Assembly: GCA_965140585.1 (NCBI GenBank)
Contig: OZ223272.1
Location: forward strand, 1-64,000
Direction: 5' to 3'
DNA length: 64,000 bases
Source of the DNA: Spirochaetia bacterium
GTDB taxonomy: Bacteria > Spirochaetota > Spirochaetia > UBA9216
This document shows, in pieces, positions 1 to 64,000 of the stretch. Positions within the stretch are counted from its first letter, which is position 1. The number at the start of each line of letters is the position of its first letter. A program made the position numbers and the translations under genes. The notes below the pieces were generated by a model, which saw only the letters and a list, made by a program, of their open reading frames with translations, made no database searches and was not told the origin of the DNA.

Positions 1-599
1 CCAATCTCGGCCGCAAGTGCTTTTACAGTATCCATCAGCAGATCTGCCCTGAACAACCCTGTTGATAATTCCAAGCCTAAGAGCTTCGGCTGTATCTATC
101 ATCCTGGTAAAGACCAGTTCCTTGGCTGCAGCCTTCCGGTCGGTAAGTCTCTTGCTGCCGCCGAAGCCGGGAATGATGCCGAGGGTGGTCTCGGGCAGCC
201 CGAGTTTTGCGGTATCTGCAGCATATGCAAAATCACACGACAGTACAAGTTCAAGCCCGCCGCCCAGAGCATAGCCGTTCACGCCGCAATTACAGGAATC
301 GGAAGGTTATCGATCGCAGCGAAAACACGGTTACCGAACCTTGAAAAATCGGCGGCATCAACGGGGTTCATGCTGCTCATCTCTTTAATATCGGCACCCG
401 CAACGAAGGCCTTGCCCTCTCCGGTAATTATCAGCGCCCGGAGAGACCTGTCGGCAGCTGCAGCTTTTTTAACCTCTGTAACAGCTTCCCCAAGCTCAGT
501 CAGAGCCTGAGAGTTAAGGGCATTCAGGGTTTCCGGACTGCAGAAAGTGATAACCGCAGTGCCGCCGGCTATTTCAAGTTTGAGTTTGGTATATTCCAT
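1..599 (-). CDS. crt: Enoyl-CoA hydratase/crotonase (frameshift at ~280; runs off the left edge)
   Basis: LNAL and AFVAGADIKEM motifs in ORF 279-599. After a 1-nt shift the frame continues VNGYALGGGLELVLSCDFAYAADTAKLGLPETTLGIIPGFGG. Confidence 0.85.
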
Positions 600-629
600 C
601 AGTCATTCCTCTTCAGTGCAGCGCTCAGC

Positions 630-1898
630 TCATCTCTGAAATCGGGGATGGGCGATGTTTATAAGCTCCTGTGCTCGCTGTGAGTTCGATTTGCCTTTGA
701 GCGCTGCAATACCATATTCTGTTACAATGTAATCAACATCATGACGCGAGGTAGTCACGCAGGCTCCCGCTTTCAATAAGGGAGTAATTCTTGAAATCTG
801 TCCACCCTTTCCAGTTGAAGGGAAGGCAATTATCGACTTTCCACCTTCTGAATGCATGGCTGCCCGGACAAAGTCCACCTGTCCGCCGACGGCGGAAAAC
901 TGATTCGGACCAATCATATCAGCACAGACCCTGTCCGTAGAGGTCTACCTCAATAGCAGAGTTTATTGAGATGAGTTTATTCAGATGACCGGCAACAAGC
1001 ACATTATTGGTATAGTCCACCGGCTTCATCATGACCGCCGGGTTGTTGTTGGCAAAGTCGTAAAGGCGTTTTGTGCCCATGAGAAAGGTCGCAACAAATT
1101 TCCCCGGATTGAGATTATTGAAGCGGTTGGTCACAACGCCCTTTTCATAAAGATCGACAACGCCGTCCGAGAACATTTCGGAGTGAATGCCCAGATCTTT
1201 TTTCCCTGTAAGAAAATGGAGGGCTGCATCGGGAATTGCGCCTATGCCCAGCTGAAGGTTCGCACCGTCGGGGACAAGCTCTGCAACATAGCTGCCTATC
1301 TTCTGCTCTACCTCGGTAATCTTGGGGAGAGGAATTTCAATAGGATCATAATCAGTTTCAATAAGATAGTCGATCTCTGAAACATGAATGAACGAACCGA
1401 AGGTGCGCGGCATCCTGCTGTTCACTTCAGCCACTACAACACGGGCGGACTGAGTAGCCTGCAGCGTATAGTCGACCGAGATTCCGTAGCTCATGAATCC
1501 GTGCTCATCAGGCGGTGATACCATGATCATCGCAACGTCACAGTCGATCGTCTTCTCACGAAAGCGTCTGGGCAGCTCGGAAAAATAACAGGGAATGAAG
1601 TCCGCCCGGCCTCGTTCACCGAGCCCCTTGTAGGGCCACCGGCAAAGATTGTAGTGTGCCGGAAGGTTCCCTCGTATTCCGGGCTGCAGTATGAACAGTC
1701 ATGCAGGGGCACCATGTGAAAAACCCTTACATCCTTAAGCCGGTCGGCCTGGCTTACCATCTCTGAAGTGAGTTTTACAGGAACGCCGGCACAGTGTCCC
1801 AACACTACCTGATCCCCGGATTTCACCGCAGCGGACACCGCAGATGCGGCATCCGTCAGTTTCTTCTTATAAAGACTTTCCAGTCCTTCATAGTGCAC
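630..1898 (-). CDS. 4-hydroxybutyrate CoA-transferase (acetyl-CoA hydrolase/transferase family), split into 3 ORFs by two 1-nt indels
   Basis: LQLGIGAIPDA, GIHSEMFSDG, GGQVDFVRAA and VDYIVTEYGIA motifs across ORFs 1527-1898, 919-1530 and 630-917. Confidence 0.85.
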
Positions 1899-1899
1899 C

Positions 1900-3359
1900 T
1901 CAGTCCTTTATTCCTGCAAGGTTTTTAGCGTATTCCTTCTTGCGCTGGACATCGGCCTGTCTTGCAATCATAATCCGCTGAGCCTGGGGAGAACCTGCCC
2001 CATGCATTGACTCGGTAAGGTAGCCAACAGCTGCTCTTCCCATTGTAAGGTTTTCAATTAGGCGGAGAACCTTCATTCTCTCTACCGTATCGGTTCCTTC
2101 CGCTCCTGCGAGGTACTTTTTTACAAGATCGGCTGTTGCCGGGTTTTTAAGGTCCTTTGCATGCGGCATGGTAACCATGAGGCCGCCGGCAATGTCCTGA
2201 AGAAGTCTTGCAATTTCATAGGGAAAACGGGTTACATTCTGCTTGCAGACATTGGCCAGAAGAAGGTCGATAAGGTAGTTTCCCGCCTTCATCTTCTTTC
2301 CAAGCCATGCACATGCTGCTGCGCTTGACCATATGGTTTCATTAAGATGGTTCATCTCAACAATTTTATCTTTTACATGTGAAGCCCTTGCTGCACCGTT
2401 GTACTCGGCAATAAGCTGTGCGGCTCCAATTGCAACATCACCGACACCGGTCTTGCATGCATAGCTTGAGCGGTGGTAGCCTGCAAATCTTTCAACAAGC
2501 ATTCCTGAGAAATCATATTCACCGTCCATGAAGACCCTGTCCCATGGAACAAATACATTATCGAAAACCATCAGTGCTTCCTGGCCGCCGAAGTTGGGGC
2601 TTCCAGCGTCCATGTTGTCACCATCCGGATCTTCGATCAGCCTTGTGTCGCATGACTGACGTCCGTAGATGTATGTAATTCCCGGATCATCTGATTCTAC
2701 AGCGCAGCAGACGGCCCATTCCTTATCCTCTTCAGTCATCGTAATAGTAGGCATCACCAGTGCATGATGAGAATTGATACAGCCGGTCTGATGGGCCTTT
2801 GCACCCTTTATGACGATACCGTCTTCCCTTCTTTCAACCACATGAACATAGAGATCCGGATCTGAAAGCTGACTCGGTCTCTTTCCGCGATCACCCTTGG
2901 GGTCTGTCATACATCCGTCGACGACCAGATCCTTTTCTTCAACCTCAAGCATGTATTTCTTAAAACGCTCGTGGTAGTTTGTTCCGTATTTTTCATCCAT
3001 TTCATATGTAGTAGAAAACGTAGCGTTGAATGCATCCATTCCAACGCAGCGCTGAAAGCAGGTGCCGCATTTCTGACCGAGAAGTCTCTGCATTCCAACT
3101 TTTTATAGAGGTCTTCCGGACTCTGGTGAAGGTGGCAAAAACGGTTGATGGTCTTGCCTGAAAGAGCCGATGTAGCTGTCAGATCGTCGCGGTATTTAGA
3201 ATCTTCAGCCAGTTCATATGTGAGCGCAATTGAATTAATTGATGCCGCGATTATGGGGTGATCATAGGGATTATCAATTTTCTCCCCTGCCATGTAAACG
3301 TTTAGAGGCCTTCTGTTTCTAAGGCTTGCTCTGTACTCTTTTCCTGTCATTAATGCCAT
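1900..3359 (-). CDS. abfD: 4-hydroxybutyryl-CoA dehydratase/vinylacetyl-CoA isomerase; 1-nt indel in an A-run at ~3100
   Basis: CFQRCVGMDA, MTDPKGDR, GRQSCDTR and ESMHGAGSPQAQ motifs. The N-terminus (MALMTGKEYRASL...INRFCHL) lies in ORF 2907-3380. Confidence 0.9.
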
Positions 3360-3406
3360 AATAGTTCTCCTAAAAGTCAATTATCATTGTTCTTATGCTG
3401 TGATCA

Positions 3407-4030
3407 TCAAGGTCGTAAAAATAAGCAAGATGTCTGTGTATCAGTTTGATTACACCCTTCAACATCACGCTCTTTGAGCTTATCAACCATATCAAAATGA
3501 AGTTCGATCATCTTCAGACTGATTTCGGTATTTTTATAGATAACAAACTGGAGCAGTCTTATCTTGAGATAAAGCTCTTCAATAATTTTAACAAGATTGT
3601 CGTTCTTTCCGATCTTTGCCAGACTCAGATGGAAATCACATTCAAGCCTGATCCAGTTATATATATCCCCGGACTTGGCAGTTTCCAGACACTGCTGGGC
3701 AATAAGCCTCAGTTCGTCAAAGTCGGCATTGCTCCCGTGACGGACTGCAAGCTGAACCGCAACTGTATCAAGTGCAATTCGGGTAAAGCCGAGGTCTGAG
3801 ATCTCTTTTCTGCCGAATGTACATACTTCGGCACTGCGGTGAAGGGAAAGATTCACAATTCCCTCCTTTGCAAGCCTCTGAATCGCCTCGGTTACCGGTG
3901 TACGGCTGACACCAAGCTTTTTTGACAGTGCATCCACCGAAATACGCTCACCGCAGGCAATATCCTGCCTGAGAATCATCTCGGAGATCTGTTCATATAC
4001 TTTGTCGCCCAGTTTCTGTCTCTCTGCCAT
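3407..4030 (-). CDS. GntR/FCD family transcriptional regulator
   Basis: LSKKLGVSRTPVTEAIQRLAKEG HTH and FCD domain (DFHLSLA). The C-terminal tail is probably frameshifted. Confidence 0.85.
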   Translation of the reverse strand: MAERQKLGDKVYEQISEMILRQDIACGERISVDALSKKLGVSRTPVTEAIQRLAKEGIVNLSLHRSAEVCTFGRKEISDLGFTRIALDTVAVQLAVRHGSNADFDELRLIAQQCLETAKSGDIYNWIRLECDFHLSLAKIGKNDNLVKIIEELYLKIRLLQFVIYKNTEISLKMIELHFDMVDKLKERDVEGCNQTDTQTSCLFLRP

Positions 4031-4036
4031 TAGTTA

Positions 4037-5305
4037 TCAGCCTATGACCTTCGCAAGTGCTCTGCTGAATCGTTCAAGGGCATCATCCATTTCATCTTTA
4101 GTAACAACCAGCGGCGGTATCCATCTGATAATATTGCCGAAAGTTCCGCAGTTCAGCATAATCAACTTCTCCTCGAAGGCCGCCTTAATCACAGCTTTTA
4201 CCGTGTCGGCGTCCGGTTTTCCATCCTTTATAAACTCAGTTGCAACCATACAACCCAGGCCCCGGACATCCGCTATAACCGGATATTTCTGCTGAAGCTT
4301 TTTGAGGCCGTCCATCAGCTGGGCACCGCGCTCGGCAGCATTCTGATCCAGCTTCTCTTCTTTCATTACACGGATTGTTGCAGCAGCTGCGGCGCAGGCA
4401 AGTGTGTTGCCAGAATAGGTTCCGCCATGACTTCCGGGAACCCATTTTTCCTGCAGCTCACGCTTGTAGGCAATTCCGGAAATAGGGACGCCTGATCCAA
4501 GCCCTTTTGCCATTGTCATGATGTCCGGCAGAACATTTTCATGCTGGACAGCAAAGAACTTACCCGTTCTGCAGAATCCTGACTGAACCTCATCGGCAAT
4601 CATCATTATGCCGTGCTCGTCGCAGATATCCCTCACCGCCTGCAGAAAGCCCTTTGGAGGCACGACGTAGCCGCCTTCACCAAGTACCGGCTCGATAATG
4701 ATGGCAGCAGTCTCGGAGGGCTTCGTCTGTCCAAGCAGAACCCTTTTTAATTCCTTAACGGCAAAGTCATAGGTTGTCTGATCATCCCAGTCGTAGTAGA
4801 AGGAATATGGATAGGGCGATACGTATATACCTGAAACCAGAGGAGCATAACCCTCCCTGTAGATTGTCTTGCTTGTTGTCATTGCCATTGTAAGATGGGT
4901 ACGCCCGTGAAAGCTGCCGTTAAAAACAATCACATTAGGACGTCCGGTGGCATGCTTTGCAAGTTTCACTGCACCTTCAACAGCCTCGGCACCGCTGCTT
5001 GCAAAAAAGAAAGTATCAAGTCCTGCTGGAACAACCGTTTTCAGTTCATTTACCAGGTCAGCAACAGGCTGGTGGTAGACGATATTGAACTGCCCGAAAA
5101 TCATAGATTCAGACTGTTTCTTTATAGCTTCAACAACCTTCGGGTGGCAGTGTCCGGTATTTGTCACGCCTATTCCGCTGGTGAAATCCAGGTAGGAATT
5201 GCCTTCTTTATCGTAAAACCAGCAGCCCTTTGCATGATCTGCAAGGATTCCTGTTGAATGAGTCCATACTGATGAAATTTCACCAATCTCTGATGGATGC
5301 ATCAT
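4037..5305 (-). CDS. gabT: Class III aminotransferase, 4-aminobutyrate aminotransferase-like
   Basis: SGAEAVEGAVK, FHGRT, EPVLGEGG, ADEVQSGF and MAKGLG PLP motifs; first gene of the 4-HB operon. Confidence 0.85.
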   Translation of the reverse strand: MMHPSEIGEISSVWTHSTGILADHAKGCWFYDKEGNSYLDFTSGIGVTNTGHCHPKVVEAIKKQSESMIFGQFNIVYHQPVADLVNELKTVVPAGLDTFFFASSGAEAVEGAVKLAKHATGRPNVIVFNGSFHGRTHLTMAMTTSKTIYREGYAPLVSGIYVSPYPYSFYYDWDDQTTYDFAVKELKRVLLGQTKPSETAAIIIEPVLGEGGYVVPPKGFLQAVRDICDEHGIMMIADEVQSGFCRTGKFFAVQHENVLPDIMTMAKGLGSGVPISGIAYKRELQEKWVPGSHGGTYSGNTLACAAAAATIRVMKEEKLDQNAAERGAQLMDGLKKLQQKYPVIADVRGLGCMVATEFIKDGKPDADTVKAVIKAAFEEKLIMLNCGTFGNIIRWIPPLVVTKDEMDDALERFSRALAKVIG

Positions 5306-5355
5306 ATTCTCCTTAATTGTATGGGATATTTTTAAATATTATACACTTCTATCAT

Positions 5356-5367
5356 ATTGCATGCAAT
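5356..5367. promoter_or_regulatory. Palindrome ATTGCATGCAAT, candidate GntR operator between divergent gabT and symporter
   Basis: Perfect 12-bp palindrome in the divergent promoter region; a GntR gene lies in the operon. Confidence 0.4.
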
Positions 5368-5456
5368 TTTTATTTGCACATTTTTTCTTTTTTTAATATT
5401 CAATTGACACTTTCAGCCCTACAGGTAAAATTCTGCTAAATTTCAAGGAGGCTGCA

Positions 5457-6815
5457 ATGTCAGGCTTTATGGTATTAATGATTATATATGTTGCTGCAGG
5501 AACAGGGATTGCTGTTTACGCGGGAAGAGCAAGAAGCAGCAATTCGCAGGAATCCTATTTCATAGGCGGAAGGGGAATTCACTGGATAGTAAGTGCACTT
5601 ACCTATGCCGCAACAACCTATTCATCCTTTATGATGGTCGGACTTGTCGGGCTATCCTATTCAACCGGAATCGGGTCCATGATTTTTGAGCTGGCCTACC
5701 TTGTTGCTACGGTAATACTACTCTCAATATACGGGAAGAAAATATGGAAGATAAGCCGTGATGAGGGAATGGTTTCTCCGATGGAACTTTTCTCTTCAAA
5801 ATTCGGAAAACCGTCCGGCACCGCAGGAGCAATAGTGTCGGTATTGGCACTGGTTCCATATACTGCAGCCCAGGTAATCGGACTTTCCATTATTTTCGGT
5901 AATTTCGGAATAAGCTACGGTACAGGTGTGGTTGTGGCTGCAGTTCTAATATGCATCTGGTCTCTTATAGGCGGACTGCGGGGCGTGGCACTGACCGACG
6001 CTGTTCAGGGCCTGTTTATGATTGCGGTAGCAGTGATAGCCCTGCTATGGGCCGGGGACAGCTTCGGCGGTTTTGAAACTTCAACCTTCCCCAACAAGGT
6101 ATGGACTCCCGTATTTTTTATCAACATGACCCTTCCCTGGGCCTTTTTTGCGCTCACGAACCCGCAGGTTGTACAGAGGCTGTTCATTATTAAAGATAAA
6201 AGCGGATTTAGAAAGATGATTATTCTTTTCGCTGTTGTCGGTACAGCATATACGCTTATCACCTGCCTCATAGGTTTCGCTGCCAAATACGGCACAATTA
6301 ACGGAAACCTTGCTGAAATAACCGGCCGCGATAATGTAATTATCGGACTTATCGGATTGATGGGCAAAGGCCTTGGAATGGCTGTGGCGCTCAGTATTGT
6401 TTTTGCCAGTATATCAACTTCCAATTCCATCATACTGACACTTTCTTCCATGGTTACAAGAGATATAACCCGCAATACCAGAAACCTCTGGTATGGACGT
6501 GTCTTTATTATAATCATTACTGCGTCTGTAGCGGTTTTCGCGTTCAGAAAGACTGCATATATAGTTGAACTTTCGGTATCAACATCAAGGATTCTGATGT
6601 GCTTTCTGCCGCTGTTCTTCGATATCTTCCACTTTAAGAAAGGAGGCAGAGTAACCGGCCTGATTACAATAATCGGAGGAGCCGCCCTGAGCATAGTGTT
6701 CAGCCGAATGGGCTTTGCCCTCAGCTCTGTCTGGACACTTGCCGGATCATTCGGATGCTATTTCATCGGCGTTCTGATTGACTCAAAGATAAATGTCCCT
6801 CAGAAAACAGAATAA
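5457..6815 (+). CDS. Sodium:solute symporter family protein
   Basis: YFIGGR, GGLRGVALTDAVQG and PQVVQR motifs; about 13 TM segments. Confidence 0.9.
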   Translation: MSGFMVLMIIYVAAGTGIAVYAGRARSSNSQESYFIGGRGIHWIVSALTYAATTYSSFMMVGLVGLSYSTGIGSMIFELAYLVATVILLSIYGKKIWKISRDEGMVSPMELFSSKFGKPSGTAGAIVSVLALVPYTAAQVIGLSIIFGNFGISYGTGVVVAAVLICIWSLIGGLRGVALTDAVQGLFMIAVAVIALLWAGDSFGGFETSTFPNKVWTPVFFINMTLPWAFFALTNPQVVQRLFIIKDKSGFRKMIILFAVVGTAYTLITCLIGFAAKYGTINGNLAEITGRDNVIIGLIGLMGKGLGMAVALSIVFASISTSNSIILTLSSMVTRDITRNTRNLWYGRVFIIIITASVAVFAFRKTAYIVELSVSTSRILMCFLPLFFDIFHFKKGGRVTGLITIIGGAALSIVFSRMGFALSSVWTLAGSFGCYFIGVLIDSKINVPQKTE

Positions 6816-6898
6816 ACAATCAGGGCCAACCGGAAATTTCCGGAACCAGCCCTGTTCGTTGCCGATATGCAAGTAAACAGTTAAAATTTTTTCATTTA

Positions 6899-6927
6899 TT
6901 GATGAGTAAAATAATTAATTATATAAT
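6899..6927 (+). promoter_or_regulatory. sigma70 promoter of the MCP gene (probably leaderless)
   Basis: TTGATG-N17-TATAAT, then 6 nt to ATG at 6934. Confidence 0.55.
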
Positions 6928-6933
6928 GTGGCA

Positions 6934-8838
6934 ATGAAAAAAGACGGAATCAGAACCAGTTTGGTCAAAACTGCAATCTCAGTTTCAGCGGTACTGATAC
7001 CCGCAATAATCTTTACAGCGAATCAGTTCATACTGCAGGTTTTCAAACCGGCAAATCAGAGTATTTCCGTTAAGATCGGTTTTGCACTGCAGCCCTCTAT
7101 TTACCTTCTGTTTCTAATATCTGCTCTGATTCAGATGATTATCATTCTCCAGTTTTTAAAACCGCTGTTCACCTATATCAAATCCGCAGAAAATTATTCC
7201 AGGGCACGTAAAGCAAGTCTTAGAGTACCATGGCTGCTGATCCTTACAAATACAGGATTATGGCTGGCAGCGATTACCCTTTTTTACGGAATGCAGGGAT
7301 TTAAAACCGGAGGAGGAGTTCCCTACCTCTGGAGCCTCTCAACAAACAGTATTTCAGGCTGCATGAGTGCAGTCACAGCAGCACTTGTTATAAACAGAAT
7401 TTTAATACCTGCAAAAATAAAGCTCGATATGACAGAAATGCAGAACGGAGAAAGCGACGTTTTCGTACGGATAAAAATGATTCTCATAATGGCAACCTGC
7501 TTTACTTACACTATTCTCATACTAATTTACGCGTCACGATACTTCTCTGTTTCTTATGAAACCGGACTTTCCGTCATTACAAAAAATTATTCAGTAGTGC
7601 TTGCCGGCCTTTCATTGCTCGGATTTATACCTCTCTGCATCAACACTGTACTGGCCCTGACCGAGGACCGGATACAGAAAAAACAGCTGCTGCGAAAAAT
7701 GGAGGACCTTGCAAAAGGGAGCGGAGATCTGACCAAAAAGGTAACTCTATTTAATTTTGACGATACGGGAAGAATCGCCTCGGAAATTAACAGCTTCATA
7801 GAAAAAATCAGGCTTCTTGTCATAAAAGTCGATCAAACAGGCCGTCAGGTTTCAGAAACATCCGTCCTCACAGGAAAAATACTTCAGGATCTTTTTGATG
7901 CAACAAAAAAACTGCTCGATTCAATCGGCCGTATCGATATTGAAATGTCAAACCAGGAAAAGGAAATCGGACAGACCAGGTCAGTTTTAAATAATTTTTT
8001 CGGCTCACTTTCAATTATTTCCGGAAACATTGAAGAACAGGCAGCCTCGGTTGAACAGACTTCAAGTGCCATCGAGGAAATGGCTGCATCTATCAAGGCT
8101 GAAAACGAAGCAGCCAGGGAAGTAGAAAAACTTACATCGAATCTGACGGAAATAACTTCCAGCGGCAGTGAACATATCAGCAATCTGATAGGTTCAATCA
8201 GACGTGTCGAGGACTCCTCCATTCATGTCGAGGAGATTCTGGAGCATCTGCATCTCTTATCAGAACAGATTGATATTCTGGCCATAAATGCTGCAATTGA
8301 AGCAGCTCATGCCGGAGATTCCGGGAAAGGTTTTGCTGTAGTTGCAGATGAAATCCGAAGACTTTCAGAAAACAGTTCCGAAAAATCAACTGGAATATCA
8401 AATCTGATAAAAGAAATGCTTGAAGCCATAGAAGATGGAAATGATATGACAATGCAGGCAGACAGTTCATTCAGCGAGATTAAAAATACAGTCGAACTGA
8501 CATTCAGCCATTTTCATAACATATACCGTGCAATTGAAGAAGAAACTACTGGAATTGAAGAAATGCTGCAGACCTCAGTGAAACTGGTATCGATTACTGA
8601 GGATCTTAAAAATCTTTCTTCCGAGCAGACATCTAACACGGGGATAATGAGAGATAGTATTGAAAATGTATTTAGCGGTTTTTCTGTTATTAAGAGTTCC
8701 GTCATGGATCAGAAAGAAAACCGTGAATTGATAACCAAAGCGCTTGAAGAGATGAGCCGGATAACAACAGCCAATATTAAAAAGGTAGATGAGCTGAACT
8801 CACTTCTTAAAGAGTTCTCTCTGTATGAGAAAGAATGA
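6934..8838 (+). CDS. Methyl-accepting chemotaxis protein
   Basis: N-terminal TM segments, HAMP (GSGDLT) and signalling hairpin ILAINAAIEAAHAGDSGKGFAVVADEIRRL. Confidence 0.92.
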   Translation: MKKDGIRTSLVKTAISVSAVLIPAIIFTANQFILQVFKPANQSISVKIGFALQPSIYLLFLISALIQMIIILQFLKPLFTYIKSAENYSRARKASLRVPWLLILTNTGLWLAAITLFYGMQGFKTGGGVPYLWSLSTNSISGCMSAVTAALVINRILIPAKIKLDMTEMQNGESDVFVRIKMILIMATCFTYTILILIYASRYFSVSYETGLSVITKNYSVVLAGLSLLGFIPLCINTVLALTEDRIQKKQLLRKMEDLAKGSGDLTKKVTLFNFDDTGRIASEINSFIEKIRLLVIKVDQTGRQVSETSVLTGKILQDLFDATKKLLDSIGRIDIEMSNQEKEIGQTRSVLNNFFGSLSIISGNIEEQAASVEQTSSAIEEMAASIKAENEAAREVEKLTSNLTEITSSGSEHISNLIGSIRRVEDSSIHVEEILEHLHLLSEQIDILAINAAIEAAHAGDSGKGFAVVADEIRRLSENSSEKSTGISNLIKEMLEAIEDGNDMTMQADSSFSEIKNTVELTFSHFHNIYRAIEEETTGIEEMLQTSVKLVSITEDLKNLSSEQTSNTGIMRDSIENVFSGFSVIKSSVMDQKENRELITKALEEMSRITTANIKKVDELNSLLKEFSLYEKE

Positions 8839-8856
8839 AAAAAAATTATTCTCATT

Positions 8857-10509
8857 TCATGGCAGTTCTTTCAAGCCCAGCTCTCTTAAAAACTTGTTGT
8901 GTTTTGCCTTTGCATCATTTATCTTCTTTTCAATATCAACAAGCTCTTTATTGACTTCTTCAATATCGATAATCGGCTCAGGTTTTGCGGTGCTCACATA
9001 CCTTGAAATATTGAGATTGTATTCATTCTTTTCAATTTCTGTCATCGGTACACACCTGGAATAACGCTCTTCTTCCTTTCGATACTGGTAGGTATCAATA
9101 ACTTTATTCAGGTGTTCTTCCGACAGATAATTCTGACCCTTCCCTTTTTCAAAATATTCACTGGCATTGATAAACAGGACATCATCAAACTTCTTACATT
9201 TTTTCAGAACAAGAATACAAACCGGAATACCCGTAGAGAAAAAGAGATTGGCAGGCAGACCAATAACTGTGTCGATATTTCCATCTTTTAGCAGTTTTGT
9301 ACGTATCCGCTCTTCAACTCCACTGCGAAATAAAACACCATGCGGTAGGATTATCGCCATGGTGCCTTCTTCGCTCAAAAAATGAAAACCGTGCAGGAGG
9401 AAGGCAAAATCGGCAGCAGATTTCGGCGCAAGTCCGTAACTTTTAAACCTGAAATCATCAGCAAGCGATTCATTAGGTTCCCACCTGTAACTGAAAGGAG
9501 GGTTGGCAACTACAGCATCACATTCCAACTTTTTGGCCGGATTCATTTCATTTAAGATGTCCCAGTCATTGAGAAGGGAATCTCCATGGTGAATTTGAAA
9601 CTCTGAATCTTTCAGTCCATGGAGCAGCATGTTCATTCGTGCAAGGTTGTAGGTAGTGATATTTTTTTCCTGACCAAATATCTGGCCGATATTATTCGGT
9701 CCAAGCTGCTTTCTTACGTTTAAAAGAAGAGAACCGGAACCACATGCAAAATCGAGAACTTTTTTGAGCTTCTTTTTTTTGCCGGATGCGGGATTTTGAC
9801 TGTCGAGCGTAACAATGCGGGATAGAATGCTGGACATCTGCTGCGGTGTATAAAACTCACCAGCCTTTTTACCGGAACCTGAAGCAAATTGTCCAATCAG
9901 GTATTCATATGCATCACCCAGGATGTCGCTTTCAGTTGAAAACTCGGAAAGCCCTTCAGCAATTTTGGTTACAATCGTGCAGAGCTTGGCGTTTCGGGCA
10001 GTATAGTTTTTACCAAGTTTTTCCGAGTCCAGGTTGATTTCCGAAAACAGCCCTTGAAAAGTGCTTTCAAAGGAGTCATTTTCAACATGCTTAAATCCTG
10101 CCTGCAATGTTTTTAAGAGGTCATCGCTCTGGGTTCTGGCAAGCTCATAAATGCTGCTCCAGAGATATTCGGGTTTGATAACATAGTGGATTTTGCGGCG
10201 CATCTGCTTTTCAAAGACATCAGTGTCAGCCTTATTTTCATCATACCAGACCGAAAGAGGTGTTCTTTTATCGTCCTCTTTCAAAACCGGATAATCTTTT
10301 CCAAGCTCCTTTGCTGCAGCTGTTTCATAGTTGTCGGAAAGGTAGCGCAAGAACAGGAATGAAAGCATATAATCACGGAAGTCATCGGCGTTCATGGCTC
10401 CGCGGAGCTGATCGGCAATCTTCCAGAGTGTGGTGCCTAATTGTCTTTGTATTGTATCAGTCATATTGTTCAGTCCTTTTTCGTGTGGTCCGTGTATTTC
10501 ATGGTTCAT
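8857..10509 (-). CDS. hsdM: Type I R-M methyltransferase subunit
   Basis: GEFYTP, DFACGSGSLL and NPPF motifs; likely start at 10464. Confidence 0.95.
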   Translation of the reverse strand: MNHEIHGPHEKGLNNMTDTIQRQLGTTLWKIADQLRGAMNADDFRDYMLSFLFLRYLSDNYETAAAKELGKDYPVLKEDDKRTPLSVWYDENKADTDVFEKQMRRKIHYVIKPEYLWSSIYELARTQSDDLLKTLQAGFKHVENDSFESTFQGLFSEINLDSEKLGKNYTARNAKLCTIVTKIAEGLSEFSTESDILGDAYEYLIGQFASGSGKKAGEFYTPQQMSSILSRIVTLDSQNPASGKKKKLKKVLDFACGSGSLLLNVRKQLGPNNIGQIFGQEKNITTYNLARMNMLLHGLKDSEFQIHHGDSLLNDWDILNEMNPAKKLECDAVVANPPFSYRWEPNESLADDFRFKSYGLAPKSAADFAFLLHGFHFLSEEGTMAIILPHGVLFRSGVEERIRTKLLKDGNIDTVIGLPANLFFSTGIPVCILVLKKCKKFDDVLFINASEYFEKGKGQNYLSEEHLNKVIDTYQYRKEEERYSRCVPMTEIEKNEYNLNISRYVSTAKPEPIIDIEEVNKELVDIEKKINDAKAKHNKFLRELGLKELP

Positions 10510-11798
10510 ATATCATCAGCGGAAGTGAAAAGCCCCTGCATCAAGCCTTTTTTATAGATTTTAAGTGTTTCGATTTTATCGGTTTGAGCCCTGATGAGTT
10601 CATCGAGGGATGAGAGGCAATCGGCTATTTTTTGTTGTTCAGCTGTAATAGGTACATTTATATTCAACTTTTGCAGTTGACTTGCATATAGATGGACCAC
10701 TGAAATTCCTTGAACCAGCTGCGAAATTGCTATTCTTTTTCCATTGTTTAAGTAATAAGCAAGAAAAACTCCATTCAATTTAGAACGTATAATATTAATA
10801 TCACTGCCCAACGCAATGTCACTTTTCAGAACACATGACGCAGTTGCAATATCTTCCTTTGTTTCTCCAGAGGCAGGAATGATCACATCATTTACTTTAC
10901 TAAAAATTAATTCATCAGATAAAACATTTGTAAATGATATGACTGAATTTATAGTCTCATTGTAGCGTGTGTATAATTCACCATATCTAATACATGGCCA
11001 TTTTCCATCTGGGGAAATATCTGCTTTAGCAATCCCTTTACCTTTCGAAAATGATGCAATTTTCCCAAGAGTATTCTCCTCCCACAAACCATTTTTCCTA
11101 AACTCTGGAAACTGCCATTCCGGAACGCTTTCACCCTCAGCAGGAAAGAGCTTTTGCAACAGCCCCTTTTTATGGGTTTTGTATGTTTCGAGTTTATCCG
11201 CTTCAGTAGTAATGAGTTCATCAAGAGACGTGAGACAATCAGCAATTTTTTGCTGTTCGTTTGGTTTGGGTACAACTAATTTCCCACCTAAAACAGCAAA
11301 GTTATTAACCTTCATGTCATTTTTTGCACCTTTACGAACAATTGGCTGTAAATAACTATTCAAGTTAAAGTCATTTGAAAAATAATGATCTAAATAGGTT
11401 GAGTTTCCTTTCTTTGTGGGATGGTAGACTGCATAAAGTGTAGAGACGATGCCCGGCTTGCCTTTATTTTCTTTTATGATTCCAAAAGGATTCAGTTTTA
11501 ACGGACTTTTTGTATAAACAATATCACCAGTCTCAACTACATGATAATCTTTTACGCTAAGACCGGCATATGAGCGTCCAAGCAATTCAATTTGATTTAC
11601 ACAACCATATTCTCCTGATACGGAAAGGACCTGTTCTTTACTGTATTTTAAATCACGATTCCGTGTTTTATTTTCAGTTAGTAGTTCACTCAAAGGCAAT
11701 TCTTCCCACTCCCCACTATCCCTGAACTCAGGAAATCTATACCTCGGCACTAACGCCTTCTTATTCTTACTCATCTTTCTCTTCCCATGCTTGTTCAA
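10506..11798 (-). CDS. hsdS: Type I R-M specificity subunit
   Basis: Two TRDs with repeated EQQKIADCL(T/S)SLDELI...KKGL(L/M)Q conserved regions; likely start at 11774. Confidence 0.95.
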   Translation of the reverse strand: MNKHGKRKMSKNKKALVPRYRFPEFRDSGEWEELPLSELLTENKTRNRDLKYSKEQVLSVSGEYGCVNQIELLGRSYAGLSVKDYHVVETGDIVYTKSPLKLNPFGIIKENKGKPGIVSTLYAVYHPTKKGNSTYLDHYFSNDFNLNSYLQPIVRKGAKNDMKVNNFAVLGGKLVVPKPNEQQKIADCLTSLDELITTEADKLETYKTHKKGLLQKLFPAEGESVPEWQFPEFRKNGLWEENTLGKIASFSKGKGIAKADISPDGKWPCIRYGELYTRYNETINSVISFTNVLSDELIFSKVNDVIIPASGETKEDIATASCVLKSDIALGSDINIIRSKLNGVFLAYYLNNGKRIAISQLVQGISVVHLYASQLQKLNINVPITAEQQKIADCLSSLDELIRAQTDKIETLKIYKKGLMQGLFTSADDI

Positions 11799-12795
11799 TT
11801 AAAAGTTCATGCAGTTTTTCCCGGATAAGCTTTTTATCGGGCAGCTTTAATTGATATTCGGCTATCAAAGCGGGTGATAAATTACGGGAAAGGGCGTATT
11901 CCACGACTTCATCGTCCTTGTCACGGCAAAGAAGAATGCCTATACTCGGGTTTTCATGAGCCTTTTTAACGTCCCTGTCCAGAGCTTCCAGATAAAAATT
12001 AAGCTGTCCCAGGTGGTCGGGTTTAAACTTGCCTATTTTCAATTCAAACGCTATCAGAGCAGAAAGCTCCCTGTGGAAAAATAAAAGATCAATATAAAAA
12101 TCCTGGTTGCCAACCTGCAGGCGGTATTCTTCACTTATAAAGATAAAATCTTTTCCAAGCTCAAGAATAAAGTTCTTCATATTTCTCACAAGCGATCTTT
12201 TAACCTCATTTTCATTGTGAGTCTCCGGCAACCCTAAAAACTCAAGCACATAGTTATCTTTAAAAATATGACCGATGCCAAAATGAGATTCTCTCAACAC
12301 AGGTGAGAGTTTTGTACTGCCGAAAATTGCCCGTTCAAAGTAGGCTGAATCAATTTGCCGTTCCAGTTCACGTTTGCTCAGCTTGTTCTCAATTACCATT
12401 TTAATATAGAATTCCCTTTCCGCATCTGTTTTACAGCGTGAAAAGATAGTAAGATTATGCGACCAGGGCAATTCTCTCACCAGCGGTGAGAGTTTTTCAT
12501 TCTCATGGTAGGTTTCAAAAAACTGCTTCATACGCCAGAGGTTTTTATCACTGAAACCTTTTATTCCCGGATCATTTTCATTGATATATCGGGCCAGTTC
12601 ACTTACAACACTTTTACCCCAGGAAGCTGATTTTACCTTATTACTGATGTACTCCCCTATCTGCCAGTATAATTCAATAAGTGTAGTATTGATCTGACTA
12701 TATGCTTTCTGCCGCTGCAGGTGTATCAGCTTAAGAAGGGCATCAAAATCATTTTGCATAACACTATCTTTACTCATATGCACCCAATCCGGCAA
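11767..12795 (-). CDS. YhcG/DUF1016 PD-(D/E)XK nuclease family protein
   Basis: LYWQIG, LPWSHN, YIDLLFFHR, ELKIGKF and ENPSIGILLC motifs. Confidence 0.9.
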   Translation of the reverse strand: MPDWVHMSKDSVMQNDFDALLKLIHLQRQKAYSQINTTLIELYWQIGEYISNKVKSASWGKSVVSELARYINENDPGIKGFSDKNLWRMKQFFETYHENEKLSPLVRELPWSHNLTIFSRCKTDAEREFYIKMVIENKLSKRELERQIDSAYFERAIFGSTKLSPVLRESHFGIGHIFKDNYVLEFLGLPETHNENEVKRSLVRNMKNFILELGKDFIFISEEYRLQVGNQDFYIDLLFFHRELSALIAFELKIGKFKPDHLGQLNFYLEALDRDVKKAHENPSIGILLCRDKDDEVVEYALSRNLSPALIAEYQLKLPDKKLIREKLHELLIEQAWEEKDE

Positions 12796-15766
12796 TCTCC
12801 CTCCCGCCTGCCAGCTTTTTTAACAGCGAGATCAGATCTTCCATTAATTCCAGCTCCTTCTTTGTCCGCTCTTTCCAGCTTAGCTCAAGAGGTTCCAGTA
12901 AATCGCTTAGCTTCTCGCCGTCAAATACCATACGCTCGATAATTTCATCAACAAAAGCCTGTAATACCTGAGCATCAAGTCCATATTTACGTGCAGTATC
13001 TGCCATTTCTTTCGCGGCTTTTTCAGTCTTGAACTTCTGATAACCGTCTTTTATTTCCTTTTCATTGAGGGCTTCACCGGCTTTCAGGGTATTGATGTAT
13101 GCAATAATATCTTCCCGCTCTTCCATCAGATTGGCACTGGAACAAAGCATACCAACCAGCTGTTCGCGGTTCATCTTCTGCTTCTTTGGCTCACTCTGGG
13201 TGAATTTGGAAATGAGAGACATAATATAGTCATAGTCGATGATTGCCGAGGAGAACAGTATAAACTCAAAATCCAACTGTGCAACCTCAGAATCAGGATC
13301 GGTAGTGGATTTTTGCTGCTGTTCCTTTAGCTTATGGGCAATTTCGATATAAGAACTCCTGAATGAGCGTAATTGATCCTCTGATATAAGCTCATTCATC
13401 TGCTCTTTCTGTTCAATAGTCAAATCTGTATACTGATCCAACTGTGTTTTAAGGCGCTGAACTTCCTTAAACTGATTTATAAAACTTATACGGGCAGTAT
13501 CACCTTTGAGGTTATAGACTTCTTCCGGCTCGCATGCCAGCTCCTTGTCTTTCATAAAAGCATCCAATGCGGAAACTGCTTTTTTATACTTTTCAATTAC
13601 AACAGGAGCCGGATCAACCAGCCATATTGCTTTCGATTTCCCTGTCTCCTCGCCGGAAAAAAGTGCTATAGCAGCATCCACTTCCTTAGTCTGGCTTCTG
13701 AAATCAAGAATATTGCCATAGGGTTTAGTATCGTTTAACACACGGTTTGTTCTTGAGAATGCCTGTATCAAACCATGCTGCTTTAGATTCTTATCAACGT
13801 ACAGGGTATTCAGATACTTTGAATCAAAACCGGTTAAAAGCATATCAACCACTATTGTCAAATCGATCTTATTTTTATGGGGATAATCGGCATTGCTGTA
13901 TTTATGATCTTTGATTCTTTTTTGAACATCCTGATAGTACAAATCAAATTCATTTATCCGATGATTAGTACCGTACTGCTCATTATAATCAGCAATAATG
14001 GCTTTTAAAGCCTCTTTCTTTTTCTCCGGATCCTGTTCATTATCTGCTTTTTCCTGAGGCAGATCTTCCTGAATCTGCTGAACATCCCTGTTTCCTTCTG
14101 CAGGCGGAGAAAAGACGCAAGCGATGTTCAGGGGGCGATAATTGTCATCATGCTGCATACTTTTTATCTGGATTGCTTTAAAAAGTTCATAATACTCTAT
14201 GGCATCATTTATGGATCCCGTAGCAAGCAGGGCATTGAATCGCCTTGTATTGGTAGCGGCATCGTGTTTTTCCATTATGGATTCCACAACCGCCTTTTTA
14301 TTAGCTGCATCTGATGATGCGGCTTTTTTCTTGTCATCAGGTTTAAAATAGTCAACATGAAAGCGCAGAACATTCCCGTCATCAATCGCATTAGTAATGG
14401 TATATGCATGCAGAAGTTTTTCAAAAATATCTTCGGTAGTTTTGTATGATGCCTGGGTTCCATCAATCTGCCTGTATGTTGCGTTTTCCTCAAATATAGG
14501 AGTACCTGTGAATCCGAAAAGCTGTGCCTTGGGGAAAAATTCTTTTATAGCCTTGTGATTATCCCCGAACTGTGAACGGTGGCATTCATCGAAGATGATA
14601 ACGATCCTTTTATTCCTTAGCGGCATCAACCTTTCCTTATAGGTCAGTTTACCGCTTTCTTTGCTATTCCGATTACGCTTACTGTTTTCATCCAGGGCGA
14701 GACCAAGTTTCTGGATGGTAGAGACGATAACCTTATCAGAATAATCCTCTGACAACAGGCGCTGTACCAGTGTTTCTGTATTCGTGTTCTCTTCAACACA
14801 GCCTTCCTGAAACTTATTAAATTCTTCCCTTGTCTGTTTATCGAGGTCTTTCCGGTCAACCACAAACAGGCATTTCTCAATGTCCGGATTATCCTTCAAC
14901 AGGGTTGATGCCTTGAAAGATGTCAGTGTTTTCCCGCTTCCGGTGGTATGCCAGATGTATCCATTGCCCCGGTTCTGATGAATGCAGTCCACAATAGCCT
15001 TTACTGCATAGATCTGATAGGGTCTCATGATCATCAGTTTCTGTTCGCTCACCACAAGTACCATATAACGGCTAATCAATTGGCCCAGCGTACATTTGGC
15101 AAGAAATTTCTCGGCAAAATCGTGTAGATGAGTAATTTTTTTATTGGCTTCATTAGCTAGCTGATAAATTGGTAAAAATCTTTCATCCGCATTAAATGCA
15201 AAATGATCTTTATGGTTATTGGCAAAATAGTAGGTATTGCTTTCATTACTGACAATAAAAAGCTGCATAAAACAAAGCAGAGAGTTTGTATAGCCGTTGC
15301 CCGGATCGTTTTTATATTCAACTATCTGCTCCATCGCCCGTTTGGGTGTAATTTGTAGGGTTTTAAGTTCAATCTGAACAGCAGGAACCCCGTTGATTAA
15401 AATGACTACATCATATCGATGATGGCTGTTTTCCGTATTCATTCGCAGCTGATTGATGACTTCGAACTCGTTTTTACACCAGTCTTTAATGTTTACAAGT
15501 GTATACTGAAGTGGCGTATCGTCATCTCGGCGAAAAGTGTTTGTTTCCCGCAACGTTTTAGCTGCTGTGAATACATCCGCAGTAATAATTTCATCCCTTA
15601 GCCTTGCGAACTCGGAATCACTCAGATTTACTTTATTGAGTTTTTGAAAATGGTCCCGAAAATTGACTTCAAGAGATGCTTTATCCCGTATGTCATTACG
15701 ATATGTGTATTTAAGGTCTTTTAGTTTTAAAATAAAATCTTCTTCAATCTGCTGTTCTTTTTTCAT
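12770..15766 (-). CDS. hsdR: Type I R-M restriction subunit
   Basis: QIELK nuclease motif; HTTGSGKT, DECHRSQ, FTGTP, MLLTGFD and QAFSRTNR helicase motifs. Confidence 0.95.
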   Translation of the reverse strand: MKKEQQIEEDFILKLKDLKYTYRNDIRDKASLEVNFRDHFQKLNKVNLSDSEFARLRDEIITADVFTAAKTLRETNTFRRDDDTPLQYTLVNIKDWCKNEFEVINQLRMNTENSHHRYDVVILINGVPAVQIELKTLQITPKRAMEQIVEYKNDPGNGYTNSLLCFMQLFIVSNESNTYYFANNHKDHFAFNADERFLPIYQLANEANKKITHLHDFAEKFLAKCTLGQLISRYMVLVVSEQKLMIMRPYQIYAVKAIVDCIHQNRGNGYIWHTTGSGKTLTSFKASTLLKDNPDIEKCLFVVDRKDLDKQTREEFNKFQEGCVEENTNTETLVQRLLSEDYSDKVIVSTIQKLGLALDENSKRNRNSKESGKLTYKERLMPLRNKRIVIIFDECHRSQFGDNHKAIKEFFPKAQLFGFTGTPIFEENATYRQIDGTQASYKTTEDIFEKLLHAYTITNAIDDGNVLRFHVDYFKPDDKKKAASSDAANKKAVVESIMEKHDAATNTRRFNALLATGSINDAIEYYELFKAIQIKSMQHDDNYRPLNIACVFSPPAEGNRDVQQIQEDLPQEKADNEQDPEKKKEALKAIIADYNEQYGTNHRINEFDLYYQDVQKRIKDHKYSNADYPHKNKIDLTIVVDMLLTGFDSKYLNTLYVDKNLKQHGLIQAFSRTNRVLNDTKPYGNILDFRSQTKEVDAAIALFSGEETGKSKAIWLVDPAPVVIEKYKKAVSALDAFMKDKELACEPEEVYNLKGDTARISFINQFKEVQRLKTQLDQYTDLTIEQKEQMNELISEDQLRSFRSSYIEIAHKLKEQQQKSTTDPDSEVAQLDFEFILFSSAIIDYDYIMSLISKFTQSEPKKQKMNREQLVGMLCSSANLMEEREDIIAYINTLKAGEALNEKEIKDGYQKFKTEKAAKEMADTARKYGLDAQVLQAFVDEIIERMVFDGEKLSDLLEPLELSWKERTKKELELMEDLISLLKKLAGGREIAGLGAYE

Positions 15767-15873
15767 TGCATTATAATAACAGATATTATGCCTTTCTGCA
15801 TTTGCATTGATTCGATTTTCTTCTACATAGATCTAAGATTGCTCTTACATATTAATAAGCATATATTATATAT

Positions 15874-16473
15874 ATGAAAATAGTATCTCTCATGCATAAA
15901 GTAATTTTCTCTGCAATTTCACTGATATACACAGCCTTTTTTCCAATGCTTTGGCGTAAATACCGGAAGGTTATAAACACTAATAAAGCTCACCTTGGTC
16001 CGGAAAGCTCAAGCATTCTCGACATAGGCTGCGGAACAGGTGCTTTTACATATGCCCTCACACTTGAAGGTTACCGGGCTTCGGGGACAGATATCTCAGG
16101 ACCGATGATGCTGATGGCCAGAAAGAAAAAACTTAACTGTGTTAAGGGAGATATACTTGAGGGCCTCCCCTTTGAAGATAAATCCTTTGACACTGTTACG
16201 GCCGCTTTTGTAGCACATGGAATGCGCGGCAGACTGAGAAGAGAGTTTTATTCCGAAGCCTTCCGTATTGCGAAGAATACGGTAATAATCCATGACTACC
16301 AAGGCAGACACGCCATCCTTCCGGTACTTCTGATTGAGATTCTTGAACTTCTTATAGGGGCGGATTATTTCGGATTCAGGAAGAATGTAATGAAAGAACT
16401 CTCTGAATACTCAGATGACATTCAGACTTTGGCTGTGACAGAATCTTCAGGCTGGTATATTTGTAAAGTTTAA
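15874..16473 (+). CDS. Class I SAM-dependent methyltransferase
   Basis: ILDIGCGTG and LPFEDKSFD motifs. Confidence 0.85.
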   Translation: MKIVSLMHKVIFSAISLIYTAFFPMLWRKYRKVINTNKAHLGPESSSILDIGCGTGAFTYALTLEGYRASGTDISGPMMLMARKKKLNCVKGDILEGLPFEDKSFDTVTAAFVAHGMRGRLRREFYSEAFRIAKNTVIIHDYQGRHAILPVLLIEILELLIGADYFGFRKNVMKELSEYSDDIQTLAVTESSGWYICKV

Positions 16474-16531
16474 GTAAATAAATGAAAGCTTTTATTGAAT
16501 TCGTGATCAATTACAACTAAATTTAAGCCAT

Positions 16532-17152
16532 ATGGAAGAAGAAGAAATCAGAGAAATATTTCATGACCTTAAAAATGACCTCGCCACCATGACTGCAATG
16601 GTCAATCTGCATAAGATATATACGAAAACTATTCCGGCGGAGCAGCTTTTAGCCTGCCTGCAGAACAGGCAGATGGTGATATCCACAGCTTATGAAAAAC
16701 TGTATCACGGCGGAGATTACAGGTATGTCAACGTCATGGAATTGATATATGATATAGTAAGCAGGCTTCAGAGAATCTGTTCCAACCGGCATCCGGGGGT
16801 AAAAGTTGAGAAGGAAATTGACAATATCAGAGTTCCTTTCAAAACAGCCCTCCCTATTGCCCAGATTATCTCTGAACTGGTAACAAACAGCTATTTTCAT
16901 GCCTTTGACTACACAAAGGGCGGAGGCCTCATAAATTTTAAGCTAAACTTTGAAGACGAAAAAATAATCCTTGATTACAGAGACAACGGCAGAGGACTGG
17001 AATCAGACTATGATCCTACCAGTTCGCATACTCTCGGGATGCAGTTTATAATCTCTCTGGCAAAGCAACTTGGAACGAGAATGGAATTCCCTGATGACAT
17101 AAAGGGATTTCATGCACATATGGAGATCAATAAACCCGACAGGAAAGAATAA
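16532..17152 (+). CDS. HisKA_2-type histidine kinase/HATPase without a sensor domain
   Basis: EIFHDLKND H-box-like motif; ELVTNSYFHAF N-box; DNGRG and TLGMQFI G-boxes. Confidence 0.75.
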   Translation: MEEEEIREIFHDLKNDLATMTAMVNLHKIYTKTIPAEQLLACLQNRQMVISTAYEKLYHGGDYRYVNVMELIYDIVSRLQRICSNRHPGVKVEKEIDNIRVPFKTALPIAQIISELVTNSYFHAFDYTKGGGLINFKLNFEDEKIILDYRDNGRGLESDYDPTSSHTLGMQFIISLAKQLGTRMEFPDDIKGFHAHMEINKPDRKE

Positions 17153-17162
17153 AGACTTTTTT

Positions 17163-17236
17163 TGATCACGGCGGGATTCGAACCCACGGCCTCCTCCTCC
17201 GGAGGGAGGCGCTCTATCCAGCTGAGCTACGTGACC
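17163..17236 (-). tRNA. tRNA-Arg(CCG)
   Basis: GGTCACGTAGCTCAGCTGGATAGAGCG-CCTCC-CTCCGGA-GGAGG-AGGCCGTGGGTTCGAATCCCGCCGTGATCA cloverleaf; no encoded CCA. Confidence 0.95.
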
Positions 17237-17355
17237 AGGTGAGTAAACCATACCTCTGCGTAATAATACTGTCAATCCCTATTTTTATTGTTAAAATATT
17301 ACCTCAAAGGTGTCGTTCATTATATAATGAAAGCATCTTTTATCCGGAGAAAACT

Positions 17356-17922
17356 ATGACTCTTAAGATTAGATATAATGCACCGCTGACTCTGACATTT
17401 GCAATTATTGCATCCATCCTTGTCCTGGTTGATCAGCTGCTGAATACCCACTTCATTCCCACATACTTCATGGTGCCCGGCAAGGGCATTTTCAATACAT
17501 CGGATCCCATCGACTGGATTACCCTTTTTACTCATACCCTGGGTCACTCTGGATGGAACCACCTTCTGTCGAATATGGCTCTGCTTCTGCTTCTGGGTCC
17601 TGCACTGGAAGAAAAATACGGTTCGGTCTCGCTTTTTATCATGATCTTTGTGACAGCTATTGTAACCGGACTGCTGAACGCATTCTTCTTTCCAACGGCA
17701 TTGCTTGGAGCAAGCGGAATAGTATTCATGATGATACTCCTTTCTTCGTTCACAAATAACCGCAACGGAGAGATTCCGCTCACATTTGTCCTTATTCTGG
17801 TGCTTTATCTTGCTACCGAAGCAATCAATGCCTTCAGACATGACGATATTTCCCAGTTTGCCCACCTTATAGGCGGATTCTGCGGAAGTATATTCGGTTT
17901 TATAAAGCCTGCCAGGAGATAA
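17356..17922 (+). CDS. Rhomboid family intramembrane serine protease
   Basis: HLLSNM, GASG and AHLIGG motifs; SD (GGAG) before ATG 17356. Confidence 0.9.
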   Translation: MTLKIRYNAPLTLTFAIIASILVLVDQLLNTHFIPTYFMVPGKGIFNTSDPIDWITLFTHTLGHSGWNHLLSNMALLLLLGPALEEKYGSVSLFIMIFVTAIVTGLLNAFFFPTALLGASGIVFMMILLSSFTNNRNGEIPLTFVLILVLYLATEAINAFRHDDISQFAHLIGGFCGSIFGFIKPARR

Positions 17923-17932
17923 AAGACTCAGA

Positions 17933-17961
17933 TTGAAAAGCCTGTGCTTTTCTGTTATGCT
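17933..17961 (+). promoter_or_regulatory. sigma70 promoter of the prfA operon (probably leaderless)
   Basis: TTGAAA-N17-TATGCT with extended -10 TG, then 6 nt to ATG 17968; no SD. Confidence 0.55.
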
Positions 17962-17967
17962 GTCTGA

Positions 17968-19035
17968 ATGATAGACAGACTTGACGAAATAGAAGAAAGA
18001 TATAATTCACTCGAAACTCAGATAAGTGATCCTGATATAATGAAGGATCTCAAAAAATATAAAGAAATTGCCCAGGAGCACAGCCACCTTCAGGAAGTAG
18101 TTACCGAGATCAGGGTTTACAAGAAACTCTCTCAGGAGCTTGAGGATGCAAATCTTCTAATAGAAGAAGAGACTGATCCCGAAATGAAGGAAATGGCAAA
18201 GGAAGAAGTCAAGGGTCTCGAAGATGGACTGGAAGAATCCGAGCAGAAACTGAAAACTCTGCTTATTCCAAAGGATCCTCTGGACAGCAAGAACACTATC
18301 ATGGAAATTAGAGCAGGAACCGGCGGTGATGAAGCAGCCCTGTTTGCTGCAGACCTTTTCCGGATGTATTCAAGACTGTCTGAAACCAGGGGCTGGAAAC
18401 TTGAAGTAATGTCAACCAATGAAATAAACCTCGGCGGTTTCAAGGAAATAATCTTTTCAATAAGCGGCAAGAATGTCTACGGAGATTTAAAATATGAAAG
18501 CGGTGTTCACCGTGTACAGCGAGTCCCGTCCACAGAATCCGGCGGAAGGGTTCATACTTCGGCAGTAACCGTTGCGGTGCTTCCTGAAGCTGAAGATACT
18601 GATATCGATATCAAAACCGAAGATCTCAAGATTGATGTATTCCGCTCTTCAGGTCCCGGAGGCCAGAGCGTTAACACTACAGACTCTGCAGTTAGAATTA
18701 CCCACCTTCCCACCGGCGTTGTTGTTACCTGTCAGGATGAAAAGTCCCAGATCAAGAACAAGGCGAAGGCTCTGAGAGTTCTCCGTTCAAGACTGCTCGA
18801 AGCCGAGGAAGCTAAAAAAGCCAAGGAAAGAGCTGATGCCCGTAAAACGCAGGTAGGCTCCGGAGACCGCTCAGAACGTATCAGGACATACAACTTCCCC
18901 CAGAACAGGCTTACCGACCACAGAATAAACCTTACCCTTTACCGGCTGGACTACATCATTGAAGGTGATATGAACGAGGTAATTGAAGCCCTGAAACTGA
19001 GTGACAGGGAAGAATACCTGAAAGCAACCCAGTAA
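17968..19035 (+). CDS. prfA: Peptide chain release factor 1
   Basis: GGQ motif, PST stop-codon recognition motif and [11 protein letters not shown]. Confidence 0.97.
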
Positions 19036-19044
19036 AAACTGAAT

Positions 19045-19932
19045 ATGACATACAGAGAACTTCTTGCAGAAGGAACCGGGATTCTTGAAGGCTGCAAAAC
19101 AATATTCTGCGATACGCCTTCACTTGATTCTTCGGTTCTTCTTGCATTTGCCACCGGTATAAGCCGGGAAAAACTGCTTGCTTCCTACTCAGATACAATA
19201 CCTGAAGATACAGCAGACACTTTCAGAAATTTAATTAAAAAACGAACCGAAGGCTATCCTGTTTCATACATCCGGGGTGTCAAGGAATTCTACGGCAGGG
19301 ATTTTTACGTTGATGAACGAGTCCTTGTTCCAAGACCGGAAACTGAAATAATGGTAGAAAGAGTCATTGAAATTGCCGCGGATCTGAAAGCCAACAGAAA
19401 CGGTGAAACTGTAAGGATTCTGGACCTCTGTACCGGCTCGGGATGCATAGCCGTTACACTAAAGAAGGAAATCCCCTATGCGGAAATCACTGCTTCAGAT
19501 ATTTCTGCCGAAGCACTTGAAACCGCCCGAAAGAACAGCAGGCATCTTTACGCCTCTATCAGCTTTATAGAGAGTGACCTTTTTGAAAACATCCGTGGAA
19601 AATATGATATCATTGTGACGAATCCGCCCTACGTGGAAGCGGAAGTCTGTGACGAAATGCAGGCTCAGAACTGGCCCGAACCGAGACTCGCCCTCGACGG
19701 AGGAACGGACGGACTTGATATTATCAGAATAATTGTTGAATCTTCTATGGATTATCTGACCGATAATAGCTATCTTTTAATAGAAGCCGGATGGAAACAT
19801 TCAGAAGAAATCCGGAATTTGATGAAAGATGCCGGGTTTACCGGAACAGATACTTTAACAGACCTTGCAGGCAAGGACAGAGTTACATTCGGAAGATGCT
19901 GTGGATCACAAGATAACGAAATTCGAGAATAA
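19045..19932 (+). CDS. prmC: Release factor glutamine methyltransferase
   Basis: VLVPRPETE, DLCTGSG and NPPY motifs; follows prfA. Confidence 0.95.
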   Translation: MTYRELLAEGTGILEGCKTIFCDTPSLDSSVLLAFATGISREKLLASYSDTIPEDTADTFRNLIKKRTEGYPVSYIRGVKEFYGRDFYVDERVLVPRPETEIMVERVIEIAADLKANRNGETVRILDLCTGSGCIAVTLKKEIPYAEITASDISAEALETARKNSRHLYASISFIESDLFENIRGKYDIIVTNPPYVEAEVCDEMQAQNWPEPRLALDGGTDGLDIIRIIVESSMDYLTDNSYLLIEAGWKHSEEIRNLMKDAGFTGTDTLTDLAGKDRVTFGRCCGSQDNEIRE

Positions 19933-21919
19933 ACTTTCAAATTACCGGCCAACTGAAAGAGCCAGAATTATGAAGGCCGTACTATGGGCTCAGACAAAAC
20001 ACGGAGACCAGAAACGGGCCAGCGGCGAGCCTTTTTTCATACATCCCCTGACAGTTGCTGAATTCCTGGTAGATCTGGGAATGGACTATGAAACGGTTAT
20101 TGCAGCACTGCTTCATGATGTACTTGAAGATACAAGCACCTCTGAAACTGAAATGCGCAAGGAGTTCGGCCGCCAGGTTGTTGCCCTTGTTGACGGCGTT
20201 ACCAAGATTTCCATCGTAAAAGCCAAGAGCAAGACCATCCAGGAAACCGAGACAATGCGGAAGATGCTGATCGCAATGACCAAGGACATTAGGGTCATTA
20301 TTATCAAGCTGGCGGACAAACTGCACAATATGAAAACCCTTCAGTATCTTCCCGAAGCCAAACGGAAATCAATAGCAAACGAATGTCTGGAAATTTATGC
20401 GCCTCTTGCAGGCAGACTGGGGATCTCGGGACTTAAAACAGATCTTGAGGATCTGGCTCTGAAACATCTGAGACCGGAAGTATATAAGCAGCTGAGTGAG
20501 ACTATCAGTACTCTTAAAAATGAAAACATAAACTACCTTAAGAAGGTTGAACGCGATATTCTGAAGGCAACCCACGCGGAAGGTGTGCAGATTGAAGTAG
20601 AGACCAGGGCAAAGCATATCTATTCGGTATACCGGAAGATGAAAAAGCGCAAAAAGGCCCTTGATGAAATAAACGATCTTCTTGCAATCCGGATACTCTG
20701 CAACACCCCTAACGAGTGCTACACGATACTTGGGATTGTGCACAGGCTGTGGCCGCCTATCGAAGGCCGTTTCAAAGACTACATTGCAATGCCCAAATCG
20801 AATCAGTACCGCAGCCTGCATACAACGGTTATGTGCAACGAGGGAAGAAAGCTCGAGGTGCAGATCCGCTCATATGCAATGCACTATACCGCTGAATACG
20901 GGGTTGCAGCACACTGGATATACAAGGGCGCAGACTCAAACGACAAGGCCAAGCCGGAAGATTTGGCAATTATAAACAAGCTAAAACGCTGGAATGAACT
21001 GCATATTCCTCAGGTCGAGTTCTGGGATGAAATCAAGGGAGAGCTGTTAAAGGATTCAATCTATGTGTTCACACCGCGCGGTCATATAGTTGAACTGGCC
21101 AAGGATGCCACGCCGATTGACTTCGCATATCACATCCACACCGAGGTCGGGAACCACTGTATCGGGGCCAAGGCTGACGGAGTGATAATTCCGCTGAGCA
21201 CTCCGCTTCGGAATACCCAGGTCGTCGAGGTCCTTACCTCAAACAAGGGCAAGCCTAACATCAACTGGCTCAGACTTGCCAAGACTTCCAAAGCTAAAAA
21301 CAAGATCAGACAGTATCTCAACAAGCACAACGAAGATCTTATAATAGAAAAAAATATCATTGCAAAGCACAAGGCTCCTGCTGAAGTACATGAAACCAAG
21401 GTTAATGAACATGCCGCCGCTGAAAAGCATACTGATTCAGTATCATCTGATATTATCAAAAGGGTAATAAACTCAACCAAGGTTGTTTTTAAAATCGGTG
21501 ATGAAAAAAATATGATGATCAGCCTTGCGAACTGCTGCAATCCAGTGACGGGAGACAGCATTATAGGCTACGTTTCGAGAGGCAGAGGTATTATAGTTCA
21601 CCGTAAAGACTGTCCGAACCTGAAAAACATCAAAGAGTTCGAAGAGCGGAGTATTGATGTTGAATGGGAGGCTGTATCACCGATAACTTCAAGGCGCTTT
21701 GAAGTCGTTTCGAAAATAACCAACGACCTATTCTCCGAAATTGAGGGATCGGTACGAAAATACGGCGGTCATTTGATTGAAGGCAAGCTTGAGGAAAACG
21801 ACAAAGGCAACCTGAAGGGCAGCTTTACGATGGAAATGACAAGGGACGTCGAATACAAACAGGTTCTAAAAAGCATAAGACTTATCCCTTCAGTACTGAA
21901 TATAAGACCACTTTCATAA
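19901..21919 (+). CDS. rel: Bifunctional (p)ppGpp synthetase/hydrolase, long RSH
   Basis: HD (LLHDVLED), RFKDY synthetase, TGS (TPIDFAY) and CC (ANCCNP) domains. GTG 19901 chosen as start; the ORF extends to 19865. Confidence 0.93.
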   Translation: MDHKITKFENKLSNYRPTERARIMKAVLWAQTKHGDQKRASGEPFFIHPLTVAEFLVDLGMDYETVIAALLHDVLEDTSTSETEMRKEFGRQVVALVDGVTKISIVKAKSKTIQETETMRKMLIAMTKDIRVIIIKLADKLHNMKTLQYLPEAKRKSIANECLEIYAPLAGRLGISGLKTDLEDLALKHLRPEVYKQLSETISTLKNENINYLKKVERDILKATHAEGVQIEVETRAKHIYSVYRKMKKRKKALDEINDLLAIRILCNTPNECYTILGIVHRLWPPIEGRFKDYIAMPKSNQYRSLHTTVMCNEGRKLEVQIRSYAMHYTAEYGVAAHWIYKGADSNDKAKPEDLAIINKLKRWNELHIPQVEFWDEIKGELLKDSIYVFTPRGHIVELAKDATPIDFAYHIHTEVGNHCIGAKADGVIIPLSTPLRNTQVVEVLTSNKGKPNINWLRLAKTSKAKNKIRQYLNKHNEDLIIEKNIIAKHKAPAEVHETKVNEHAAAEKHTDSVSSDIIKRVINSTKVVFKIGDEKNMMISLANCCNPVTGDSIIGYVSRGRGIIVHRKDCPNLKNIKEFEERSIDVEWEAVSPITSRRFEVVSKITNDLFSEIEGSVRKYGGHLIEGKLEENDKGNLKGSFTMEMTRDVEYKQVLKSIRLIPSVLNIRPLS

Positions 21920-21929
21920 AGGCAGGATT

Positions 21930-22674
21930 ATGGTAAACCTTTCACATGTCAGAATAATACTCGAGAACCCTCAATCGGCAAAAAAACATAGGCTCAGTAT
22001 GCAGGGCAATGAAGAACATGGGCTTCAGCAAACTCTATATTGCCGGGAGCATTCCCGAAGACTTTGAAAAGGCTGCAGTCACGGCTATCCATGCCTCCGA
22101 TATCCTGGAACAAGCTGTTATCACTGAATCTGTGGAAAAGGCACTTGAAGGAACCGTCTACTCTGCTGCAATCTCAAGAAGACGAGGCAAGAAAAGGAAA
22201 TATTTCAGCATCTCACCCGAAAATCTGGCTGATGCCGTACTTCCGCTCTGTACGGCAGAAGAGGAAGCAGGGTCAACAGAGAGCCGGATAGCTATAGTAT
22301 TCGGAAACGAGGTATCCGGTCTCAATGAGCACGATTTGGGTCTATGCAACACAGCGGTAAGGATACAGTCATCAGACCTCTTTCCCTCGCTTAACCTGTC
22401 ACATGCAGTACAGCTTATCACCTACGTAATCTACCACGAAGCCCTCAAGGAGAAAGAGTTCAAGGGCTACCGACCGATAAACCGGGAGGAGCTCGAGGTC
22501 CTTACCTCTGAGATTGCAGGGAATTTGAAAAACATAGGTTTTTTCAAACAGGTTGATGATTCTGATATGAAAAGCTTTTTCAGGGATATTTTTGCCAGGG
22601 CCGGAGTATCAGCCGGTGAGGCAAAGAGGCTAAAGAATATATTTTCCAAGATTGAAGGTCTGTCCAAAAATTAA
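21930..22674 (+). CDS. TrmJ/LasT-family SPOUT RNA methyltransferase; 1-nt indel in A7 run at ~21980
   Basis: MVNLSHVRIILENPQSA/NIGSVCRAMKNMG N-terminus; VFGNEVSGL and SLNLSHAV motifs. Confidence 0.88.
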
Positions 22675-22696
22675 AAGTGCTTGTTTAGTAGGATTT

Positions 22697-23299
22697 CTAC
22701 AAAAGCACTTCCCTTATATGGCTGCTGAAACGTTCATGATCGATCTCACCCTCAAGCAGAAGTGATATCAGTTTTCTTATCTGCTCAGGAAAGGCATCCC
22801 AGTACTTCTTCTTCCAGCCGGGAATCTCCTCTTCCATGCGGATCTGCTCGGCAGGGGACATGGCACCCAGGCTGTATTCTACAAACTGATCAACCATCTG
22901 TACAAGTAAACCGCCGGGAAGCCCCCCCCCCTGCAGACCGCCTCCTGCAGCACCGGCAGAAGAAGTCTTCGCACGCCGAGGCTTCCCTCCTGCTGATTCA
23001 GGCATGAACTCACCCAAAAGCTCCTGCACCTGGGCTTCACTGAGCTCAGGCGCATTCTGCCTGATTATATTTGCCGCAAAATTGGCAGCCATTTCCGATA
23101 TTGTATTTTTGGACATTTCCACCTGTTCGGATATCCGGGAGGCAGATTCAGATGCAATCCGTCCGGGATTGACACCCATATGCCTTCCCCTGCCCGGCTC
23201 ACTGAGTCTTTTATGCAGAGCCGCCTGAATAACTTCAAGCTCATCAGCTTCTGCAATATTGAGAATAAATTCAACTATTTTGTAAAGTCTGTCCTGCAT
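22697..23299 (-). CDS. Hypothetical protein
   Basis: 200-aa ORF overlapping the MFS 3' end; Gly-rich linker; no motif recognised. Confidence 0.65.
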   Translation of the reverse strand: MQDRLYKIVEFILNIAEADELEVIQAALHKRLSEPGRGRHMGVNPGRIASESASRISEQVEMSKNTISEMAANFAANIIRQNAPELSEAQVQELLGEFMPESAGGKPRRAKTSSAGAAGGGLQGGGLPGGLLVQMVDQFVEYSLGAMSPAEQIRMEEEIPGWKKKYWDAFPEQIRKLISLLLEGEIDHERFSSHIREVLL

Positions 23300-24563
23300 C
23301 AGGCTGCTTCCTGTCTTTTTTCTTATCCGAGAAATACATCACTGTAAAACCGGCCGCCGCTATCATAGCAAGAATAAAACACAGAGGCCATACCATCTCA
23401 ACTGAAGCAATTTCGATAAAAGCACCCACAAGGAAGGGAGAAAGAGCCTGCCCGGTCCCCATAATTATCGGCACTATCGAATTGATTCTGCCCCGGTGAC
23501 TCATCGGAGTATGATTGGCGATAAAAACATCGATATTTGTAGCACCAAGTATTTCGCCGGTTGTCCAGATAAAGGCTGTAATAATGATCAGGGCAAATGT
23601 CTTTGCAAAATAGATAGCACCGAATCCGAAGGCATAAAGTACTGCAGTCAGAGCGGTTGCCAGTATAGGCTTCATGTTCTTTGTAGCCGATATTATCAGA
23701 GTCGTTCCGGCTATAACCACAACGGCGTTAAAACTCATGGCCGAACCGAAGAGCATCGGCCCGTCGGTTCCGAAGGTATCGTTCATAAAGATCGGCAGTG
23801 AAAAAGACATCTGGGCATATACAAAGTTCAGAAGCATTACAAGAAACACAAACCACAGAAGTATCGGACGCTGAAAAAGGACCTTGAAGACGCTGCCCTC
23901 AACTGCATGTTCCGACGAATTACCGCCTTTCTCTGCCTCTGCCATACTGGCACGCAGCTGCTCACTGTCGGGTTTGGTTTCGGCTACAAGAAATATAACA
24001 AGCATCACAGAAATAAAAGTTGTGATTGCATCACCGGCAAACAGCCATCTGGTGTGATTATTGTACAGAAATCCGGCAAGAAGCGGACCGACAGCAAAGC
24101 CGATATTATGTCCCAGATACAATAGTGAAAAAGCAGCCTTTCTGTTTTCAGGCCGGCTCAGATCGAAAACCATAGCCTGGCTCGTTGGATGGACAACACC
24201 CATGAAAAACTCTGCTCCTATAATAAAAAATGGTATAAGCTGCTGATTTTTCAGGAAGGCACAGGATAGAAAGCATGCGGCAGAACAGAGCTGAGCTGTA
24301 ACCAGCAGTTTCTTACGGCCGATATGGTCGGACAGTTTACCGCCGATAAGGGAGCCGGGAACAAAGCTTGTGCTGCAGACCATCAGAATTACTCCGGCAT
24401 CCTTTGCCGAGTAGCCGAGTTTATTGGTTAAAAGGAGTGTTAAGAAGGGATAAACAAAAAAACCAAGACTGTTAATTATCCTGGCAAAAAAAAGGACATA
24501 TATACTGCGTTCAAGTCCTGAGTAGATCATGAACGGTCGTTTAATTATTTCTATGGCTTTCAT
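23271..24563 (-). CDS. MFS transporter
   Basis: GGKLSDHIGRK motif A; about 12 TM segments. Confidence 0.92.
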   Translation of the reverse strand: MKAIEIIKRPFMIYSGLERSIYVLFFARIINSLGFFVYPFLTLLLTNKLGYSAKDAGVILMVCSTSFVPGSLIGGKLSDHIGRKKLLVTAQLCSAACFLSCAFLKNQQLIPFFIIGAEFFMGVVHPTSQAMVFDLSRPENRKAAFSLLYLGHNIGFAVGPLLAGFLYNNHTRWLFAGDAITTFISVMLVIFLVAETKPDSEQLRASMAEAEKGGNSSEHAVEGSVFKVLFQRPILLWFVFLVMLLNFVYAQMSFSLPIFMNDTFGTDGPMLFGSAMSFNAVVVIAGTTLIISATKNMKPILATALTAVLYAFGFGAIYFAKTFALIIITAFIWTTGEILGATNIDVFIANHTPMSHRGRINSIVPIIMGTGQALSPFLVGAFIEIASVEMVWPLCFILAMIAAAGFTVMYFSDKKKDRKQPDAGQTLQNS

Positions 24564-25651
24564 CAGCCTCCTGTTTCTTTCTTAAGCAGCCCGAACCTTT
24601 CGATGATAGGAAGATGCTGTGTACATGCCTGTTCACAGCGGCCGCATTCTATACATTTTTCAAGATCATTCATACTTACATGCCAGTGCCAGCGGATACG
24701 TTGCTCCGCAGTCTCCGGACTTTTGAGTATAACATGATTATAGGCTTCCATGTATGCCCAGACCTTAATATCTTCGGGACATACATTACAGTAGCCGCAG
24801 CTTGTGCACAGGCTTTGAAATTCATCCCGGATCTTCAGCTTCAGCTCTTCAATTCCGGCCGGATTTCCGGCTTTGAAACTATCAACAGCTGCTGCGGCCT
24901 GACTTATGTGTTCTTTTCTGCCGAAGCCGACCAGAGCTGTTGTAATTGATGGATCAGAAAGCAGAAAATGCAGAGCGCTGTCGACAATATTTTCATCAGG
25001 ACTGTTCTTAAGAAAAGAGAAGGTATCGGGATTATTTACTATGGTGCCGCCTCCAAGAGGATTCATTATAACCACTCCCATATTTTTTTCGGCAGCAGCT
25101 CGCAGACCTTCTTCACGGAAAGGAAAGTTTACAGCGGAATATCCTAGGGTAATACCGTCAAAATCTTCTTCTGCAAGCAAATTCCTGATCTCGCCGCCGT
25201 TCATATGGGTCGAAATACAGATATGATCGGCAAGCCCCTCCTCACGTATCTTCCTGAATTCTTCAAGTACACCGGAGCTCCTTCGCTTTTCAAAATCTTC
25301 GGGTGACATAACACACCAGACATGATAAAAGTCCAGCTTATCGAGCCCCATTCGGGAAAGAGAATGTTCCAGATCTCCACGGATCACTGAGGGTTTTGAG
25401 GCGGCGCTTTTAGAAGAAACATAGAATTTCTGTCCGGATCTTTTCATCTGCTCAAAAGCAAGGCCGAATATTTTTTCTGATTTACCGTGCAGGTAGGCAG
25501 GCGCTGTATCGAAGTAATTTATTCCAAGCTCAGAAGCGTACAAAAGCATTTCAGCGGACTTCTCCAGCTCCCGGGTATTTTCAAAGCGCATGCCTCCAAA
25601 ACCTATCACCGAGAGCTTCTTACCGGTCTTTCCATATTCCCTGTACAGCAT
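24563..25651 (-). CDS. Aldo/keto reductase with C-terminal Fe-S domain
   Basis: GFGGMR and GINYFDTA motifs; CTSCGYCNVCP and CIECGRCEQAC clusters. Confidence 0.9.
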   Translation of the reverse strand: MLYREYGKTGKKLSVIGFGGMRFENTRELEKSAEMLLYASELGINYFDTAPAYLHGKSEKIFGLAFEQMKRSGQKFYVSSKSAASKPSVIRGDLEHSLSRMGLDKLDFYHVWCVMSPEDFEKRRSSGVLEEFRKIREEGLADHICISTHMNGGEIRNLLAEEDFDGITLGYSAVNFPFREEGLRAAAEKNMGVVIMNPLGGGTIVNNPDTFSFLKNSPDENIVDSALHFLLSDPSITTALVGFGRKEHISQAAAAVDSFKAGNPAGIEELKLKIRDEFQSLCTSCGYCNVCPEDIKVWAYMEAYNHVILKSPETAEQRIRWHWHVSMNDLEKCIECGRCEQACTQHLPIIERFGLLKKETGG

Positions 25652-25673
25652 TTTAGAACCCCAAAAAAAGTAA

Positions 25674-25809
25674 AGGTAAATAAAAAGTCAGAAACTTTTT
25701 ATTTACCTACCGTAGATTTAAATGAGTTTTTTAATAATTCTATAAATAATAGAATTATTAAAAACACTCAAAATCAAAACTAAAACCCAACCGGGGTTTT
25801 AGTTTTGAT
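25674..25809. repeat. Three consecutive inverted repeats (15-16 bp stems, 5-nt loops); the ychF-proximal one is probably a terminator
   Basis: AGGTAAATAAAAAGT/ACTTTTTATTTACCT; TTTTTAATAATTCTAT/ATAGAATTATTAAAAA; ATCAAAACTAAAACCC/GGGTTTTAGTTTTGAT. Confidence 0.85.
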
Positions 25810-26918
25810 CAGACATTAAACTTGAAATGCATTACATCGCCGTCTTTAACAACGTAATTTTTTCCTTCCTGTCTGAGTTTTCCGGCCTTTCTTATTGCGT
25901 CTTCCGAACGGAGCGAGAAGAGGTCATCGCAGTGATATACTTCAGCCTTGATAAAGCCCTTCTGAAAATCAGTATGGATTACACCGGCAGCTTCGGGAGC
26001 GAGAGCTCCGGCTTTGAATGTCCAGGCTCTGTTTTCATCGGCGCCGGCAGTAAAGTAAGTTCTCAGTCCCAGAGCTGCGTAAGCCTTGTGAATGAGCCTT
26101 GCAAGCCCCGATTCCTCAAGCCCTGCTTCCTGCAGAAACTCAGCCTTTTCCTCATCGGTTTCAAGTGCGGCAATATCAGCTTCAAGAGCGCCGCAGATAA
26201 CCTCAACCTCTGTTTCTTCAGCAGCGGCTATAGCCTTCACAGCCTTTACATAGTCGTTTTCTTCGGTGAGGCCGGCTTCATCCACGTTGCAGAGGTACAT
26301 CTGCTTTTTCATAGTGATAAGCTGAAGCTCTTTAACTGCTTCCGCCTGATCTTCAGTCAGTTCAACGGCTCTTGCCGGGGTTCCCTCAGAAAGAGCATCC
26401 CTGAGTTTTTCAAGAGCAGGAAGGATAAGTGTAGTCTTTTTTACAATATCCTTGTCCGGTGAGCGCAAATTCTTTGCTGATTTCTCAAGTCTCTTTTCGA
26501 CGGTTGAAAGATCGGCCAGGGCAAGTTCGATATTAATCGTTTCAATATCGGATGCTGGATCGATCTTTCCGCTTACGTGTGTAATGTCCTCATCTTCGAA
26601 GCATCTTACGACATGAATAATTACACCAACCTGCCTTATATGTGAAAGGAACTGGTTTCCAAGCCCCTCCCCTTTTGAAGCACCCTTTACAAGGCCGGCG
26701 ATGTCTACGAATTCGACTACAGCCGGAATCTTTTTGGCAGGTACGATAATTTCCGATATTTTTTCAAGCCGTTCATCAGGTACATTCACGATTCCGACAT
26801 TCGGATCGATCGTACAGAACGGATAATTAGCTGCTTCCGCAGGTGCAGATGTAAGAGCAGAAAAAATAGTAGATTTTCCGACATTCGGAAGTCCAACTAT
26901 CCCGCAGTTAAGACCCAT
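25809..26918 (-). CDS. ychF: Redox-regulated ATPase YchF
   Basis: GIVGLPNVGKST, ANYPFCTIDPN, DIAGLVKGAS and VKDGDVMHFKFNV motifs. Confidence 0.97.
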   Translation of the reverse strand: MGLNCGIVGLPNVGKSTIFSALTSAPAEAANYPFCTIDPNVGIVNVPDERLEKISEIIVPAKKIPAVVEFVDIAGLVKGASKGEGLGNQFLSHIRQVGVIIHVVRCFEDEDITHVSGKIDPASDIETINIELALADLSTVEKRLEKSAKNLRSPDKDIVKKTTLILPALEKLRDALSEGTPARAVELTEDQAEAVKELQLITMKKQMYLCNVDEAGLTEENDYVKAVKAIAAAEETEVEVICGALEADIAALETDEEKAEFLQEAGLEESGLARLIHKAYAALGLRTYFTAGADENRAWTFKAGALAPEAAGVIHTDFQKGFIKAEVYHCDDLFSLRSEDAIRKAGKLRQEGKNYVVKDGDVMHFKFNV

Positions 26919-26943
26919 ATATAATATCCTCCACGATATTTCG

Positions 26944-27387
26944 TTATAAATACATTAAAAGTGCGATAAGAATTCCAAGAAGGCCGCCGAAAAAAACCTG
27001 CGGAAGAGTATGTCCCAGCAGGGTTCCGAGTGTTTTAGGCTCAAATCCGTCCTTGAAAAGACTCTCAAGCTGGCTTGTCAGCTCGTTTATCAGTTTGGCA
27101 TGCTCGCCTGCAGCTCTTCTGATTCCGCATGCATCATACATTACAACTACCGCAAGAACAGTTGCAATGGCAAACTCCGGACTGCCCAGGCCTTCTGTCA
27201 GTCCGACAGCGGTCGCAAGCGCTGTTACTGCAGCAGAATGCGATGAAGGCATTCCACCGGTCCCCCGCAGCCTGGAGACTTTGAGTGTCCGTTCTGAAAT
27301 AAGAACTGTAAGGACCTTAAGTACCTGTGCAGAAACGAGAGCTATTAAAACTGTCCATAATGCCTTGTTTACTATCAGATCGTGCAA
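26944..27387 (-). CDS. Divergent PAP2 family (DUF212) membrane protein
   Basis: GGMPSSHSA, VMYDACGIRRAAG and LGHT motifs. Confidence 0.9.
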   Translation of the reverse strand: MHDLIVNKALWTVLIALVSAQVLKVLTVLISERTLKVSRLRGTGGMPSSHSAAVTALATAVGLTEGLGSPEFAIATVLAVVVMYDACGIRRAAGEHAKLINELTSQLESLFKDGFEPKTLGTLLGHTLPQVFFGGLLGILIALLMYL

Positions 27388-27564
27388 AACAGACTCCGTG
27401 CAAAGGGTTCATTAAAAAACTGCAGTTCTTTAATGTATACCTAAGATTTATAGAAGTTAATTTATTTCGATGGAATAAATTAACTTCTGGAAAGCCTGAA
27501 TAGCCCCATAAAAGTATATCCAAGCTTTCAGATTATAATGCTTATGGGTTTTCATGAAAAGCCT

Positions 27565-27765
27565 TCAGTCACGTATTCTTGACGATTTCACGAACGAGGG
27601 ACAGTGCTTCCCTGTTGCCTGATAGAGTGATACCGAGGGCAGCTGCTTCCCCTTAAAACCGAACATCGTACAGGAACGCGGGAATACAGGATCCCAGCTT
27701 ACCTTAAAATATTCACATTTCAGACAGTTTGGTGCCCTCTCCGGTGCTGCAGATCCATTGTTCAT
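27565..27765 (-). CDS. Small conserved Cys-rich protein
   Basis: NCLKCEYFKVSWD..FPRSC..FGFK...P......G..CPSF pattern. Confidence 0.7.
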   Translation of the reverse strand: MNNGSAAPERAPNCLKCEYFKVSWDPVFPRSCTMFGFKGKQLPSVSLYQATGKHCPSFVKSSRIRD

Positions 27766-27814
27766 ATTTAGAATATCGTCTGTTCATGCTATATTATCAA
27801 GGAGGAGAGGGCAT

Positions 27815-28553
27815 ATGTTAAGTGAAAGTGAACTGAGGCGGTATTCGAGACAGCTTCATCTGGATGATGGGATTAAGATTGATCAGGAAAGGCTTAAAGA
27901 TTCACGTGTCATGATAGCCGGTGCAGGAGGTCTTGGAAGTCCTGTTTCTATGTACCTGGCTGCTGCCGGGGTCGGAACACTTGTTATATGCGACAATGAT
28001 GAGGTGGAACTATCCAATCTCAACCGCCAGATTCTTCACAGAACAGCCGGCATCGGCAGGCTGAAAACAGATTCAGCAGCAGAAAGGCTCAGTGGGCTAA
28101 TTCCTGAAATAAGTATAATAACCTATAACACAGATATTTCAGACAGTATTGAAGAAGCCGCGGCAAACTGCGATTTAATCATAGACTGTCTGGACAATAT
28201 CGCTACTCGTTATGTTATAAACGGCTACTGCATGAAACACGGTGTCCCCCTCCTCCACGGCGGGGTTCGGGGACTTGCCGGACAGGTTTCAATGCTCATG
28301 CCGCCTGAAACAGCCTGTCTGAGGTTGCATATTCCCTGAAGACATCGGAAATAAAAACCCGATACCGATCCTCGGCTCAACAGCCGGAATAACAGGTTCA
28401 ATCCAGGCAACCGAAGCAGTCAAATACCTGTGTACAAAAAAAAGCAGCCTGAAAAACAGGCTGCTGATATTCGACGGAACCGAATGGGAGTTTACAAGCA
28501 TTGAGCTTTCAAAGAACCCGGCCTGTCCGGCATGCGGAATGTCCGGAAAATGA
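27815..28553 (+). CDS. ThiF/MoeB/HesA adenylyltransferase; 1-nt indel at ~28326
   Basis: RYSRQ, GAGGLG and SNLNRQ motifs. After the shift the frame reads CIFP...GSTAGITGSIQATEAVK...NPACPAC; SD before ATG 27815. Confidence 0.88.
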
Positions 28554-28581
28554 AATAAAACTCCAATCCATAAAATTCGCC

Positions 28582-31428
28582 CTACTCCTCTCCCTCAGGC
28601 AGAAGCTCAACCATCACATAGGATTCAGGAGTAAAGAACTGAGCCACTGTATCGACAATACTTTCAGCACTAATTTTATCCCGGAATTCCTCTGGTGTGA
28701 GTTGATCATCAGGATCATCACCGAATGCAATCGCAGTTTCCAGGTGATCAAGCCAGTAGCTGTTTTCAAGAACTTCCTTTTCAAACGCCCTTCTGTACTG
28801 CTCCTCCTGCCGGAGTATATAGTTTTCATCAAGGTTTCCTGCTGACACATCAGCAATTGTACTGAAGATTTCGGCTGCAAGCTCATCCGCTCTTTCAGGT
28901 TCACATCCGAAGTTTACAGATACCTGCCAGGTTGCTGCCGGAATTCTTTTCAAAGATGCCGAAACCGCAATATGGTACGTTCCAGAAAGCTGTTCACGGA
29001 TTCGTTCACGGAGTATTGTCTCCATAACGGAAGCGGCAGTATCAAGCTGCAGATCTGTATTTTCATCCCATTCCGACAGCTCACCGCTGAACACAATGAC
29101 TACACGGCTCTGCGGCTCGAGACCCTTCACGACCTTCTCTGAAATAATCCCCTCAGGTGCGCGCACGCCTAGATCAACCGCAGTCTCTTCAGCATTTCCT
29201 GCAGGAAGACCGCCGACATAAGTTAGAATTTCCTGCAGAATATTTCTGCTGTGAAGATTTCCGGTGAATACAAATACAAAGTCATCTGCACCGCTGAAAC
29301 GGTCTGCATATACACGTGCAGCTGCTTCAGTCTGAAACATAGGAAGGCTGGTACTGTCCAGGGGACGGCTTCTGAAATCATTATTTGTGAGAATCTCTCC
29401 CAGCCTGTCGTAGAATACATTTGCGGGATCAGCCTTTCGGTTTTCTATAATACTCTCAAGCCGGGTGCTCAGGTTCTGCCGAACCGACTCATCAAATAGA
29501 GGCTGTTCAAAATACAGATAAAGAAGCTCAAAGAATGTTTTTGATTCCTCCGGTGAAAAACTGCCGGTAAAGCCCTCTGAATTTGATGCAATATAGGGAC
29601 TGAGTTTAACTGTTGTTCCTGCAAGTTTTTTCTGCAGCGCTACGGCATCAAATTCGCCCAGTCCGCTCTGAGACTGCAGCAGCGGAGCATATCTTCCTGA
29701 AATAAAATCCTCATCAGTTACAAGAGATAGTCCTCCATGACTGAAAGCTGAGAAAAGGATTTCATCCTCCCTGAAATCAGTATCCTTTAGAACAACATCG
29801 GCTCCGTTGGAAAGATGAAGGAGCACGGCTCCTGATTCCGGAAATTCGGCTGCCGATTCAACAGCACCGGGTACGGGTACATCGGAAACAAGCTCACCCT
29901 CCGACTGTTCATCAATATAGGCTTCAATTTCAAGCTCCGAAGAAGCCTCAAGTATAGCAAGCAGTTCATCTTCAGAAGGAACTGAAGCGCCTTCCGGATA
30001 TGCAACTGTTACCAGTCTTCCTTCTGCAGGCATCATTGATGAAGCATAGGCATTAATTTCCTCAAGGCTTATCGAGGGAACAAACTGCTGGTAAAGATCA
30101 TATTCGCCTGCAATACCCGGCATGAATACACCTTCAAGATAATATTCAATTAGCTCCCGGGCAAAGCCGGAGGACTGCAGGTTATCGCGGTCTCTGTAAT
30201 ATTTTTCAATGTTTCTAAGGTAATCAGCCTTTGTTCTCTCAAGCTCGGTCGCGGTAAAGCCATAGCGGACGGCCCGTTCAAGCTCGGTTACTATTCCTGA
30301 AAGGGCAGCTTCCACTGCATCTGTATCAGCCGAAGCATAACAGCTTACCGACTCACTGGCCCTGACAAGGCTGCCGGTTCCGCCGCCTGCTCCAATAAAC
30401 GGAGGCTCCGGAGATCTGGCAACTTCATCGAGTCTTGAGTTGAACATTGTCCAGGTTATTGATTCAAGAAGCATCCGGCGGAAGTCAAGATCGGTGCGCT
30501 GACTTGCAGGAGCTCCGGTGGCCGCGGATATTTCAACCGAGGCGTAGGGCAGCTCGGGGTCGGGAATCATGCAGACGCTGTCTTCCTTATTTGCCGGAAT
30601 ACTCATTACAGGACGTTCAACATCGGTCTCCGGAGCTTTAAATGAAAAATACTGCTTTACCAGCTCTTCGGCATATTCGGGCTCCATATCACCGACAACA
30701 ACTACTGACATCAGTTCCGGCCTGTACCATTTTTCATAAAAATCACGCAACCTCTGCGTGGGTGCATTCATCACAACATCCATCTTTCCGATGGGAAGTC
30801 TTTCAGCATACTCAGATCCCTTAAAAAGAGCGGGAATCAGTTTATCCATGATTCGGCCCGAAGCCCCGCGCCCAAGACGCCATTCCTCCTGAATAACTCC
30901 GCGCTCAAGTTCAATTTCCTCGTCCTCATAGCTGACAAGATGGGCCCAGTCTTCAAGAACCTGAAAGGCATTATGAATGATTTCATCATCGTCGGTGGGT
31001 ATTTCCAGCATATAGACGGTTTCATCAAAGCTGGTATACGCATTGATTTCTGGACCGAAGGCCATACCTATTGATTCAAGATAATCTACAAGGGCTGATT
31101 TTTCGAAATGCTCGGTGCCGTTAAAGGCCATATGCTCACAGAAATGAGCAAGCCCCTGCTGGTCATCCTCTTCAAGTACAGAGCCGGCGTTTACAACCAG
31201 TCTCAGCGAGGCTCTGTTCTCCGGCTCACTGTTTTTCCGGACATACCAGGTAAGACCGTTATCAAGAACTCCGGTACTGACAAGCGGGTCCAGGGGAAGC
31301 AGCATTCCTTCAGACTTCTGCTCCCCAGATAAAGCCCCCGTATCAGTCTCAGATGGGGTAACGCATCCTGCTATTATAAAAACCAGCAGTAATGACAATA
31401 GTAATGTGCAGATTTTTTTCATGTACAT
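28582..31428 (-). CDS. M16 family zinc peptidase lipoprotein (PqqL-like)
   Basis: Lipobox IIAGC, inverted zinc motif HFCEH, NAYTSFDETVY; four-domain length. Confidence 0.92.
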   Translation of the reverse strand: MYMKKICTLLLSLLLVFIIAGCVTPSETDTGALSGEQKSEGMLLPLDPLVSTGVLDNGLTWYVRKNSEPENRASLRLVVNAGSVLEEDDQQGLAHFCEHMAFNGTEHFEKSALVDYLESIGMAFGPEINAYTSFDETVYMLEIPTDDDEIIHNAFQVLEDWAHLVSYEDEEIELERGVIQEEWRLGRGASGRIMDKLIPALFKGSEYAERLPIGKMDVVMNAPTQRLRDFYEKWYRPELMSVVVVGDMEPEYAEELVKQYFSFKAPETDVERPVMSIPANKEDSVCMIPDPELPYASVEISAATGAPASQRTDLDFRRMLLESITWTMFNSRLDEVARSPEPPFIGAGGGTGSLVRASESVSCYASADTDAVEAALSGIVTELERAVRYGFTATELERTKADYLRNIEKYYRDRDNLQSSGFARELIEYYLEGVFMPGIAGEYDLYQQFVPSISLEEINAYASSMMPAEGRLVTVAYPEGASVPSEDELLAILEASSELEIEAYIDEQSEGELVSDVPVPGAVESAAEFPESGAVLLHLSNGADVVLKDTDFREDEILFSAFSHGGLSLVTDEDFISGRYAPLLQSQSGLGEFDAVALQKKLAGTTVKLSPYIASNSEGFTGSFSPEESKTFFELLYLYFEQPLFDESVRQNLSTRLESIIENRKADPANVFYDRLGEILTNNDFRSRPLDSTSLPMFQTEAAARVYADRFSGADDFVFVFTGNLHSRNILQEILTYVGGLPAGNAEETAVDLGVRAPEGIISEKVVKGLEPQSRVVIVFSGELSEWDENTDLQLDTAASVMETILRERIREQLSGTYHIAVSASLKRIPAATWQVSVNFGCEPERADELAAEIFSTIADVSAGNLDENYILRQEEQYRRAFEKEVLENSYWLDHLETAIAFGDDPDDQLTPEEFRDKISAESIVDTVAQFFTPESYVMVELLPEGEE

Positions 31429-31493
31429 AAATTTCTCCGATATTCAGCTTGGTAATTAAAAATACTTTTGCTATAATCATATGATAAAAAACA

Positions 31494-33674
31494 ATGAATG
31501 TGAATGATGTGTATCATCAAATTGATGACCAGAACGTCGAGATTCATCAAAATCTTTTAAACGAACCGGAAAAATATATTTCAGAGGCGCAGCGGAACGC
31601 CGATCTTGCTGAAAGAAATGATTACAGCTACGGCAGAGCGGAAGCTTTTCTGAATATAGGGGCTTGTTATCTGATTTTATGTAATCCAGATGCTGCAATA
31701 CCTCATCTCGAACAGGCTCTTGACCTTTTCAGGCTTGATTCCGACCGAAGGAGTCTGCATGGAGAGATGGCGGCGCGCAATGAACTTGGCCGGGCCGAGT
31801 TTTCCAAGGGCAATTACGAATCTTCACTGAACCAATACTTTATTTCACTGACACAGAGCGAGATGCATCAGGATATCGACATTCAGGCACAGACTCTGAA
31901 CGCGATCGGCGATATCCACCGCATGATTAACAATACGGAAGAAGCCCTCCGTTACTTTCACCAGGCACAGAATGTTGCAGCCTTTGTAGAAAACCCTGTT
32001 TTGAAAGCCGAGATTACTATAAATCTGGGTAAATCAGCTCTTGACTCCAATGATATGGAATCTGCAAAAGAATATTTTCAAAGTGTTCTTGATTCGAACG
32101 AGCTAAGCGACTTCGGAATAATAACAGCATCAGCTATGCTGGGCAGCGCCAGAGTTCAGATACACAGGAACAAACTCCAGGATGCAGAAAATAAACTCGA
32201 GAATGCTCTGAAACTGTTTTCAGATATCGGTCATGATTTCGGCAAAGCTGAATGCTTTTACCGGATTGGAGAGATTAAAATAATACGGCAGGATTTTGAT
32301 AAGGCTCTGAACTTTATTGATGAAGCTGAATCAATTGCAGTAAAACAGAATCTGCAGGATCTGCTTAGACGCTGTATGAAACGCAGGGCCCATATCAGCA
32401 GGCATCTGGGTGATTTCAAAAAAGCCTATGAATACTTCTTAAGGTTTTATGAATTCGAACAGATTCAGAAAAATGACGGGCTCAAAAACAGACTGAGAAA
32501 GATCTCAATTCTTTATGAAACAGAGCATACCGAAACAGAGAAAGAATCCTACAGGATGAGATTTCTGGAGATGGAACGCTCAAATAAAGAAATCAAGATT
32601 ATCAACCGTATAGGCAGGGAAATAACATCATCACTTGATCCGGAAGAAATCCTTCACAGAACCTATGAAAGCCTGGGAGAATTTCTTGAGATGACATCTT
32701 TCGGCATAGCGCTGCTTGATAGAAAAGAAAACAACCTTACAATGAAATTCTTCATTGAGAACGGCAAGAGGATGCAGCCTCTGATTCTTAAAATGGATGA
32801 TAAAACAAGCCTCTCTGTCTGGTGTATTACCAACGAAAAACCCGTACTTTTCTCAACAACAGCCGAAACCGGGAAATACCTAAAAAACTGGAGAAACCGT
32901 TTCAATGTTGAAATAAACTCTGCAATATTTCTACCCATACTGCACGGCCGTGAAATACTCGGATGCCTGACTGTCCAGAGTACATTTGAACATTCATATA
33001 CCGAAGCTAACCTGAACCTGCTTGGTGCGGTTGCATCATTCATTGCTGTAGCACTGGATAATTCAAAAGCCCATACAGAGCTTAATATGCTGAACAAGAT
33101 AGTTACTGATGAAAAGGTTAATCTTGAAATTGCCTACCGAAGAATCAGCCACATGGCCAATCATGATGCCCTGACAGATTTACCGAACAGACATCTGTTA
33201 AGAGAGCTTATTAAAAACGGAATAAAAATGGCTGATCGGGACAGTACAAAACTTGCCGTACTTTATATGGATCTTGATTCATTCAAACAGGTCAATGATA
33301 CCCTGGGCCATGATGCCGGTGACGAGCTGCTGAAAACAGTCTCACAGAGGATTAAAAATGCCCTTAGAACCTCGGACACCGTAGCCAGAATAGGCGGGGA
33401 TGAATTTATAGCCGTCATTTATAATATTGGAACAGTTGAAAATGTACGTTCTGTTGCTGAAAAAATAATTGAAACAGTGCACTCGGACATCATTCTTAAA
33501 GATATTAAGTACAATGTAGGGACAAGCATAGGCGCCTCTATTTATCCTGATGATGAAGTTAATATGGAAGAACTTATAAGAAAGGCTGATGCAGCAATGT
33601 ATGCGGCAAAAAATTCAGGTAAAAACCGGACTGTCTTTCATTCCGACAGCCCGGCTGAAATTTCTAACGTGTAA
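31494..33674 (+). CDS. TPR-GAF-GGDEF diguanylate cyclase
   Basis: N-terminal TPR-like helices, GAF domain, HDALTDLPNR, RTSD I-site and RIGGDEF. Confidence 0.9.
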   Translation: MNVNDVYHQIDDQNVEIHQNLLNEPEKYISEAQRNADLAERNDYSYGRAEAFLNIGACYLILCNPDAAIPHLEQALDLFRLDSDRRSLHGEMAARNELGRAEFSKGNYESSLNQYFISLTQSEMHQDIDIQAQTLNAIGDIHRMINNTEEALRYFHQAQNVAAFVENPVLKAEITINLGKSALDSNDMESAKEYFQSVLDSNELSDFGIITASAMLGSARVQIHRNKLQDAENKLENALKLFSDIGHDFGKAECFYRIGEIKIIRQDFDKALNFIDEAESIAVKQNLQDLLRRCMKRRAHISRHLGDFKKAYEYFLRFYEFEQIQKNDGLKNRLRKISILYETEHTETEKESYRMRFLEMERSNKEIKIINRIGREITSSLDPEEILHRTYESLGEFLEMTSFGIALLDRKENNLTMKFFIENGKRMQPLILKMDDKTSLSVWCITNEKPVLFSTTAETGKYLKNWRNRFNVEINSAIFLPILHGREILGCLTVQSTFEHSYTEANLNLLGAVASFIAVALDNSKAHTELNMLNKIVTDEKVNLEIAYRRISHMANHDALTDLPNRHLLRELIKNGIKMADRDSTKLAVLYMDLDSFKQVNDTLGHDAGDELLKTVSQRIKNALRTSDTVARIGGDEFIAVIYNIGTVENVRSVAEKIIETVHSDIILKDIKYNVGTSIGASIYPDDEVNMEELIRKADAAMYAAKNSGKNRTVFHSDSPAEISNV

Positions 33675-35346
33675 GATTTCTGTATTTAATTCTATGCGGT
33701 CTGTCCGCTTCAATTCCAAGACGTTTTTTACGGTTCTCTTCGTACTCGGTATAATTTCCCTCAAAGAAAAATACCTGGCTGTCACCCTCAAAAGCAAGAA
33801 TATGCGTCGTAATTCTGTCCAGAAACCAGCGGTCGTGGCTTATAACAGCAACACAGCCTGCATAGGAATTAATTGCTTCTTCAAGTGCCCTAATAGTATT
33901 AACATCAAGGTCGTTAGTCGGTTCGTCAAGAAGCAGAAGATTGGAACCTTCCTTCAGCATCAGTGCAAGCTGCACCCTGTTCCTTTCTCCACCGGAGAGA
34001 ACCCCTATCTTCTTCTGCTGATCAGCACCCTGGAAATTAAACTGAGCTGCATAGGCTCTGGAGTTAAGCTCTCTGTTTCCCAGTTTCATTGTTTCATGTC
34101 CGCCGGAGATCTGCTCCCAGACGGATTTGTCCGGATCAAGGATTTCCCGCATCTGGTCGACATGGGCAATCTTCACAGTCTGACCAACGGTAATCTTTCC
34201 CTCATCCGGAGTCTCTGAGCCGGTAATCATCCTGAACAGGGTTGTTTTACCTGCACCGTTGGGACCGATGATTCCGATAATTGCTCCTGGCGGGATGGAC
34301 ATATCAAGCCCTTCGATGAGTATTTTATCGTCATATGATTTTTTAAGTCCTTCAGTCTCAATTACAATGTCACCAAGACGCGGTCCCTGCGGAATGAAAA
34401 TCTGAAGTTTTGATTCCTTTTCGGATGTATTCTGATTTAATAGCTGCTCATAGGAATTAATCCTGGCTTTGGCTTTGGCATGACGGCCCTTTGGACTCAT
34501 CCGAATCCATTCAAGCTCGTTCTGCAGAGTTTTCTGGCGGGCGGATTCCTGCTTCTCCTCCTGGGCCAGACGCTGCTGTTTCTGCTCAAGCCATGAGGAA
34601 TAGTTCCCTTTCCAGGGTATGCCCTTTCCGCGGTCAAGCTCAAGAATCCAGCCGGCAACGTTATCAAGGAAATACCTGTCGTGCGTTACTGCAATTACCG
34701 TTCCCTCGTATTTCTGAAGATGCTGTTCAAGCCATCCTACAGTTTCAGCATCAAGATGGTTGGTGGGCTCATCAAGCAGCAGGATGTCAGGTTTCTGAAG
34801 AAGCAGTCTGCAGAGGGCAACACGTCTTTTCTCACCGCCTGATAGAATCCCGGTTTTAACATCTTCAGGCGGACATCTCAACGCATCCATTGCCATTTCA
34901 AGCCTTGAATCGAGATCCCAGGCTCCGAGATCTTCCAGCCTGTCCTGAACAACTCCCTGCCTTTCCAGTAGTTTGTTCATTTCATCATCATCCATCGGCT
35001 CGGCGAATTTCTCATTGATGCTGTCGTATTCAGTCAGCAGATCAACAGTTTCCTGTACACCCTGCTGTACAATTTCCTTTACGGTCATTTCAGGATCAAG
35101 ATAGGGTTCCTGCTCCAGGTATCCTATGGTGAAGCCCTCGGATATTACAGTCTCGCCCTGAATTTCCTTATCTACTCCCGCAAGAATTTTAAGAAGCGTA
35201 GATTTACCCGATCCGTTTAAACCGAGAACACCGATCTTTGCACCGTAAAAATAGGACAGGTATATGTCCTTGAGAATAACCTTCTGGTTGATGGTCTTAC
35301 TGACCCCGACCATTGAATATATGATCTTTTCAGCTTCGTTCGCCAT
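33664..35346 (-). CDS. ettA: ABC-F translational throttle EttA
   Basis: SYFYGAKIGVLGLNGSGKST, two ABC domains and C-terminal PHRIKYR. Confidence 0.95.
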   Translation of the reverse strand: MANEAEKIIYSMVGVSKTINQKVILKDIYLSYFYGAKIGVLGLNGSGKSTLLKILAGVDKEIQGETVISEGFTIGYLEQEPYLDPEMTVKEIVQQGVQETVDLLTEYDSINEKFAEPMDDDEMNKLLERQGVVQDRLEDLGAWDLDSRLEMAMDALRCPPEDVKTGILSGGEKRRVALCRLLLQKPDILLLDEPTNHLDAETVGWLEQHLQKYEGTVIAVTHDRYFLDNVAGWILELDRGKGIPWKGNYSSWLEQKQQRLAQEEKQESARQKTLQNELEWIRMSPKGRHAKAKARINSYEQLLNQNTSEKESKLQIFIPQGPRLGDIVIETEGLKKSYDDKILIEGLDMSIPPGAIIGIIGPNGAGKTTLFRMITGSETPDEGKITVGQTVKIAHVDQMREILDPDKSVWEQISGGHETMKLGNRELNSRAYAAQFNFQGADQQKKIGVLSGGERNRVQLALMLKEGSNLLLLDEPTNDLDVNTIRALEEAINSYAGCVAVISHDRWFLDRITTHILAFEGDSQVFFFEGNYTEYEENRKKRLGIEADRPHRIKYRNLTR

Positions 35347-35365
35347 TTATTCCTCCAAATATATT

Positions 35366-36724
35366 TTATAGCTTTTCTTTATGCATTTTGTTAAGCAGTT
35401 TTAATTCCTTTACCGCCATCGGCAGGGTGAGGATAAAACTCAGAATATCAGCAAGAGGCTGTGCAATTGCCACACCGTTGATTCCAATAAACCGGGGAAG
35501 AATCAGCATAGCCGGGATAAGAAAAAGCCCCTGCCTTGCCGATGAAAGAACTCCGGCCTGAAGCCCCTTTCCATGAGCCTGAAACATTGCAGCAAAGCAG
35601 TTCTGAACTCCGACAAAGATAAGGGTAATACTGGCGAATCGCATGAATTTTATTCCGGCTGTCATCACCTCCGGATCGGAGGTAAAAATCCCTACAATAA
35701 ATCTGGTAAAAACCAGAAAAACTGTTGACATAAAAAGCCCGAAAACGGTGTTCCAGGAGACCGCCTTTTTAACCGTTTGAATTACCCTGTCATACTGCCT
35801 TGCGCCGTAATTGAATCCGGCAAGAGGCTGAAGGCCCTGTCCTATACCGAAGAAAACCATCATAGTCAGTGAAACGACCCGCAGAGTAATTCCCACTCCG
35901 GCAACCGCGTAGTCGCCGAACATGGATGCGGCAAGATTTGTAACTCCCATTGCACCGCTTGTAAGAAGCTGTCTGATTAATGTCGGGGTTCCGATAGCCA
36001 TAATCTGTTTGTACATAGCCGCTGTAGGTGAAAAATCCTTCAGCCGCAGCTTAAGGATGCCTTTTGAGAAAACAAAATATCGGAGAAGGTAGAGCGTGCT
36101 TATAAGCTGGGCAGTAATGGTTGCAGCGGCTGCACCGGCAAGCCCCATCTTAAAAACAAACATAAAAACGGGATCAAGAATCATGTTAAGACCGCCGCCT
36201 AATATCAAGCCGCGGCTGCTGTAACCGGCAGCACCTTCGGCACGAAGCATATTGTTCAGGCACATGTTTATAATCTGAAAAACCGAACCGCCGATGATAA
36301 TCCTGCCGTAAATTACAGCCCTGTCCATTATGGAATCGGTTGCCCCGAAAATCCGGAGTAAAGGTACAATGAAAATATTGCCAAGCACGGCGAAGGCTAT
36401 TCCAATAACCAGGGTTGTATAGAAGGCGGTTGAAGCCGAAGCCCTTGCTTCTTTGGGCTTTTCCTCACCGAGCTTTCTTGAAATCATTGAACCGGCCCCC
36501 ATGCCGAAAGTCAGTCCGATTGCTCCGATAAGCATAAATATCGGAAAAACGACTGCAGAAGCGCCTATTGAAGGTGTATCATTTAACAGGCCAATAAAAG
36601 CGGTATCTACTACATTGTAAACGGCATTAACAAGCATGGCTGTTGCGGCGGGGACGGCAAGGTTTCTGAGTGCGGCGCCAATATTCCCGCTTCGAAGCAT
36701 TTCGGTTCGTTCATTTTTATCCAT
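35366..36724 (-). CDS. MATE family efflux transporter
   Basis: YNVVDTAFIG, NMILDP and GLQPLAGFNYGA motifs; start MDKN at 36724. Confidence 0.92.
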   Translation of the reverse strand: MDKNERTEMLRSGNIGAALRNLAVPAATAMLVNAVYNVVDTAFIGLLNDTPSIGASAVVFPIFMLIGAIGLTFGMGAGSMISRKLGEEKPKEARASASTAFYTTLVIGIAFAVLGNIFIVPLLRIFGATDSIMDRAVIYGRIIIGGSVFQIINMCLNNMLRAEGAAGYSSRGLILGGGLNMILDPVFMFVFKMGLAGAAAATITAQLISTLYLLRYFVFSKGILKLRLKDFSPTAAMYKQIMAIGTPTLIRQLLTSGAMGVTNLAASMFGDYAVAGVGITLRVVSLTMMVFFGIGQGLQPLAGFNYGARQYDRVIQTVKKAVSWNTVFGLFMSTVFLVFTRFIVGIFTSDPEVMTAGIKFMRFASITLIFVGVQNCFAAMFQAHGKGLQAGVLSSARQGLFLIPAMLILPRFIGINGVAIAQPLADILSFILTLPMAVKELKLLNKMHKEKL

Positions 36725-36740
36725 ATGAAATTCAGGATAC

Positions 36741-37151
36741 TTGGCGATGAAAAACAAATCAAGTAATATGAGGAAAGTATTTTCGGAGTTGCCGATGATT
36801 GAGAACACTTATCTGGATAAATTTAAAAATCTGCCTGAAGACCCTGCCGCCGAGGCTATAAAACAGACAGCCGGAGAACTTGAAATGCTCAGCTTCAGCC
36901 CTACACTACTGATAGATACACCTGATTTTCTGTTCTTCACAAAGACCGGAATTATAGCTGAAGCAGAAAGAGTTGCAGGGTTTCCGGATGAAAAACTGCC
37001 TGAGTTCAGCAATGAAAGTTTTAATGATTCAAATGATTTCCGCAGAAAGCACATTGATCTTCTATATTATTACTACGAGCTTCTCTCAAGGCTAAGACTT
37101 AATATACCGGAAGCCTGGGACTATGTGCATGAACTTTATGAGGATGACTGA
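36741..37151 (+). CDS. Hypothetical protein
   Basis: ORF fills the gap between MATE and the membrane module; acidic C-terminus EAWDYVHELYEDD. Confidence 0.6.
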   Translation: MAMKNKSSNMRKVFSELPMIENTYLDKFKNLPEDPAAEAIKQTAGELEMLSFSPTLLIDTPDFLFFTKTGIIAEAERVAGFPDEKLPEFSNESFNDSNDFRRKHIDLLYYYYELLSRLRLNIPEAWDYVHELYEDD

Positions 37152-37170
37152 GCAGATTTGATGATGTAAA

Positions 37171-39057
37171 TCATTTTCTAATCATTACATCTTCATACAG
37201 TGCAAGATGCCAGCCTTCAAGGTTCGAGAAGGCTTTTCGTTCCGGGCTTTTAATCGTCCCTATGCCTGAAGTTTCAAGAAATTTTCTGATAGTCTGAATT
37301 CTTTTATATATTTTCTGGTAATGGGCACAGGAACTGGCTTTGCAGCCAAGGGAACAGCCCTCTGCGGTTTCGGGCTCAAGGTGCTCAAGGATTTCGGAAC
37401 AGTAGAGGGTCTCATCGTCCTTGGTAAGCAGCATTTTAAGTATTTCCATATTTGTCTCACTCAACCCTGCAAGCAGAGGTCTGCCCATAAAAAGAACACT
37501 GCCGTTTCTCTGTTCAAGAAGCTTTCCGGGCAGGGTAAAAAATATTACTGACAGCACAAAGAATATAATCAGAAGAATACGGTCGGCCATGACGGCCAGG
37601 ATATCAGGTATAAACCTGTCTGTTGCCTGAAACCCGGCAGACAGGGGCATATCCCTGGAAATAGAGAGAATAACCATAAAAAACCAGATCAGCCAGTAAA
37701 TAATGCCTGAAGTTCTGTCCCTGTTTATCAGTCTGCCGCTTCTGAATTCCACCGCGGGGACCCCTAGAAGAAAAATAATCGTACATATAACAAAATTACG
37801 AATTCCCGAGAAGAGCGCAAATATTTCATCATGCCGGTTAAGAGAGTAAGCAAGAAAAAACAGAAACACTGCAGAAATAATCTGTGTCCGGAAGATAATT
37901 TTCCGTTTTCTGATAAACAGAGGCAGAACCAGAATAGATAAGACCATGCAGAAGAGAATAATAAATTTCATACGGCTGTTTACCGGTGTCTCGAAGGCGA
38001 AAAGCAGGGAACCGCTGACCGCAATGATTACGGAAAGGATAAACCAGACAGGACCAGGTTTTTTCCTTGGTTTCACAGTATTCAGAACAGCTTTTTCTGA
38101 AAGAAGGGCTGAAAAACTACCTTCGGTAATATCCCTGAACACAGATTTTGTCCTTCTATGTTCTACAGCAACATCAGGATAGAGAATAAGACCCCAGCCT
38201 TCCTCAACCACATTACGTTTGTTTTCGGGGGGGATAATCATGCCAATACCGTAGTTCTCGAGTTTCTTTCCAAGATCAGTTACATAGCGATAGACTGCAG
38301 CGTATCCGGGACACAGCGACGCCTTGCAGGCGGCAACGTCATCACAATTCATGCCTTTAAGATCCGCCCCAGTGCTCCGGAAATAATCACGGCAGCGTAT
38401 ATTCCTGCCCTGCTCCACAGCAGCAGTCAGCATCTGTATCTGGGGCTCGTTAAATGAGGCGGTAATATCCTCATTCCTGAAGAAGAGTCTGCCTTTGAAA
38501 AAAATCAGCTTCTTTGAGGCGCTGCTTTTCAGGTTCATCAGAAACAGTACGGCCGGAATATAATTGGCGGCCTCATAAAACCCCGAAACAAGCTTCCAGG
38601 GTTCAGCTATCTGATGGCTGGAAAATAGAAAATAGATTCTCATAAATAGAAGCATCAGCGAGTATGATGCAAGCAGAATGATGATAAAATTCAATCCGCG
38701 GATCAGCTGGTCAAAGACCTGCCGCCTGAAGAAACGGAAAATCAGGCTGTAACTCAGAGCAAGAAGCGGGCCCGGATAGTAGAATAAAAACATGGAATAG
38801 TAAGCTCTGTCGAGTAGAAATCCGGAGGCAGTTCCTGTTGCTGCAATCCAGAAAAATATAAGTATTGAAAATCCGACAACCCTGCTTCTGGATTTTATAC
38901 AGAAAAGAATCAGAATGAGTCCAAACTGGATAAAAAACAGGAATAGACTGTACGCCGCCGAAAACCCGTTTCGTCCATCCATTGTCAGCCCTGTAATCAG
39001 TACGGGAATAGAGGAGTATAAGGAAAGAAGTACGGATATAATTGAAGGCTTTCGCAT
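37171..39057 (-). CDS. Membrane protein with two tandem [~6 TM + Cys-containing winged-helix-like] units
   Basis: Internal duplication: C..C..CKASLCPGY..Y....LE..GIG.I.PPE...EGW.L.LY.DV versus C..C..CKASSCAHY..IYKRI..FLE..GIG.I.SPE...EGW.L.LYEDV. Paralog at 42952-44774. Confidence 0.8.
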   Translation of the reverse strand: MRKPSIISVLLSLYSSIPVLITGLTMDGRNGFSAAYSLFLFFIQFGLILILFCIKSRSRVVGFSILIFFWIAATGTASGFLLDRAYYSMFLFYYPGPLLALSYSLIFRFFRRQVFDQLIRGLNFIIILLASYSLMLLFMRIYFLFSSHQIAEPWKLVSGFYEAANYIPAVLFLMNLKSSASKKLIFFKGRLFFRNEDITASFNEPQIQMLTAAVEQGRNIRCRDYFRSTGADLKGMNCDDVAACKASLCPGYAAVYRYVTDLGKKLENYGIGMIIPPENKRNVVEEGWGLILYPDVAVEHRRTKSVFRDITEGSFSALLSEKAVLNTVKPRKKPGPVWFILSVIIAVSGSLLFAFETPVNSRMKFIILFCMVLSILVLPLFIRKRKIIFRTQIISAVFLFFLAYSLNRHDEIFALFSGIRNFVICTIIFLLGVPAVEFRSGRLINRDRTSGIIYWLIWFFMVILSISRDMPLSAGFQATDRFIPDILAVMADRILLIIFFVLSVIFFTLPGKLLEQRNGSVLFMGRPLLAGLSETNMEILKMLLTKDDETLYCSEILEHLEPETAEGCSLGCKASSCAHYQKIYKRIQTIRKFLETSGIGTIKSPERKAFSNLEGWHLALYEDVMIRK

Positions 39058-39746
39058 CAGCTGCCCCTTCCGCCGAATGCCAGTCTTGCTACAATTATCG
39101 GAGTGATAAAAAACAGGACTGACAGGACACCGTACTCAGGATATGTTATTGCAATAATTACTGCTGCAAAGCTGGCCGGAAGAGCGTCGGCATAATAGGG
39201 TTTGAATACATCAATAAGGTATCGGAAAAAAGAACGGCCTTCTTCAAGTCTGTAAAAAAGGGCGTTGAAAACACAGGAAACCAGAAAGAAAACAGGGGCG
39301 GTGATTAAAGCCGGAAGGATGGAGGTTCCTCCTGCTGCAGCCGCTGTATATATGTAGAGCCGATCCACCAAAAAAAGAATTATTATAAAATGCGAAACAT
39401 TAAAAATAGTCAGTCTGGGCGGTGTTGTAAGAATATAACTGAGGCCTTTCTCCTGTTTTCGTACGGTAAAAAGTGCTGTAGCAAGTATGCAGAACAAAGA
39501 AGCAACAGGCCCGCCGGAGAGGTAGGCTCCGAAAAAAACAGCCTCTATTGTTGAGATATAGATGTTTCCGCTGGAAATATACACCGAGAAGGATTCACTT
39601 AAAACAGCAAGAACAGACCAGACGATAATAACAGAGATACTGTAATCGGCAGGCTGACTTCCTGAAAAAATAAGAATTGCGCACAGAACAGCTGCTGTGG
39701 AAATAATGATAAGAAAAAGCAGAGCGCCGCGCGGATAAACATTCAT
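39057..39746 (-). CDS. Stand-alone 7-8 TM membrane sensor-like protein (resembles the N-terminal membrane domain of HD-GYP proteins)
   Basis: AVLSES...YISTIEAVF..G..L.GGP...FN.SH...PIIVARL; stop overlaps the downstream ATG. Paralog at 42258-42955. Confidence 0.75.
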   Translation of the reverse strand: MNVYPRGALLFLIIISTAAVLCAILIFSGSQPADYSISVIIVWSVLAVLSESFSVYISSGNIYISTIEAVFFGAYLSGGPVASLFCILATALFTVRKQEKGLSYILTTPPRLTIFNVSHFIIILFLVDRLYIYTAAAAGGTSILPALITAPVFFLVSCVFNALFYRLEEGRSFFRYLIDVFKPYYADALPASFAAVIIAITYPEYGVLSVLFFITPIIVARLAFGGRGS

Positions 39747-40044
39747 AAATCAAAACTCCACAACTCGTTTCCGGACGAATTTGTAAAGAAACATGTTAAA
39801 CAAAGCTGAAACGGAAAGCTGCGTCCTGCCTCTATGATACATTTTCAAAAGGACAACAGTCAACAAAAACGCAAAAGTATCGGGAGAAAAATTATGAACC
39901 GGAGCAAAAAGTGCAGTTTTAAAGAAACTAAAATTTAAAATATGGCAGTCAAGGCTGAATATAAACAGCCGGATTTAATCGCCCTGTTGAAGAAAGAAGC
40001 CTCCAGAACTATACTGACTGATGTAAATCCGGAGGCATCTTTTT

Positions 40045-41295
40045 ATGGACAGCAGTCTTTCATCATTACTTTCAAATCTCGGCCTTGGCAACTCTCTTGC
40101 TGGTATTCTGAGTATACTTCTTCTTTTTGCCGGACTGATTTTAGCAAGCCTTATCCTTAATTTTATAATCAGCAGAATTGTAATATCAATTCTTTCCCGC
40201 ACGGTTAAACGCACGAAAACAAAGTGGGATGACATACTGCTTGAAACAGGGCTTTTTCAGAAGGCTGTAAAGATAGTCCCCGGACTGTTTCTATATTTCA
40301 GCTTTCCCCTTGTTTTCCGGGAAGCCGGCAGCCTTGAATCATGGTTTCAGAGACTGGTACTTGCCTACATAATCCTTGTTGTTCTGAATGTATTCAACTC
40401 CTTTCTTACCGGAGTAAACCGAATATATACTACCTATGATATTTCCAAAAACAGGCCAATCAAGGGCTACCTGCAGATCGTCAGAGTCATTGCCGCCATT
40501 ATGGTGATTGTTCTGGTCATCTCGATCCTGATCGACCGATCAGCCCTCGGATTGCTGTCGGGAATCGGAGCCCTTTCGGCAGTTCTTATGCTGGTATTCA
40601 AGGATTCAATACTCGGGCTTGTAGCCGCCATTCAGCTGTCGGGAAACGATATGGTAAGAATCGGCGACTGGATTAGCGTGCCGGACCAGGGCGCGGACGG
40701 TGATGTAATTGATATCAAGCTCCAGACAGTTACCGTACAGAATTTCGATAAAACCATAGTAAGTGTGCCCATCTACAATCTAATTTCAGGTTCATTTACA
40801 AACTGGCGCGGGATGAGTGAATCCGGCGGGCGAAGGATAAAGAGGCATATTAATATAGATATGAACAGCGTTAAATTCTGCACTGATGACATGCTGGAAG
40901 ATTTCCGGCAAATTGATCTCATTAGTGATTTCATACCAAAGAAAAAAGAAGAGATTGATGCCCATAATGCAGGAAAGGGGGTCAATACCGCCCGCGAACT
41001 CAACGGACGTCGGATGACCAACCTGGGAGTCTTCAGGGCCTACCTTGCAGCTTACCTGCGGGATAATCCAGCCATACACGAAAATATGACCTTCCTTGTC
41101 CGCCAGCTTCAGCCGACCGACAAGGGTATCCCGTTGGAAATATACGTATTCAGCCGTGACCAGGTCTGGGCGAACTACGAAAACATACAGGCAGATATAT
41201 TCGATCATATACTTGCCTCAATACCCTTCTTCGAGCTTGCAGTGTTTCAGTCTCCATCAAGCCTTGATTTCAGAAAGAGTTTTGCCGGGAAATAA
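40045..41295 (+). CDS. Mechanosensitive channel, MscS family (YbdG/MscM-like)
   Basis: FKDSILGLVA, VRIGDWI, NWRGMSESGGRRIKR and VRQLQP motifs. Confidence 0.93.
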   Translation: MDSSLSSLLSNLGLGNSLAGILSILLLFAGLILASLILNFIISRIVISILSRTVKRTKTKWDDILLETGLFQKAVKIVPGLFLYFSFPLVFREAGSLESWFQRLVLAYIILVVLNVFNSFLTGVNRIYTTYDISKNRPIKGYLQIVRVIAAIMVIVLVISILIDRSALGLLSGIGALSAVLMLVFKDSILGLVAAIQLSGNDMVRIGDWISVPDQGADGDVIDIKLQTVTVQNFDKTIVSVPIYNLISGSFTNWRGMSESGGRRIKRHINIDMNSVKFCTDDMLEDFRQIDLISDFIPKKKEEIDAHNAGKGVNTARELNGRRMTNLGVFRAYLAAYLRDNPAIHENMTFLVRQLQPTDKGIPLEIYVFSRDQVWANYENIQADIFDHILASIPFFELAVFQSPSSLDFRKSFAGK

Positions 41296-41399
41296 TCAAC
41301 TTAGTTGTTTCCGTACGATAGTACTCTCAATTTATTGAAAAGTGACATTCTTTATAATATCCATATCATAAAGAATGTTAATTTTGAGAGGAAAGTAAT

Positions 41400-42146
41400 A
41401 TGAAAAAAACTATCATCCTTATTTTATGCTTTTTAACAGTATTATTCTCAGCATGCGATCCAGACGCCGGAGCGGATCTGCCTGAAGAAAAACCGACCGA
41501 ATCTACAGGCACACCTGCTCCGACACCCAGTGTATCCGAGCCTATCGTGTACTGTGCCGGGATAGACGGAACAACCGGAGTCTACTGGAAGGATAACGGT
41601 TATGATGCCATAGAACTGGTAGTCCTTGAACACGGATGGACTTCCGGTGCTGAATCAGACTCTACTGTGAACGATATATTGGTTTCCGACGGAAAAGTAT
41701 ACATGGCAGGAGTCTATTTGGACACAGATACTCCATATCCGCAGGCAAGTCTGTGGACTGCTGACACTGATACTTCCTCACCAAATATAGTCAGAACTAC
41801 TCTGTCTAATGACAATAAACAAGCAGAGGCTAAAGCTGTTTTTGTCTACAGCACCGATGTTTATATATGCGGCTCAGGAGAGAGAGATACAAGCACTTCA
41901 AAGGCCATGTACTGGAAAGACAGGGAAATAAAGGAAGTCATCGGTGCCCCGGAAGGTTCACATGCTGTGGCAATCGCGGTTCCCAGCGCCAATGTTTACA
42001 CAGCAGGTTCTCATGGTATTGAATCCTACACTGCAACAAACGGACCGACTACCACTGTAGCCGCTTATTGGATGGACAATATTAAGTATGATCTTACAAA
42101 TGGGTCAGAAAATGCCCATGTATATGATATGACAGCTGTACGATAG
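41400..42146 (+). CDS. Lipoprotein with repeated VY.AG...YWKD beta-propeller-like units
   Basis: Lipobox LFSAC, P/T linker, repeats GVYWKDN, ASLWTAD, AMYWKDR and AAYWMDN. Confidence 0.75.
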   Translation: MKKTIILILCFLTVLFSACDPDAGADLPEEKPTESTGTPAPTPSVSEPIVYCAGIDGTTGVYWKDNGYDAIELVVLEHGWTSGAESDSTVNDILVSDGKVYMAGVYLDTDTPYPQASLWTADTDTSSPNIVRTTLSNDNKQAEAKAVFVYSTDVYICGSGERDTSTSKAMYWKDREIKEVIGAPEGSHAVAIAVPSANVYTAGSHGIESYTATNGPTTTVAAYWMDNIKYDLTNGSENAHVYDMTAVR

Positions 42147-42173
42147 GAATCACAGTGTTTAAAGGGTAAAGTA

Positions 42174-42205
42174 AAAGCCTGCGGCAGTCTCCGCAGATTT
42201 TCTTT
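42174..42205 (+). terminator. Probable intrinsic terminator after the lipoprotein gene
   Basis: CTGCGG-cagtct-CCGCAG followed by ATTTTCTTT. Confidence 0.5.
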
Positions 42206-42206
42206 A

Positions 42207-42235
42207 TTGACGGACTCAAAAATATCTCCTATTGT
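42207..42235 (+). promoter_or_regulatory. sigma70 promoter of the second membrane module
   Basis: TTGACG-N17-TATTGT followed by SD GGGGAG and ATG 42258. Confidence 0.55.
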
Positions 42236-42257
42236 TTTAGGGGAGAAAAACAATTTA

Positions 42258-42955
42258 ATGGAATCCCGAAAACTAAAAGTATATCTTTTTTATCAGTATT
42301 AAGCGTATCTGCAGCAGCAATTCTTATATTCACCGTAAAGAAGTCTGATTTTACAGCATTGGTTCCGGCAGATATCATCATCTGGACTATTGCAGCTGTA
42401 CTAAGCGAATCACTCGCAATCTATTATGTGAACGGCAGCTTCTTTATCTCACCGATAGAAGCTGTTTTCTGCGGATGCCTCCTGTCCTGCGGACCGCTAA
42501 CCGCGGCAATCACAATATCTCTTACTTTTCTGTTAATAATAACAAAGGATGAAAACCGCTTTTGGCATGTCTTTAACACAGCAGGAAGATATATACTGTT
42601 AAATATATCGCATCATATACTGATTATGCTTGTTCTGTATCATGGCTATCATTTTATGACTACTTCAACAGCAAAGTTTCAGATCATTACTGCGATGATT
42701 ATTGCACCTTTATTCTTTACTCCATCCTGTTTGATCAATGCATTTTTCTACAAGGTTGAAGACGGAGAACCTGTCAAGCAGGCCTTCCTTGATATGTTCG
42801 ATCCTTATTATCAGACTGCTGTTCCGGCAAGCCTTGCAGCGGTAATAATTGCTATGGCATATGCAGAATACAGATATTTTGCAATTCTGATACTCATTTC
42901 ACCATTTATTGTAACACTTATCACGATGAGATCGGAAGCGAGGAAAAGCCGTTGA
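42258..42955 (+). CDS. Paralog of the 39057-39746 membrane protein; 1-nt indel in T-run at ~42290
   Basis: AVLSESLAIY..G..FISPIEAVF and PASLAAVIIA..Y.EY are shared with the first copy; N-terminus MESRKLKVYLF. Confidence 0.75.
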
Positions 42956-44774
42956 AACTCCTGCTTATTTTATACACCTCACTTCCGGCTCTGATAGCAG
43001 CAGTAATTTCAGCAGATAATTTATTTGTAAACGTATCAGGCACAGCCCTTTTTATCCTGCAAATAGTTATTGAGTTCTTTCTTCTCAACCTGGAAAAGAA
43101 ACGTCCCCTTATTATTATGACTTCAGTGCTTGCAGCGTTTTTTTCAGCCATAGTGATCTTTAGCGGATTTATTCATCAATTGATTTATTTCAGACTTTTA
43201 ATCAATCTATACCCGGGCCCTCTTCTTACAATTATCTTTGTTCTGATATTTAAACTTTCCCGTTCCCAGGATTTCTCAAAGCCGTCAAAAGGGCTGAACC
43301 GCCTTATACTTCTTCTCTTTTCGTATTCAGCTATGCTCATAATATTGCTGATACATAGCCTCCTGCAGACACCGTTGTCTGCAGGAGAAACTCTGTTGAA
43401 GCTTTATGAGGCTTTTAACTATCTACCAGCCGTTTACTTTCTATGGAAGCTTAAAAACGCATTCCTTTCACACATATTTATCGAAAATGATGAGATCAGA
43501 TATAGAAACGAAGATATTTCGTCATTTTTCAGCGAAATAGAATTATCAATCCTGAAAAAACTTATTACAGGAAGCGGAAGAATCCGATGCCGTGACATTG
43601 TTCCCATATTAAACAATAATAATGAACGCAGACAGTTTAACTGTTCTCCGGGCTCCAAGCTGGCAACAGACTGTCCAGCCTATCCGATTATATACAGGTA
43701 TATAAAAAGTCTTGATAAAAACCTCGGAAACCTGAGCATTGGAATGATTATTCCGCCTGAAAACAGAAAAAATGTGATTGAACTGGGCTTGTTCTTCAAG
43801 CCGGAAAAGGGTGTTCAGATTGTTAAGCGCAGGCCTTTTCCATTGCGAATTCCTGTTGTCAGTGAAGTATACAAGTCAGAGTCCCGGACTGATTCGGGAT
43901 TGATAACCATGCTCCTGCTTTGCATTACCGGCAGCTCCGCGCTGGCTGTTGAAGCCGTATACGGAGCAGAAGGAACACTGACCGGGGTTATCGTACCGCT
44001 TCTGATTGCAGCATTCTGTTTCATTATTATTTTTACGCTGGGCAGACCGGTAAAAGTAACAGGAAAATCCATAATAATTTCGATTAACTCGTTGGTAATA
44101 ACTACGTTTTTATTTATTAGTATACTCTCAGAACAGGAAGTTCTGATGCTGGCGATGAAAGCAATTGTACTATTCGTTCTTTGCTTGTTCCCAGTCTTGA
44201 GAAGCGCAGTAATATCAGCATGCTGAGAGAAAGAGCCTCCGACTGGCTATTCTGGCTCATATGGTTTTATATGGTGCTGCTGGCACTGTTTATTGAACCC
44301 GGGCTCACATTCGGCATCAGCAGCACTGGAATGAATCCCCCTATATTCCTGTCATTCTTCATTAACAGAATAATGTTACTACTGCTGTTCTCTCTTTCTG
44401 CACGATTCTTCAGTATGCCTCAAAAACCTCTTGTCATTAAAGATTCCATTCTGTAATTGAACGAACGACCGCTTCCTGCCTGTTCCGGAAAGGATAATTT
44501 TATAATTATTAGAGAATTCATAAACAATCATGAAGCACCCCTTCATTGCTACCGAATTCTGGACATGCTGAATAAAGAAGAAAGATCAGACTGCGGCGGG
44601 TACTGTAAATCGAGTATCTGCCCCCACTACCAGAAAATTTATAAAAGGATACAAACAATACGGAAATATTTTCAAACCACGGGAATAGGAACAGTGACAA
44701 GCCCGGAGCGGAAGGCTGAATCACATCTGGAAGGATGGAGCCTTGTTCTGTATGATGATGTCTATATAAAGTAA
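42952..44774 (+). pseudogene. Paralog of the 37171-39057 tandem TM/Cys-wHTH protein, interrupted by a frameshift (~44180) and an in-frame TAA (44454-44456)
   Basis: ORFs 42952-44226, 44181-44456 and 44457-44774 align consecutively with the 628-aa paralog (YPGPLL, YEAFNY.PAV, IGMIIPPEN, WLIWF.MV, HYQKIYKRIQTIRK). Confidence 0.75.
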
Positions 44775-44847
44775 AACCTTCGGAAACGGCTTATGAACGA
44801 TATGAGGCGGTATATCCACAACAAGGCTGAACTGATATACTTGGACC

Positions 44848-45402
44848 ATGAAAATAGCAGAAAAGACAACAGTAACGTTAAACTACATTTTAAAGGCAAA
44901 AGACGGCACCGTCCTGGAAACTACCAGTGAACAGGGTCCTGTAACAATACTCTTCGGTCACGAAATGTTCCCCAAGGCGGTAGAAGCAGCACTTGAAGGA
45001 AAATCAGCCGGAGATTCCGTGACAATTGAACTCGAAGCAAAAGACGGCTTCGGCGAAGTAATTGATGAATACATTGCCCAGGTTCCGATTTCTGAATTTG
45101 ATCAGCCTGAAAACCTTGAGGTTGGAATAGATATTATTGCCAGCGACGGTGAAAAAGAGATGATTGTGACGGTAAAAGCAATTGACGACGACATGGTTAC
45201 AATTGATGCCAATCACCCTTTTGCCGGAATGGATATCACCTTTGAAATGGGTGTAATGGAAGTCCGTGAAACAACAGAGGAAGACCTGGCCCACTTTTAT
45301 CATGACCATGATCACGAATGCGGCTGCGGATGCGGTCATGAAGGTGATGATGACTGCGGCGACGGCTGTGGTGATGAAGGCTGCTGCGGAAGCTGCGGCT
45401 GA
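44848..45402 (+). CDS. slyD: FKBP-type peptidyl-prolyl isomerase with His/Cys-rich tail
   Basis: IDANHPFAG motif; tail HDHDHECGCGCGHEGDDDCGDGCGDEGCCGSCG. Confidence 0.93.
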   Translation: MKIAEKTTVTLNYILKAKDGTVLETTSEQGPVTILFGHEMFPKAVEAALEGKSAGDSVTIELEAKDGFGEVIDEYIAQVPISEFDQPENLEVGIDIIASDGEKEMIVTVKAIDDDMVTIDANHPFAGMDITFEMGVMEVRETTEEDLAHFYHDHDHECGCGCGHEGDDDCGDGCGDEGCCGSCG

Positions 45403-46118
45403 AAAGAAAACTGCAGGCGCTTTCCTGCTGTTTACAGAGTCTGGAGGATAGGATAATATTATCGGGATTTACTACTTTTAATAATACATCAGGGATAAAT
45501 CCCTGATGTAGAATTTCACTATAATTCCAGTACAATTGGGAAATTTTCTATTTTAACTGGATTAAACCACCAACATTATCGTTCAAGCTCGTAAGAATAT
45601 AATAAATCAAGCCGAGAGCATGTCTAATAAAATGGAAATATTGCTAAATTTTTGAAAAATTGATTCTATTTTCTTCGCCACAGTCCATCATCTGCATACT
45701 CTTCATTTATTAAAAATAAATCAACTTTGGTATTCTTTATCGATACAGGAAAATTTAACTGCATGACTTATACACACCTCATAGCGCTCATAAATCCGTT
45801 TTCTAACCCCCTCGACACCAATTACGAAAGCATTTGCGTCTCCATCTTTTCTATTTCTATTTATCTCTGCCAATTTGAGCAAGTCACATAGGTGTGGGTG
45901 GGGGTTGAGATAAACATCACAGTTATTTTCCTTACAATATTCCCAGGTCTGTACACAACTATCAGCAAAAAGTAATGCCTGGGAAACAGCCCATTGAACA
46001 CTGTAAGGGTAACCGTCCTTTCCCGGATACACACCAGGTCCGAATACACCATACCCCCCAAAAAACATAATTCTATGTTTTTGCCCTCTATCCATAACTT
46101 CAAAGGAATAATTTAAGC
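45363..46118 (+). repeat. Direct repeat copy 1 (slyD 3' end, intergenic region and 3' part of the MBL gene)
   Basis: Matches 63245-64000 at an offset of 17882 bp; about 20 differences by manual comparison. Confidence 0.95.
45485..45510. terminator. Inverted repeat between convergent slyD and MBL genes
   Basis: TACATCAGGGAT-aa-ATCCCTGATGTA; also present at 63367-63392. Confidence 0.5.
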
Positions 46119-46599
46119 ATCCAGGAGTATGTCCCGGTGCAGAGACTACTTCAATTTTGTGTTCTCCAAAAGTAAAGACATCACCATCATCGACGAACTT
46201 TGTGATATGAGGCATCCTCTGCTCTTCCTGTTCACGGTTATCAACTGCCCAGACCATAAACGAAGCATCTTCTTTACTTAGAGCTACTTCACAACCGGTT
46301 CTAATGCGGACTTTATCGGCCCCCATATAATGATCAAAATGGCCATGTGTTATAAACAGTGTTAATATTTTCTCATTTTCAAATCCAAGTTTTTTTAATC
46401 CCGGAATCAGAAATTCATCATCTGCGTCGTATTTATCCATGGCCTCAAATATTATAAGGCCCTCTGTTGTTTTTAATATAAAAAATCCCACCAATTTATT
46501 TCCAACAAAGAAAAAATCATCAAAAAGTTTAACTGGTTCGATTGGTTGAAATAAAGCAGGATCAAAATCATGTTTAACAGTATTTTTAGAATTTGCCAT
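45721..46599 (-). CDS. Metallo-beta-lactamase-fold hydrolase (B3-like)
   Basis: THGHFDH, PGHTPG and NPHPH motifs; no signal peptide. Confidence 0.88.
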   Translation of the reverse strand: MANSKNTVKHDFDPALFQPIEPVKLFDDFFFVGNKLVGFFILKTTEGLIIFEAMDKYDADDEFLIPGLKKLGFENEKILTLFITHGHFDHYMGADKVRIRTGCEVALSKEDASFMVWAVDNREQEEQRMPHITKFVDDGDVFTFGEHKIEVVSAPGHTPGCLNYSFEVMDRGQKHRIMFFGGYGVFGPGVYPGKDGYPYSVQWAVSQALLFADSCVQTWEYCKENNCDVYLNPHPHLCDLLKLAEINRNRKDGDANAFVIGVEGVRKRIYERYEVCISHAVKFSCIDKEYQS

Positions 46600-46863
46600 T
46601 CTTTAATTTCCTTCAAGCTTTTAACGGTATTTTTGTTAAGTCAGAACGAATCTATGATGCCCGATTACACTGTTGATCATTTAAATTTTATCAAGGAATA
46701 TTATCGATAAACCTGAAGAATACTTTAAAACATCCTAAACTCAACACCCTAAAAGATGCTGCAGGCTTTATAAAATATTTCAACTAAAGCAATCCCTGAT
46801 TGAAAGGACGTTCTGAATGAACAAGAATAGAGCGTTTGATAATAATTCTAATGAAAGCAAAGT

Positions 46864-46896
46864 TCGATCACTATTTCATTTAGAAATAGTGATCGA
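46864..46896 (-). terminator. Hairpin downstream of dctP
   Basis: TCGATCACTATTTC-attta-GAAATAGTGATCGA, a perfect 14-bp stem. Confidence 0.65.
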
Positions 46897-46903
46897 GTTA
46901 TTA

Positions 46904-47992
46904 TTATTTTAATCCTTCTAACAATTTTTCATACAAATCTGGGTCATCGACTATAGACTTTGTTAAAAGTATTGATTCCTGCGAGGCTTTTACCATATTG
47001 TTTCTAAAATCATCACTAACCTCACACTCAATCAAACCAAATTCATCAATTAACTGTTTATGAAAACCATCCTGTTCTTCTCTAGAAATATTAAAATCAA
47101 AATGTGTGTTCTCGACAGAAACCAACTCAATTATGTTTTGATATTCAACAGGGAAACTGTCATATAGATCTTTATTAATCATTAGTTCCATACTAGGCAT
47201 CATATGATTAGTAGAGATGAGGTATTTTTGCTGTTCTGCAAGTTTTGCTACAACAAATACGGCGTATGCATTCTCACAGGCATCAACCAATCCCTGCTGT
47301 AACCCCATATACAATTCACCAAAAGATAATGGAGTTGGATTTGCGCCTAAAGATCTCCAAAACAACATTCTCGCCTCTGACTGGGGAGTTCTAACCTTCA
47401 ACCCTTTTAAATCATTCAAATTATATACAGGTTTGTTTGAGCTTAAATTCATTGAATCAACAATCTTAACGGTTAATAGTTTAAAACCCTTCTTTTCATA
47501 ATAACTATTTAGCAAATCACGGAACGGGCTCTTTATAATTACATTTTCAATTTTTTTAGTATCATAGCCTGCAAATAAAAATGGCGTATCAAATATTGCC
47601 GACTGAGGAATAATTGTTGAATGTGTGGACCCTGACTGATAAATCATTGAAATATTACCTGCCAGACATGAAGCTATTAATTCTGAATCATTTCCTAATT
47701 GTCCACCGGCATATAAATCAACGGTCATCTTTCCATCACTTGCAGATTCGAGCAGGTCCTTGAAGTTTTTCATAACTGTATATGCACTTGACATCTCGGG
47801 AGCACTGGTTGCCATAGTTAGATTGAATGTGGGTCCATCACTTGATAAAGCAGGAACTTCAGTATCACCTATTACTTTTATAGCGGCTGCTTCTTTTTCC
47901 GGTTTAACAACCTCTGCTTCCTTTTCCTTTGAACAACTGAAAAATAAAGTAAAAATTGACAATGATAATAATAGTATTAAAATTCTTTTCAT
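46904..47992 (-). CDS. dctP: TRAP transporter substrate-binding lipoprotein
   Basis: Lipobox FFSC; DLKGLKVRT, LGANPTPLSFGELYMGLQQGLVDACEN motifs. Confidence 0.92.
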   Translation of the reverse strand: MKRILILLLSLSIFTLFFSCSKEKEAEVVKPEKEAAAIKVIGDTEVPALSSDGPTFNLTMATSAPEMSSAYTVMKNFKDLLESASDGKMTVDLYAGGQLGNDSELIASCLAGNISMIYQSGSTHSTIIPQSAIFDTPFLFAGYDTKKIENVIIKSPFRDLLNSYYEKKGFKLLTVKIVDSMNLSSNKPVYNLNDLKGLKVRTPQSEARMLFWRSLGANPTPLSFGELYMGLQQGLVDACENAYAVFVVAKLAEQQKYLISTNHMMPSMELMINKDLYDSFPVEYQNIIELVSVENTHFDFNISREEQDGFHKQLIDEFGLIECEVSDDFRNNMVKASQESILLTKSIVDDPDLYEKLLEGLK

Positions 47993-48184
47993 ATATTAAA
48001 ACTCTCCTTGAATCAAATCTGAGCTAAGCTCAAAATAAGGTTTTTCAACCTCCTAATTTGACTAATAATGCAGTCAAAAGCATCTTGTCAATTCGTAAAT
48101 ATTTTTAAGGAAACAATCAAACCATATAAACTCCTCCTGCTTTAAATTATGAAAATTGATTTTCAAACATTTATATATTTACAC

Positions 48185-49471
48185 TCATAGTAGCCATAAA
48201 CTCAATTGAGGAATAAATGTGATTAAAAATAAGGCAACAATCAAAGTGATAATAAAAGGTATTGATGATCTACCAATCTCAAGAGGTGATAACTTAACCA
48301 TAGGACTTGTTATAAAAAGGGTCACGCCAAATGGAGGTGTTACAAATCCCACAGCCATGTTTACAACCATAATAATTCCAAGATGAACGGGATCAACACC
48401 AATACTTGTAGCTAGCGGAAGAATCATAGGGGCAAGTATCATTAAGGCAGGACCGGTATCCATAACCATCCCAATAAAAAGCAATACAACATTGAGCATT
48501 ATCAGAATACTGATCTTAGATGTAAAATTATTGGAAATTAGAAGCGCCAGCTCTGTAGGAATTTTCAATAAAGTTAAAATCCTTCCAAAAGCAACAGCGA
48601 CAGCCAACATCAATGCTAACGGAGCCATAACCTTACAGGACTCACCTAGTATATTAAACACCTGATTAATACGAATAGTTTTATAAACAAAAATTGAAAT
48701 GATTAAAGAATATAAAACCGATATTACGGCGACCTCTGTCGGCGTAACAATACCACTATATATTCCGCCAAGTAAGATTACCGGTGTAAGCAATGCCCAG
48801 AAACTATCTTTAAAAAGCCTGAAAAACCCCAGCCTCTTTAAATCATTTACCTGATTATCAATCTTCTCTCTATCTTCACCTTTTATTATACAATAGACGA
48901 CTACATATCCAATCAAACAAAGCGCAATAATTATTCCCGGAATAATCCCTGCAATAAACATCTTGCCAATCGATACCCCAGTTGCCAAACCATATAGGAT
49001 AAAAGGAATACTTGGAGGGATTATTACACCGAGACCGGCAGATGAAGCAACAAGCGCGCCGGCAAATTTCTTTTCATATCCCATGGATAATAAAATTGGA
49101 ATAGTCATTGCACCGACAGCAGCGCATGTTGCTGTTCCGGAACCGGAAATTGCACCATAAAAAAGACAAGTTACAACAACCGCACTTGGAATGCCACCAG
49201 GCACTCTACCTAGCCAATATGCAAAAACATTAAAGATTTTTTCTGAGATCCTTCCCTTTGCCATAATCATTCCGGAAAGAATAAATAATGGTGCTGCAAT
49301 TATGCTTGTGTTATCACCTGCTCCGATGATTCCTCTTAAAACGAACTGCAGGTCACCTATAAAATGAGGATTAATCAATCCTGGAAGAATCGATGAAATC
49401 CCAAGCACTACAACCAAAGGAACGCCGATTACAACTCCGACAATAAAAAATATTACAACCGCTAGTGTCAT
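48185..49471 (-). CDS. dctM: TRAP transporter large permease
   Basis: GAISGSG, IIPPSIP, GIVTPTE and TPPFG motifs. Confidence 0.95.
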   Translation of the reverse strand: MTLAVVIFFIVGVVIGVPLVVVLGISSILPGLINPHFIGDLQFVLRGIIGAGDNTSIIAAPLFILSGMIMAKGRISEKIFNVFAYWLGRVPGGIPSAVVVTCLFYGAISGSGTATCAAVGAMTIPILLSMGYEKKFAGALVASSAGLGVIIPPSIPFILYGLATGVSIGKMFIAGIIPGIIIALCLIGYVVVYCIIKGEDREKIDNQVNDLKRLGFFRLFKDSFWALLTPVILLGGIYSGIVTPTEVAVISVLYSLIISIFVYKTIRINQVFNILGESCKVMAPLALMLAVAVAFGRILTLLKIPTELALLISNNFTSKISILIMLNVVLLFIGMVMDTGPALMILAPMILPLATSIGVDPVHLGIIMVVNMAVGFVTPPFGVTLFITSPMVKLSPLEIGRSSIPFIITLIVALFLITFIPQLSLWLL

Positions 49472-49953
49472 TATACAACTCCTGCCTTTTTCTTAAACTC
49501 GCCAACTAGACGTTGAACATATCGAAAAGTACTTAATCCGAACCCTACAGATATTGCAGAATGTACATAATACATAGGGATTTTCATCACGACGCTGTAC
49601 TCACCGGTTTTATATACGTTAGAGACAGTTTTAAAAGTATTAAGAAAAATGAAAGCTGAGAAACATAGGCCTAAGGTAACTGTCAACTTCATCAGTATCC
49701 TCTGGACCCTTTCCGGTAGCATTTTCGTTACAGAATCCACTCTGAGATCAATATTCAGATGAATACTGTATGAAAAGGCGATAAACATAAACCAAATAAA
49801 ACAATATCGACTCAATTCTTCCGGCCAGGCCAGAGAATTATTAAAGAAATAACGCATGACTATTTGTAAAAACATAGCCACAATAATTGTTGTAAGAAAA
49901 ATTACAAGTAATAATTTTTCTATATTGGTATTTAACCAACGTATCACTGTCAT
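49471..49953 (-). CDS. dctQ: TRAP transporter small permease
   Basis: RYFFNNSLAWPEELSRY motif; 4 TM segments. Confidence 0.93.
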   Translation of the reverse strand: MTVIRWLNTNIEKLLLVIFLTTIIVAMFLQIVMRYFFNNSLAWPEELSRYCFIWFMFIAFSYSIHLNIDLRVDSVTKMLPERVQRILMKLTVTLGLCFSAFIFLNTFKTVSNVYKTGEYSVVMKIPMYYVHSAISVGFGLSTFRYVQRLVGEFKKKAGVV

Positions 49954-49981
49954 ACAACCACCCTCTCTTAATTATTATTGA

Positions 49982-50884
49982 TTATCTGAATGTTTTCAAA
50001 TAATCCGACATTTGACTTTTTGAATATTGAACCTCAACCTGTTCCTTGCTTAATTTTCGAAATTCATTAAACCCTTCTCTCAACTCTGTTAAAAATCTTT
50101 GCCATTCTGCAGGATCAATAAAGGCTTTTTTATCTCCACTAAACAACTTATTTCTTTTAACAAAAGTATCGTTATGGAAAGGATGATTTCCCAATGTGAT
50201 ATCCACTTTCTCATTCCACACTTTTTCAATGGAATCAAGAAAAATTTCTTTCATTGACAGAGGCAACTTATTTTTTGTCAATAGTTCATCGGTAAGAGCA
50301 CTAAATCCTGAACCACCATAGATACCGGCAGTATATTCTTGTTCGCAATCCTTAACACTCCAAAAATGAGACATTGTTCCCTTCGTGTGTCCTGGAGTCA
50401 GAACACACCGAATTTTCGTGTTCCCCAATTCAACAATATCTCCATCCTTTAAAAGAACATCCGGATGGAAGCTTTCATTATACTGACCAAGAGAATTATT
50501 CATCCATTCATAAAAATCAGGATTCTCTTTCATATCATCAGCATCGATTTTACTGATAAAAACTTTTGCACCAGTTAGATATACTAAGGCATTAACAGAG
50601 CCATAATGATCTACATGGGCATGTGATACAATGATATATTTTAGATCCTCAAGATCAAATCCTGCGCTCCAAATATTATTTATAAGATAAGCTATTTCCG
50701 GTAGTCCTGGAGTATCCAGAAGAATTAACCCCTCTCCTGTATCTATCAGATGTGATGATTCCAATGCATTACCTACATAATATAGATTACCTGCTATACA
50801 AAAAGGTTTTTCAGATAATAAATATGTTTGCTTTAAATATTTTTCAGGCGGCATCATATTTCCAAATTTATTAATATGACTCAA
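49982..50884 (-). CDS. Metallo-beta-lactamase-fold hydrolase (B3-like)
   Basis: PFCIAGNLYYVG, SHAHVDH, TPGHTKG and GNHPF motifs. Confidence 0.9.
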   Translation of the reverse strand: MSHINKFGNMMPPEKYLKQTYLLSEKPFCIAGNLYYVGNALESSHLIDTGEGLILLDTPGLPEIAYLINNIWSAGFDLEDLKYIIVSHAHVDHYGSVNALVYLTGAKVFISKIDADDMKENPDFYEWMNNSLGQYNESFHPDVLLKDGDIVELGNTKIRCVLTPGHTKGTMSHFWSVKDCEQEYTAGIYGGSGFSALTDELLTKNKLPLSMKEIFLDSIEKVWNEKVDITLGNHPFHNDTFVKRNKLFSGDKKAFIDPAEWQRFLTELREGFNEFRKLSKEQVEVQYSKSQMSDYLKTFR

Positions 50885-51108
50885 GCAACGCTCCTTAATC
50901 CTTGCAATTTACCGATACTCATATATAATTAGTTATATCTAAAGCATACATGGGAATGTATCGGTATAATAATCATAATTTTATATTTTAATTATATTTT
51001 GATTATTATTTATTCTAAAACGAGTTAAAGCATCAAACAATGTATAATATTTCATATTCATATAACTAAAAATATATAAGCAAGGCAGAAGGAGAATATA
51101 GAAAGACA

Positions 51109-52014
51109 ATGGAAATCCACCAACTGGAGAACTTCCTGCAATTGGCAAAATATGAAAATGTATCACTGACTGCAGATTTTCTGAATATTTCACAACCTGC
51201 CCTCAGTAAATGTCTATCATCAATCGAGCAGGAAGTGGGTGTAAAACTATTCAATCGTGCCGGCCGCAAGATAATTCTCAATGAACATGGAAGAATATTC
51301 GCAAAATATGCAGAGCAGACAATCTCTTCATTAAAAGAAGGAATGTTTGTAACACAAAGACTTAATAAAACAATACTTGGAACCCTCACAATTGGGTTAC
51401 ATAGTTACGGTCCTACCATTTTTCAGTGCCTGTCTGAATTTTCACAACTCAATCCACAGATAAACATACAGCTTATTAGTTCTTATGATTCTAGCTCAAA
51501 ACTTTCTCTTGAACACATGGATCTGGTTCTCTGCTCTACTACAGATAATTTCTACTCTGAAAAGAACAGCTTTTGGATTACTCAACCTCTGTTTAAAGAA
51601 CGTTATGTATTGGTCTTATCTTCATTATTCAGATCTTACCCGGCAGAGAAAAAAAGTATTAATTTACTTGAGTTCAGGGACGACCCATTTATCGTAATGC
51701 CTCAAAATGAAATCTTTTCTGATCTTACCTATAAATACTGCAATGAAGCAGGATTTATACCAAACGCATTATATGAGGTAGATGGGTTTATAATGAAATT
51801 AAAATTTTTACAAGCCGGTCATTGCGTTGCCATCCTGCCGGAATCATGCTTACAGGATGCAATAACATTTGATCCTCAATTACAATGTTTTCAGATAGAG
51901 AATTTCCCCTGCGAAAGGACAATTCTTATAAAAAGACATAAAGAAAATTTTACTTCAGAAACCGCAGAACTGTTTTGGGATTTTTTAATGGAGCATTTTA
52001 ATATTAAAAATTAA
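51109..52014 (+). CDS. LysR family regulator divergent from the MBL-TRAP operon
   Basis: LNISQPALSKCLSSIEQEVGVKLFNR HTH. Confidence 0.92.
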   Translation: MEIHQLENFLQLAKYENVSLTADFLNISQPALSKCLSSIEQEVGVKLFNRAGRKIILNEHGRIFAKYAEQTISSLKEGMFVTQRLNKTILGTLTIGLHSYGPTIFQCLSEFSQLNPQINIQLISSYDSSSKLSLEHMDLVLCSTTDNFYSEKNSFWITQPLFKERYVLVLSSLFRSYPAEKKSINLLEFRDDPFIVMPQNEIFSDLTYKYCNEAGFIPNALYEVDGFIMKLKFLQAGHCVAILPESCLQDAITFDPQLQCFQIENFPCERTILIKRHKENFTSETAELFWDFLMEHFNIKN

Positions 52015-52147
52015 CGAAAGAAAAACCTTATGTCTTATAGTTCATTTCTTATCTGGCTCTATACAGCTATAAAATGCACCTCGACTTCCCTCCGGAAAAA
52101 GCCGCTAAGCTGGGGTTTGAATAATCAATCTGATATAGAGATTGCAT

Positions 52148-52470
52148 TTACATAGGAGAAGCGTTCCAAAAACGACAGAGGCTCCGACGATGTACAGCCG
52201 TAAAAGCGGGCAGAATCTTTTTCATTGGAGTATTCAAAGCCACACCAGCTATCAAGGTATGAAAAATCTGCAATCCATAGTTTGTTCGGTCGAGTAGCTT
52301 AAAATTTCCGATTATCCAGATCCAATGGACGATCAGCTTTTTTATCTGGAATTGTCGTTCTGACACACTTGCCACGAATAACTCCCCTTACTCCAAGGTC
52401 TTTCATAAAACGCGCTACTGTGCATCTGGCGGCATCATGCAACTTACGGTTCAGCTGTCTCCAAACAGTA
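52148..52470 (-). mobile_element. IS3-family (IS629/IS51-like) transposase orfB remnant
   Basis: Minus strand reads VWRQLNRKLHDAARCTVARFMKDLGVRGVIRGK, then a degenerate RPNKLWIADFSY region. Confidence 0.7.
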
Positions 52471-52579
52471 TATGGACTTCAAACAATTTACAAATTATTG
52501 TAATGCTGGCATTTACTTCGTTACCCGAATAGAGAAAAGAATGCAGTAATGACTCAGATCTGGACAGCTATGATAATAT

Positions 52580-53050
52580 ATGAATCTGCTTAGAACATTT
52601 TTTAATATCGTTTGAATCAAGACAAAGGCAGTGAGTATCGCTACTTTTGTCTTTGTAAGTCTCAGTGCGGCAGTGATGCTGAAATCCAATTCTCAAACCT
52701 TCCCCTGGGTAAACTGGTGGCTGATGCTTGCTGCAACCCTGGCTGTATATATGGGGACCGCCGGGTTTAATACTCATTTTAATTTTCTGCACGGTGTCAA
52801 CAGGCGGGAAAACAACTTCGAAGCAGAAAAAGTACTTCTCCATAATGTAGTCTCTCCAGCCCGAGCTTTTTATACCTCGGTAGTTTTATTTCTAATTGCT
52901 GTACTAATATTTATGTTTTTTCAGATAAATAAAAGGGGGTTTTCATCAGTGACAAAGGGGGCTTTATGGGCTCCATCCTGATAATATACCTGCTTGGAAC
53001 ACTTGCTTTGAGCTATCCGATGATGCTCAAGCTTTTGTCCTGATTTCAGA
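52580..53050 (+). pseudogene. MenA/UbiA-like prenyltransferase fragment
   Basis: FFNIV..RTKAVS-like N-terminus and LAVYMGTAGFNTHFNF..G; truncated and frameshifted. Confidence 0.55.
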
Positions 53051-53060
53051 TGTCTATAAT

Positions 53061-53285
53061 TTAACCTCCGCCTATAAGCGGGAAAATAGATAATGTGTCA
53101 TTTTCTTTAAGATGGTGTTCAAGGTTGACTCTGATTCCATTAAGAAAAATGATTGCCGCATCCTCTTCGGCAATGCCGAGCAGTCTTACTGCAGTTTTTA
53201 TATCTGCATTTTCGGGTAGAATTTGTAATTGTTCTTTCTCCTGATTGATTCGGAGAGTGGCGAATAATTTCACTTTAATCTGCAT
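53061..53285 (-). CDS. MoaD/ThiS sulfur-carrier protein
   Basis: MQIKVKLFATLR...LSIFPLIGGG with C-terminal GG. Confidence 0.9.
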   Translation of the reverse strand: MQIKVKLFATLRINQEKEQLQILPENADIKTAVRLLGIAEEDAAIIFLNGIRVNLEHHLKENDTLSIFPLIGGG

Positions 53286-53598
53286 CAGAAAGCCTCTTCT
53301 TAATCTTGAAATTAGCACTATTCCCCTGATTTTTCCCATAAAATCCAAATGCAATCCGATAGGGCCCCGGACAGCCGGGAGGGAGAAGAGCCACTCTATC
53401 TCCAGGATGGATATGATATTCCAGGGCCTGGACAAAGCCGTTTACAAATATTACCTCTATCTCATTCGGTGAGATCTCAAGCTTGTCAACCAATTCTAAA
53501 CCTGTGATCGCTTTTTCTATATCAAGATATAAAGGGATAGTTCCGTACTTTTTTTTTATGTATGAATAAAGATGCAGGAATCCTCTTATTTCAATCAT
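53275..53598 (-). CDS. MoaD/ThiS-like ubiquitin-fold protein with C-terminal extension
   Basis: VIFVNG...IHPGDRVALLPPGCPGPYR; lacks the terminal GG. Confidence 0.8.
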   Translation of the reverse strand: MIEIRGFLHLYSYIKKKYGTIPLYLDIEKAITGLELVDKLEISPNEIEVIFVNGFVQALEYHIHPGDRVALLPPGCPGPYRIAFGFYGKNQGNSANFKIKKRLSDAD

Positions 53599-53680
53599 TC
53601 TATTGCTGCGCATTGCCAACGGCTTAAGCCTCCATGCAGGTTGCGACTCGAATTCATCAAAGTCTGTTCATTCAATTGAT

Positions 53681-53710
53681 AAATCAGCCGGGTAACAGCC
53701 CGGCTGATTT
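53681..53710 (-). terminator. Hairpin downstream of aor
   Basis: AAATCAGCCGGG-taacag-CCCGGCTGATTT, a perfect 12-bp stem. Confidence 0.7.
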
Positions 53711-53732
53711 CTGGTTGCTTCTTTCTATGATG

Positions 53733-55472
53733 TCAGAAATTATAGACTTCGTCTATTTCTTCAGGAGTAAAATCCCAGACAGCATTGTGCGGGGGCACCG
53801 GTTCATATTCAAAGAACTCAGGCAGTCGATCATGGGCATTGGTGAAACCGGCCTTTTTGTTAAAATTACGTTCGACTTTAAGAACGGATTCACCTAGCTT
53901 GTCTACATCTGCCGAAGTCAATGAAATTCCGTATTGTGCATTTATCATATCGATCAGCGCCTGATATCCGCCGGGATTATCAGCTATACCAAAGTATACA
54001 AATAAGCACATACCGGTGCTGTCGACTGCCGCGGTCCCTATTTGCATGGCTCGGGCGTATTCAACTTGTCCGTCTTTCTTCAGCGGGTCAATATCAGCTC
54101 CGACTTTTAATATATTACCTGAAATACAGTACCCTGCAGTATGATCAGCTCCCATTGGAGTCGTTGCATATGTTAAGCCTATGCCCTTTACGGAACGGGG
54201 GTCATAGGCCGGTATTGCCTGGCCTTTTACTGTCGGGACTCTGTATAAACCGCATAATTTCCCTACGGCTTCACATCCTCCGCCTATAATCCTTGCAAGC
54301 GGCGTCGGTTCCGCCATTTGTTTGACAATTTCCAGAGCAGCCTTTCCGTCGCCCCACGGCAGCAAGCCTCCTTCCATAGCAGTGGCGATTGCAACTGCAG
54401 TCTCAATACTGTCTATTCCTATATCATCCATGGCCTGATCCATGTAAGCGATATCGTCCAGATCTTTAATTCCGGCATCTGCACCCAGGCCCCAGATTGT
54501 TTCATATTCGAATCCGCTTGTAATGTACTTGCCTTGTTTGTCGGGATACCACTGAGAGCACCTGATTATACATCCGTTATGGCATCCGTGAGAAACCTTG
54601 CCGTCGCCTCCGCGTTCGCTAATTGTAGCATTTAATGTTTCACCGCAAATGTTATCATTGTGTTCTATTCGGCCTTCCGTAAAGTTTTTAGCCGGAAGTC
54701 CGCCGGCTTCATTAAGAATATTAACTAGAACATCTGTTCCGTATGCGGCAAGGCCCTGACCGGCTACCGGGTGGTCCATAAGAGCTTTTGCAAATATTTT
54801 CGAAGCGGCTCTAAATTTTTCCGGATCTGCAACAGGAACTTTTTGTGCACCTTCAGCATCGAAAACTACAGCTTTTACTTTCTTTGAACCAAGAACTGCG
54901 CCAAGACCTCCTCGGCCGGCACTTCGAATATTTCCGTCCGGATCTTTAAACGAAATATTTGCGGCCGGCAGTCTGTATTCTCCCGCAGGTCCGGCTAAAC
55001 CGATACCGACCTTTTTGCCGTATTTTTCACTTAATATTTTGATAGCCTCATAGTTACCGCAGCCGTTTAGAATTTCAGCCGGAGATTCTTCAATTGTAAC
55101 GCCTTCCATGTCGATTTTTATAATATAGAACTGGTCGCCGTCGGGCATGCCTTCAATTATTAGAGCCCGGATGCCCATCTTTGCCATTTGCTGTGACACG
55201 ACACCGCCGGTATTGCATTCTTTTATAGTGCCGGTTAATGGACTCTTTGCTCCGACGGAAAGACGTCCTGAGTTTGGTGCGGATGTTCCGCTGAGCAGGC
55301 CAGGAGCAAATATCAGCTTGTTATTTCTGCCCAGAGGATGGCAAGTCGGTTTTACCTCGTCATTTACGAAATTGGAAGTCAGCGCTCTGCCGCCGAAACC
55401 TGAATATTTTTCAGGTACCGGTTCAATAACCGACTCTCTTGTTGTCATGTTTACTCTGATAAATTTGTTCAT
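53733..55472 (-). CDS. aor: Tungsten-dependent aldehyde:ferredoxin oxidoreductase
   Basis: KSPLTG..KE.N.GG, AGRGGLGAVLGSKK, C..GC...C, EYET and DSTGMCLF motifs. Confidence 0.92.
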   Translation of the reverse strand: MNKFIRVNMTTRESVIEPVPEKYSGFGGRALTSNFVNDEVKPTCHPLGRNNKLIFAPGLLSGTSAPNSGRLSVGAKSPLTGTIKECNTGGVVSQQMAKMGIRALIIEGMPDGDQFYIIKIDMEGVTIEESPAEILNGCGNYEAIKILSEKYGKKVGIGLAGPAGEYRLPAANISFKDPDGNIRSAGRGGLGAVLGSKKVKAVVFDAEGAQKVPVADPEKFRAASKIFAKALMDHPVAGQGLAAYGTDVLVNILNEAGGLPAKNFTEGRIEHNDNICGETLNATISERGGDGKVSHGCHNGCIIRCSQWYPDKQGKYITSGFEYETIWGLGADAGIKDLDDIAYMDQAMDDIGIDSIETAVAIATAMEGGLLPWGDGKAALEIVKQMAEPTPLARIIGGGCEAVGKLCGLYRVPTVKGQAIPAYDPRSVKGIGLTYATTPMGADHTAGYCISGNILKVGADIDPLKKDGQVEYARAMQIGTAAVDSTGMCLFVYFGIADNPGGYQALIDMINAQYGISLTSADVDKLGESVLKVERNFNKKAGFTNAHDRLPEFFEYEPVPPHNAVWDFTPEEIDEVYNF

Positions 55473-55516
55473 ACGTTACCTCAATATGTTCCTTTTTTTG
55501 TCGTTGCTGTAATAAG

Positions 55517-55533
55517 AGCAATAATGAGGCCAA
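55517..55533 (-). promoter_or_regulatory. sigma54 -24/-12 promoter of aor
   Basis: Minus strand reads TTGGCCTCATTATTGCT (GG-N10-GC), next to a bEBP gene. Confidence 0.75.
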
Positions 55534-55648
55534 GTATGGTGAAGCAGTCATATCTCATGTATAATTACTTTTTTATGTGGTTTTTGGCATTAATATCTGT
55601 AAATTTAGTAGAATTCAGAGAAAATTTTTAACCGTTTTCTGCAAATAG

Positions 55649-55716
55649 TGTTCCATACTGGAATAGTTCTTAGTGTTTAGCTGTATCGTATTGGAACAGT
55701 GTTCCATTTAGGCGCA
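55649..55716. promoter_or_regulatory. Three candidate bEBP upstream activator sites
   Basis: TGTTCCATACTGGAATA (55649), TGTATCGTATTGGAACA (55682) and TGTTCCATTTAGGCGCA (55700), 115-185 bp upstream of the sigma54 promoter. Confidence 0.55.
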
Positions 55717-57609
55717 GATTATTCCATAGTTTTTAATCTTACGATACAATGTATTGCGGCCGATTCTGAGATGCCTGGCGGAAATTGTTATGTTATAATT
55801 ATTTTCTTCAAGTACTCGTTTGATATGTTGCTCCTCCACTTCGTCCAGAGTTTCAGGCTGAACGTCCTGAACCTGTTTTTCGATATTAATGTCTTGATCT
55901 GAATGAATCGCGGAAAACGAAAGCGGTATTTTTTCGGAGTTTATCATCAGTTCAATAACATTTTCCAGCTCACGGATATTCCCGGGCCAGCTGTAATTAC
56001 AAAATCTGTTCATCTGTTCAGGTGAGATTGTTATTTCACGTTTATTGATTTTCTTAGATATTTTTTTGCTGTAGTAATCTATCAGTAACGGAATATCTTC
56101 CCTGCGTTCCCTTAATCCCGGGAGTTTGATTGGGAGTACATTTAATCTGTAAAATAAATCTTTTCTGAAAAAGCCGTCCTGGATTTCAGTTTCTAAATCT
56201 TTATTTTTTGCGGCAATTATTCTGACGTTAATCGGAATGTTCTCATTTCCTCCGAGCCTGGTGACGACTCCATCTTCTATAACCCTCAGGAGCTTGACCT
56301 GCATATCAAGCGGCATCTCGCCTATTTCATCCAGAAACAATGTTCCTCCGTCGGCGATTTCAAATTTGCCGGCTTGACCGCCTTTTCGTGCACCGGTGAA
56401 AGCTCCGTCATTGTATCCGAATAATTCGGACTCGATTAGGGTCCTTTGGATGGCTCCGCAATTTAAAACAACGAATGTTTCCTCTTTTCTCAAGCTATAA
56501 TTATGAATTGACTGATCTAAAATTTCTTTCCCGGTACCGCTTTCGCCTGTAATAAGAATAGTCGAATTGCTGTCGGCAACTTTTTTTGTAAAATCTATTG
56601 CCTCGGTGAAGGCCTTTGATACTCCGGCCATTTTTTCAAATGTATATATTGCTTTGCGTCCGATAATATCGTTTGCATGCTTCCTGACCCGTCTGACATC
56701 TTTAACAGTAATAATTATCGCAGATACAGAGCCGTCGGTATACGTAACCGGGTATGCGCTTACATTAAAATAGATATTATTTTTCTTTGTATTCAACAAC
56801 AGATCTCTGTTCAGAAAATCTTCTCTTGAAATTGCAGCCTTTTTAATTTCTTCCTATGCAGGAATAACTGATGAAACAGAATGAGTTAACAGAAAACTTT
56901 TATCTGTAGCCAGTAGATTCTGATTTTGAGAGTTTGCAGTTAGTATTTCTCCGCCAAGGCTGCATGAGAGTATTCCAGCCTGAATTGAGTCCATCAGTTT
57001 TTCAATGAAAAGATTATTGTGCATCAACTTGTCGTTGTTTTTTTTTAATTTTAAAGTTTTTTCAATTGCATTGACTGCGGCAATAACCATTCCCAGTGTA
57101 TAGCTGTTTACATTTTTTATATTGCCTGTAAGATCAAGTGCGCCTATTATTTCTCCGTCGGAATCTCTTATGGGAGCTCCGGAACATGTTCAGCGGTGAT
57201 ACGGCTTTATAAAATGCTCTTTTCCGGAAACCTGTACAGGAAAGCATTCAACCAGTGCGGTTCCCATGGCATTGGTGCCGATACTTTTCTCATCCATAAA
57301 TGCACCCGGCACCATCTTCAACGCGAAGGCATCCTCAAGAATATCATCATCGCCGACAACACTCAGAATACAGCCTTCTTCATCAGTCAGAATGGAAAAG
57401 AAGCTTGTGCCTTTAAGAAAGTTGCAAAGTTGCCCGATAAAAGGTTCGGCAACTAAAATAAGATTTCTTTTTTTCTGAAGACATTCTTCAAGTTCTTTGC
57501 CTTTAAGTATTCTTTTACTGTATATACGCTCTGAATCAAGTCAGTATTCTATGCATCTGGAAAACGAGGGTGATATATAATCATTCTTTACTGATTGCTC
57601 CATGTTCAT
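55708..57609 (-). pseudogene. AcoR-like sigma54 activator (GAF-PAS-AAA+-HTH) with three in-frame stops
   Basis: One continuous frame with stops at 57541-43 (TGA), 57190-92 (TGA) and 56854-56 (TAG); GTNAMG GAF, GESGTGKE, GAFTGA and WPGNIREL motifs. Confidence 0.85.
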
Positions 57610-57893
57610 AAACACTATGATACAAATAGTCAATTCTCAAATCAAGGCTGGATTATTTGATTAATAAAATAATAATATACTGTTGATAAATATTACCTGA
57701 TATGAAACAAACGGCGTGTTAAATAGAGTCAGGAGGCATTATGTCGCTTTATACAGCAGTAATGACTTTTGCCCTGATTATGGATGATAGGAATAGCTGC
57801 ATTTCTATCAATCAAAATTTTGCGAAACGTAGCAGAAACAGGACTAAAAATCCGGAAAACCGACTGGCCTTTGTACTTTGTTCCAAAGAACTG

Positions 57894-58240
57894 TCAGCTG
57901 TAATTGATTTGTATCAAATCACACCCATCAAAAATATAAAGAGTCTCTTCAAAGTACTGATTATATTGGGTGTGAAATAAAACCTTTCCCATGAAAGACT
58001 CATATCGCAGTTTCTTCAGACTGACAGGAGCTCTCGAAATATACTCTGATAGATTTACTCTTGCCTTATCTTTCAAAATATGGACCGAGTTGTCAATGCT
58101 GAATCAAGAGTTTTTCCATGACAGCAGATTTCCGGCTGCTTCTTTGTGAAATTCTTTGATGATACTGAAAATCAACCGGGAAATATCCGCAAATAACTTT
58201 CAGTTATTCCTGAAGAAAACACATAAAGCTTTGGGAACAA
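57894..58240 (-). mobile_element. IS91-like (Y2) transposase remnant, internally deleted
   Basis: VPKAL..FF.....LFADISRLI, fused to FSIDNSV...KARVNLSEYISRAPVSLKKLRY, with stops. Confidence 0.6.
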
Positions 58241-58366
58241 GGATAATTCATGCTATCCCGTATTTATAAATGTATCTAGGTTCGCGTTTGATTCTCAGCC
58301 GCACCTTGTCGTTTGGATAGAATGAAATGAATATACACCTTACGCCTTCCTCTTGGATCATTGCTT

Positions 58367-58927
58367 TTATCGCAGGATGTACAGCAGGTTGAGGCCCGCT
58401 CCCGTCCAGTAGTCTCCCTTTCCGAATCCGCTGAATTTAAGTTCAAGGCTGAGTCCGGAGCCTTCAAAGCAGAAGAAGCTCAAGCCTATTCCTGCATCAA
58501 GATTAAAGCGGAAATCCGGAATAAGATTATCATAGAGGGTCAGATAGGGGCCGGCAGTTGCGAATAGATGAAATCTAAACAGCGGGCCCGCTGCGGCATT
58601 TAGCTGAACCGCGGGGCATAGCGGAATATACATCGGGAAGAATTCCGGAATAAACGGTCGCCGCATTGAATTGGCGCCTTCAAGGAGTAATCCGCTCTTG
58701 ATTCCAAGATCCAGGCCGAGGCATACCGGTGAATCTTCCGGGGACCTTAAAATATTGTAGTATCCGCTGATTAGAAGGCCCTCGTTCACCGACATCACGC
58801 TTGAAAAATCGCTGTACATTTCAATAGCGAGTCCGGTCCGAAGTTCAATATCATTTTGTATCCCCAGGCTGAAAAGGTTAGCGGTTCCCGCAAGCAGGAT
58901 TAGTAGTATTATTACTTTCTTTTTCAT
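58367..58927 (-). CDS. Secreted hypothetical protein, possibly an outer-membrane beta-barrel
   Basis: Signal peptide; alternating beta-strand pattern ending GAGLNLLYILR. Confidence 0.6.
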   Translation of the reverse strand: MKKKVIILLILLAGTANLFSLGIQNDIELRTGLAIEMYSDFSSVMSVNEGLLISGYYNILRSPEDSPVCLGLDLGIKSGLLLEGANSMRRPFIPEFFPMYIPLCPAVQLNAAAGPLFRFHLFATAGPYLTLYDNLIPDFRFNLDAGIGLSFFCFEGSGLSLELKFSGFGKGDYWTGAGLNLLYILR

Positions 58928-60060
58928 TATTGCCCTCTCCCGTAATCCAAAAGTATTTTGATGATGTCATAATAGGTGTATGGAAAATCAAACTCACCGC
59001 TGGTCAGAATTACGGCACCTGTTCCGCTCTCCTTTGACAGGAATACTCCGGTCCTCGTGCCATCCATTCCGCCTGTATGATGTATCATGTGTTCTCCGCC
59101 GTATGTGAAACCAGTCGGCTTCCATATATAGCAGTAATCGCTGCTCTGCATCGACAGCATCAGCTCTGTCGTTTCTTCTTGAAGTATCCTTTCGCCGTTA
59201 CAGAGGCCCTTGTTGAAGAATATTGAAGCAAGTGAGGCGAAATCCCCTGATGAACAGGAAAAGAACCCCGCGGGAAAGGCTGAACCTGTATAGGCTTCAA
59301 GATCAGCATGATCGTAATCTGACGGGAATGCCATATCAGCTGCATGTTGCGGAAGCAGATTCCATCCGCCGTCTATTCCGAGAGGTTCAATGATATTGTA
59401 TTCGCAGTATTCCTCAAAGGGCATGCCCGATACCCGCTGGACAATGAGACCCGCGAGCGTAATCGCCATGTTTGAATATTCTGAAAGGCCGGCGGGGCCT
59501 TCTTCCGTGAAGTTCTTTATATCATCATACCATCTGCCGTCTTCAGAAAAATAACCTGCGCAGGCCTCCGAAAGCCCGGGAATCTGCTTTGAGGAGGGAT
59601 CATATGAAGTGAAATCTCCTTCAATTACCGTCCAGTTATCCCTTATTCCCGAGCTGTGGGTCAGCAGCATATGCATCGTTATGGCTGTGTCGGGAAAATC
59701 CGGATGCCTGACGCTGAAGGGCAGGTAATCATTGACATCACCTTGCAGATCGATTAATCCCCTCTCATAGAGCTGCATAACTGCCGTTCCGGTAATGACC
59801 TTCGTCAGCGATGCCAGCCTGAAGATCGTCTCATTATCGGTTTCATGTTCATCTTTGCTGCTGATTCGGCCGAAGGCTCTAGACCAGATTACTCCGGTCT
59901 CATCGAATATTGCTATTGATGCAGCAGATACGTGAAGCGCGTTTAAGCGGGCTTCAATTTTTTTAATAATCAGCTCGTCGCTGCTGTTAAGTCTGCATCC
60001 CTGAAAGAGCAGCAAGATGATTGCTGTAGATATCATTATAGCTATGATTTTTCTAGTCAT
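58927..60060 (-). CDS. Serine hydrolase (class C beta-lactamase/PBP family) lipoprotein
   Basis: Lipobox FQGC; SLTK (SxxK), LLTHSSG, YSN and HTG motifs. Confidence 0.9.
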   Translation of the reverse strand: MTRKIIAIMISTAIILLLFQGCRLNSSDELIIKKIEARLNALHVSAASIAIFDETGVIWSRAFGRISSKDEHETDNETIFRLASLTKVITGTAVMQLYERGLIDLQGDVNDYLPFSVRHPDFPDTAITMHMLLTHSSGIRDNWTVIEGDFTSYDPSSKQIPGLSEACAGYFSEDGRWYDDIKNFTEEGPAGLSEYSNMAITLAGLIVQRVSGMPFEEYCEYNIIEPLGIDGGWNLLPQHAADMAFPSDYDHADLEAYTGSAFPAGFFSCSSGDFASLASIFFNKGLCNGERILQEETTELMLSMQSSDYCYIWKPTGFTYGGEHMIHHTGGMDGTRTGVFLSKESGTGAVILTSGEFDFPYTYYDIIKILLDYGRGQ

Positions 60061-60944
60061 CTGTTAACCTCGTCATTTTCATCTATGTATGGATAAATTT
60101 CCTCTCCGCAGATGGGCATGCGAGGCCCTAGCTCCTGTCTGAAGTACAGGGGCAGCCCCCGGGCGGTAAGGAAAGAGTTTGTAAGGGGATTGTCCTTCTG
60201 GTGGTGAATGTGAAGATGAGGTTCGCTGCTGTTTCCCGAATTACCGACGCGTCCGAGAAAATCCCCCTCTGATACATGTTCGCCCTCTTCCACGACTATT
60301 GAATCCTTCATGAAATGAGCCAGCAGAAGGTAGGTCCCGCTCTGATCCAGCTTCAGATAGATGAAGTTTCCCTTCATGTCCCGGAACTTAACCGGAAAGT
60401 CTCCTGGAGGGTGATCCGGCAGATCGTTTCTCATCTGAACGACTGTTCCCGAAACCGGTGAGACAATCTCGAGACCGTAGATCCCGTAGTCATTCAGATT
60501 GGAGCTTCCGACGGACGCGGGAAGCTTGATGATATCGTATGCCCATCGCTCTACCGGAACAACAACATGGTAGTTAGTCTCAAGGCTGTCTCCTCCCCAG
60601 CCCGTCAGAACCCTCTCGGTAAAGGGTGATCGAACCGATACCGCCGTTTCTGTTTTTTTGATATCGGCCGGAAAGGCTATACTGCCGATTCCCAGGAACC
60701 ATAGAAGAGGCCAGATTGCAATAATCGATAGAACCATAGTCAGTATTGAAAATATCTCCGGTCCGCGCCTTCGTATTATTCTCATAACGGAAATTGTGAG
60801 AAAGATTATTCCCGTTATCCCGAAAGCCTGAATAAGCCACCAGGATAAAACGGCGGGCCTTCCTCCGACAAGCAGGATTATTGCCCACAGGCAAACCATG
60901 GGGGCTGAAAGTAGTATCAGGATACCCCTGTTTCTATGAATCAT
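60057..60944 (-). CDS. Membrane-anchored M23 family metallopeptidase
   Basis: N-terminal TM segments; WAYD, AH and GNSGNSSEPHLHIH motifs. Confidence 0.88.
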   Translation of the reverse strand: MIHRNRGILILLSAPMVCLWAIILLVGGRPAVLSWWLIQAFGITGIIFLTISVMRIIRRRGPEIFSILTMVLSIIAIWPLLWFLGIGSIAFPADIKKTETAVSVRSPFTERVLTGWGGDSLETNYHVVVPVERWAYDIIKLPASVGSSNLNDYGIYGLEIVSPVSGTVVQMRNDLPDHPPGDFPVKFRDMKGNFIYLKLDQSGTYLLLAHFMKDSIVVEEGEHVSEGDFLGRVGNSGNSSEPHLHIHHQKDNPLTNSFLTARGLPLYFRQELGPRMPICGEEIYPYIDENDEVNR

Positions 60945-60999
60945 ATAACACTCCTCTGATTCAGATAACGGAAAGTTATCCGGAAGAAGGTGTTATGTC

Positions 61000-61021
61000 G
61001 TCCGAACCTATAAATCCGGAC
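61000..61021. promoter_or_regulatory. Imperfect palindrome right after the AraC stop; candidate operator for the M23 operon
   Basis: GTCCGAACCTATAAATCCGGAC (8/11 pairs). Confidence 0.35.
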
Positions 61022-62118
61022 TATATATTCTTAATTTTTTCTCTGTAAGCCGATGGGGTTTTACCGGTATGCTCTTTGAAGAATGAATAGAATACACTTT
61101 TTGAATTAAACCCCGCTTCAAGAGAGAGGGCCAGAACGGACAGCTGATCATAATCCCTGGAATGCATAAGCCTGATAACTTCCTCCACCCTGTATTTATT
61201 GATGAAGGAGTGAAAATTATCATTCCGTCCCTTGTTGATGATCTGAGAAAGGCTGTGAACACTCATTCCGGTCGCAGCTGCCAGATCGGGCAGAGATATG
61301 TCGTCCAGATAGGGCTTTTGGTTCTCCATGTAGGATTCTATGCGGCTCAGGAGTCTTGCTGTTTCTCCTTCTGTAAGGCGGTTCTTCCCGTATCTTTCCC
61401 CCGGAGGATTAATTATCTCCGGCTGAAGCAGGGCAAAGAAACTGACGGTTATAATGAAGGCGATCTCAATAATATCTATAACCTGATAGTTATACTGAAA
61501 TTCCGGGTTTGCGCTTTCAATGATACGCGAGACTATATCGGTAAGCGAAATGAAAATTACGAAGCATATGAGGGCGCTGAACCACAGAAGTCTTTTCCGG
61601 TTAAAATCCGAATAATATGTTTTCAGACTACCGCGGTAGGCCTTCAGCATGAAAAGGGTTTTAAAAAAGCAGAACAGCATATAGGTATAGCTTGCCGTGA
61701 ACAGGAGTCGGCTTGGAAAAAGGTAATCTTCCAGACTGCTGACGGGTGATAGAAGATTTTGAATTAATTGCACCGCCGTATAAACAAGCATGAGAGCCGA
61801 TGGCATCAGATAGAGCAAGCCTCGTCTTTCGTCCGCGAAGCCGGTAGCCGCCGAAAAATAAAGTAGAAGCAGGGGGCCTGACAGCAGAAGAAGCAGAAAA
61901 GTCAGATTAGAATAGAATATAACCGCCCATGCCTCGACATCCACCCTTCTGGTAGAAGCCATACTTAAAAGGAGAAAGGCTGATAAAGCCAGAAGGTAGG
62001 CCGAAAAATATATATTACCCCTGTTGTTTCTTTTCCTTAAAAGAAAGATTAGAGAAAGAAGCGCGGAAAGAATAATCCCTGTGAAAAGCAAATTCTGATA
62101 AAGCTCCATGAGATACAA
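61021..62118 (-). CDS. Membrane-bound AraC family regulator
   Basis: About 7 N-terminal TM segments; C-terminal LSQIIN..FINKYRVEE..EAGFNSKSVFYSFFK..TGKTPSAYR. Confidence 0.92.
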   Translation of the reverse strand: MYLMELYQNLLFTGIILSALLSLIFLLRKRNNRGNIYFSAYLLALSAFLLLSMASTRRVDVEAWAVIFYSNLTFLLLLLSGPLLLLYFSAATGFADERRGLLYLMPSALMLVYTAVQLIQNLLSPVSSLEDYLFPSRLLFTASYTYMLFCFFKTLFMLKAYRGSLKTYYSDFNRKRLLWFSALICFVIFISLTDIVSRIIESANPEFQYNYQVIDIIEIAFIITVSFFALLQPEIINPPGERYGKNRLTEGETARLLSRIESYMENQKPYLDDISLPDLAAATGMSVHSLSQIINKGRNDNFHSFINKYRVEEVIRLMHSRDYDQLSVLALSLEAGFNSKSVFYSFFKEHTGKTPSAYREKIKNI

Positions 62119-62441
62119 TCTATATCGGAAGAAGAATTTAAATCAAGGCGGAAACATTCCATCCTTTACCTGTCTATTGATTTGTCACTCTGACTTTCAT
62201 GGTATTAATTGAGGTTTAAGTAGTAAATGAAAGATGATATGTTTCCCGCCCGGATAAAATCCCGGTTAATCGGAAGCATAGAGGTTACAGATCTATTCCC
62301 AGCCGCATTGTCATTCTTCTTACGCTACTGATCTCCATTATATAATGCTTAATTCCATAAAGGTTAATGTGACAATCGGTAATATCACATGTCGTTTAAT
62401 GCCCGGAATACTTCGTTATATTGACTCTTTCCATCCGAACT

Positions 62442-63255
62442 TTATTTATTTAAAGAAAGGAGCTCAATAAGTTTCGAAGCAGCTTTTTTCAAATAGCGGT
62501 TCCGGTTCCAGGCAACACCGGCTTCGATTTCCAGATGCTCCGCAAGCGGGATCACAGCGACAGATTTAAGTTTTTGTGCCAAATCTGCGAAGAAAAAGGT
62601 TACGCCCATTCCTTCTTTAACAAGTCCGGCCACAGTGCCTATCTAACTCGAAGAAAAAACAATTTTCGGGTCAAATTTCAACCTTGCACACTCACTCATA
62701 ATCAGCTTTCTTGTGTACGTGTCTTCATGAAAGAGAATAAAAGATTCATCTTTTAAATCCAGAAGGGAGACCTCCTGTTTACCGGCGAAGCGGTGGGTCA
62801 GCGGCAGACAGACAAGGATTTCTCCCCTGCAGATCAGCCGATGCGCGAGTGAAGGAGCAAGATTTCTGCTTATTAGAATCCCCAGATCGAACTCACCTTT
62901 TTCCAGAAGTGTAGATATACTCAATGAGCCCTCTTCGATGACTTCCATTTCAACCTTTGGATTACTTCTCTGGAATTCAGCCAGTTTTGCGGGAAACAAT
63001 ACACTCATCATCGGTGTTATGCCGATTTGCAAACGGCCCTGAGGCTCATCTGGGTAATCAAACATCATATTTTTCGTTTCTGAAACCAGCGAAAGGATCC
63101 GTTCCACTTGCACGAGCATCTGTCGCCCCTCCTGTGTAATAGAAATCCTTTTGTTGATTCGGTGTAAAAGTGCGAGTCCTAATTCTGCTTCAAGCTGCTC
63201 AATACCGACCGTTACGGACGGCTGAGAAACATTAAGAGATTCAGCGGCTTTGGTG
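62442..63255 (-). pseudogene. LysR family regulator, N-terminally truncated at the repeat junction, with an in-frame TAG at 62643
   Basis: Begins mid-HTH at TKAAESLNVSQPSVTVGIEQLEAELG; ORFs 62643-63119 and 62442-62633 are in the same frame. Confidence 0.85.
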
Positions 63256-64000
63256 CTGAAGGCTGCTGCGGAAGCTGCGGCTGAAAAGAAAACTGCAGGC
63301 GCTTTCCTGCTGTTTACAGAGTCTGGAGGCTAAGATAATATTATCGGGATTTACTACTTTTAATAATACATCAGGGATAAATCCCTGATGTAGAATTTCA
63401 CTATAATTCCAGTACAATTGGGAAATTTTTTATTTTAACTGGATTAAACCACCAACATTATCGTTCAAGCTCGTAAGAATATAATAAATCAAGCCGAGAG
63501 CATGATTTATAAAATGGAAATATTGCTAAATTTCTGAAAAATTGATTCTATTTCTTCGCCACAGCCCATCATCTGCATACTCTTCATTTATTAAAAAATA
63601 AATCAACTTTGGTATTCTTTATCGATACAGGAAAATTTAACTGCATGACCTATACACACCTCATAGCGCTCATAAATCCGTTTTCTAACCCCCTCGACAC
63701 CAATTACGAAAGCATTTGCGTCTTCATCTTTTCGATTTCTATTTTCCTCTGCCAATTTGAGCAAGTCACATAGGTGTGGGTGGGGGTTGAGATAAACATC
63801 ACAGTTATTTGCTTTACAATATTCCCAGGTCTGTACACAACTATCAGCAAAAAGTAATGCCTGAGAAACAGCCCATTGAACACTGTAAGGGTAACCGTCC
63901 TTTCCCGGATACACACCAGGTCCGAATACACCATACCCCCCAAAAAACATAATTCTATGTTTTTGCCCTCTATCCATAACTTCAAAGGAATAATTTAAGC
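63245..64000 (+). repeat. Direct repeat copy 2 (continues beyond the window)
   Basis: Near-identical to 45363-46118. Confidence 0.95.
63603..64000 (-). CDS. 3' part of a second copy of the MBL-fold hydrolase
   Basis: Nearly identical to the C-terminal part of 45721-46599, with substitutions E>A, I>E, G>E and S>G. Confidence 0.85.
   Translation of the reverse strand, partial: LNYSFEVMDRGQKHRIMFFGGYGVFGPGVYPGKDGYPYSVQWAVSQALLFADSCVQTWEYCKANNCDVYLNPHPHLCDLLKLAEENRNRKDEDANAFVIGVEGVRKRIYERYEVCIGHAVKFSCIDKEYQS

Follow-up and report, generated by a model that had tools for sequence, protein, structure and literature searches.

A two-gene cassette of spirochaetes for a probable transcription regulator anchored in the membrane and a second membrane protein as its partner

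The membrane-bound regulators ToxR, VtrA and TcpP have an N-terminal winged helix, one transmembrane (TM) helix and a sensor domain in the periplasm, where it pairs with that of a bitopic partner, and LysP, the partner of CadC, is an amino-acid permease encoded elsewhere than CadC. A survey of transmembrane transcription regulators (TTRs) detected DNA-binding domains by Pfam models, according to its available text (PMC10269533), and the membrane module MASE9 is described, in the available text of its source, as fused to HD-GYP, GGDEF or GGDEF-EAL outputs (bioRxiv 10.1101/2021.11.05.467447). The gene pair analysed here lies in a 64,000-nucleotide stretch of a Spirochaetia contig (hereafter the window), where it had been reported as present twice and likened to ToxRS and CadC-LysP. 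Our results suggest that this two-gene cassette probably comprises a membrane-anchored transcription regulator and a membrane partner, combined in a new architecture.

Copy 1 is intact. Its open reading frames (ORFs) and an AlphaFold2 (AF2) model agree with the layout given in the original prediction, i.e. a small protein of ~230 aa followed by a large one in which about six TM helices and a cysteine-containing (Cys) domain occur twice. Its features are as follows:
39057..39746, minus strand: small gene, 229 aa, polytopic membrane protein without a soluble domain (ORF call)
37171..39057, minus strand: large gene, 628 aa, six TM helices, predicted winged helix, six TM helices, predicted winged helix (ORF call, AF2)
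38518..39042, minus strand: six-helix membrane bundle 1, residues 6-180 (AF2 helices, loop charges)
38158..38511, minus strand: predicted winged-helix domain 1, residues 183-300, with C222, C238, C244 and C249 (AF2, Foldseek, conservation)
37534..38052, minus strand: six-helix membrane bundle 2, residues 336-508, with conserved FWLIWFYMV (AF2, conservation, loop charges)
37174..37533, minus strand: predicted winged-helix domain 2, residues 509-628, with C553, C568, C572 and C577 (domain-only AF2, Foldseek)
39834..39863, minus strand: sigma-70-like promoter, TTGACT-18-TATCAT (hexamers read by eye)

The two genes overlap by 1 base, the A that closes the TGA of the small gene and opens the ATG of the large one. 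Identical promoter hexamers, likewise read by eye, occur upstream in the loci L001, L003 and L004. Compared with the relative L001 (89-93% identical), copy 1 has a dN/dS of 0.08-0.10 (0.08 for the large gene). The full-length AF2 model of the 628-aa protein (pLDDT 88, pTM 0.83) contains six helices at residues 6-180, a beta/alpha domain at 183-300, a disordered linker at 306-329, six further helices at 336-508 and a second domain at 512-627. BLASTP aligns the two halves of the protein over 178 aa (25% identity, E 1e-13), which shows them to be homologous. The large protein has 110 database matches at E<=1e-3, including 20 at E<=1e-30, and the small protein has 12, itself included, at 47-100% identity; the gene pair is therefore not a product of chance.

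Neither protein is covered by a named family. None of the six ORFs of copies 1 and 2 scores above the Pfam or NCBIfam cut-offs, in line with the earlier statements that no named family has this architecture and that kinase, receiver, GGDEF and HD-GYP domains are absent. The proposal that the Cys domains bind DNA is supported by structure comparison: both are predicted to adopt the OmpR/PhoB winged-helix fold, as in ToxR and CadC, with two such domains per chain. In the Foldseek search with the full model, all ten listed matches with a probability of at least 0.96 are OmpR/PhoB-type DNA-binding domains (including AdeR, SaeR, PhoB, RstA, RpaA, GlnR and CosR). Domain 2 modelled alone (pLDDT 91.7) matched OmpR/PhoB-family or SARP DNA-binding domains in 32 of the 34 listed cases (probability 0.85-1.00, best E 2.7e-3, target-normalised TM-score (TMt) up to 0.69). 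No listed match of either the full model or the domain reaches E<=0.001, which counts against this reading. Trans_reg_C was not recognised by Pfam in the window ORFs (E<=1), 78 relatives (E<=0.01) or 86 members (E<=10), and a profile search of PDB sequences found nothing. Fold, topology and a flanking DNA element (see below) together suggest that the large protein binds DNA.

Each domain carries four conserved cysteines, which probably form a site for Zn or a different metal, or one with a redox role. All 16 aligned full-length members have C222, C238, C249 and C553, at least 90% of them keep C244, C572 and C577, and C568 is near-invariant in a 111-sequence alignment. Among single-module relatives, 69 of 70 have at least four cysteines in their final 125 residues. 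In the AF2 models, the cysteines lie where helix 2 begins and in the loop that leads into the recognition helix. Domain 1 also conserves Y252, Y256, R257, P277, N279, K280, G287 and W288.

Loop charges were compared in 12 aligned homologues of the large protein. Even loops and post-bundle segments have mean net charges of +1.1 to +3.2 and odd loops of -1.2 to +0.2. This positive-inside pattern predicts that the N-terminus is inside and that both winged-helix domains are cytoplasmic, which answers the topology check proposed with the original prediction. All outer loops are no longer than about 16 residues, which suggests that signal sensing would take place inside the membrane.

In a crude hydropathy scan, the small protein shows six broad hydrophobic stretches, of which two could hold a helical hairpin, so that the 7-8 TM helices originally assigned become 6-8. 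Conserved polar residues within these stretches are S52, S65, N116, H119, S157 and N161. By embedding only, the protein looks like MASE9: 23 of its 30 Atlas embedding matches are MASE9-bearing clusters (top score 0.95), and the Pfam MASE9 model matches 0 of 13 small-protein members.

The small gene is directly 5' of the large gene in 8/8 loci found, all in Spirochaetia MAGs, and in both copies of L001; the stop and start codons of the pair overlap or abut. The same two subtypes are present in the small and the large proteins, whose pairwise identities are correlated (r=0.89 over 36 non-independent pairs). This confirms that the partnership is conserved, and the cassette has so far been seen only in free-living spirochaetes (Spirochaetia). 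Prediction of the complex, which had been suggested as a check, weakly supports binding of the small to the large protein. The score was 0.60, against 0.00 for the best of three controls; the mark applied is reached by 116/157 solved complexes and 2/215 mismatched pairs, and passing scores of 0.60 or under comprise 18/157 solved complexes and both passing mismatches. The runs agree in at least 75% of contacts, and partner pLDDT is at least 79. None of the three outcomes named beforehand as adverse to the proposal (a characterised family, lack of co-occurrence and periplasmic Cys domains) occurred.

The claim that the system is present twice holds for homology and not for integrity, because three inactivating lesions in copy 2 of the window had been overlooked:
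42258..42955, plus strand: small gene of copy 2, broken, one base lost in the T-run 42286-42291
42952..44774, plus strand: large gene of copy 2, broken, 10-base deletion after 44187 and in-frame TAA at 44454-44456

By tblastn, the small protein of copy 2 shares 39.8% identity with that of copy 1 over 216 aa, and the large protein shares 35.5% over residues 2-299 and 44.3% over residues 425-627. The TTG start of the large gene overlaps the stop of the small gene by 4 bases. The frame from the ATG at 42258 stops at a TAA at 42300, the homologous frame resumes past the T6 run, and the frame of the large gene changes after 44187. Copy 2 of L001 (93.4% DNA identity) is intact, without any of the three lesions (T7 to T6, the 10-base deletion and GAC to TAA), which in the window fragment copy 2 into uninterrupted ORFs of 198, 424, 91 and 105 aa. 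Against L001, dN/dS is 0.19 for the small and 0.20 for the large gene of copy 2.

A conserved DNA element is associated with the cassette. In the window, it occurs in two forms, the second of them near a possible target gene:
39765..39794, minus strand: inverted repeat, candidate operator (half-sites 39783-39794 and 39765-39776, 6-base spacer)
41305..41316, plus strand: single element copy TTGTTTCCGTAC, 84 bases before the lipoprotein gene preceding copy 2
41400..42146, plus strand: lipoprotein gene, candidate target, 248 aa (signal peptide ending in Cys, read from translation)

Allowing at most one mismatch, GTTTCCGTAC does better than any other 10-mer in the cassette flanks (300 bases upstream and 120 downstream): it is found in 7/7 testable loci, which are not seven independent lineages because L005 and L006 are syntenic. 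The best 10-mer in 100 shuffles, which preserved mononucleotide composition only, reached four loci (76 times) or five (24 times). An exact GTTTCCGTAC is found once in the window, within the cassette region (expected 0.04; at least one in 4/100 shuffles). In the subtype that includes copy 1, the leader holds the element as an inverted repeat, located after the promoter and ahead of the ribosome-binding site of the small gene; in the subtype that includes copy 2, there is one site only, adjacent to lipoprotein genes. In the window, the lipoprotein gene, whose product has no Pfam, NCBIfam or PADLOC match, stands between the single site and copy 2; the counterpart in L001 (2892-2903) lies 92 bases before a lipoprotein gene. 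The sole match in L007 has one mismatch and is located ~180 bases upstream, inside a called 107-aa ORF. We infer that the element is a candidate operator of the large protein. OmpR/PhoB proteins usually bind direct repeats, and the inverted repeat of the first subtype thus counts against binding of that type.

These observations can be combined into a possible mechanism. The product of gene 1 is a small polytopic membrane protein that resembles a stand-alone sensor module of the MASE9 kind, and gene 2, translationally coupled to it, encodes a 12-helix protein of two homologous halves. Each half is predicted to end in a cytoplasmic OmpR/PhoB-type winged helix, in which the loop ahead of the recognition helix is enlarged and holds the four cysteines. 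The two winged helices, which are covalently joined, may bind the conserved element ATGTTTCCGTAC as a built-in dimer. The position of the inverted repeat would lead to autoregulation in the copy 1 subtype, while the single site in the copy 2 subtype would allow control of the adjacent lipoprotein genes. Sensing could involve the 12-helix body acting jointly with the small partner, the Cys4 sites, or both; the kind of signal, the metal and the contact with the partner are putative. In this reading, copy 1 of the window is functional and copy 2 was recently inactivated.

Other readings of the same data need to be weighed. It is somewhat unlikely that GTTTCCGTAC is another regulator's site or a leader-RNA element, with the cassette as target and not as regulator. 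The operator assignment is by association, and the inverted repeat of the first subtype lies in a transcribed leader and could fold as a hairpin, the arms in L008 being perfect (12/12). However, L005, L006, L001 and the window have single sites without a second arm, and the half-sites depart from the consensus independently, not in a compensating fashion (7-8/12 matches between the left arm and the reverse-complemented right arm in L001, the window and L003), so a protein-binding site fits better than an RNA hairpin. The spacer is 6 bases long in three loci, and that of L008, at 26, is longer by 20 bases, which corresponds to about two helical turns; Rfam gives no family at E<=1 except one irrelevant miRNA, and no other gene conserved around the cassette could supply the regulator. 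That the Cys4 sites are the real sensors (thiol, Zn or Fe-S switches), with the membrane body as an anchor and the small protein as an assembly or stability factor, is unlikely. Their family-wide conservation, single-module relatives included, would suit such a role, as would their location, from which a change would reposition the recognition helix, and RitR (5u8m), a response-regulator derivative that senses redox state through Cys, is among the listed fold matches. Yet the domains are no better conserved than the membrane parts or the partner, an unexpected result if the body were only an anchor, and Cys4 sites are often purely structural Zn sites.

A decidedly unlikely reading is that the 12-helix body is a transporter, enzyme or scaffold whose domains are regulatory, protein-binding or a nucleoid tether, without transcription control. 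An arrangement of 6+6 helices with an internal repeat is typical of transporters, and conserved polar and aromatic motifs occur in the membrane parts of both double-module (YPGPLL, YE.NY.PA and FWLIWFYMV) and single-module proteins (HRD, EPR and YN.YN); moreover, the DNA-binding call is absent from every sequence model tried. The remaining listed full-model Foldseek matches, all at probabilities of <=0.25, include MFS and MATE transporters, but these have TM-scores of 0.13-0.19, and no transporter family was found in Pfam or NCBIfam. Against this reading also stand the basic residues kept at recognition-helix and wing positions (R257, K280, K585 and R586) and the DNA element that travels with the cassette. 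Finally, four conserved cysteines could make two disulfides in periplasmic, ligand-binding ectodomains, which is highly improbable given a positive-inside pattern that is consistent over 14 segments and 12 homologues with both domains inside, and a Foldseek fold that is that of cytoplasmic DNA-binding domains.

Of the proposed likeness to ToxRS and CadC-LysP, the fold, the cytoplasmic side and the partner gene stand, whereas membership of the ToxR/CadC family does not, because each winged helix comes after a bundle of six helices and not ahead of a single TM helix, and a periplasmic domain is lacking. A ToxS-like or LysP-type permease identity of the partner was rejected, since the partner is polytopic and matches no permease family. 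OmpR/PhoB and SARP domains (PhoB 1gxp, AdeR 5x5l, SaeR 4ixa and EmbR 2ff4) have TM-scores of 0.5-0.69 to the present domain and share with it a beta-sheet at the N-terminus, three helices and a wing formed by a C-terminal beta-hairpin. By contrast, in the present domain ~15 additional residues, among them the four cysteines, separate helix 2 from the recognition helix, the wing loop is longer, a receiver domain is absent, and the scores stay under every sequence-model threshold.

The available text of the TTR survey (PMC10269533) describes a DNA-binding domain and TM regions in one protein, as predicted here, and makes no mention of two interleaved DNA-binding domains; a family without a Pfam match would be missed by its method as described there. 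MASE9, in the available text of bioRxiv 10.1101/2021.11.05.467447, is likewise a polytopic module with short outer loops and, like the small protein, has conserved aromatic and Asn/Ser residues inside hydrophobic segments, whereas the small protein stands alone beside a separate predicted DNA-binding output protein. CadC with LysP, as the available text of PMC5430869 presents them, is also a membrane-integrated OmpR-type regulator depending on a polytopic membrane partner; however, CadC is bitopic with a periplasmic pH sensor, and the small protein, unlike LysP, is translationally coupled to the regulator gene. No sequence similarity to ToxR/ToxS, VtrA/VtrC or TcpP/TcpH was detected. These systems (PMC9214523, PMC7496328) likewise have an OmpR/PhoB-type winged helix at the inner membrane face, an adjacent co-transcribed gene for a second membrane protein and no phosphorelay domains. 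In the present large protein, by contrast with ToxR, VtrA and TcpP, the predicted winged helices come after six-helix bundles, two per chain and without a periplasmic domain, and its partner, by contrast with ToxS, VtrC and TcpH, is polytopic and encoded upstream.

The cassette comprises a small gene, encoding a membrane protein of ~229 aa, and a large gene, encoding a 628-aa protein with two alternating membrane bundles and domains. It is present in the window as follows:

39746..39057, minus strand: copy 1, small gene, 229-aa ORF
39057..37171, minus strand: copy 1, large gene, 628-aa ORF
42258..44774, plus strand: copy 2, small and large genes, interrupted

The layout of copy 1 is as originally predicted, and the last base of the small-gene TGA is also the first base of the large-gene ATG. 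Copy 2 was expected to be a second such system: it is indeed homologous to copy 1 (39.8% identity across 216 aa for the small protein; 35.5% for residues 2-299 and 44.3% for residues 425-627 of the large protein; tblastn), but it is not intact. In its small gene, the frame from the ATG at 42258 ends at 42300 and the homologous frame picks up past a T6 run; in its large gene, the frame shifts past 44187 and an in-frame TAA occurs at 44454-44456. A relative, a Spirochaetia MAG (L001), has both copies in the same divergent arrangement, with copy 1 proteins at 89-92% identity to those of the window and an uninterrupted copy 2. The copy 2 regions share 93.4% DNA identity, and the window differs from L001 by T7->T6, a 10-base deletion and GAC->TAA. 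Neither the 10-base deletion nor the two-base change to TAA resembles a usual homopolymer error, and in the assembled sequence copy 2 looks recently inactivated. The dN/dS ratios between the window and L001 are 0.10 (small) and 0.08 (large) for copy 1, which indicates purifying selection on this copy; they are 0.19 and 0.20 for copy 2, and 0.02 and 0.015 for the neighbouring MatE and ABC-F genes, respectively.

Synonymous divergence between the window and L001 is uneven (0.45-0.71 in copy 1, 0.11-0.19 in copy 2 and 0.20-0.37 in the MatE and ABC-F neighbours), for which recombination, or differing mutation and codon selection, are possibilities. The spacer between the divergent cassettes also differs. 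In the window (39747-42257) it holds an MscS-like channel gene (40045-41295) and one lipoprotein gene, which is unrelated to those of L001, where the spacer (2816-7311) holds two FGE-sulfatase-like lipoprotein genes around an MscS-like channel gene. A terminator-like hairpin (42179-42196) lies downstream of the window's lipoprotein gene and is followed by a promoter-like TTGACG-17-TATTGT (42207-42235), so that copy 2 seems once to have had its own promoter. A putative 136-aa ORF (36741-37151, plus strand) converges on the end of the copy 1 large gene and overlaps a long MatE ORF call; it has 85% protein identity to L001 9904-10314 and matches no Pfam, NCBIfam or PADLOC family.

The conserved partnership that had been proposed for the two genes is borne out beyond the window. 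A locus search with the 12-sequence alignment as query and one genome per species returned eight loci, all in MAGs of Spirochaetia, Spirochaetales, Sediminispirochaeta or Marispirochaeta. The small gene lies immediately upstream of the large gene in 8/8 loci (in L002 the contig start falls within the small gene), its stop overlaps or abuts the large-gene start in the loci found, and no neighbour is conserved across the loci beyond the pair itself. Two subtypes can be distinguished: subtype 1 contains copy 1, L003 and L004 (identity 50-55% for the small and 35-38% for the large protein), and subtype 2 contains copy 2, L005 and L006 (50-58% and 42-43%). Pairwise identities of the small and large proteins are correlated (r=0.89, over 36 non-independent pairs). 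Recovery of the same two subtypes in both proteins indicates that the cassette is inherited as a unit and that the two copies reflect an old split. Complex prediction of the small with the large protein lends weak support to their association, with a score of 0.60 (best of three controls 0.00): the mark used is passed by 116/157 solved complexes and 2/215 mismatched pairs, and those passing it at <=0.60 are just 18 of the 157 solved complexes together with both passing mismatches. At least 75% of contacts agree among runs, and partner pLDDT is at least 79.

Three details of individual loci were also recorded. The large gene of L008 is not split into two module genes, because masked N runs mimic the split and its protein is the full-length P0026. 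A direct duplication of ~45 bases occurs immediately upstream of the small gene in L006 (~7150-7250). In L002, an ORF with a MASE3 membrane-sensor domain (2160-2651; E 8e-20) lies directly 3' of the large gene.

The large protein matches no Pfam or NCBIfam family above cut-off, and a Pfam scan of 78 relatives (E<=0.01) likewise yielded 0 families above cut-off and no Trans_reg_C. A word-indexed search found only the protein itself and one 89% relative; an exhaustive HMMER search extended this to 110 proteins (E<=1e-3), of which 15 (558-671 aa) share the double layout, 70 are single-module proteins of 280-430 aa that align to either half, and 25 are shorter fragments. The two halves also align to each other (BLASTP E 1e-13). 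The large protein is therefore a tandem duplication or fusion of a ~310-aa unit, consisting of a six-helix bundle and a Cys domain. In the AlphaFold2 model, built on a 111-sequence alignment (pLDDT 88, pTM 0.83), residues 6-180 and 336-508 are helical; the first of these helical stretches is followed by a beta/alpha domain (183-300) and a disordered linker (306-329), and the other by a second domain (512-627).

We then consider what these domains resemble. Searched against the PDB with Foldseek, the full model matches at a probability of at least 0.96 only 10 OmpR/PhoB-type DNA-binding domains (AdeR, SaeR, PhoB, RstA, RpaA, GlnR and CosR). Domain 2 modelled alone (pLDDT 91.7) gives the same picture: 32 of the 34 listed matches are OmpR/PhoB-family or SARP proteins (probability 0.85-1.00, TM-score <=0.69, best E 2.7e-3 for EmbR), and the remaining two are the PurR winged helix. 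The N-terminal beta-sheet, three-helix core, recognition helix and C-terminal beta-hairpin wing of the OmpR/PhoB fold are all present in the models. Neither the full model nor domain 2 has a Foldseek match at E<=0.001, and sequence methods do not detect the fold: the Pfam Trans_reg_C model (PF00486) matches neither the window ORFs (E<=1) nor the 86 family members (E<=10); Pfam at E<=10 gives no recurring DNA-binding family among these members, the commonest weak match being DUF2408 (10/86); a PDB sequence profile search has nothing significant (best E 0.017, a designed helical protein); and the ESM Atlas gives no more than leads for the second module (best 0.82, with one Trans_reg_C cluster at 0.77). 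The assignment is therefore made at the level of fold and not of family membership, and the modelled domains are putatively DNA-binding winged helices of OmpR/PhoB type. For the membrane body there is no credible fold match, since all other Foldseek matches of the full model, transporters and GPCRs among them, have a probability of <=0.25. A defence-system reading is rejected with 0 PADLOC matches. A plasmid collection searched with the single-module relative P0035 also gave no match.

The segment that links helix 2 to the recognition helix is longer than in the canonical domain and contains three of the four conserved cysteines, the fourth being at the start of helix 2:

Domain 1: C222/C238/C244/C249
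Domain 2: C553/C568/C572/C577

Among the single-module relatives, 69/70 have at least four cysteines within the C-terminal 125 residues, usually in the pattern C...CxxC...KAxxC. Charge distribution in the 12 closest full-length homologues bears on which side of the membrane these domains lie. Mean net charge is +0.9 to +3.2 in the cytoplasm-assigned segments (the N-terminus, loops 2-3, 4-5, 8-9 and 10-11, the inter-module linker and the stretches past each bundle) and -1.2 to +0.2 in loops 1-2, 3-4, 5-6, 7-8, 9-10 and 11-12. The positive-inside rule predicts a cytoplasmic location for the N-terminus and for both winged helices, and this removes the periplasmic location that would have spoken against the original prediction. 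Since the cytoplasm is reducing, the four cysteines are more likely to form a Cys4 metal or redox site than disulfides. At just 4-16 residues, the outer loops leave no periplasmic sensor domain, so that sensing would be intramembrane or at the Cys4 sites.

The small protein has 12 database matches including itself (223-261 aa, 47-100% identity). It matches no Pfam or NCBIfam family, and neither it nor its 12 relatives match a permease family in these collections. Its hydropathy shows six broad hydrophobic segments, of which two are long enough for a hairpin, and conserved polar and aromatic residues lie within hydrophobic stretches (F71, F154, F164, Y165, F181, S52, S65, N116, S157 and N161). 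A relationship to the large protein is rejected (hhalign probability 0.3%). In the ESM Atlas (score 0.95), 23/30 matches fall in clusters that bear MASE9 in 21-46% of their members. According to bioRxiv 10.1101/2021.11.05.467447, MASE9 is a membrane sensor domain of eight segments that includes an intramembrane hairpin and is fused to HD-GYP or GGDEF outputs. The Pfam MASE9 model (PF20972) matches 0/13 small-protein members at E<=10, so we regard the small protein as MASE9-like and not as MASE9. Moreover, MASE9 is output-fused (HD-GYP, GGDEF, EAL), whereas the small protein stands alone at 223-261 aa; a search of longer proteins for fused forms found none, which the tool grades as weak evidence.

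A conserved short DNA element accompanies the cassette. An inverted repeat of ATGTTTCCGTAC lies between a promoter, TTGAC(T/G)-N17-18-TATCAT, and the small-gene ribosome-binding site in window copy 1, L001 copy 1, L003, L004 and L008. The half-sites are 6 bases apart in the window, L001 and L003, 5 in L004 (where the left arm is weak) and 26 in L008, i.e. 20 more, or about two helical turns. Subtype 2 cassettes have one lone site and no inverted repeat.

Positions of the element and of the copy 1 promoter
39863..39834, window: promoter of copy 1
39783-39794 and 39765-39776, window: half-sites of the inverted repeat, copy 1
41305-41316, window: single site, 84 bases ahead of the lipoprotein gene 41400-42146
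2892-2903, L001: single site, 92 bases ahead of a lipoprotein gene with an FGE-sulfatase-like domain
L005 and L006: single sites directly past the large gene, ahead of lipoprotein genes

We searched 300 bases upstream and 120 bases downstream of the cassette in seven loci, L002 being excluded because its upstream region is absent (its 2,768 bases contain no match). The top common 10-mer with <=1 mismatch, GTTTCCGTAC, occurs in 7/7 loci, where the seven include the syntenic pair L005/L006 and the motif had been spotted by eye ahead of testing; in 100 mononucleotide shuffles the best 10-mer reached four loci (76 times) or five (24 times). The L007 match has one mismatch and lies ~180 bases upstream, within a called ORF. 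The 64 kb of the window contain a single exact GTTTCCGTAC, at 41307 (expected 0.04).

What the element is can be argued from its form. An inverted repeat in a leader could form an RNA hairpin, but the arms depart from the consensus independently and without compensation, and single sites occur; together these favour a protein-binding site. Rfam has nothing relevant in 36500-45500 (one irrelevant miRNA row, E 0.29). An ECF-sigma promoter of the form GGAAAC...CGTA was also considered; in the ECF consensus the CGTA-like part lies ~16 bases from GGAAAC, and here, by inspection, the CGTA-like bases adjoin it, so this candidate appears untenable. The element is a candidate operator, and we infer from its association with the cassette that the winged helices of the large protein may bind it; such binding would fit two domains arranged about a two-fold axis normal to the membrane. 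Far from the cassette, L008 has a third exact ATGTTTCCGTAC (1214-1225) where a 254-aa ORF without a known family is predicted to start; this is possibly a further target.

Several features elsewhere in the window were noted in passing. Three adjacent ORFs at 279-3093 each span part of their own Pfam profile (enoyl-CoA hydratase, 2-94 of 251; acetyl-CoA hydrolase/transferase pieces; HpaB-like from profile position 85) and look like a run of broken CoA-dependent pathway genes, or assembly frameshifts; G+C is highest (0.51) in the first 2 kb. A Type I restriction-modification locus (hsdM, hsdS, hsdR) occupies 8857-15766, and its S and R genes are separated by a gene for a YhcG-like PDDEXK nuclease (11767-12795). 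Candidate truncated genes are a ThiF-like ORF (27758-28339, profile positions 1-162 of 238) and an ORF with a LysR substrate domain and without an HTH (62643-63119).

Taken together, these results admit a possible, if somewhat doubtful, joint reading as a new class of intramembrane-sensing transcription regulator, in which (i) one 12-helix chain would carry a covalent winged-helix pair, each with a Cys4 metal/redox centre; (ii) the membrane scaffold, together with its obligate partner, the stand-alone MASE9-like protein, would set domain geometry on an inverted-repeat operator, whose half-sites would tolerate a spacer longer by two helical turns; and (iii) the system would control its own expression and neighbouring surface-lipoprotein genes in free-living spirochaetes. 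If so, the ~70 single-module relatives would be homodimeric ancestors of the fused form; their number suggests that membrane-bound winged-helix proteins form a larger family that is still unannotated.

Known membrane-anchored transcription regulators are mostly of the bitopic ToxR/CadC type, and, to our knowledge, how such regulators reach DNA and dimerise are open questions. The large protein would be a natural fused dimer, with two predicted DNA-binding domains in one polytopic chain, and its partner a sensor-like membrane module described elsewhere solely as fused to c-di-GMP enzymes. The cassette is known only from Spirochaetia MAGs, through sequences and models. The family has no Pfam or NCBIfam model, so censuses of transcription factors and signalling proteins that rely on such models will miss it. 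The conserved candidate operator and candidate lipoprotein targets make the hypothesis directly testable.

By analogy, the functionally nearest class appears to be the transmembrane transcription regulators with co-components, i.e. ToxR/ToxS, VtrA/VtrC and CadC/LysP. In this class, which a survey covers (PMC10269533), one or more TM regions are combined with a DNA-binding domain in one chain; the model has TM helices and the winged-helix fold. The survey reports that 27% of these regulators contain at least three TM regions, and that they are enriched in Spirochaetota. Their DNA-binding domains were found there by Pfam models, whereas the predicted ones of the cassette match none and are recognized by fold. 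In the open-access library searched, the literature on MASE9, on polytopic and ToxR-like winged-helix regulators and on the motif describes neither the architecture nor the element. ToxR-like receptors have an N-terminal cytoplasmic winged helix, a single TM helix and a periplasmic sensor, all of which the large protein lacks; it has twelve TM helices and a winged helix C-terminal to each bundle. An adjacent gene for a membrane partner (8/8 loci) is shared with ToxR-like pairs, but the order is reversed, with the partner first, and the partner is polytopic. In CadC/LysP the partner is an amino-acid permease, whereas the small protein matches no permease family in Pfam or NCBIfam. The cassette family is thus neither a member of those families nor a categorically new mechanism; falling outside the ToxR-like features and the Trans_reg_C and MASE9 definitions, it represents a new architecture and an unannotated family.

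What the first reader, a model, noticed from the sequence alone, without database searches (positions are those of the whole stretch)
37171..38514. OmpR/PhoB-like winged helix with a Cys cluster inserted before the recognition helix (four instances)
Seen: NGSVLFMGRPLLAGLSETNMEILKMLL...TLYCSEILEHL..[C-x3-C-x4-C]..YQKIYKRIQTIRKFLE..GIGTI...EGWHL. By eye this follows the Trans_reg_C pattern (beta sheet, LT..E..LL..L, helix 2, loop, V...I..LRKKL, wing, GY.L). The four domains carry C..CDDVAACKASLC, C..CSLGCKASSC, C..CSPGSKLATDC (3 Cys) and C..CGGYCKSSIC. The predicted recognition helix HYQKIYKRIQTIRK is identical between the C-terminal domains of the two paralogs. Inference: a Zn- or Fe-S-binding, redox- or metal-sensitive DNA-binding domain, with the two paralogs recognising the same operator.
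Basis: partly seen in the sequence, partly recalled or inferred. Interest (0 to 1): 0.75.

Follow-up and report, generated by a model that had tools for sequence, protein, structure and literature searches.

The report
Membrane-anchored OmpR-like regulator with cysteine cluster
A spirochaete gene encodes a twelve-helix membrane protein carrying two OmpR/PhoB-type DNA-binding domains, each with a conserved four-cysteine, probably metal-binding, insert beside the DNA-reading helix; it belongs to a small family that no database describes.

Summary
Window 37171-39057(-) encodes a 628-aa protein built as [6 TM helices + Cys-domain A] + [6 TM helices + Cys-domain B]. A second, broken copy lies at 42952-44774(+), giving four domain copies. 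Pfam, NCBIfam and PDB sequence searches find nothing. An exhaustive profile search finds 153 cluster representatives, mostly single-module proteins of about 300-340 aa. Three lines support an OmpR/PhoB winged helix: a profile-profile comparison with ten E. coli OmpR-family domains (P=1.1e-5; 31 controls score 14.5 or less against 33.7), an AlphaFold2 model (domain pLDDT 84-97) and Foldseek hits (TM-score 0.52-0.68). The Cys cluster is an insertion between helix 2 and the recognition helix. Three Cys are invariant or nearly so, and the fourth sits at one of two alternative positions; 148 of 150 domains have four or more Cys. That pattern suggests a tetrahedral metal site, with structural Zn favoured over Fe-S. 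Neither metal binding nor Cys geometry was tested. Both domains are predicted cytoplasmic. A conserved, MASE9-like membrane protein is encoded directly upstream, mostly overlapping the main gene. The second cassette in this genome carries a frameshift, a 10-bp deletion and a stop codon. Best reading: a new polytopic, membrane-tethered one-component transcription regulator.

The parts
37171..39057 (-). Main gene (628 aa): module 1 (6 TM + domain A), disordered linker, module 2 (6 TM + domain B)
   Evidence: ORF. AF2 full-length model: pLDDT 76.8, 12 TM helices, two domains with the same secondary-structure order, linker 303-330 below pLDDT 50. dN/dS 0.084 against the 89%-identical ortholog in L001.
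38515..39057 (-). Module 1 membrane block, aa 1-181, six TM helices
   Evidence: AF2 helices 6-26, 32-53, 57-81, 84-109, 112-146, 153-180. Homologous to the TM block of the single-module proteins: hhalign 97.7%, P=1.5e-12, 177 columns.
38158..38514 (-). Domain A (aa 182-300): OmpR/PhoB-like winged helix with Cys222, Cys238, Cys244, Cys249
38311..38394 (-). Cys cluster of domain A (C222...C238-x5-C244-x4-C249)
37525..38052 (-). Module 2 membrane block, aa 336-511, six TM helices (invariant W455, W458)
   Evidence: AF2 helices. Invariant Trp residues. Only weakly similar to the single-module TM block (P=6e-4) and to module 1 (P=0.012).
37174..37524 (-). Domain B (aa 512-628): OmpR/PhoB-like winged helix with Cys553, Cys568, Cys572, Cys577
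   Evidence: AF2 pLDDT 84-97. Foldseek to SaeR, PhoB, AdeR, PhoP, RstA and others. hhalign to E. coli OmpR-family domains.
37327..37401 (-). Cys cluster of domain B: C553 is the first residue of helix 2, C568 and C572 lie in the a2-a3 loop, C577 is the residue just before helix 3
   Evidence: Positions against the AF2 secondary structure. Conservation 150/150, 149/150, 37/150 (plus 106/150 at the alternative column) and 150/150.
37270..37326 (-). Predicted recognition helix a3 of domain B (aa 578-596, AHYQKIYKRIQTIRKFLET)
   Evidence: AF2 helix 578-596. Aligned to PhoB 191-205 by hhalign.
39057..39746 (-). Partner gene: 229-aa polytopic membrane protein whose stop overlaps the start of the main gene (ATGA)
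   Evidence: ORF. A homologue lies directly upstream in 4 of 4 related loci with flank and in both window cassettes. MASE9-like by language-model features, 0.95 with 218/256 shared. No Pfam HMM hit. dN/dS 0.097.
39834..39863 (-). Promoter-like site TTGACT-18-TATCAT upstream of the partner gene
   Evidence: Scan. Both hexamers conserved in L001 and in the Marispirochaeta locus L003.
39762..39799 (-). Conserved inverted repeat in the leader (TTAACATGTTTC ... GGAAACGAGTT): candidate operator or RNA hairpin
   Evidence: Alignment of three loci. RNAalifold stem with 3 compensatory pairs from only 3 sequences. No Rfam hit. The motif is not enriched elsewhere in the window.
42258..42955 (+). Partner gene of cassette 2. 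The open ORF starts at TTG 42359; the ancestral ATG near 42258 is cut off by a 1-nt shorter T run near 42286
   Evidence: 41% identical to partner 1. T6 in the window against T7 in L001.
42952..44226 (+). Paralog 2, fragment 1 (424 aa): module 1 with domain A2 (43468-43824; 3 Cys; invariant Trp replaced by Leu) and part of module 2
44181..44456 (+). Paralog 2, fragment 2 (91 aa), in another frame after a 10-bp deletion near 44187; ends at the in-frame TAA 44454-44456
   Evidence: Comparison with the intact 609-aa ortholog L001:237-2066(-).
44457..44774 (+). Paralog 2, fragment 3 (105 aa): domain B2 with four Cys
   Evidence: 52% identical to B1, E=4e-38. Domain HMM E=7e-30.

Best explanation
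The gene encodes a polytopic inner-membrane, one-component transcription regulator of an undescribed family. The family unit is a six-helix membrane block followed by a cytoplasmic OmpR/PhoB-type winged-helix DNA-binding domain. In that domain the loop between helix 2 and the recognition helix (the 'transactivation loop' of PhoB, recalled) is replaced by a four-cysteine knuckle. The four ligands are the first residue of helix 2, two loop Cys, and the residue just before helix 3. I infer that they hold one metal ion, most likely structural Zn2+, which fixes the start of the recognition helix. Most relatives have one unit and would have to pair up. The spirochaete protein has two units in one chain, so it carries both DNA-binding domains that OmpR-family proteins otherwise supply by dimerising (inferred). 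A conserved MASE9-like membrane protein is encoded directly upstream, mostly overlapping the main gene. I infer it acts as co-sensor or modulator within the membrane, as ToxS does for ToxR. A signal sensed in the membrane would change how the two winged helices are presented to DNA near the membrane. The conserved promoter and leader of its own operon is the first candidate target. Shown here: the fold, homology to the OmpR/PhoB domain, Cys conservation, 6+6 TM architecture, gene pairing and purifying selection. Inferred: metal binding, DNA binding, partner contact, signal and target.
For: Fold and homology. hhalign of 150 domain instances against 10 E. coli OmpR-family domains gave Prob 81.6%, P=1.1e-5, score 33.7 over 89 columns, spanning the beta-sheet, a1, a2, a3 and the wing (GW aligned on GY), with the Cys segment as an insertion. 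Controls: reversed template 12.0; 30 column shuffles at most 14.5. The AF2 model of module 2 (93-sequence alignment) has mean pLDDT 81.9, with the domain at 84-97 and order b-b-b-a1-b-a2-loop-a3-b-(short helix)-b-b. Foldseek against PDB: the high-probability hits are OmpR/PhoB DNA-binding domains (SaeR, PhoB, AdeR, PhoP, RstA, ArlR, GlnR, RpaA, VanR, CosR, EmbR, CadC), plus the B. subtilis PurR winged helix, with prob 0.94-1.0 and target-normalised TM 0.52-0.68. The three best language-model hits are OmpR/PhoB-type clusters at 0.87-0.88.

Cys site. C553 is present in 150/150 instances, C568 in 149/150 and C577 in 150/150. The fourth Cys is at column 76 in 105 instances, at column 93 in 36, at both in 1 and at neither in 8 (6 of those 8 still carry four or more Cys at shifted positions). 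In all, 148/150 have four or more Cys. Subtype follows architecture: 30 of 31 double-module domains are C-xn-C-x4/5-C, and 76 of 94 single-module domains are CxxC-x9-C.

Topology. 6+6 TM helices. There are 26 Lys/Arg in loops on the domain side against 8 on the other side.

Polar or basic residues on a3 at PhoB-equivalent positions: Q581~R193, K582~T194, K585~V197, R586~H198, R591~R203, K592~K204.

Partner. Directly upstream in 4/4 loci with flank and in both window cassettes. MASE9-like features score 0.95. MASE9 is described as a promiscuous membrane sensor domain (bioRxiv 10.1101/2021.11.05.467447, passages read).

Selection. dN/dS is 0.084 for the main gene and 0.097 for the partner.
Against: No sequence-to-profile method places the domain in Trans_reg_C. 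Pfam gives E=0.23 (12 bits against a 26.2 cutoff) for one of four domains and nothing for the other three. None of the 93 single-module members hits it. HMM-to-sequence scores in both directions are below 8 bits.

No Foldseek E-value reaches 1e-3; all are 0.1-0.5, with a query that includes the TM block.

The four Cys were never shown to be close in space, because no coordinates are returned. In the full-length model the Cys loop of domain A has pLDDT 52-60.

The domains are not basic overall: K+R 16 against D+E 15-16.

Some PhoB base-contact equivalents are not conserved. The R201 equivalent is T589 here and E/D in most of the family.

The partner has no MASE9 HMM hit even at E<=10 in 7 of 7 homologues.

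No operator was found; the leader palindrome is not repeated elsewhere in the window. A crude hydropathy count on the 92 single-module proteins gave only a weak Lys/Arg bias, 0.171 against 0.148.
Confidence: 0.6

Rival explanations
1. One reading: the four Cys hold an Fe-S cluster (or a redox-labile Zn-thiolate site) that is itself the sensor. Oxidation, NO or metal loss would then switch DNA binding, as in FNR, WhiB-like or RsrA-type switches (analogies recalled, not tested).
For: Four conserved Cys lie next to the start of the recognition helix, so loss of the cofactor should move that helix. The last Cys is often followed by Pro (63 of 150), and a conserved Lys and Ser/Thr precede it; that these features occur around Fe-S ligands is recalled. 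The organism looks anaerobic, with aldehyde:ferredoxin oxidoreductase in the window and an Fe-hydrogenase beside the L004 copy. There is only one CxxC knuckle rather than the two typical of zinc ribbons.
Against: The protein already has a six-helix membrane block per domain and a sensor-like partner, so a second sensor is not needed. No spacing matches a known Fe-S regulator motif (comparison from memory). Domain A of paralog 2 and of P0003 manage with three Cys. No experiment or geometry is available.
Confidence: 0.25
2. The winged helix is not a DNA-binding output. It would be a cytoplasmic protein-protein or ligand-binding module of a membrane protein whose main job lies elsewhere, for example regulating a transporter or channel, or acting as a scaffold for the partner.
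For: Net charge is near zero. The equivalent of PhoB R201 is acidic in most family members. The wing carries an extra short helix not seen in OmpR-family hits. No operator was identified. Apart from the partner, the neighbours are not conserved: MscS and MATE in the window, other genes elsewhere.
Against: The best-conserved surface is the a3 face: Y580 in 145/150 instances, R/K at 581 in 112/150, K/R at 591 in 131/150 and K/R at 592 in 132/150. The 'GW' aligns with the 'GY' of the OmpR-family wing. All structural neighbours with high probability are DNA-binding domains. The TM blocks resemble no transporter; Foldseek probability is 0.23 or less.
Confidence: 0.13
3. The domains face the periplasm and the Cys form two disulfides that stabilise an extracytoplasmic domain.
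For: An even number of conserved Cys is compatible with disulfide pairs. My simple hydropathy-based TM counts for single-module proteins scatter from 4 to 7.
Against: AF2 gives 6 TM helices before each domain. Lys/Arg counts are 26 on the domain side against 8 on the other. An OmpR-type fold is cytoplasmic in every known case (established knowledge). The fourth Cys moves between two positions near C568, which fits a shared ligand sphere better than fixed disulfide partners.
Confidence: 0.02

Closest known systems
OmpR/PhoB effector (DNA-binding) domain, Pfam Trans_reg_C PF00486 (e.g. PhoB 1GXP/1GXQ, SaeR 4U88/4IXA, PhoP 2PMU, RstA 4NHJ)
   Same: Same fold and element order: N-terminal beta-sheet, a1, a2, long recognition helix a3 ending in a basic 'I..(L/I)(R/K)K.LE' motif, and a C-terminal beta-hairpin wing with G-aromatic.
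   Different: It is below every sequence threshold for the family. The a2-a3 loop is replaced by a conserved four-Cys insertion. The wing is longer and holds a short helix with a conserved P-E-N-K-R stretch. The domain is attached to a six-helix membrane block instead of a receiver domain.
ToxR-like membrane-bound one-component regulators with their membrane partners (ToxR/ToxS, TcpP/TcpH, CadC, PsaE/PsaF)
   Same: An OmpR-type winged helix tethered to the inner membrane; CadC's domain is among the Foldseek hits (5ju7). A co-transcribed membrane partner gene is present. For ToxR/ToxS, CadC and PsaE/PsaF I saw search listings and abstract openings only (PMC7496328, PMC5430869, PMC8407435).
   Different: The order is reversed and the membrane part differs. 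ToxR-like proteins have an N-terminal winged helix, one TM helix and a periplasmic sensor (established knowledge). Here a polytopic 6-TM block comes first and the winged helix is C-terminal. There is no sizeable periplasmic domain, a Cys4 insert is present, and the spirochaete form is a tandem duplication. The partner is polytopic and unrelated to ToxS.
MASE9 membrane-associated sensor domain (PF20972; Galperin and Chou, bioRxiv 10.1101/2021.11.05.467447)
   Same: The upstream partner's language-model features match MASE9 clusters: 0.95, 218/256 shared, and all ten best family-bearing hits agree. It has conserved polar residues inside TM helices (LSES, EAVF, N-x-SH, S-C-x-x-N-A), as the paper describes for MASE9.
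   Different: No HMM match to PF20972 even at E<=10 in 7 of 7 homologues. The partner stands alone, whereas MASE9 was described fused to HD-GYP or GGDEF-EAL outputs. No longer fused relatives were found.
Cys4 metallo-regulators that bind DNA (WhiB-like and FNR Fe-S proteins; Zn-thiolate switches such as RsrA). All recalled, none compared by a tool.
   Same: Four conserved Cys next to a DNA- or RNAP-contacting element, giving a possible redox or metal switch.
   Different: Different folds and Cys spacings, and no sequence relationship was sought or found. Here the Cys site is an insert in an OmpR-type domain of a membrane protein.

Membership tests
OmpR/PhoB winged helix (Trans_reg_C, PF00486) | Match to the Pfam HMM above the gathering score (26.2 bits) | tested here: not met
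   Best result is domain B1 at 12 bits, E=0.23, covering profile positions 6-39 only. The other three domains give no hit. None of 93 single-module members hits the family.
OmpR/PhoB winged helix (Trans_reg_C, PF00486) | Profile-profile similarity over the whole domain | tested here: met
   hhalign P=1.1e-5, 81.6%, 89 columns. Reversed and 30 shuffled templates score 14.5 or less against 33.7.
OmpR/PhoB winged helix (Trans_reg_C, PF00486) | Fold: beta-sheet, a1, a2, a3 and a C-terminal beta-hairpin wing, superposable on solved members | tested here: met
   AF2 secondary structure with domain pLDDT 84-97. Foldseek probability 0.94-1.0 and TM (target-normalised) 0.52-0.68 to more than 20 OmpR-family chains, although all E-values are 0.1-0.5.
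OmpR/PhoB winged helix (Trans_reg_C, PF00486) | Sequence-specific DNA binding through a3 and the wing | not testable with these tools
   Only the conservation of polar and basic residues on a3 is available.
ToxR-like membrane one-component regulators | N-terminal cytoplasmic winged helix, single TM helix, C-terminal periplasmic sensor | tested here: not met
   Six TM helices precede each C-terminal winged helix, and there is no periplasmic domain.
ToxR-like membrane one-component regulators | Co-transcribed membrane partner that modulates the regulator | tested here: inconclusive
   The partner gene is conserved and lies directly upstream.
MASE9 (partner protein) | Match to PF20972 | tested here: not met
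   No hit at E<=10 for 7 of 7 partner homologues. Only language-model similarity at 0.95.
Cys4 metal-binding site (Zn or Fe-S) | Four ligands conserved across the family | tested here: met
   148 of 150 instances have four or more Cys. Three positions are present in 149-150 of 150, and the fourth alternates between two columns.
Cys4 metal-binding site (Zn or Fe-S) | The four sulfurs within bonding distance of one centre | not testable with these tools
   Structure prediction returns no coordinates.
Cys4 metal-binding site (Zn or Fe-S) | Metal present in the protein | not testable with these tools
   Needs ICP-MS, UV-vis or EPR.

The most novel reading that the evidence does not exclude
The Cys4 insert holds an oxygen- or NO-labile Fe-S cluster at the very spot where PhoB touches RNA polymerase. 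Under that reading, the family would be a membrane-tethered, cluster-gated OmpR-type regulator that combines a membrane signal (6-TM block plus MASE9-like partner) with cytoplasmic redox state in one polypeptide. The spirochaete form would be a covalent pseudo-dimer reading a two-half-site operator at the membrane.
Probability: 0.2. Interest if true: 0.8.

Novelty: new variant of a known kind. Interest (0 to 1): 0.62.

Why it matters
OmpR/PhoB winged helices are among the commonest bacterial DNA-binding outputs. As far as I know, they are described as response-regulator domains, ToxR-like N-terminal domains or SARP-type domains. This family adds a fourth arrangement: a polytopic membrane block first and the winged helix last. 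It also adds, to my knowledge, the first conserved Cys4 (probably metal) site built into the helix 2-helix 3 loop, the surface that PhoB uses for RNA polymerase contact. It is absent from Pfam and NCBIfam, and four full-text searches found no description. The family offers three things to follow up: a compact signalling system (a membrane sensor wired directly to DNA), a natural single-chain 'dimer' of OmpR-type domains, and a possible metal or redox checkpoint on DNA binding. It would also allow annotation of about 150 clusters of 'hypothetical' membrane proteins.

Tried and rejected
**Database and sequence searches**
- Pfam and NCBIfam scans of the whole proteins and of the four domains gave nothing above threshold. 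The weak hits (Fijivirus_P9-2, SitA6, HTH_20, DUF1706, Peptidase_C39) were dismissed as noise.
- PDB sequence searches with the 4-domain profile (0 hits) and with the 93-sequence module profile (6 hits, E 0.35 or worse, all in the TM part) gave nothing usable.
- The word-index homologue search with the full protein found only the protein itself and one 89%-identical protein. With the module alignment it found 5 proteins, none named beyond 'hypothetical'.
- HMM-to-sequence searches between the family and the E. coli OmpR domains scored below 8 bits both ways.
- tblastn of a single-module member (P0022) against plasmids gave no match.

**Related loci**
A 5-sequence alignment worked but reached only the double-module spirochaete group.
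- As a result, the gene neighbourhoods and taxonomy of the roughly 135 single-module clusters remain unknown.

**Partner protein**
- Comparisons of the partner with the regulator's TM blocks showed no relationship.
- A search for longer, fused forms of the partner found none; this is weak evidence.

**Leader element**
- The leader palindrome GAAACATGTTTC occurs 2 times in the window with up to 2 mismatches, against 4.6 expected, so there is no regulon signal.
- Rfam on 36500-45500 gave only a sub-threshold miRNA match.

**Structure**
- Foldseek with the full-length model found no credible analogue for the TM blocks (probability 0.23 or less).

- Complex prediction (regulator with partner) never ran. 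The queue was full and the tool was then withdrawn, so there is no verdict on binding.
Later jobs ran.
Full report
**What is in the sequence**

The finding lies in one ORF, window 37171..39057 on the minus strand, 628 aa. Its first 180 residues and residues 336-511 are hydrophobic. Residues 182-300 (domain A) and 512-628 (domain B) are soluble. A and B are 29% identical (BLASTP E=2e-14).

A second cassette on the plus strand encodes a paralog that is 35% identical over module 1 (E=8e-44). Its last domain is 52% identical to B (E=4e-38). This includes the 14-residue HYQKIYKRIQTIRK shared by the two C-terminal domains. A domain HMM finds exactly four instances in the six-frame translation of the window.

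**The second paralog is broken**

Paralog 2 is read as three ORFs: 42952..44226, 44181..44456 and 44457..44774. A relative's contig (L001, 'MAG: Spirochaetia bacterium') carries an intact 609-aa ortholog at 92.5% nucleotide identity. Against it, the window copy has two lesions:
- a 10-bp deletion near 44187;
- an in-frame TAA at 44454-44456, where the relative reads GAC.

Its upstream partner gene has a T run one base shorter near 42286, which cuts off about 34 N-terminal codons. Domain A2 has also lost the otherwise invariant Trp.

A 10-bp deletion and a multi-substitution stop are unlikely to be sequencing errors, so cassette 2 is decaying in this genome. dN/dS is 0.28 for its first fragment, against 0.084 for the intact gene. 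The idea of two paralogs sharing an operator therefore does not hold for this organism as sequenced.

**How rare the family is and what it looks like**

Pfam and NCBIfam give no hit above threshold for the proteins or for the isolated domains. The word-index search found only the protein itself and an 89%-identical protein.

An exhaustive HMMER search with the four-domain profile against 1.84 billion cluster representatives found 153 proteins at E<=1e-3, 100 at E<=1e-10 and 14 at E<=1e-30. Of the 151 proteins held afterwards (the 150 best-listed hits plus the window's own protein), 15 have two domains (about 560-670 aa). Most of the rest are 280-350 aa with one domain at the C-terminus. None of 93 module sequences scanned (the window's module 2 plus 92 single-module proteins) matches a Pfam family consistently.

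The membrane block of module 1 is clearly homologous to that of the single-module proteins (hhalign 97.7%, P=1.5e-12, 177 columns). Module 2's block is much more diverged (P=6e-4 against single-module proteins; P=0.012 against module 1). The spirochaete protein is therefore a tandem duplication of a [6 TM + domain] unit.

All five related loci found in species-representative genomes are Spirochaetia MAGs, titled Sediminispirochaeta, Marispirochaeta, Spirochaetales or Spirochaetia. The taxonomy and gene context of the single-module group could not be examined.

**Is it an OmpR/PhoB winged helix?**

Sequence-to-profile methods say no or barely:
- Trans_reg_C scores E=0.23 for one domain.
- HMM-to-sequence scores are below 8 bits in both directions.

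More sensitive methods agree with each other.

1. Profile-profile comparison.
   - I fetched ten E. coli K-12 OmpR-family genes by accession, aligned their DNA-binding domains, and compared them with the 150-instance domain alignment.
   - hhalign gave score 33.7, P=1.1e-5, probability 81.6%, 89 aligned columns.
   - The alignment runs from the N-terminal strands through 'L(S/T)..E..(I/L)L', helix 2 and 'I..(I/L)(K/R)K.LE' to the G-aromatic of the wing. The Cys segment is a gap in the OmpR profile.
   - The reversed template scored 12.0 and 30 column-shuffled templates at most 14.5.
2. AlphaFold2 model of module 2, using the 93-sequence alignment.
   - Mean pLDDT is 81.9, and 84-97 across the domain.
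   - The order is three short strands, a1 (534-545), a one-residue bridge, a2 (553-560), a 17-residue loop, a3 (578-596), a strand, a short helix (608-614) and two strands.
   - The full-length model repeats this for domain A.
3. Foldseek against PDB.
   - The high-probability hits are OmpR/PhoB DNA-binding domains: SaeR, PhoB, AdeR, PhoP, RstA, ArlR, GlnR, RpaA, VanR, CosR, EmbR and CadC. The B. subtilis PurR winged helix also appears.
   - Probability is 0.94-1.0, target-normalised TM-score 0.52-0.68, over about 100-110 columns.
   - E-values are only 0.1-0.5, and none reaches 1e-3; the query included the membrane block.
4. Language-model nearest clusters are OmpR/PhoB-type at 0.87-0.88, which counts as a lead only.

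I accept the fold assignment with about 0.9 confidence. I treat the family as a very divergent branch of the OmpR/PhoB winged helix, not as a Pfam Trans_reg_C member.

**The cysteine cluster**

I aligned 150 near-full-length domain instances, out of 166 domain hits (16 partial ones were dropped). Conservation is as follows:

| Position | Cys present |
|---|---|
| C553 (C222 in domain A) | 150/150 |
| C568 (C238) | 149/150 |
| C577 (C249) | 150/150 |
| Column three residues before C568 (giving CxxC) | 105 instances only here |
| Column of C572/C244 | 36 instances only here |
| Both of those columns | 1 |
| Neither of those columns | 8 |

Six of the eight 'neither' cases still have four or more Cys at shifted positions. 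In total 148 of 150 have at least four Cys. The two exceptions are the A domains of the window's paralog 2 and of P0003.

The subtype follows architecture:
- 30 of 31 double-module domains are C-xn-C-x4/5-C.
- 76 of 94 single-module domains are CxxC-x9-C.

Against the model's secondary structure, C553 is the first residue of helix 2, C568 and C572 are in the loop, and C577 is the residue just before helix 3. A fourth ligand that moves between two positions within one turn of a fixed ligand, while the count stays at four, is what a tetrahedral metal site would produce. This is inference.

I favour structural Zn (about 55%) over an Fe-S cluster (about 30%). The protein already carries membrane sensor elements, and no known Fe-S regulator spacing is matched (the latter from memory).

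**Topology**

AF2 gives six helices before each domain, so the N-terminus and both domains are on one side of the membrane. Using those helices, the loops on the domain side hold 26 Lys/Arg and those on the other side hold 8. By the positive-inside rule the domains are cytoplasmic, as a DNA-binding domain and a Cys4 metal site require. My cruder hydropathy count on the single-module proteins was noisy (TM counts 4-7, weak bias).

**DNA-reading surface**

In the hhalign register, B1 residues Q581, K582, K585, R586, T589, R591 and K592 fall on PhoB R193, T194, V197, H198, R201, R203 and K204. That these are PhoB's DNA contacts is recalled from the 1GXP literature, not tested.

Family-wide conservation at these positions:
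- position 581 is R/K in 112 of 150;
- position 585 is N/K/R in 143;
- position 591 is K/R in 131;
- position 592 is K/R in 132;
- Y580 is present in 145.

Against DNA binding:
- the R201 equivalent is mostly E/D;
- the domain's net charge is about zero.

The wing is longer than in OmpR and contains a conserved P-E-N-K-R stretch and a short helix.

**The partner gene**

A 229-aa polytopic membrane protein (39057..39746, minus strand) ends in ATGA, overlapping the regulator's start. A homologue sits directly upstream in all four related loci with enough flank and in both window cassettes. L002's contig was too short to tell.

The partner is under purifying selection (dN/dS 0.097) and has conserved polar residues in its TM helices. 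It is not related to the regulator's own TM blocks.

Its language-model features match MASE9 clusters (0.95, 218 of 256 features). MASE9 is described as a promiscuous membrane sensor domain found N-terminal to HD-GYP and GGDEF-EAL outputs (bioRxiv 10.1101/2021.11.05.467447, MASE9 passages read). The Pfam HMM does not match any of the 7 homologues even at E<=10, so 'MASE9-like' is a lead, not a membership. Whether the two proteins touch could not be tested.

**Operon signals**

A TTGACT-18-TATCAT site at 39863..39834(-) is conserved in L001 and in the Marispirochaeta locus L003. Between it and the start codon lies a conserved inverted repeat (39762-39799). In L003 one arm is the perfect palindrome GAAACATGTTTC.

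This repeat could be an operator for autoregulation or an RNA hairpin. Three sequences cannot decide between the two. The motif is not repeated elsewhere in the window and Rfam has nothing there.

**Mechanism proposed**

Shown here:
- an OmpR/PhoB-type fold with a conserved Cys4 insert;
- 6+6 TM architecture with cytoplasmic domains;
- internal duplication;
- a conserved upstream partner gene, overlapping the regulator gene in most loci;
- purifying selection.

Inferred:
- the Cys bind one metal that fixes the start of the recognition helix;
- the two domains of one chain bind two half-sites, as OmpR-family dimers do;
- the membrane blocks, with the MASE9-like partner, sense a membrane-borne signal and change how the domains are presented;
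- the operon's own leader is a target.

Overall confidence in this package is 0.6.

**Comparison with known systems**

It works like a ToxR/CadC-type membrane-bound one-component regulator with a ToxS-like helper. It fails that family's architecture: the winged helix is C-terminal, the membrane part is polytopic, and there is no periplasmic domain. It shares the OmpR/PhoB fold but fails Pfam's threshold and carries an insert not known in that family.

Four full-text searches found no description of such a protein. For these I saw listings and abstract openings only, except the MASE9 preprint, where I read passages. I rate it a new variant of a known kind.

Noticed in passing
window 44848-45402 (+): Directly downstream of the broken cassette 2 lies an FKBP-type (SlyD-like) peptidyl-prolyl isomerase with a C-terminal tail rich in His, Cys, Asp and Gly (HDHDHECGCGCGHEGDDDCGDGCGDEGCCGSCG). 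This is the kind of tail that binds Ni/Zn in SlyD (recalled). Pfam FKBP_C E=8e-7. It is a possible but untested metal link to the Cys4 domains.
   Followed up: no
L003:11790-16424 (-); L002:2160-2651 (+): In the Marispirochaeta locus the cassette lies near NicO (Ni/Co transporter), DUF1007, a DtxR-type repressor and FeoB. In L002 a MASE3-domain gene follows the regulator. Apart from the partner, neighbours are not conserved between loci.
   Followed up: partly
window 919-3380 (-): Other genes in the window are also split: HpaB-like 4-hydroxyphenylacetate hydroxylase in two ORFs (1900-3093 and 2907-3380) and an acetyl-CoA hydrolase/transferase in pieces (919-1530, 1527-1898). Either the genome carries many pseudogenes or the assembly has indel errors. 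This bears on how to read the single-base T-run difference near 42286.
   Followed up: no
window 37171-39746 vs 42359-44774, each against L001: Synonymous divergence from the same relative genome differs several-fold between the two cassettes. dS is 0.71 and 0.45 for cassette 1 genes, against 0.13-0.37 for cassette 2 pieces. This could reflect recombination or gene conversion; it is unexplained.
   Followed up: no
window 36741-37151 (+): A 136-aa ORF convergent with the regulator gene, whose start overlaps the first codons of the opposite-strand MATE gene. It is conserved in L001 (85% identity) and has no Pfam family. Function unknown.
   Followed up: no
window 8857-15766 (-): A complete type I restriction-modification system (HsdM, HsdS, HsdR) with a YhcG/DUF1016 PDDEXK nuclease gene between S and R.
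   Followed up: no
window 40045-42146 (+): Between the two divergent cassettes lie an MscS-type mechanosensitive channel gene (95% identical copy in L001) and a 248-aa lipoprotein-like ORF with no family. The lipoprotein ORF found no counterpart in the BLAST against the locus ORFs (L001-L005), where two FGE-sulfatase-domain genes flank the MscS gene in L001.
   Followed up: partly
P0029 (628 aa): One double-module relative has a degenerate second domain: the Cys cluster, recognition helix and wing are all lost (alignment). Domain B can therefore decay while domain A is kept.
   Followed up: no
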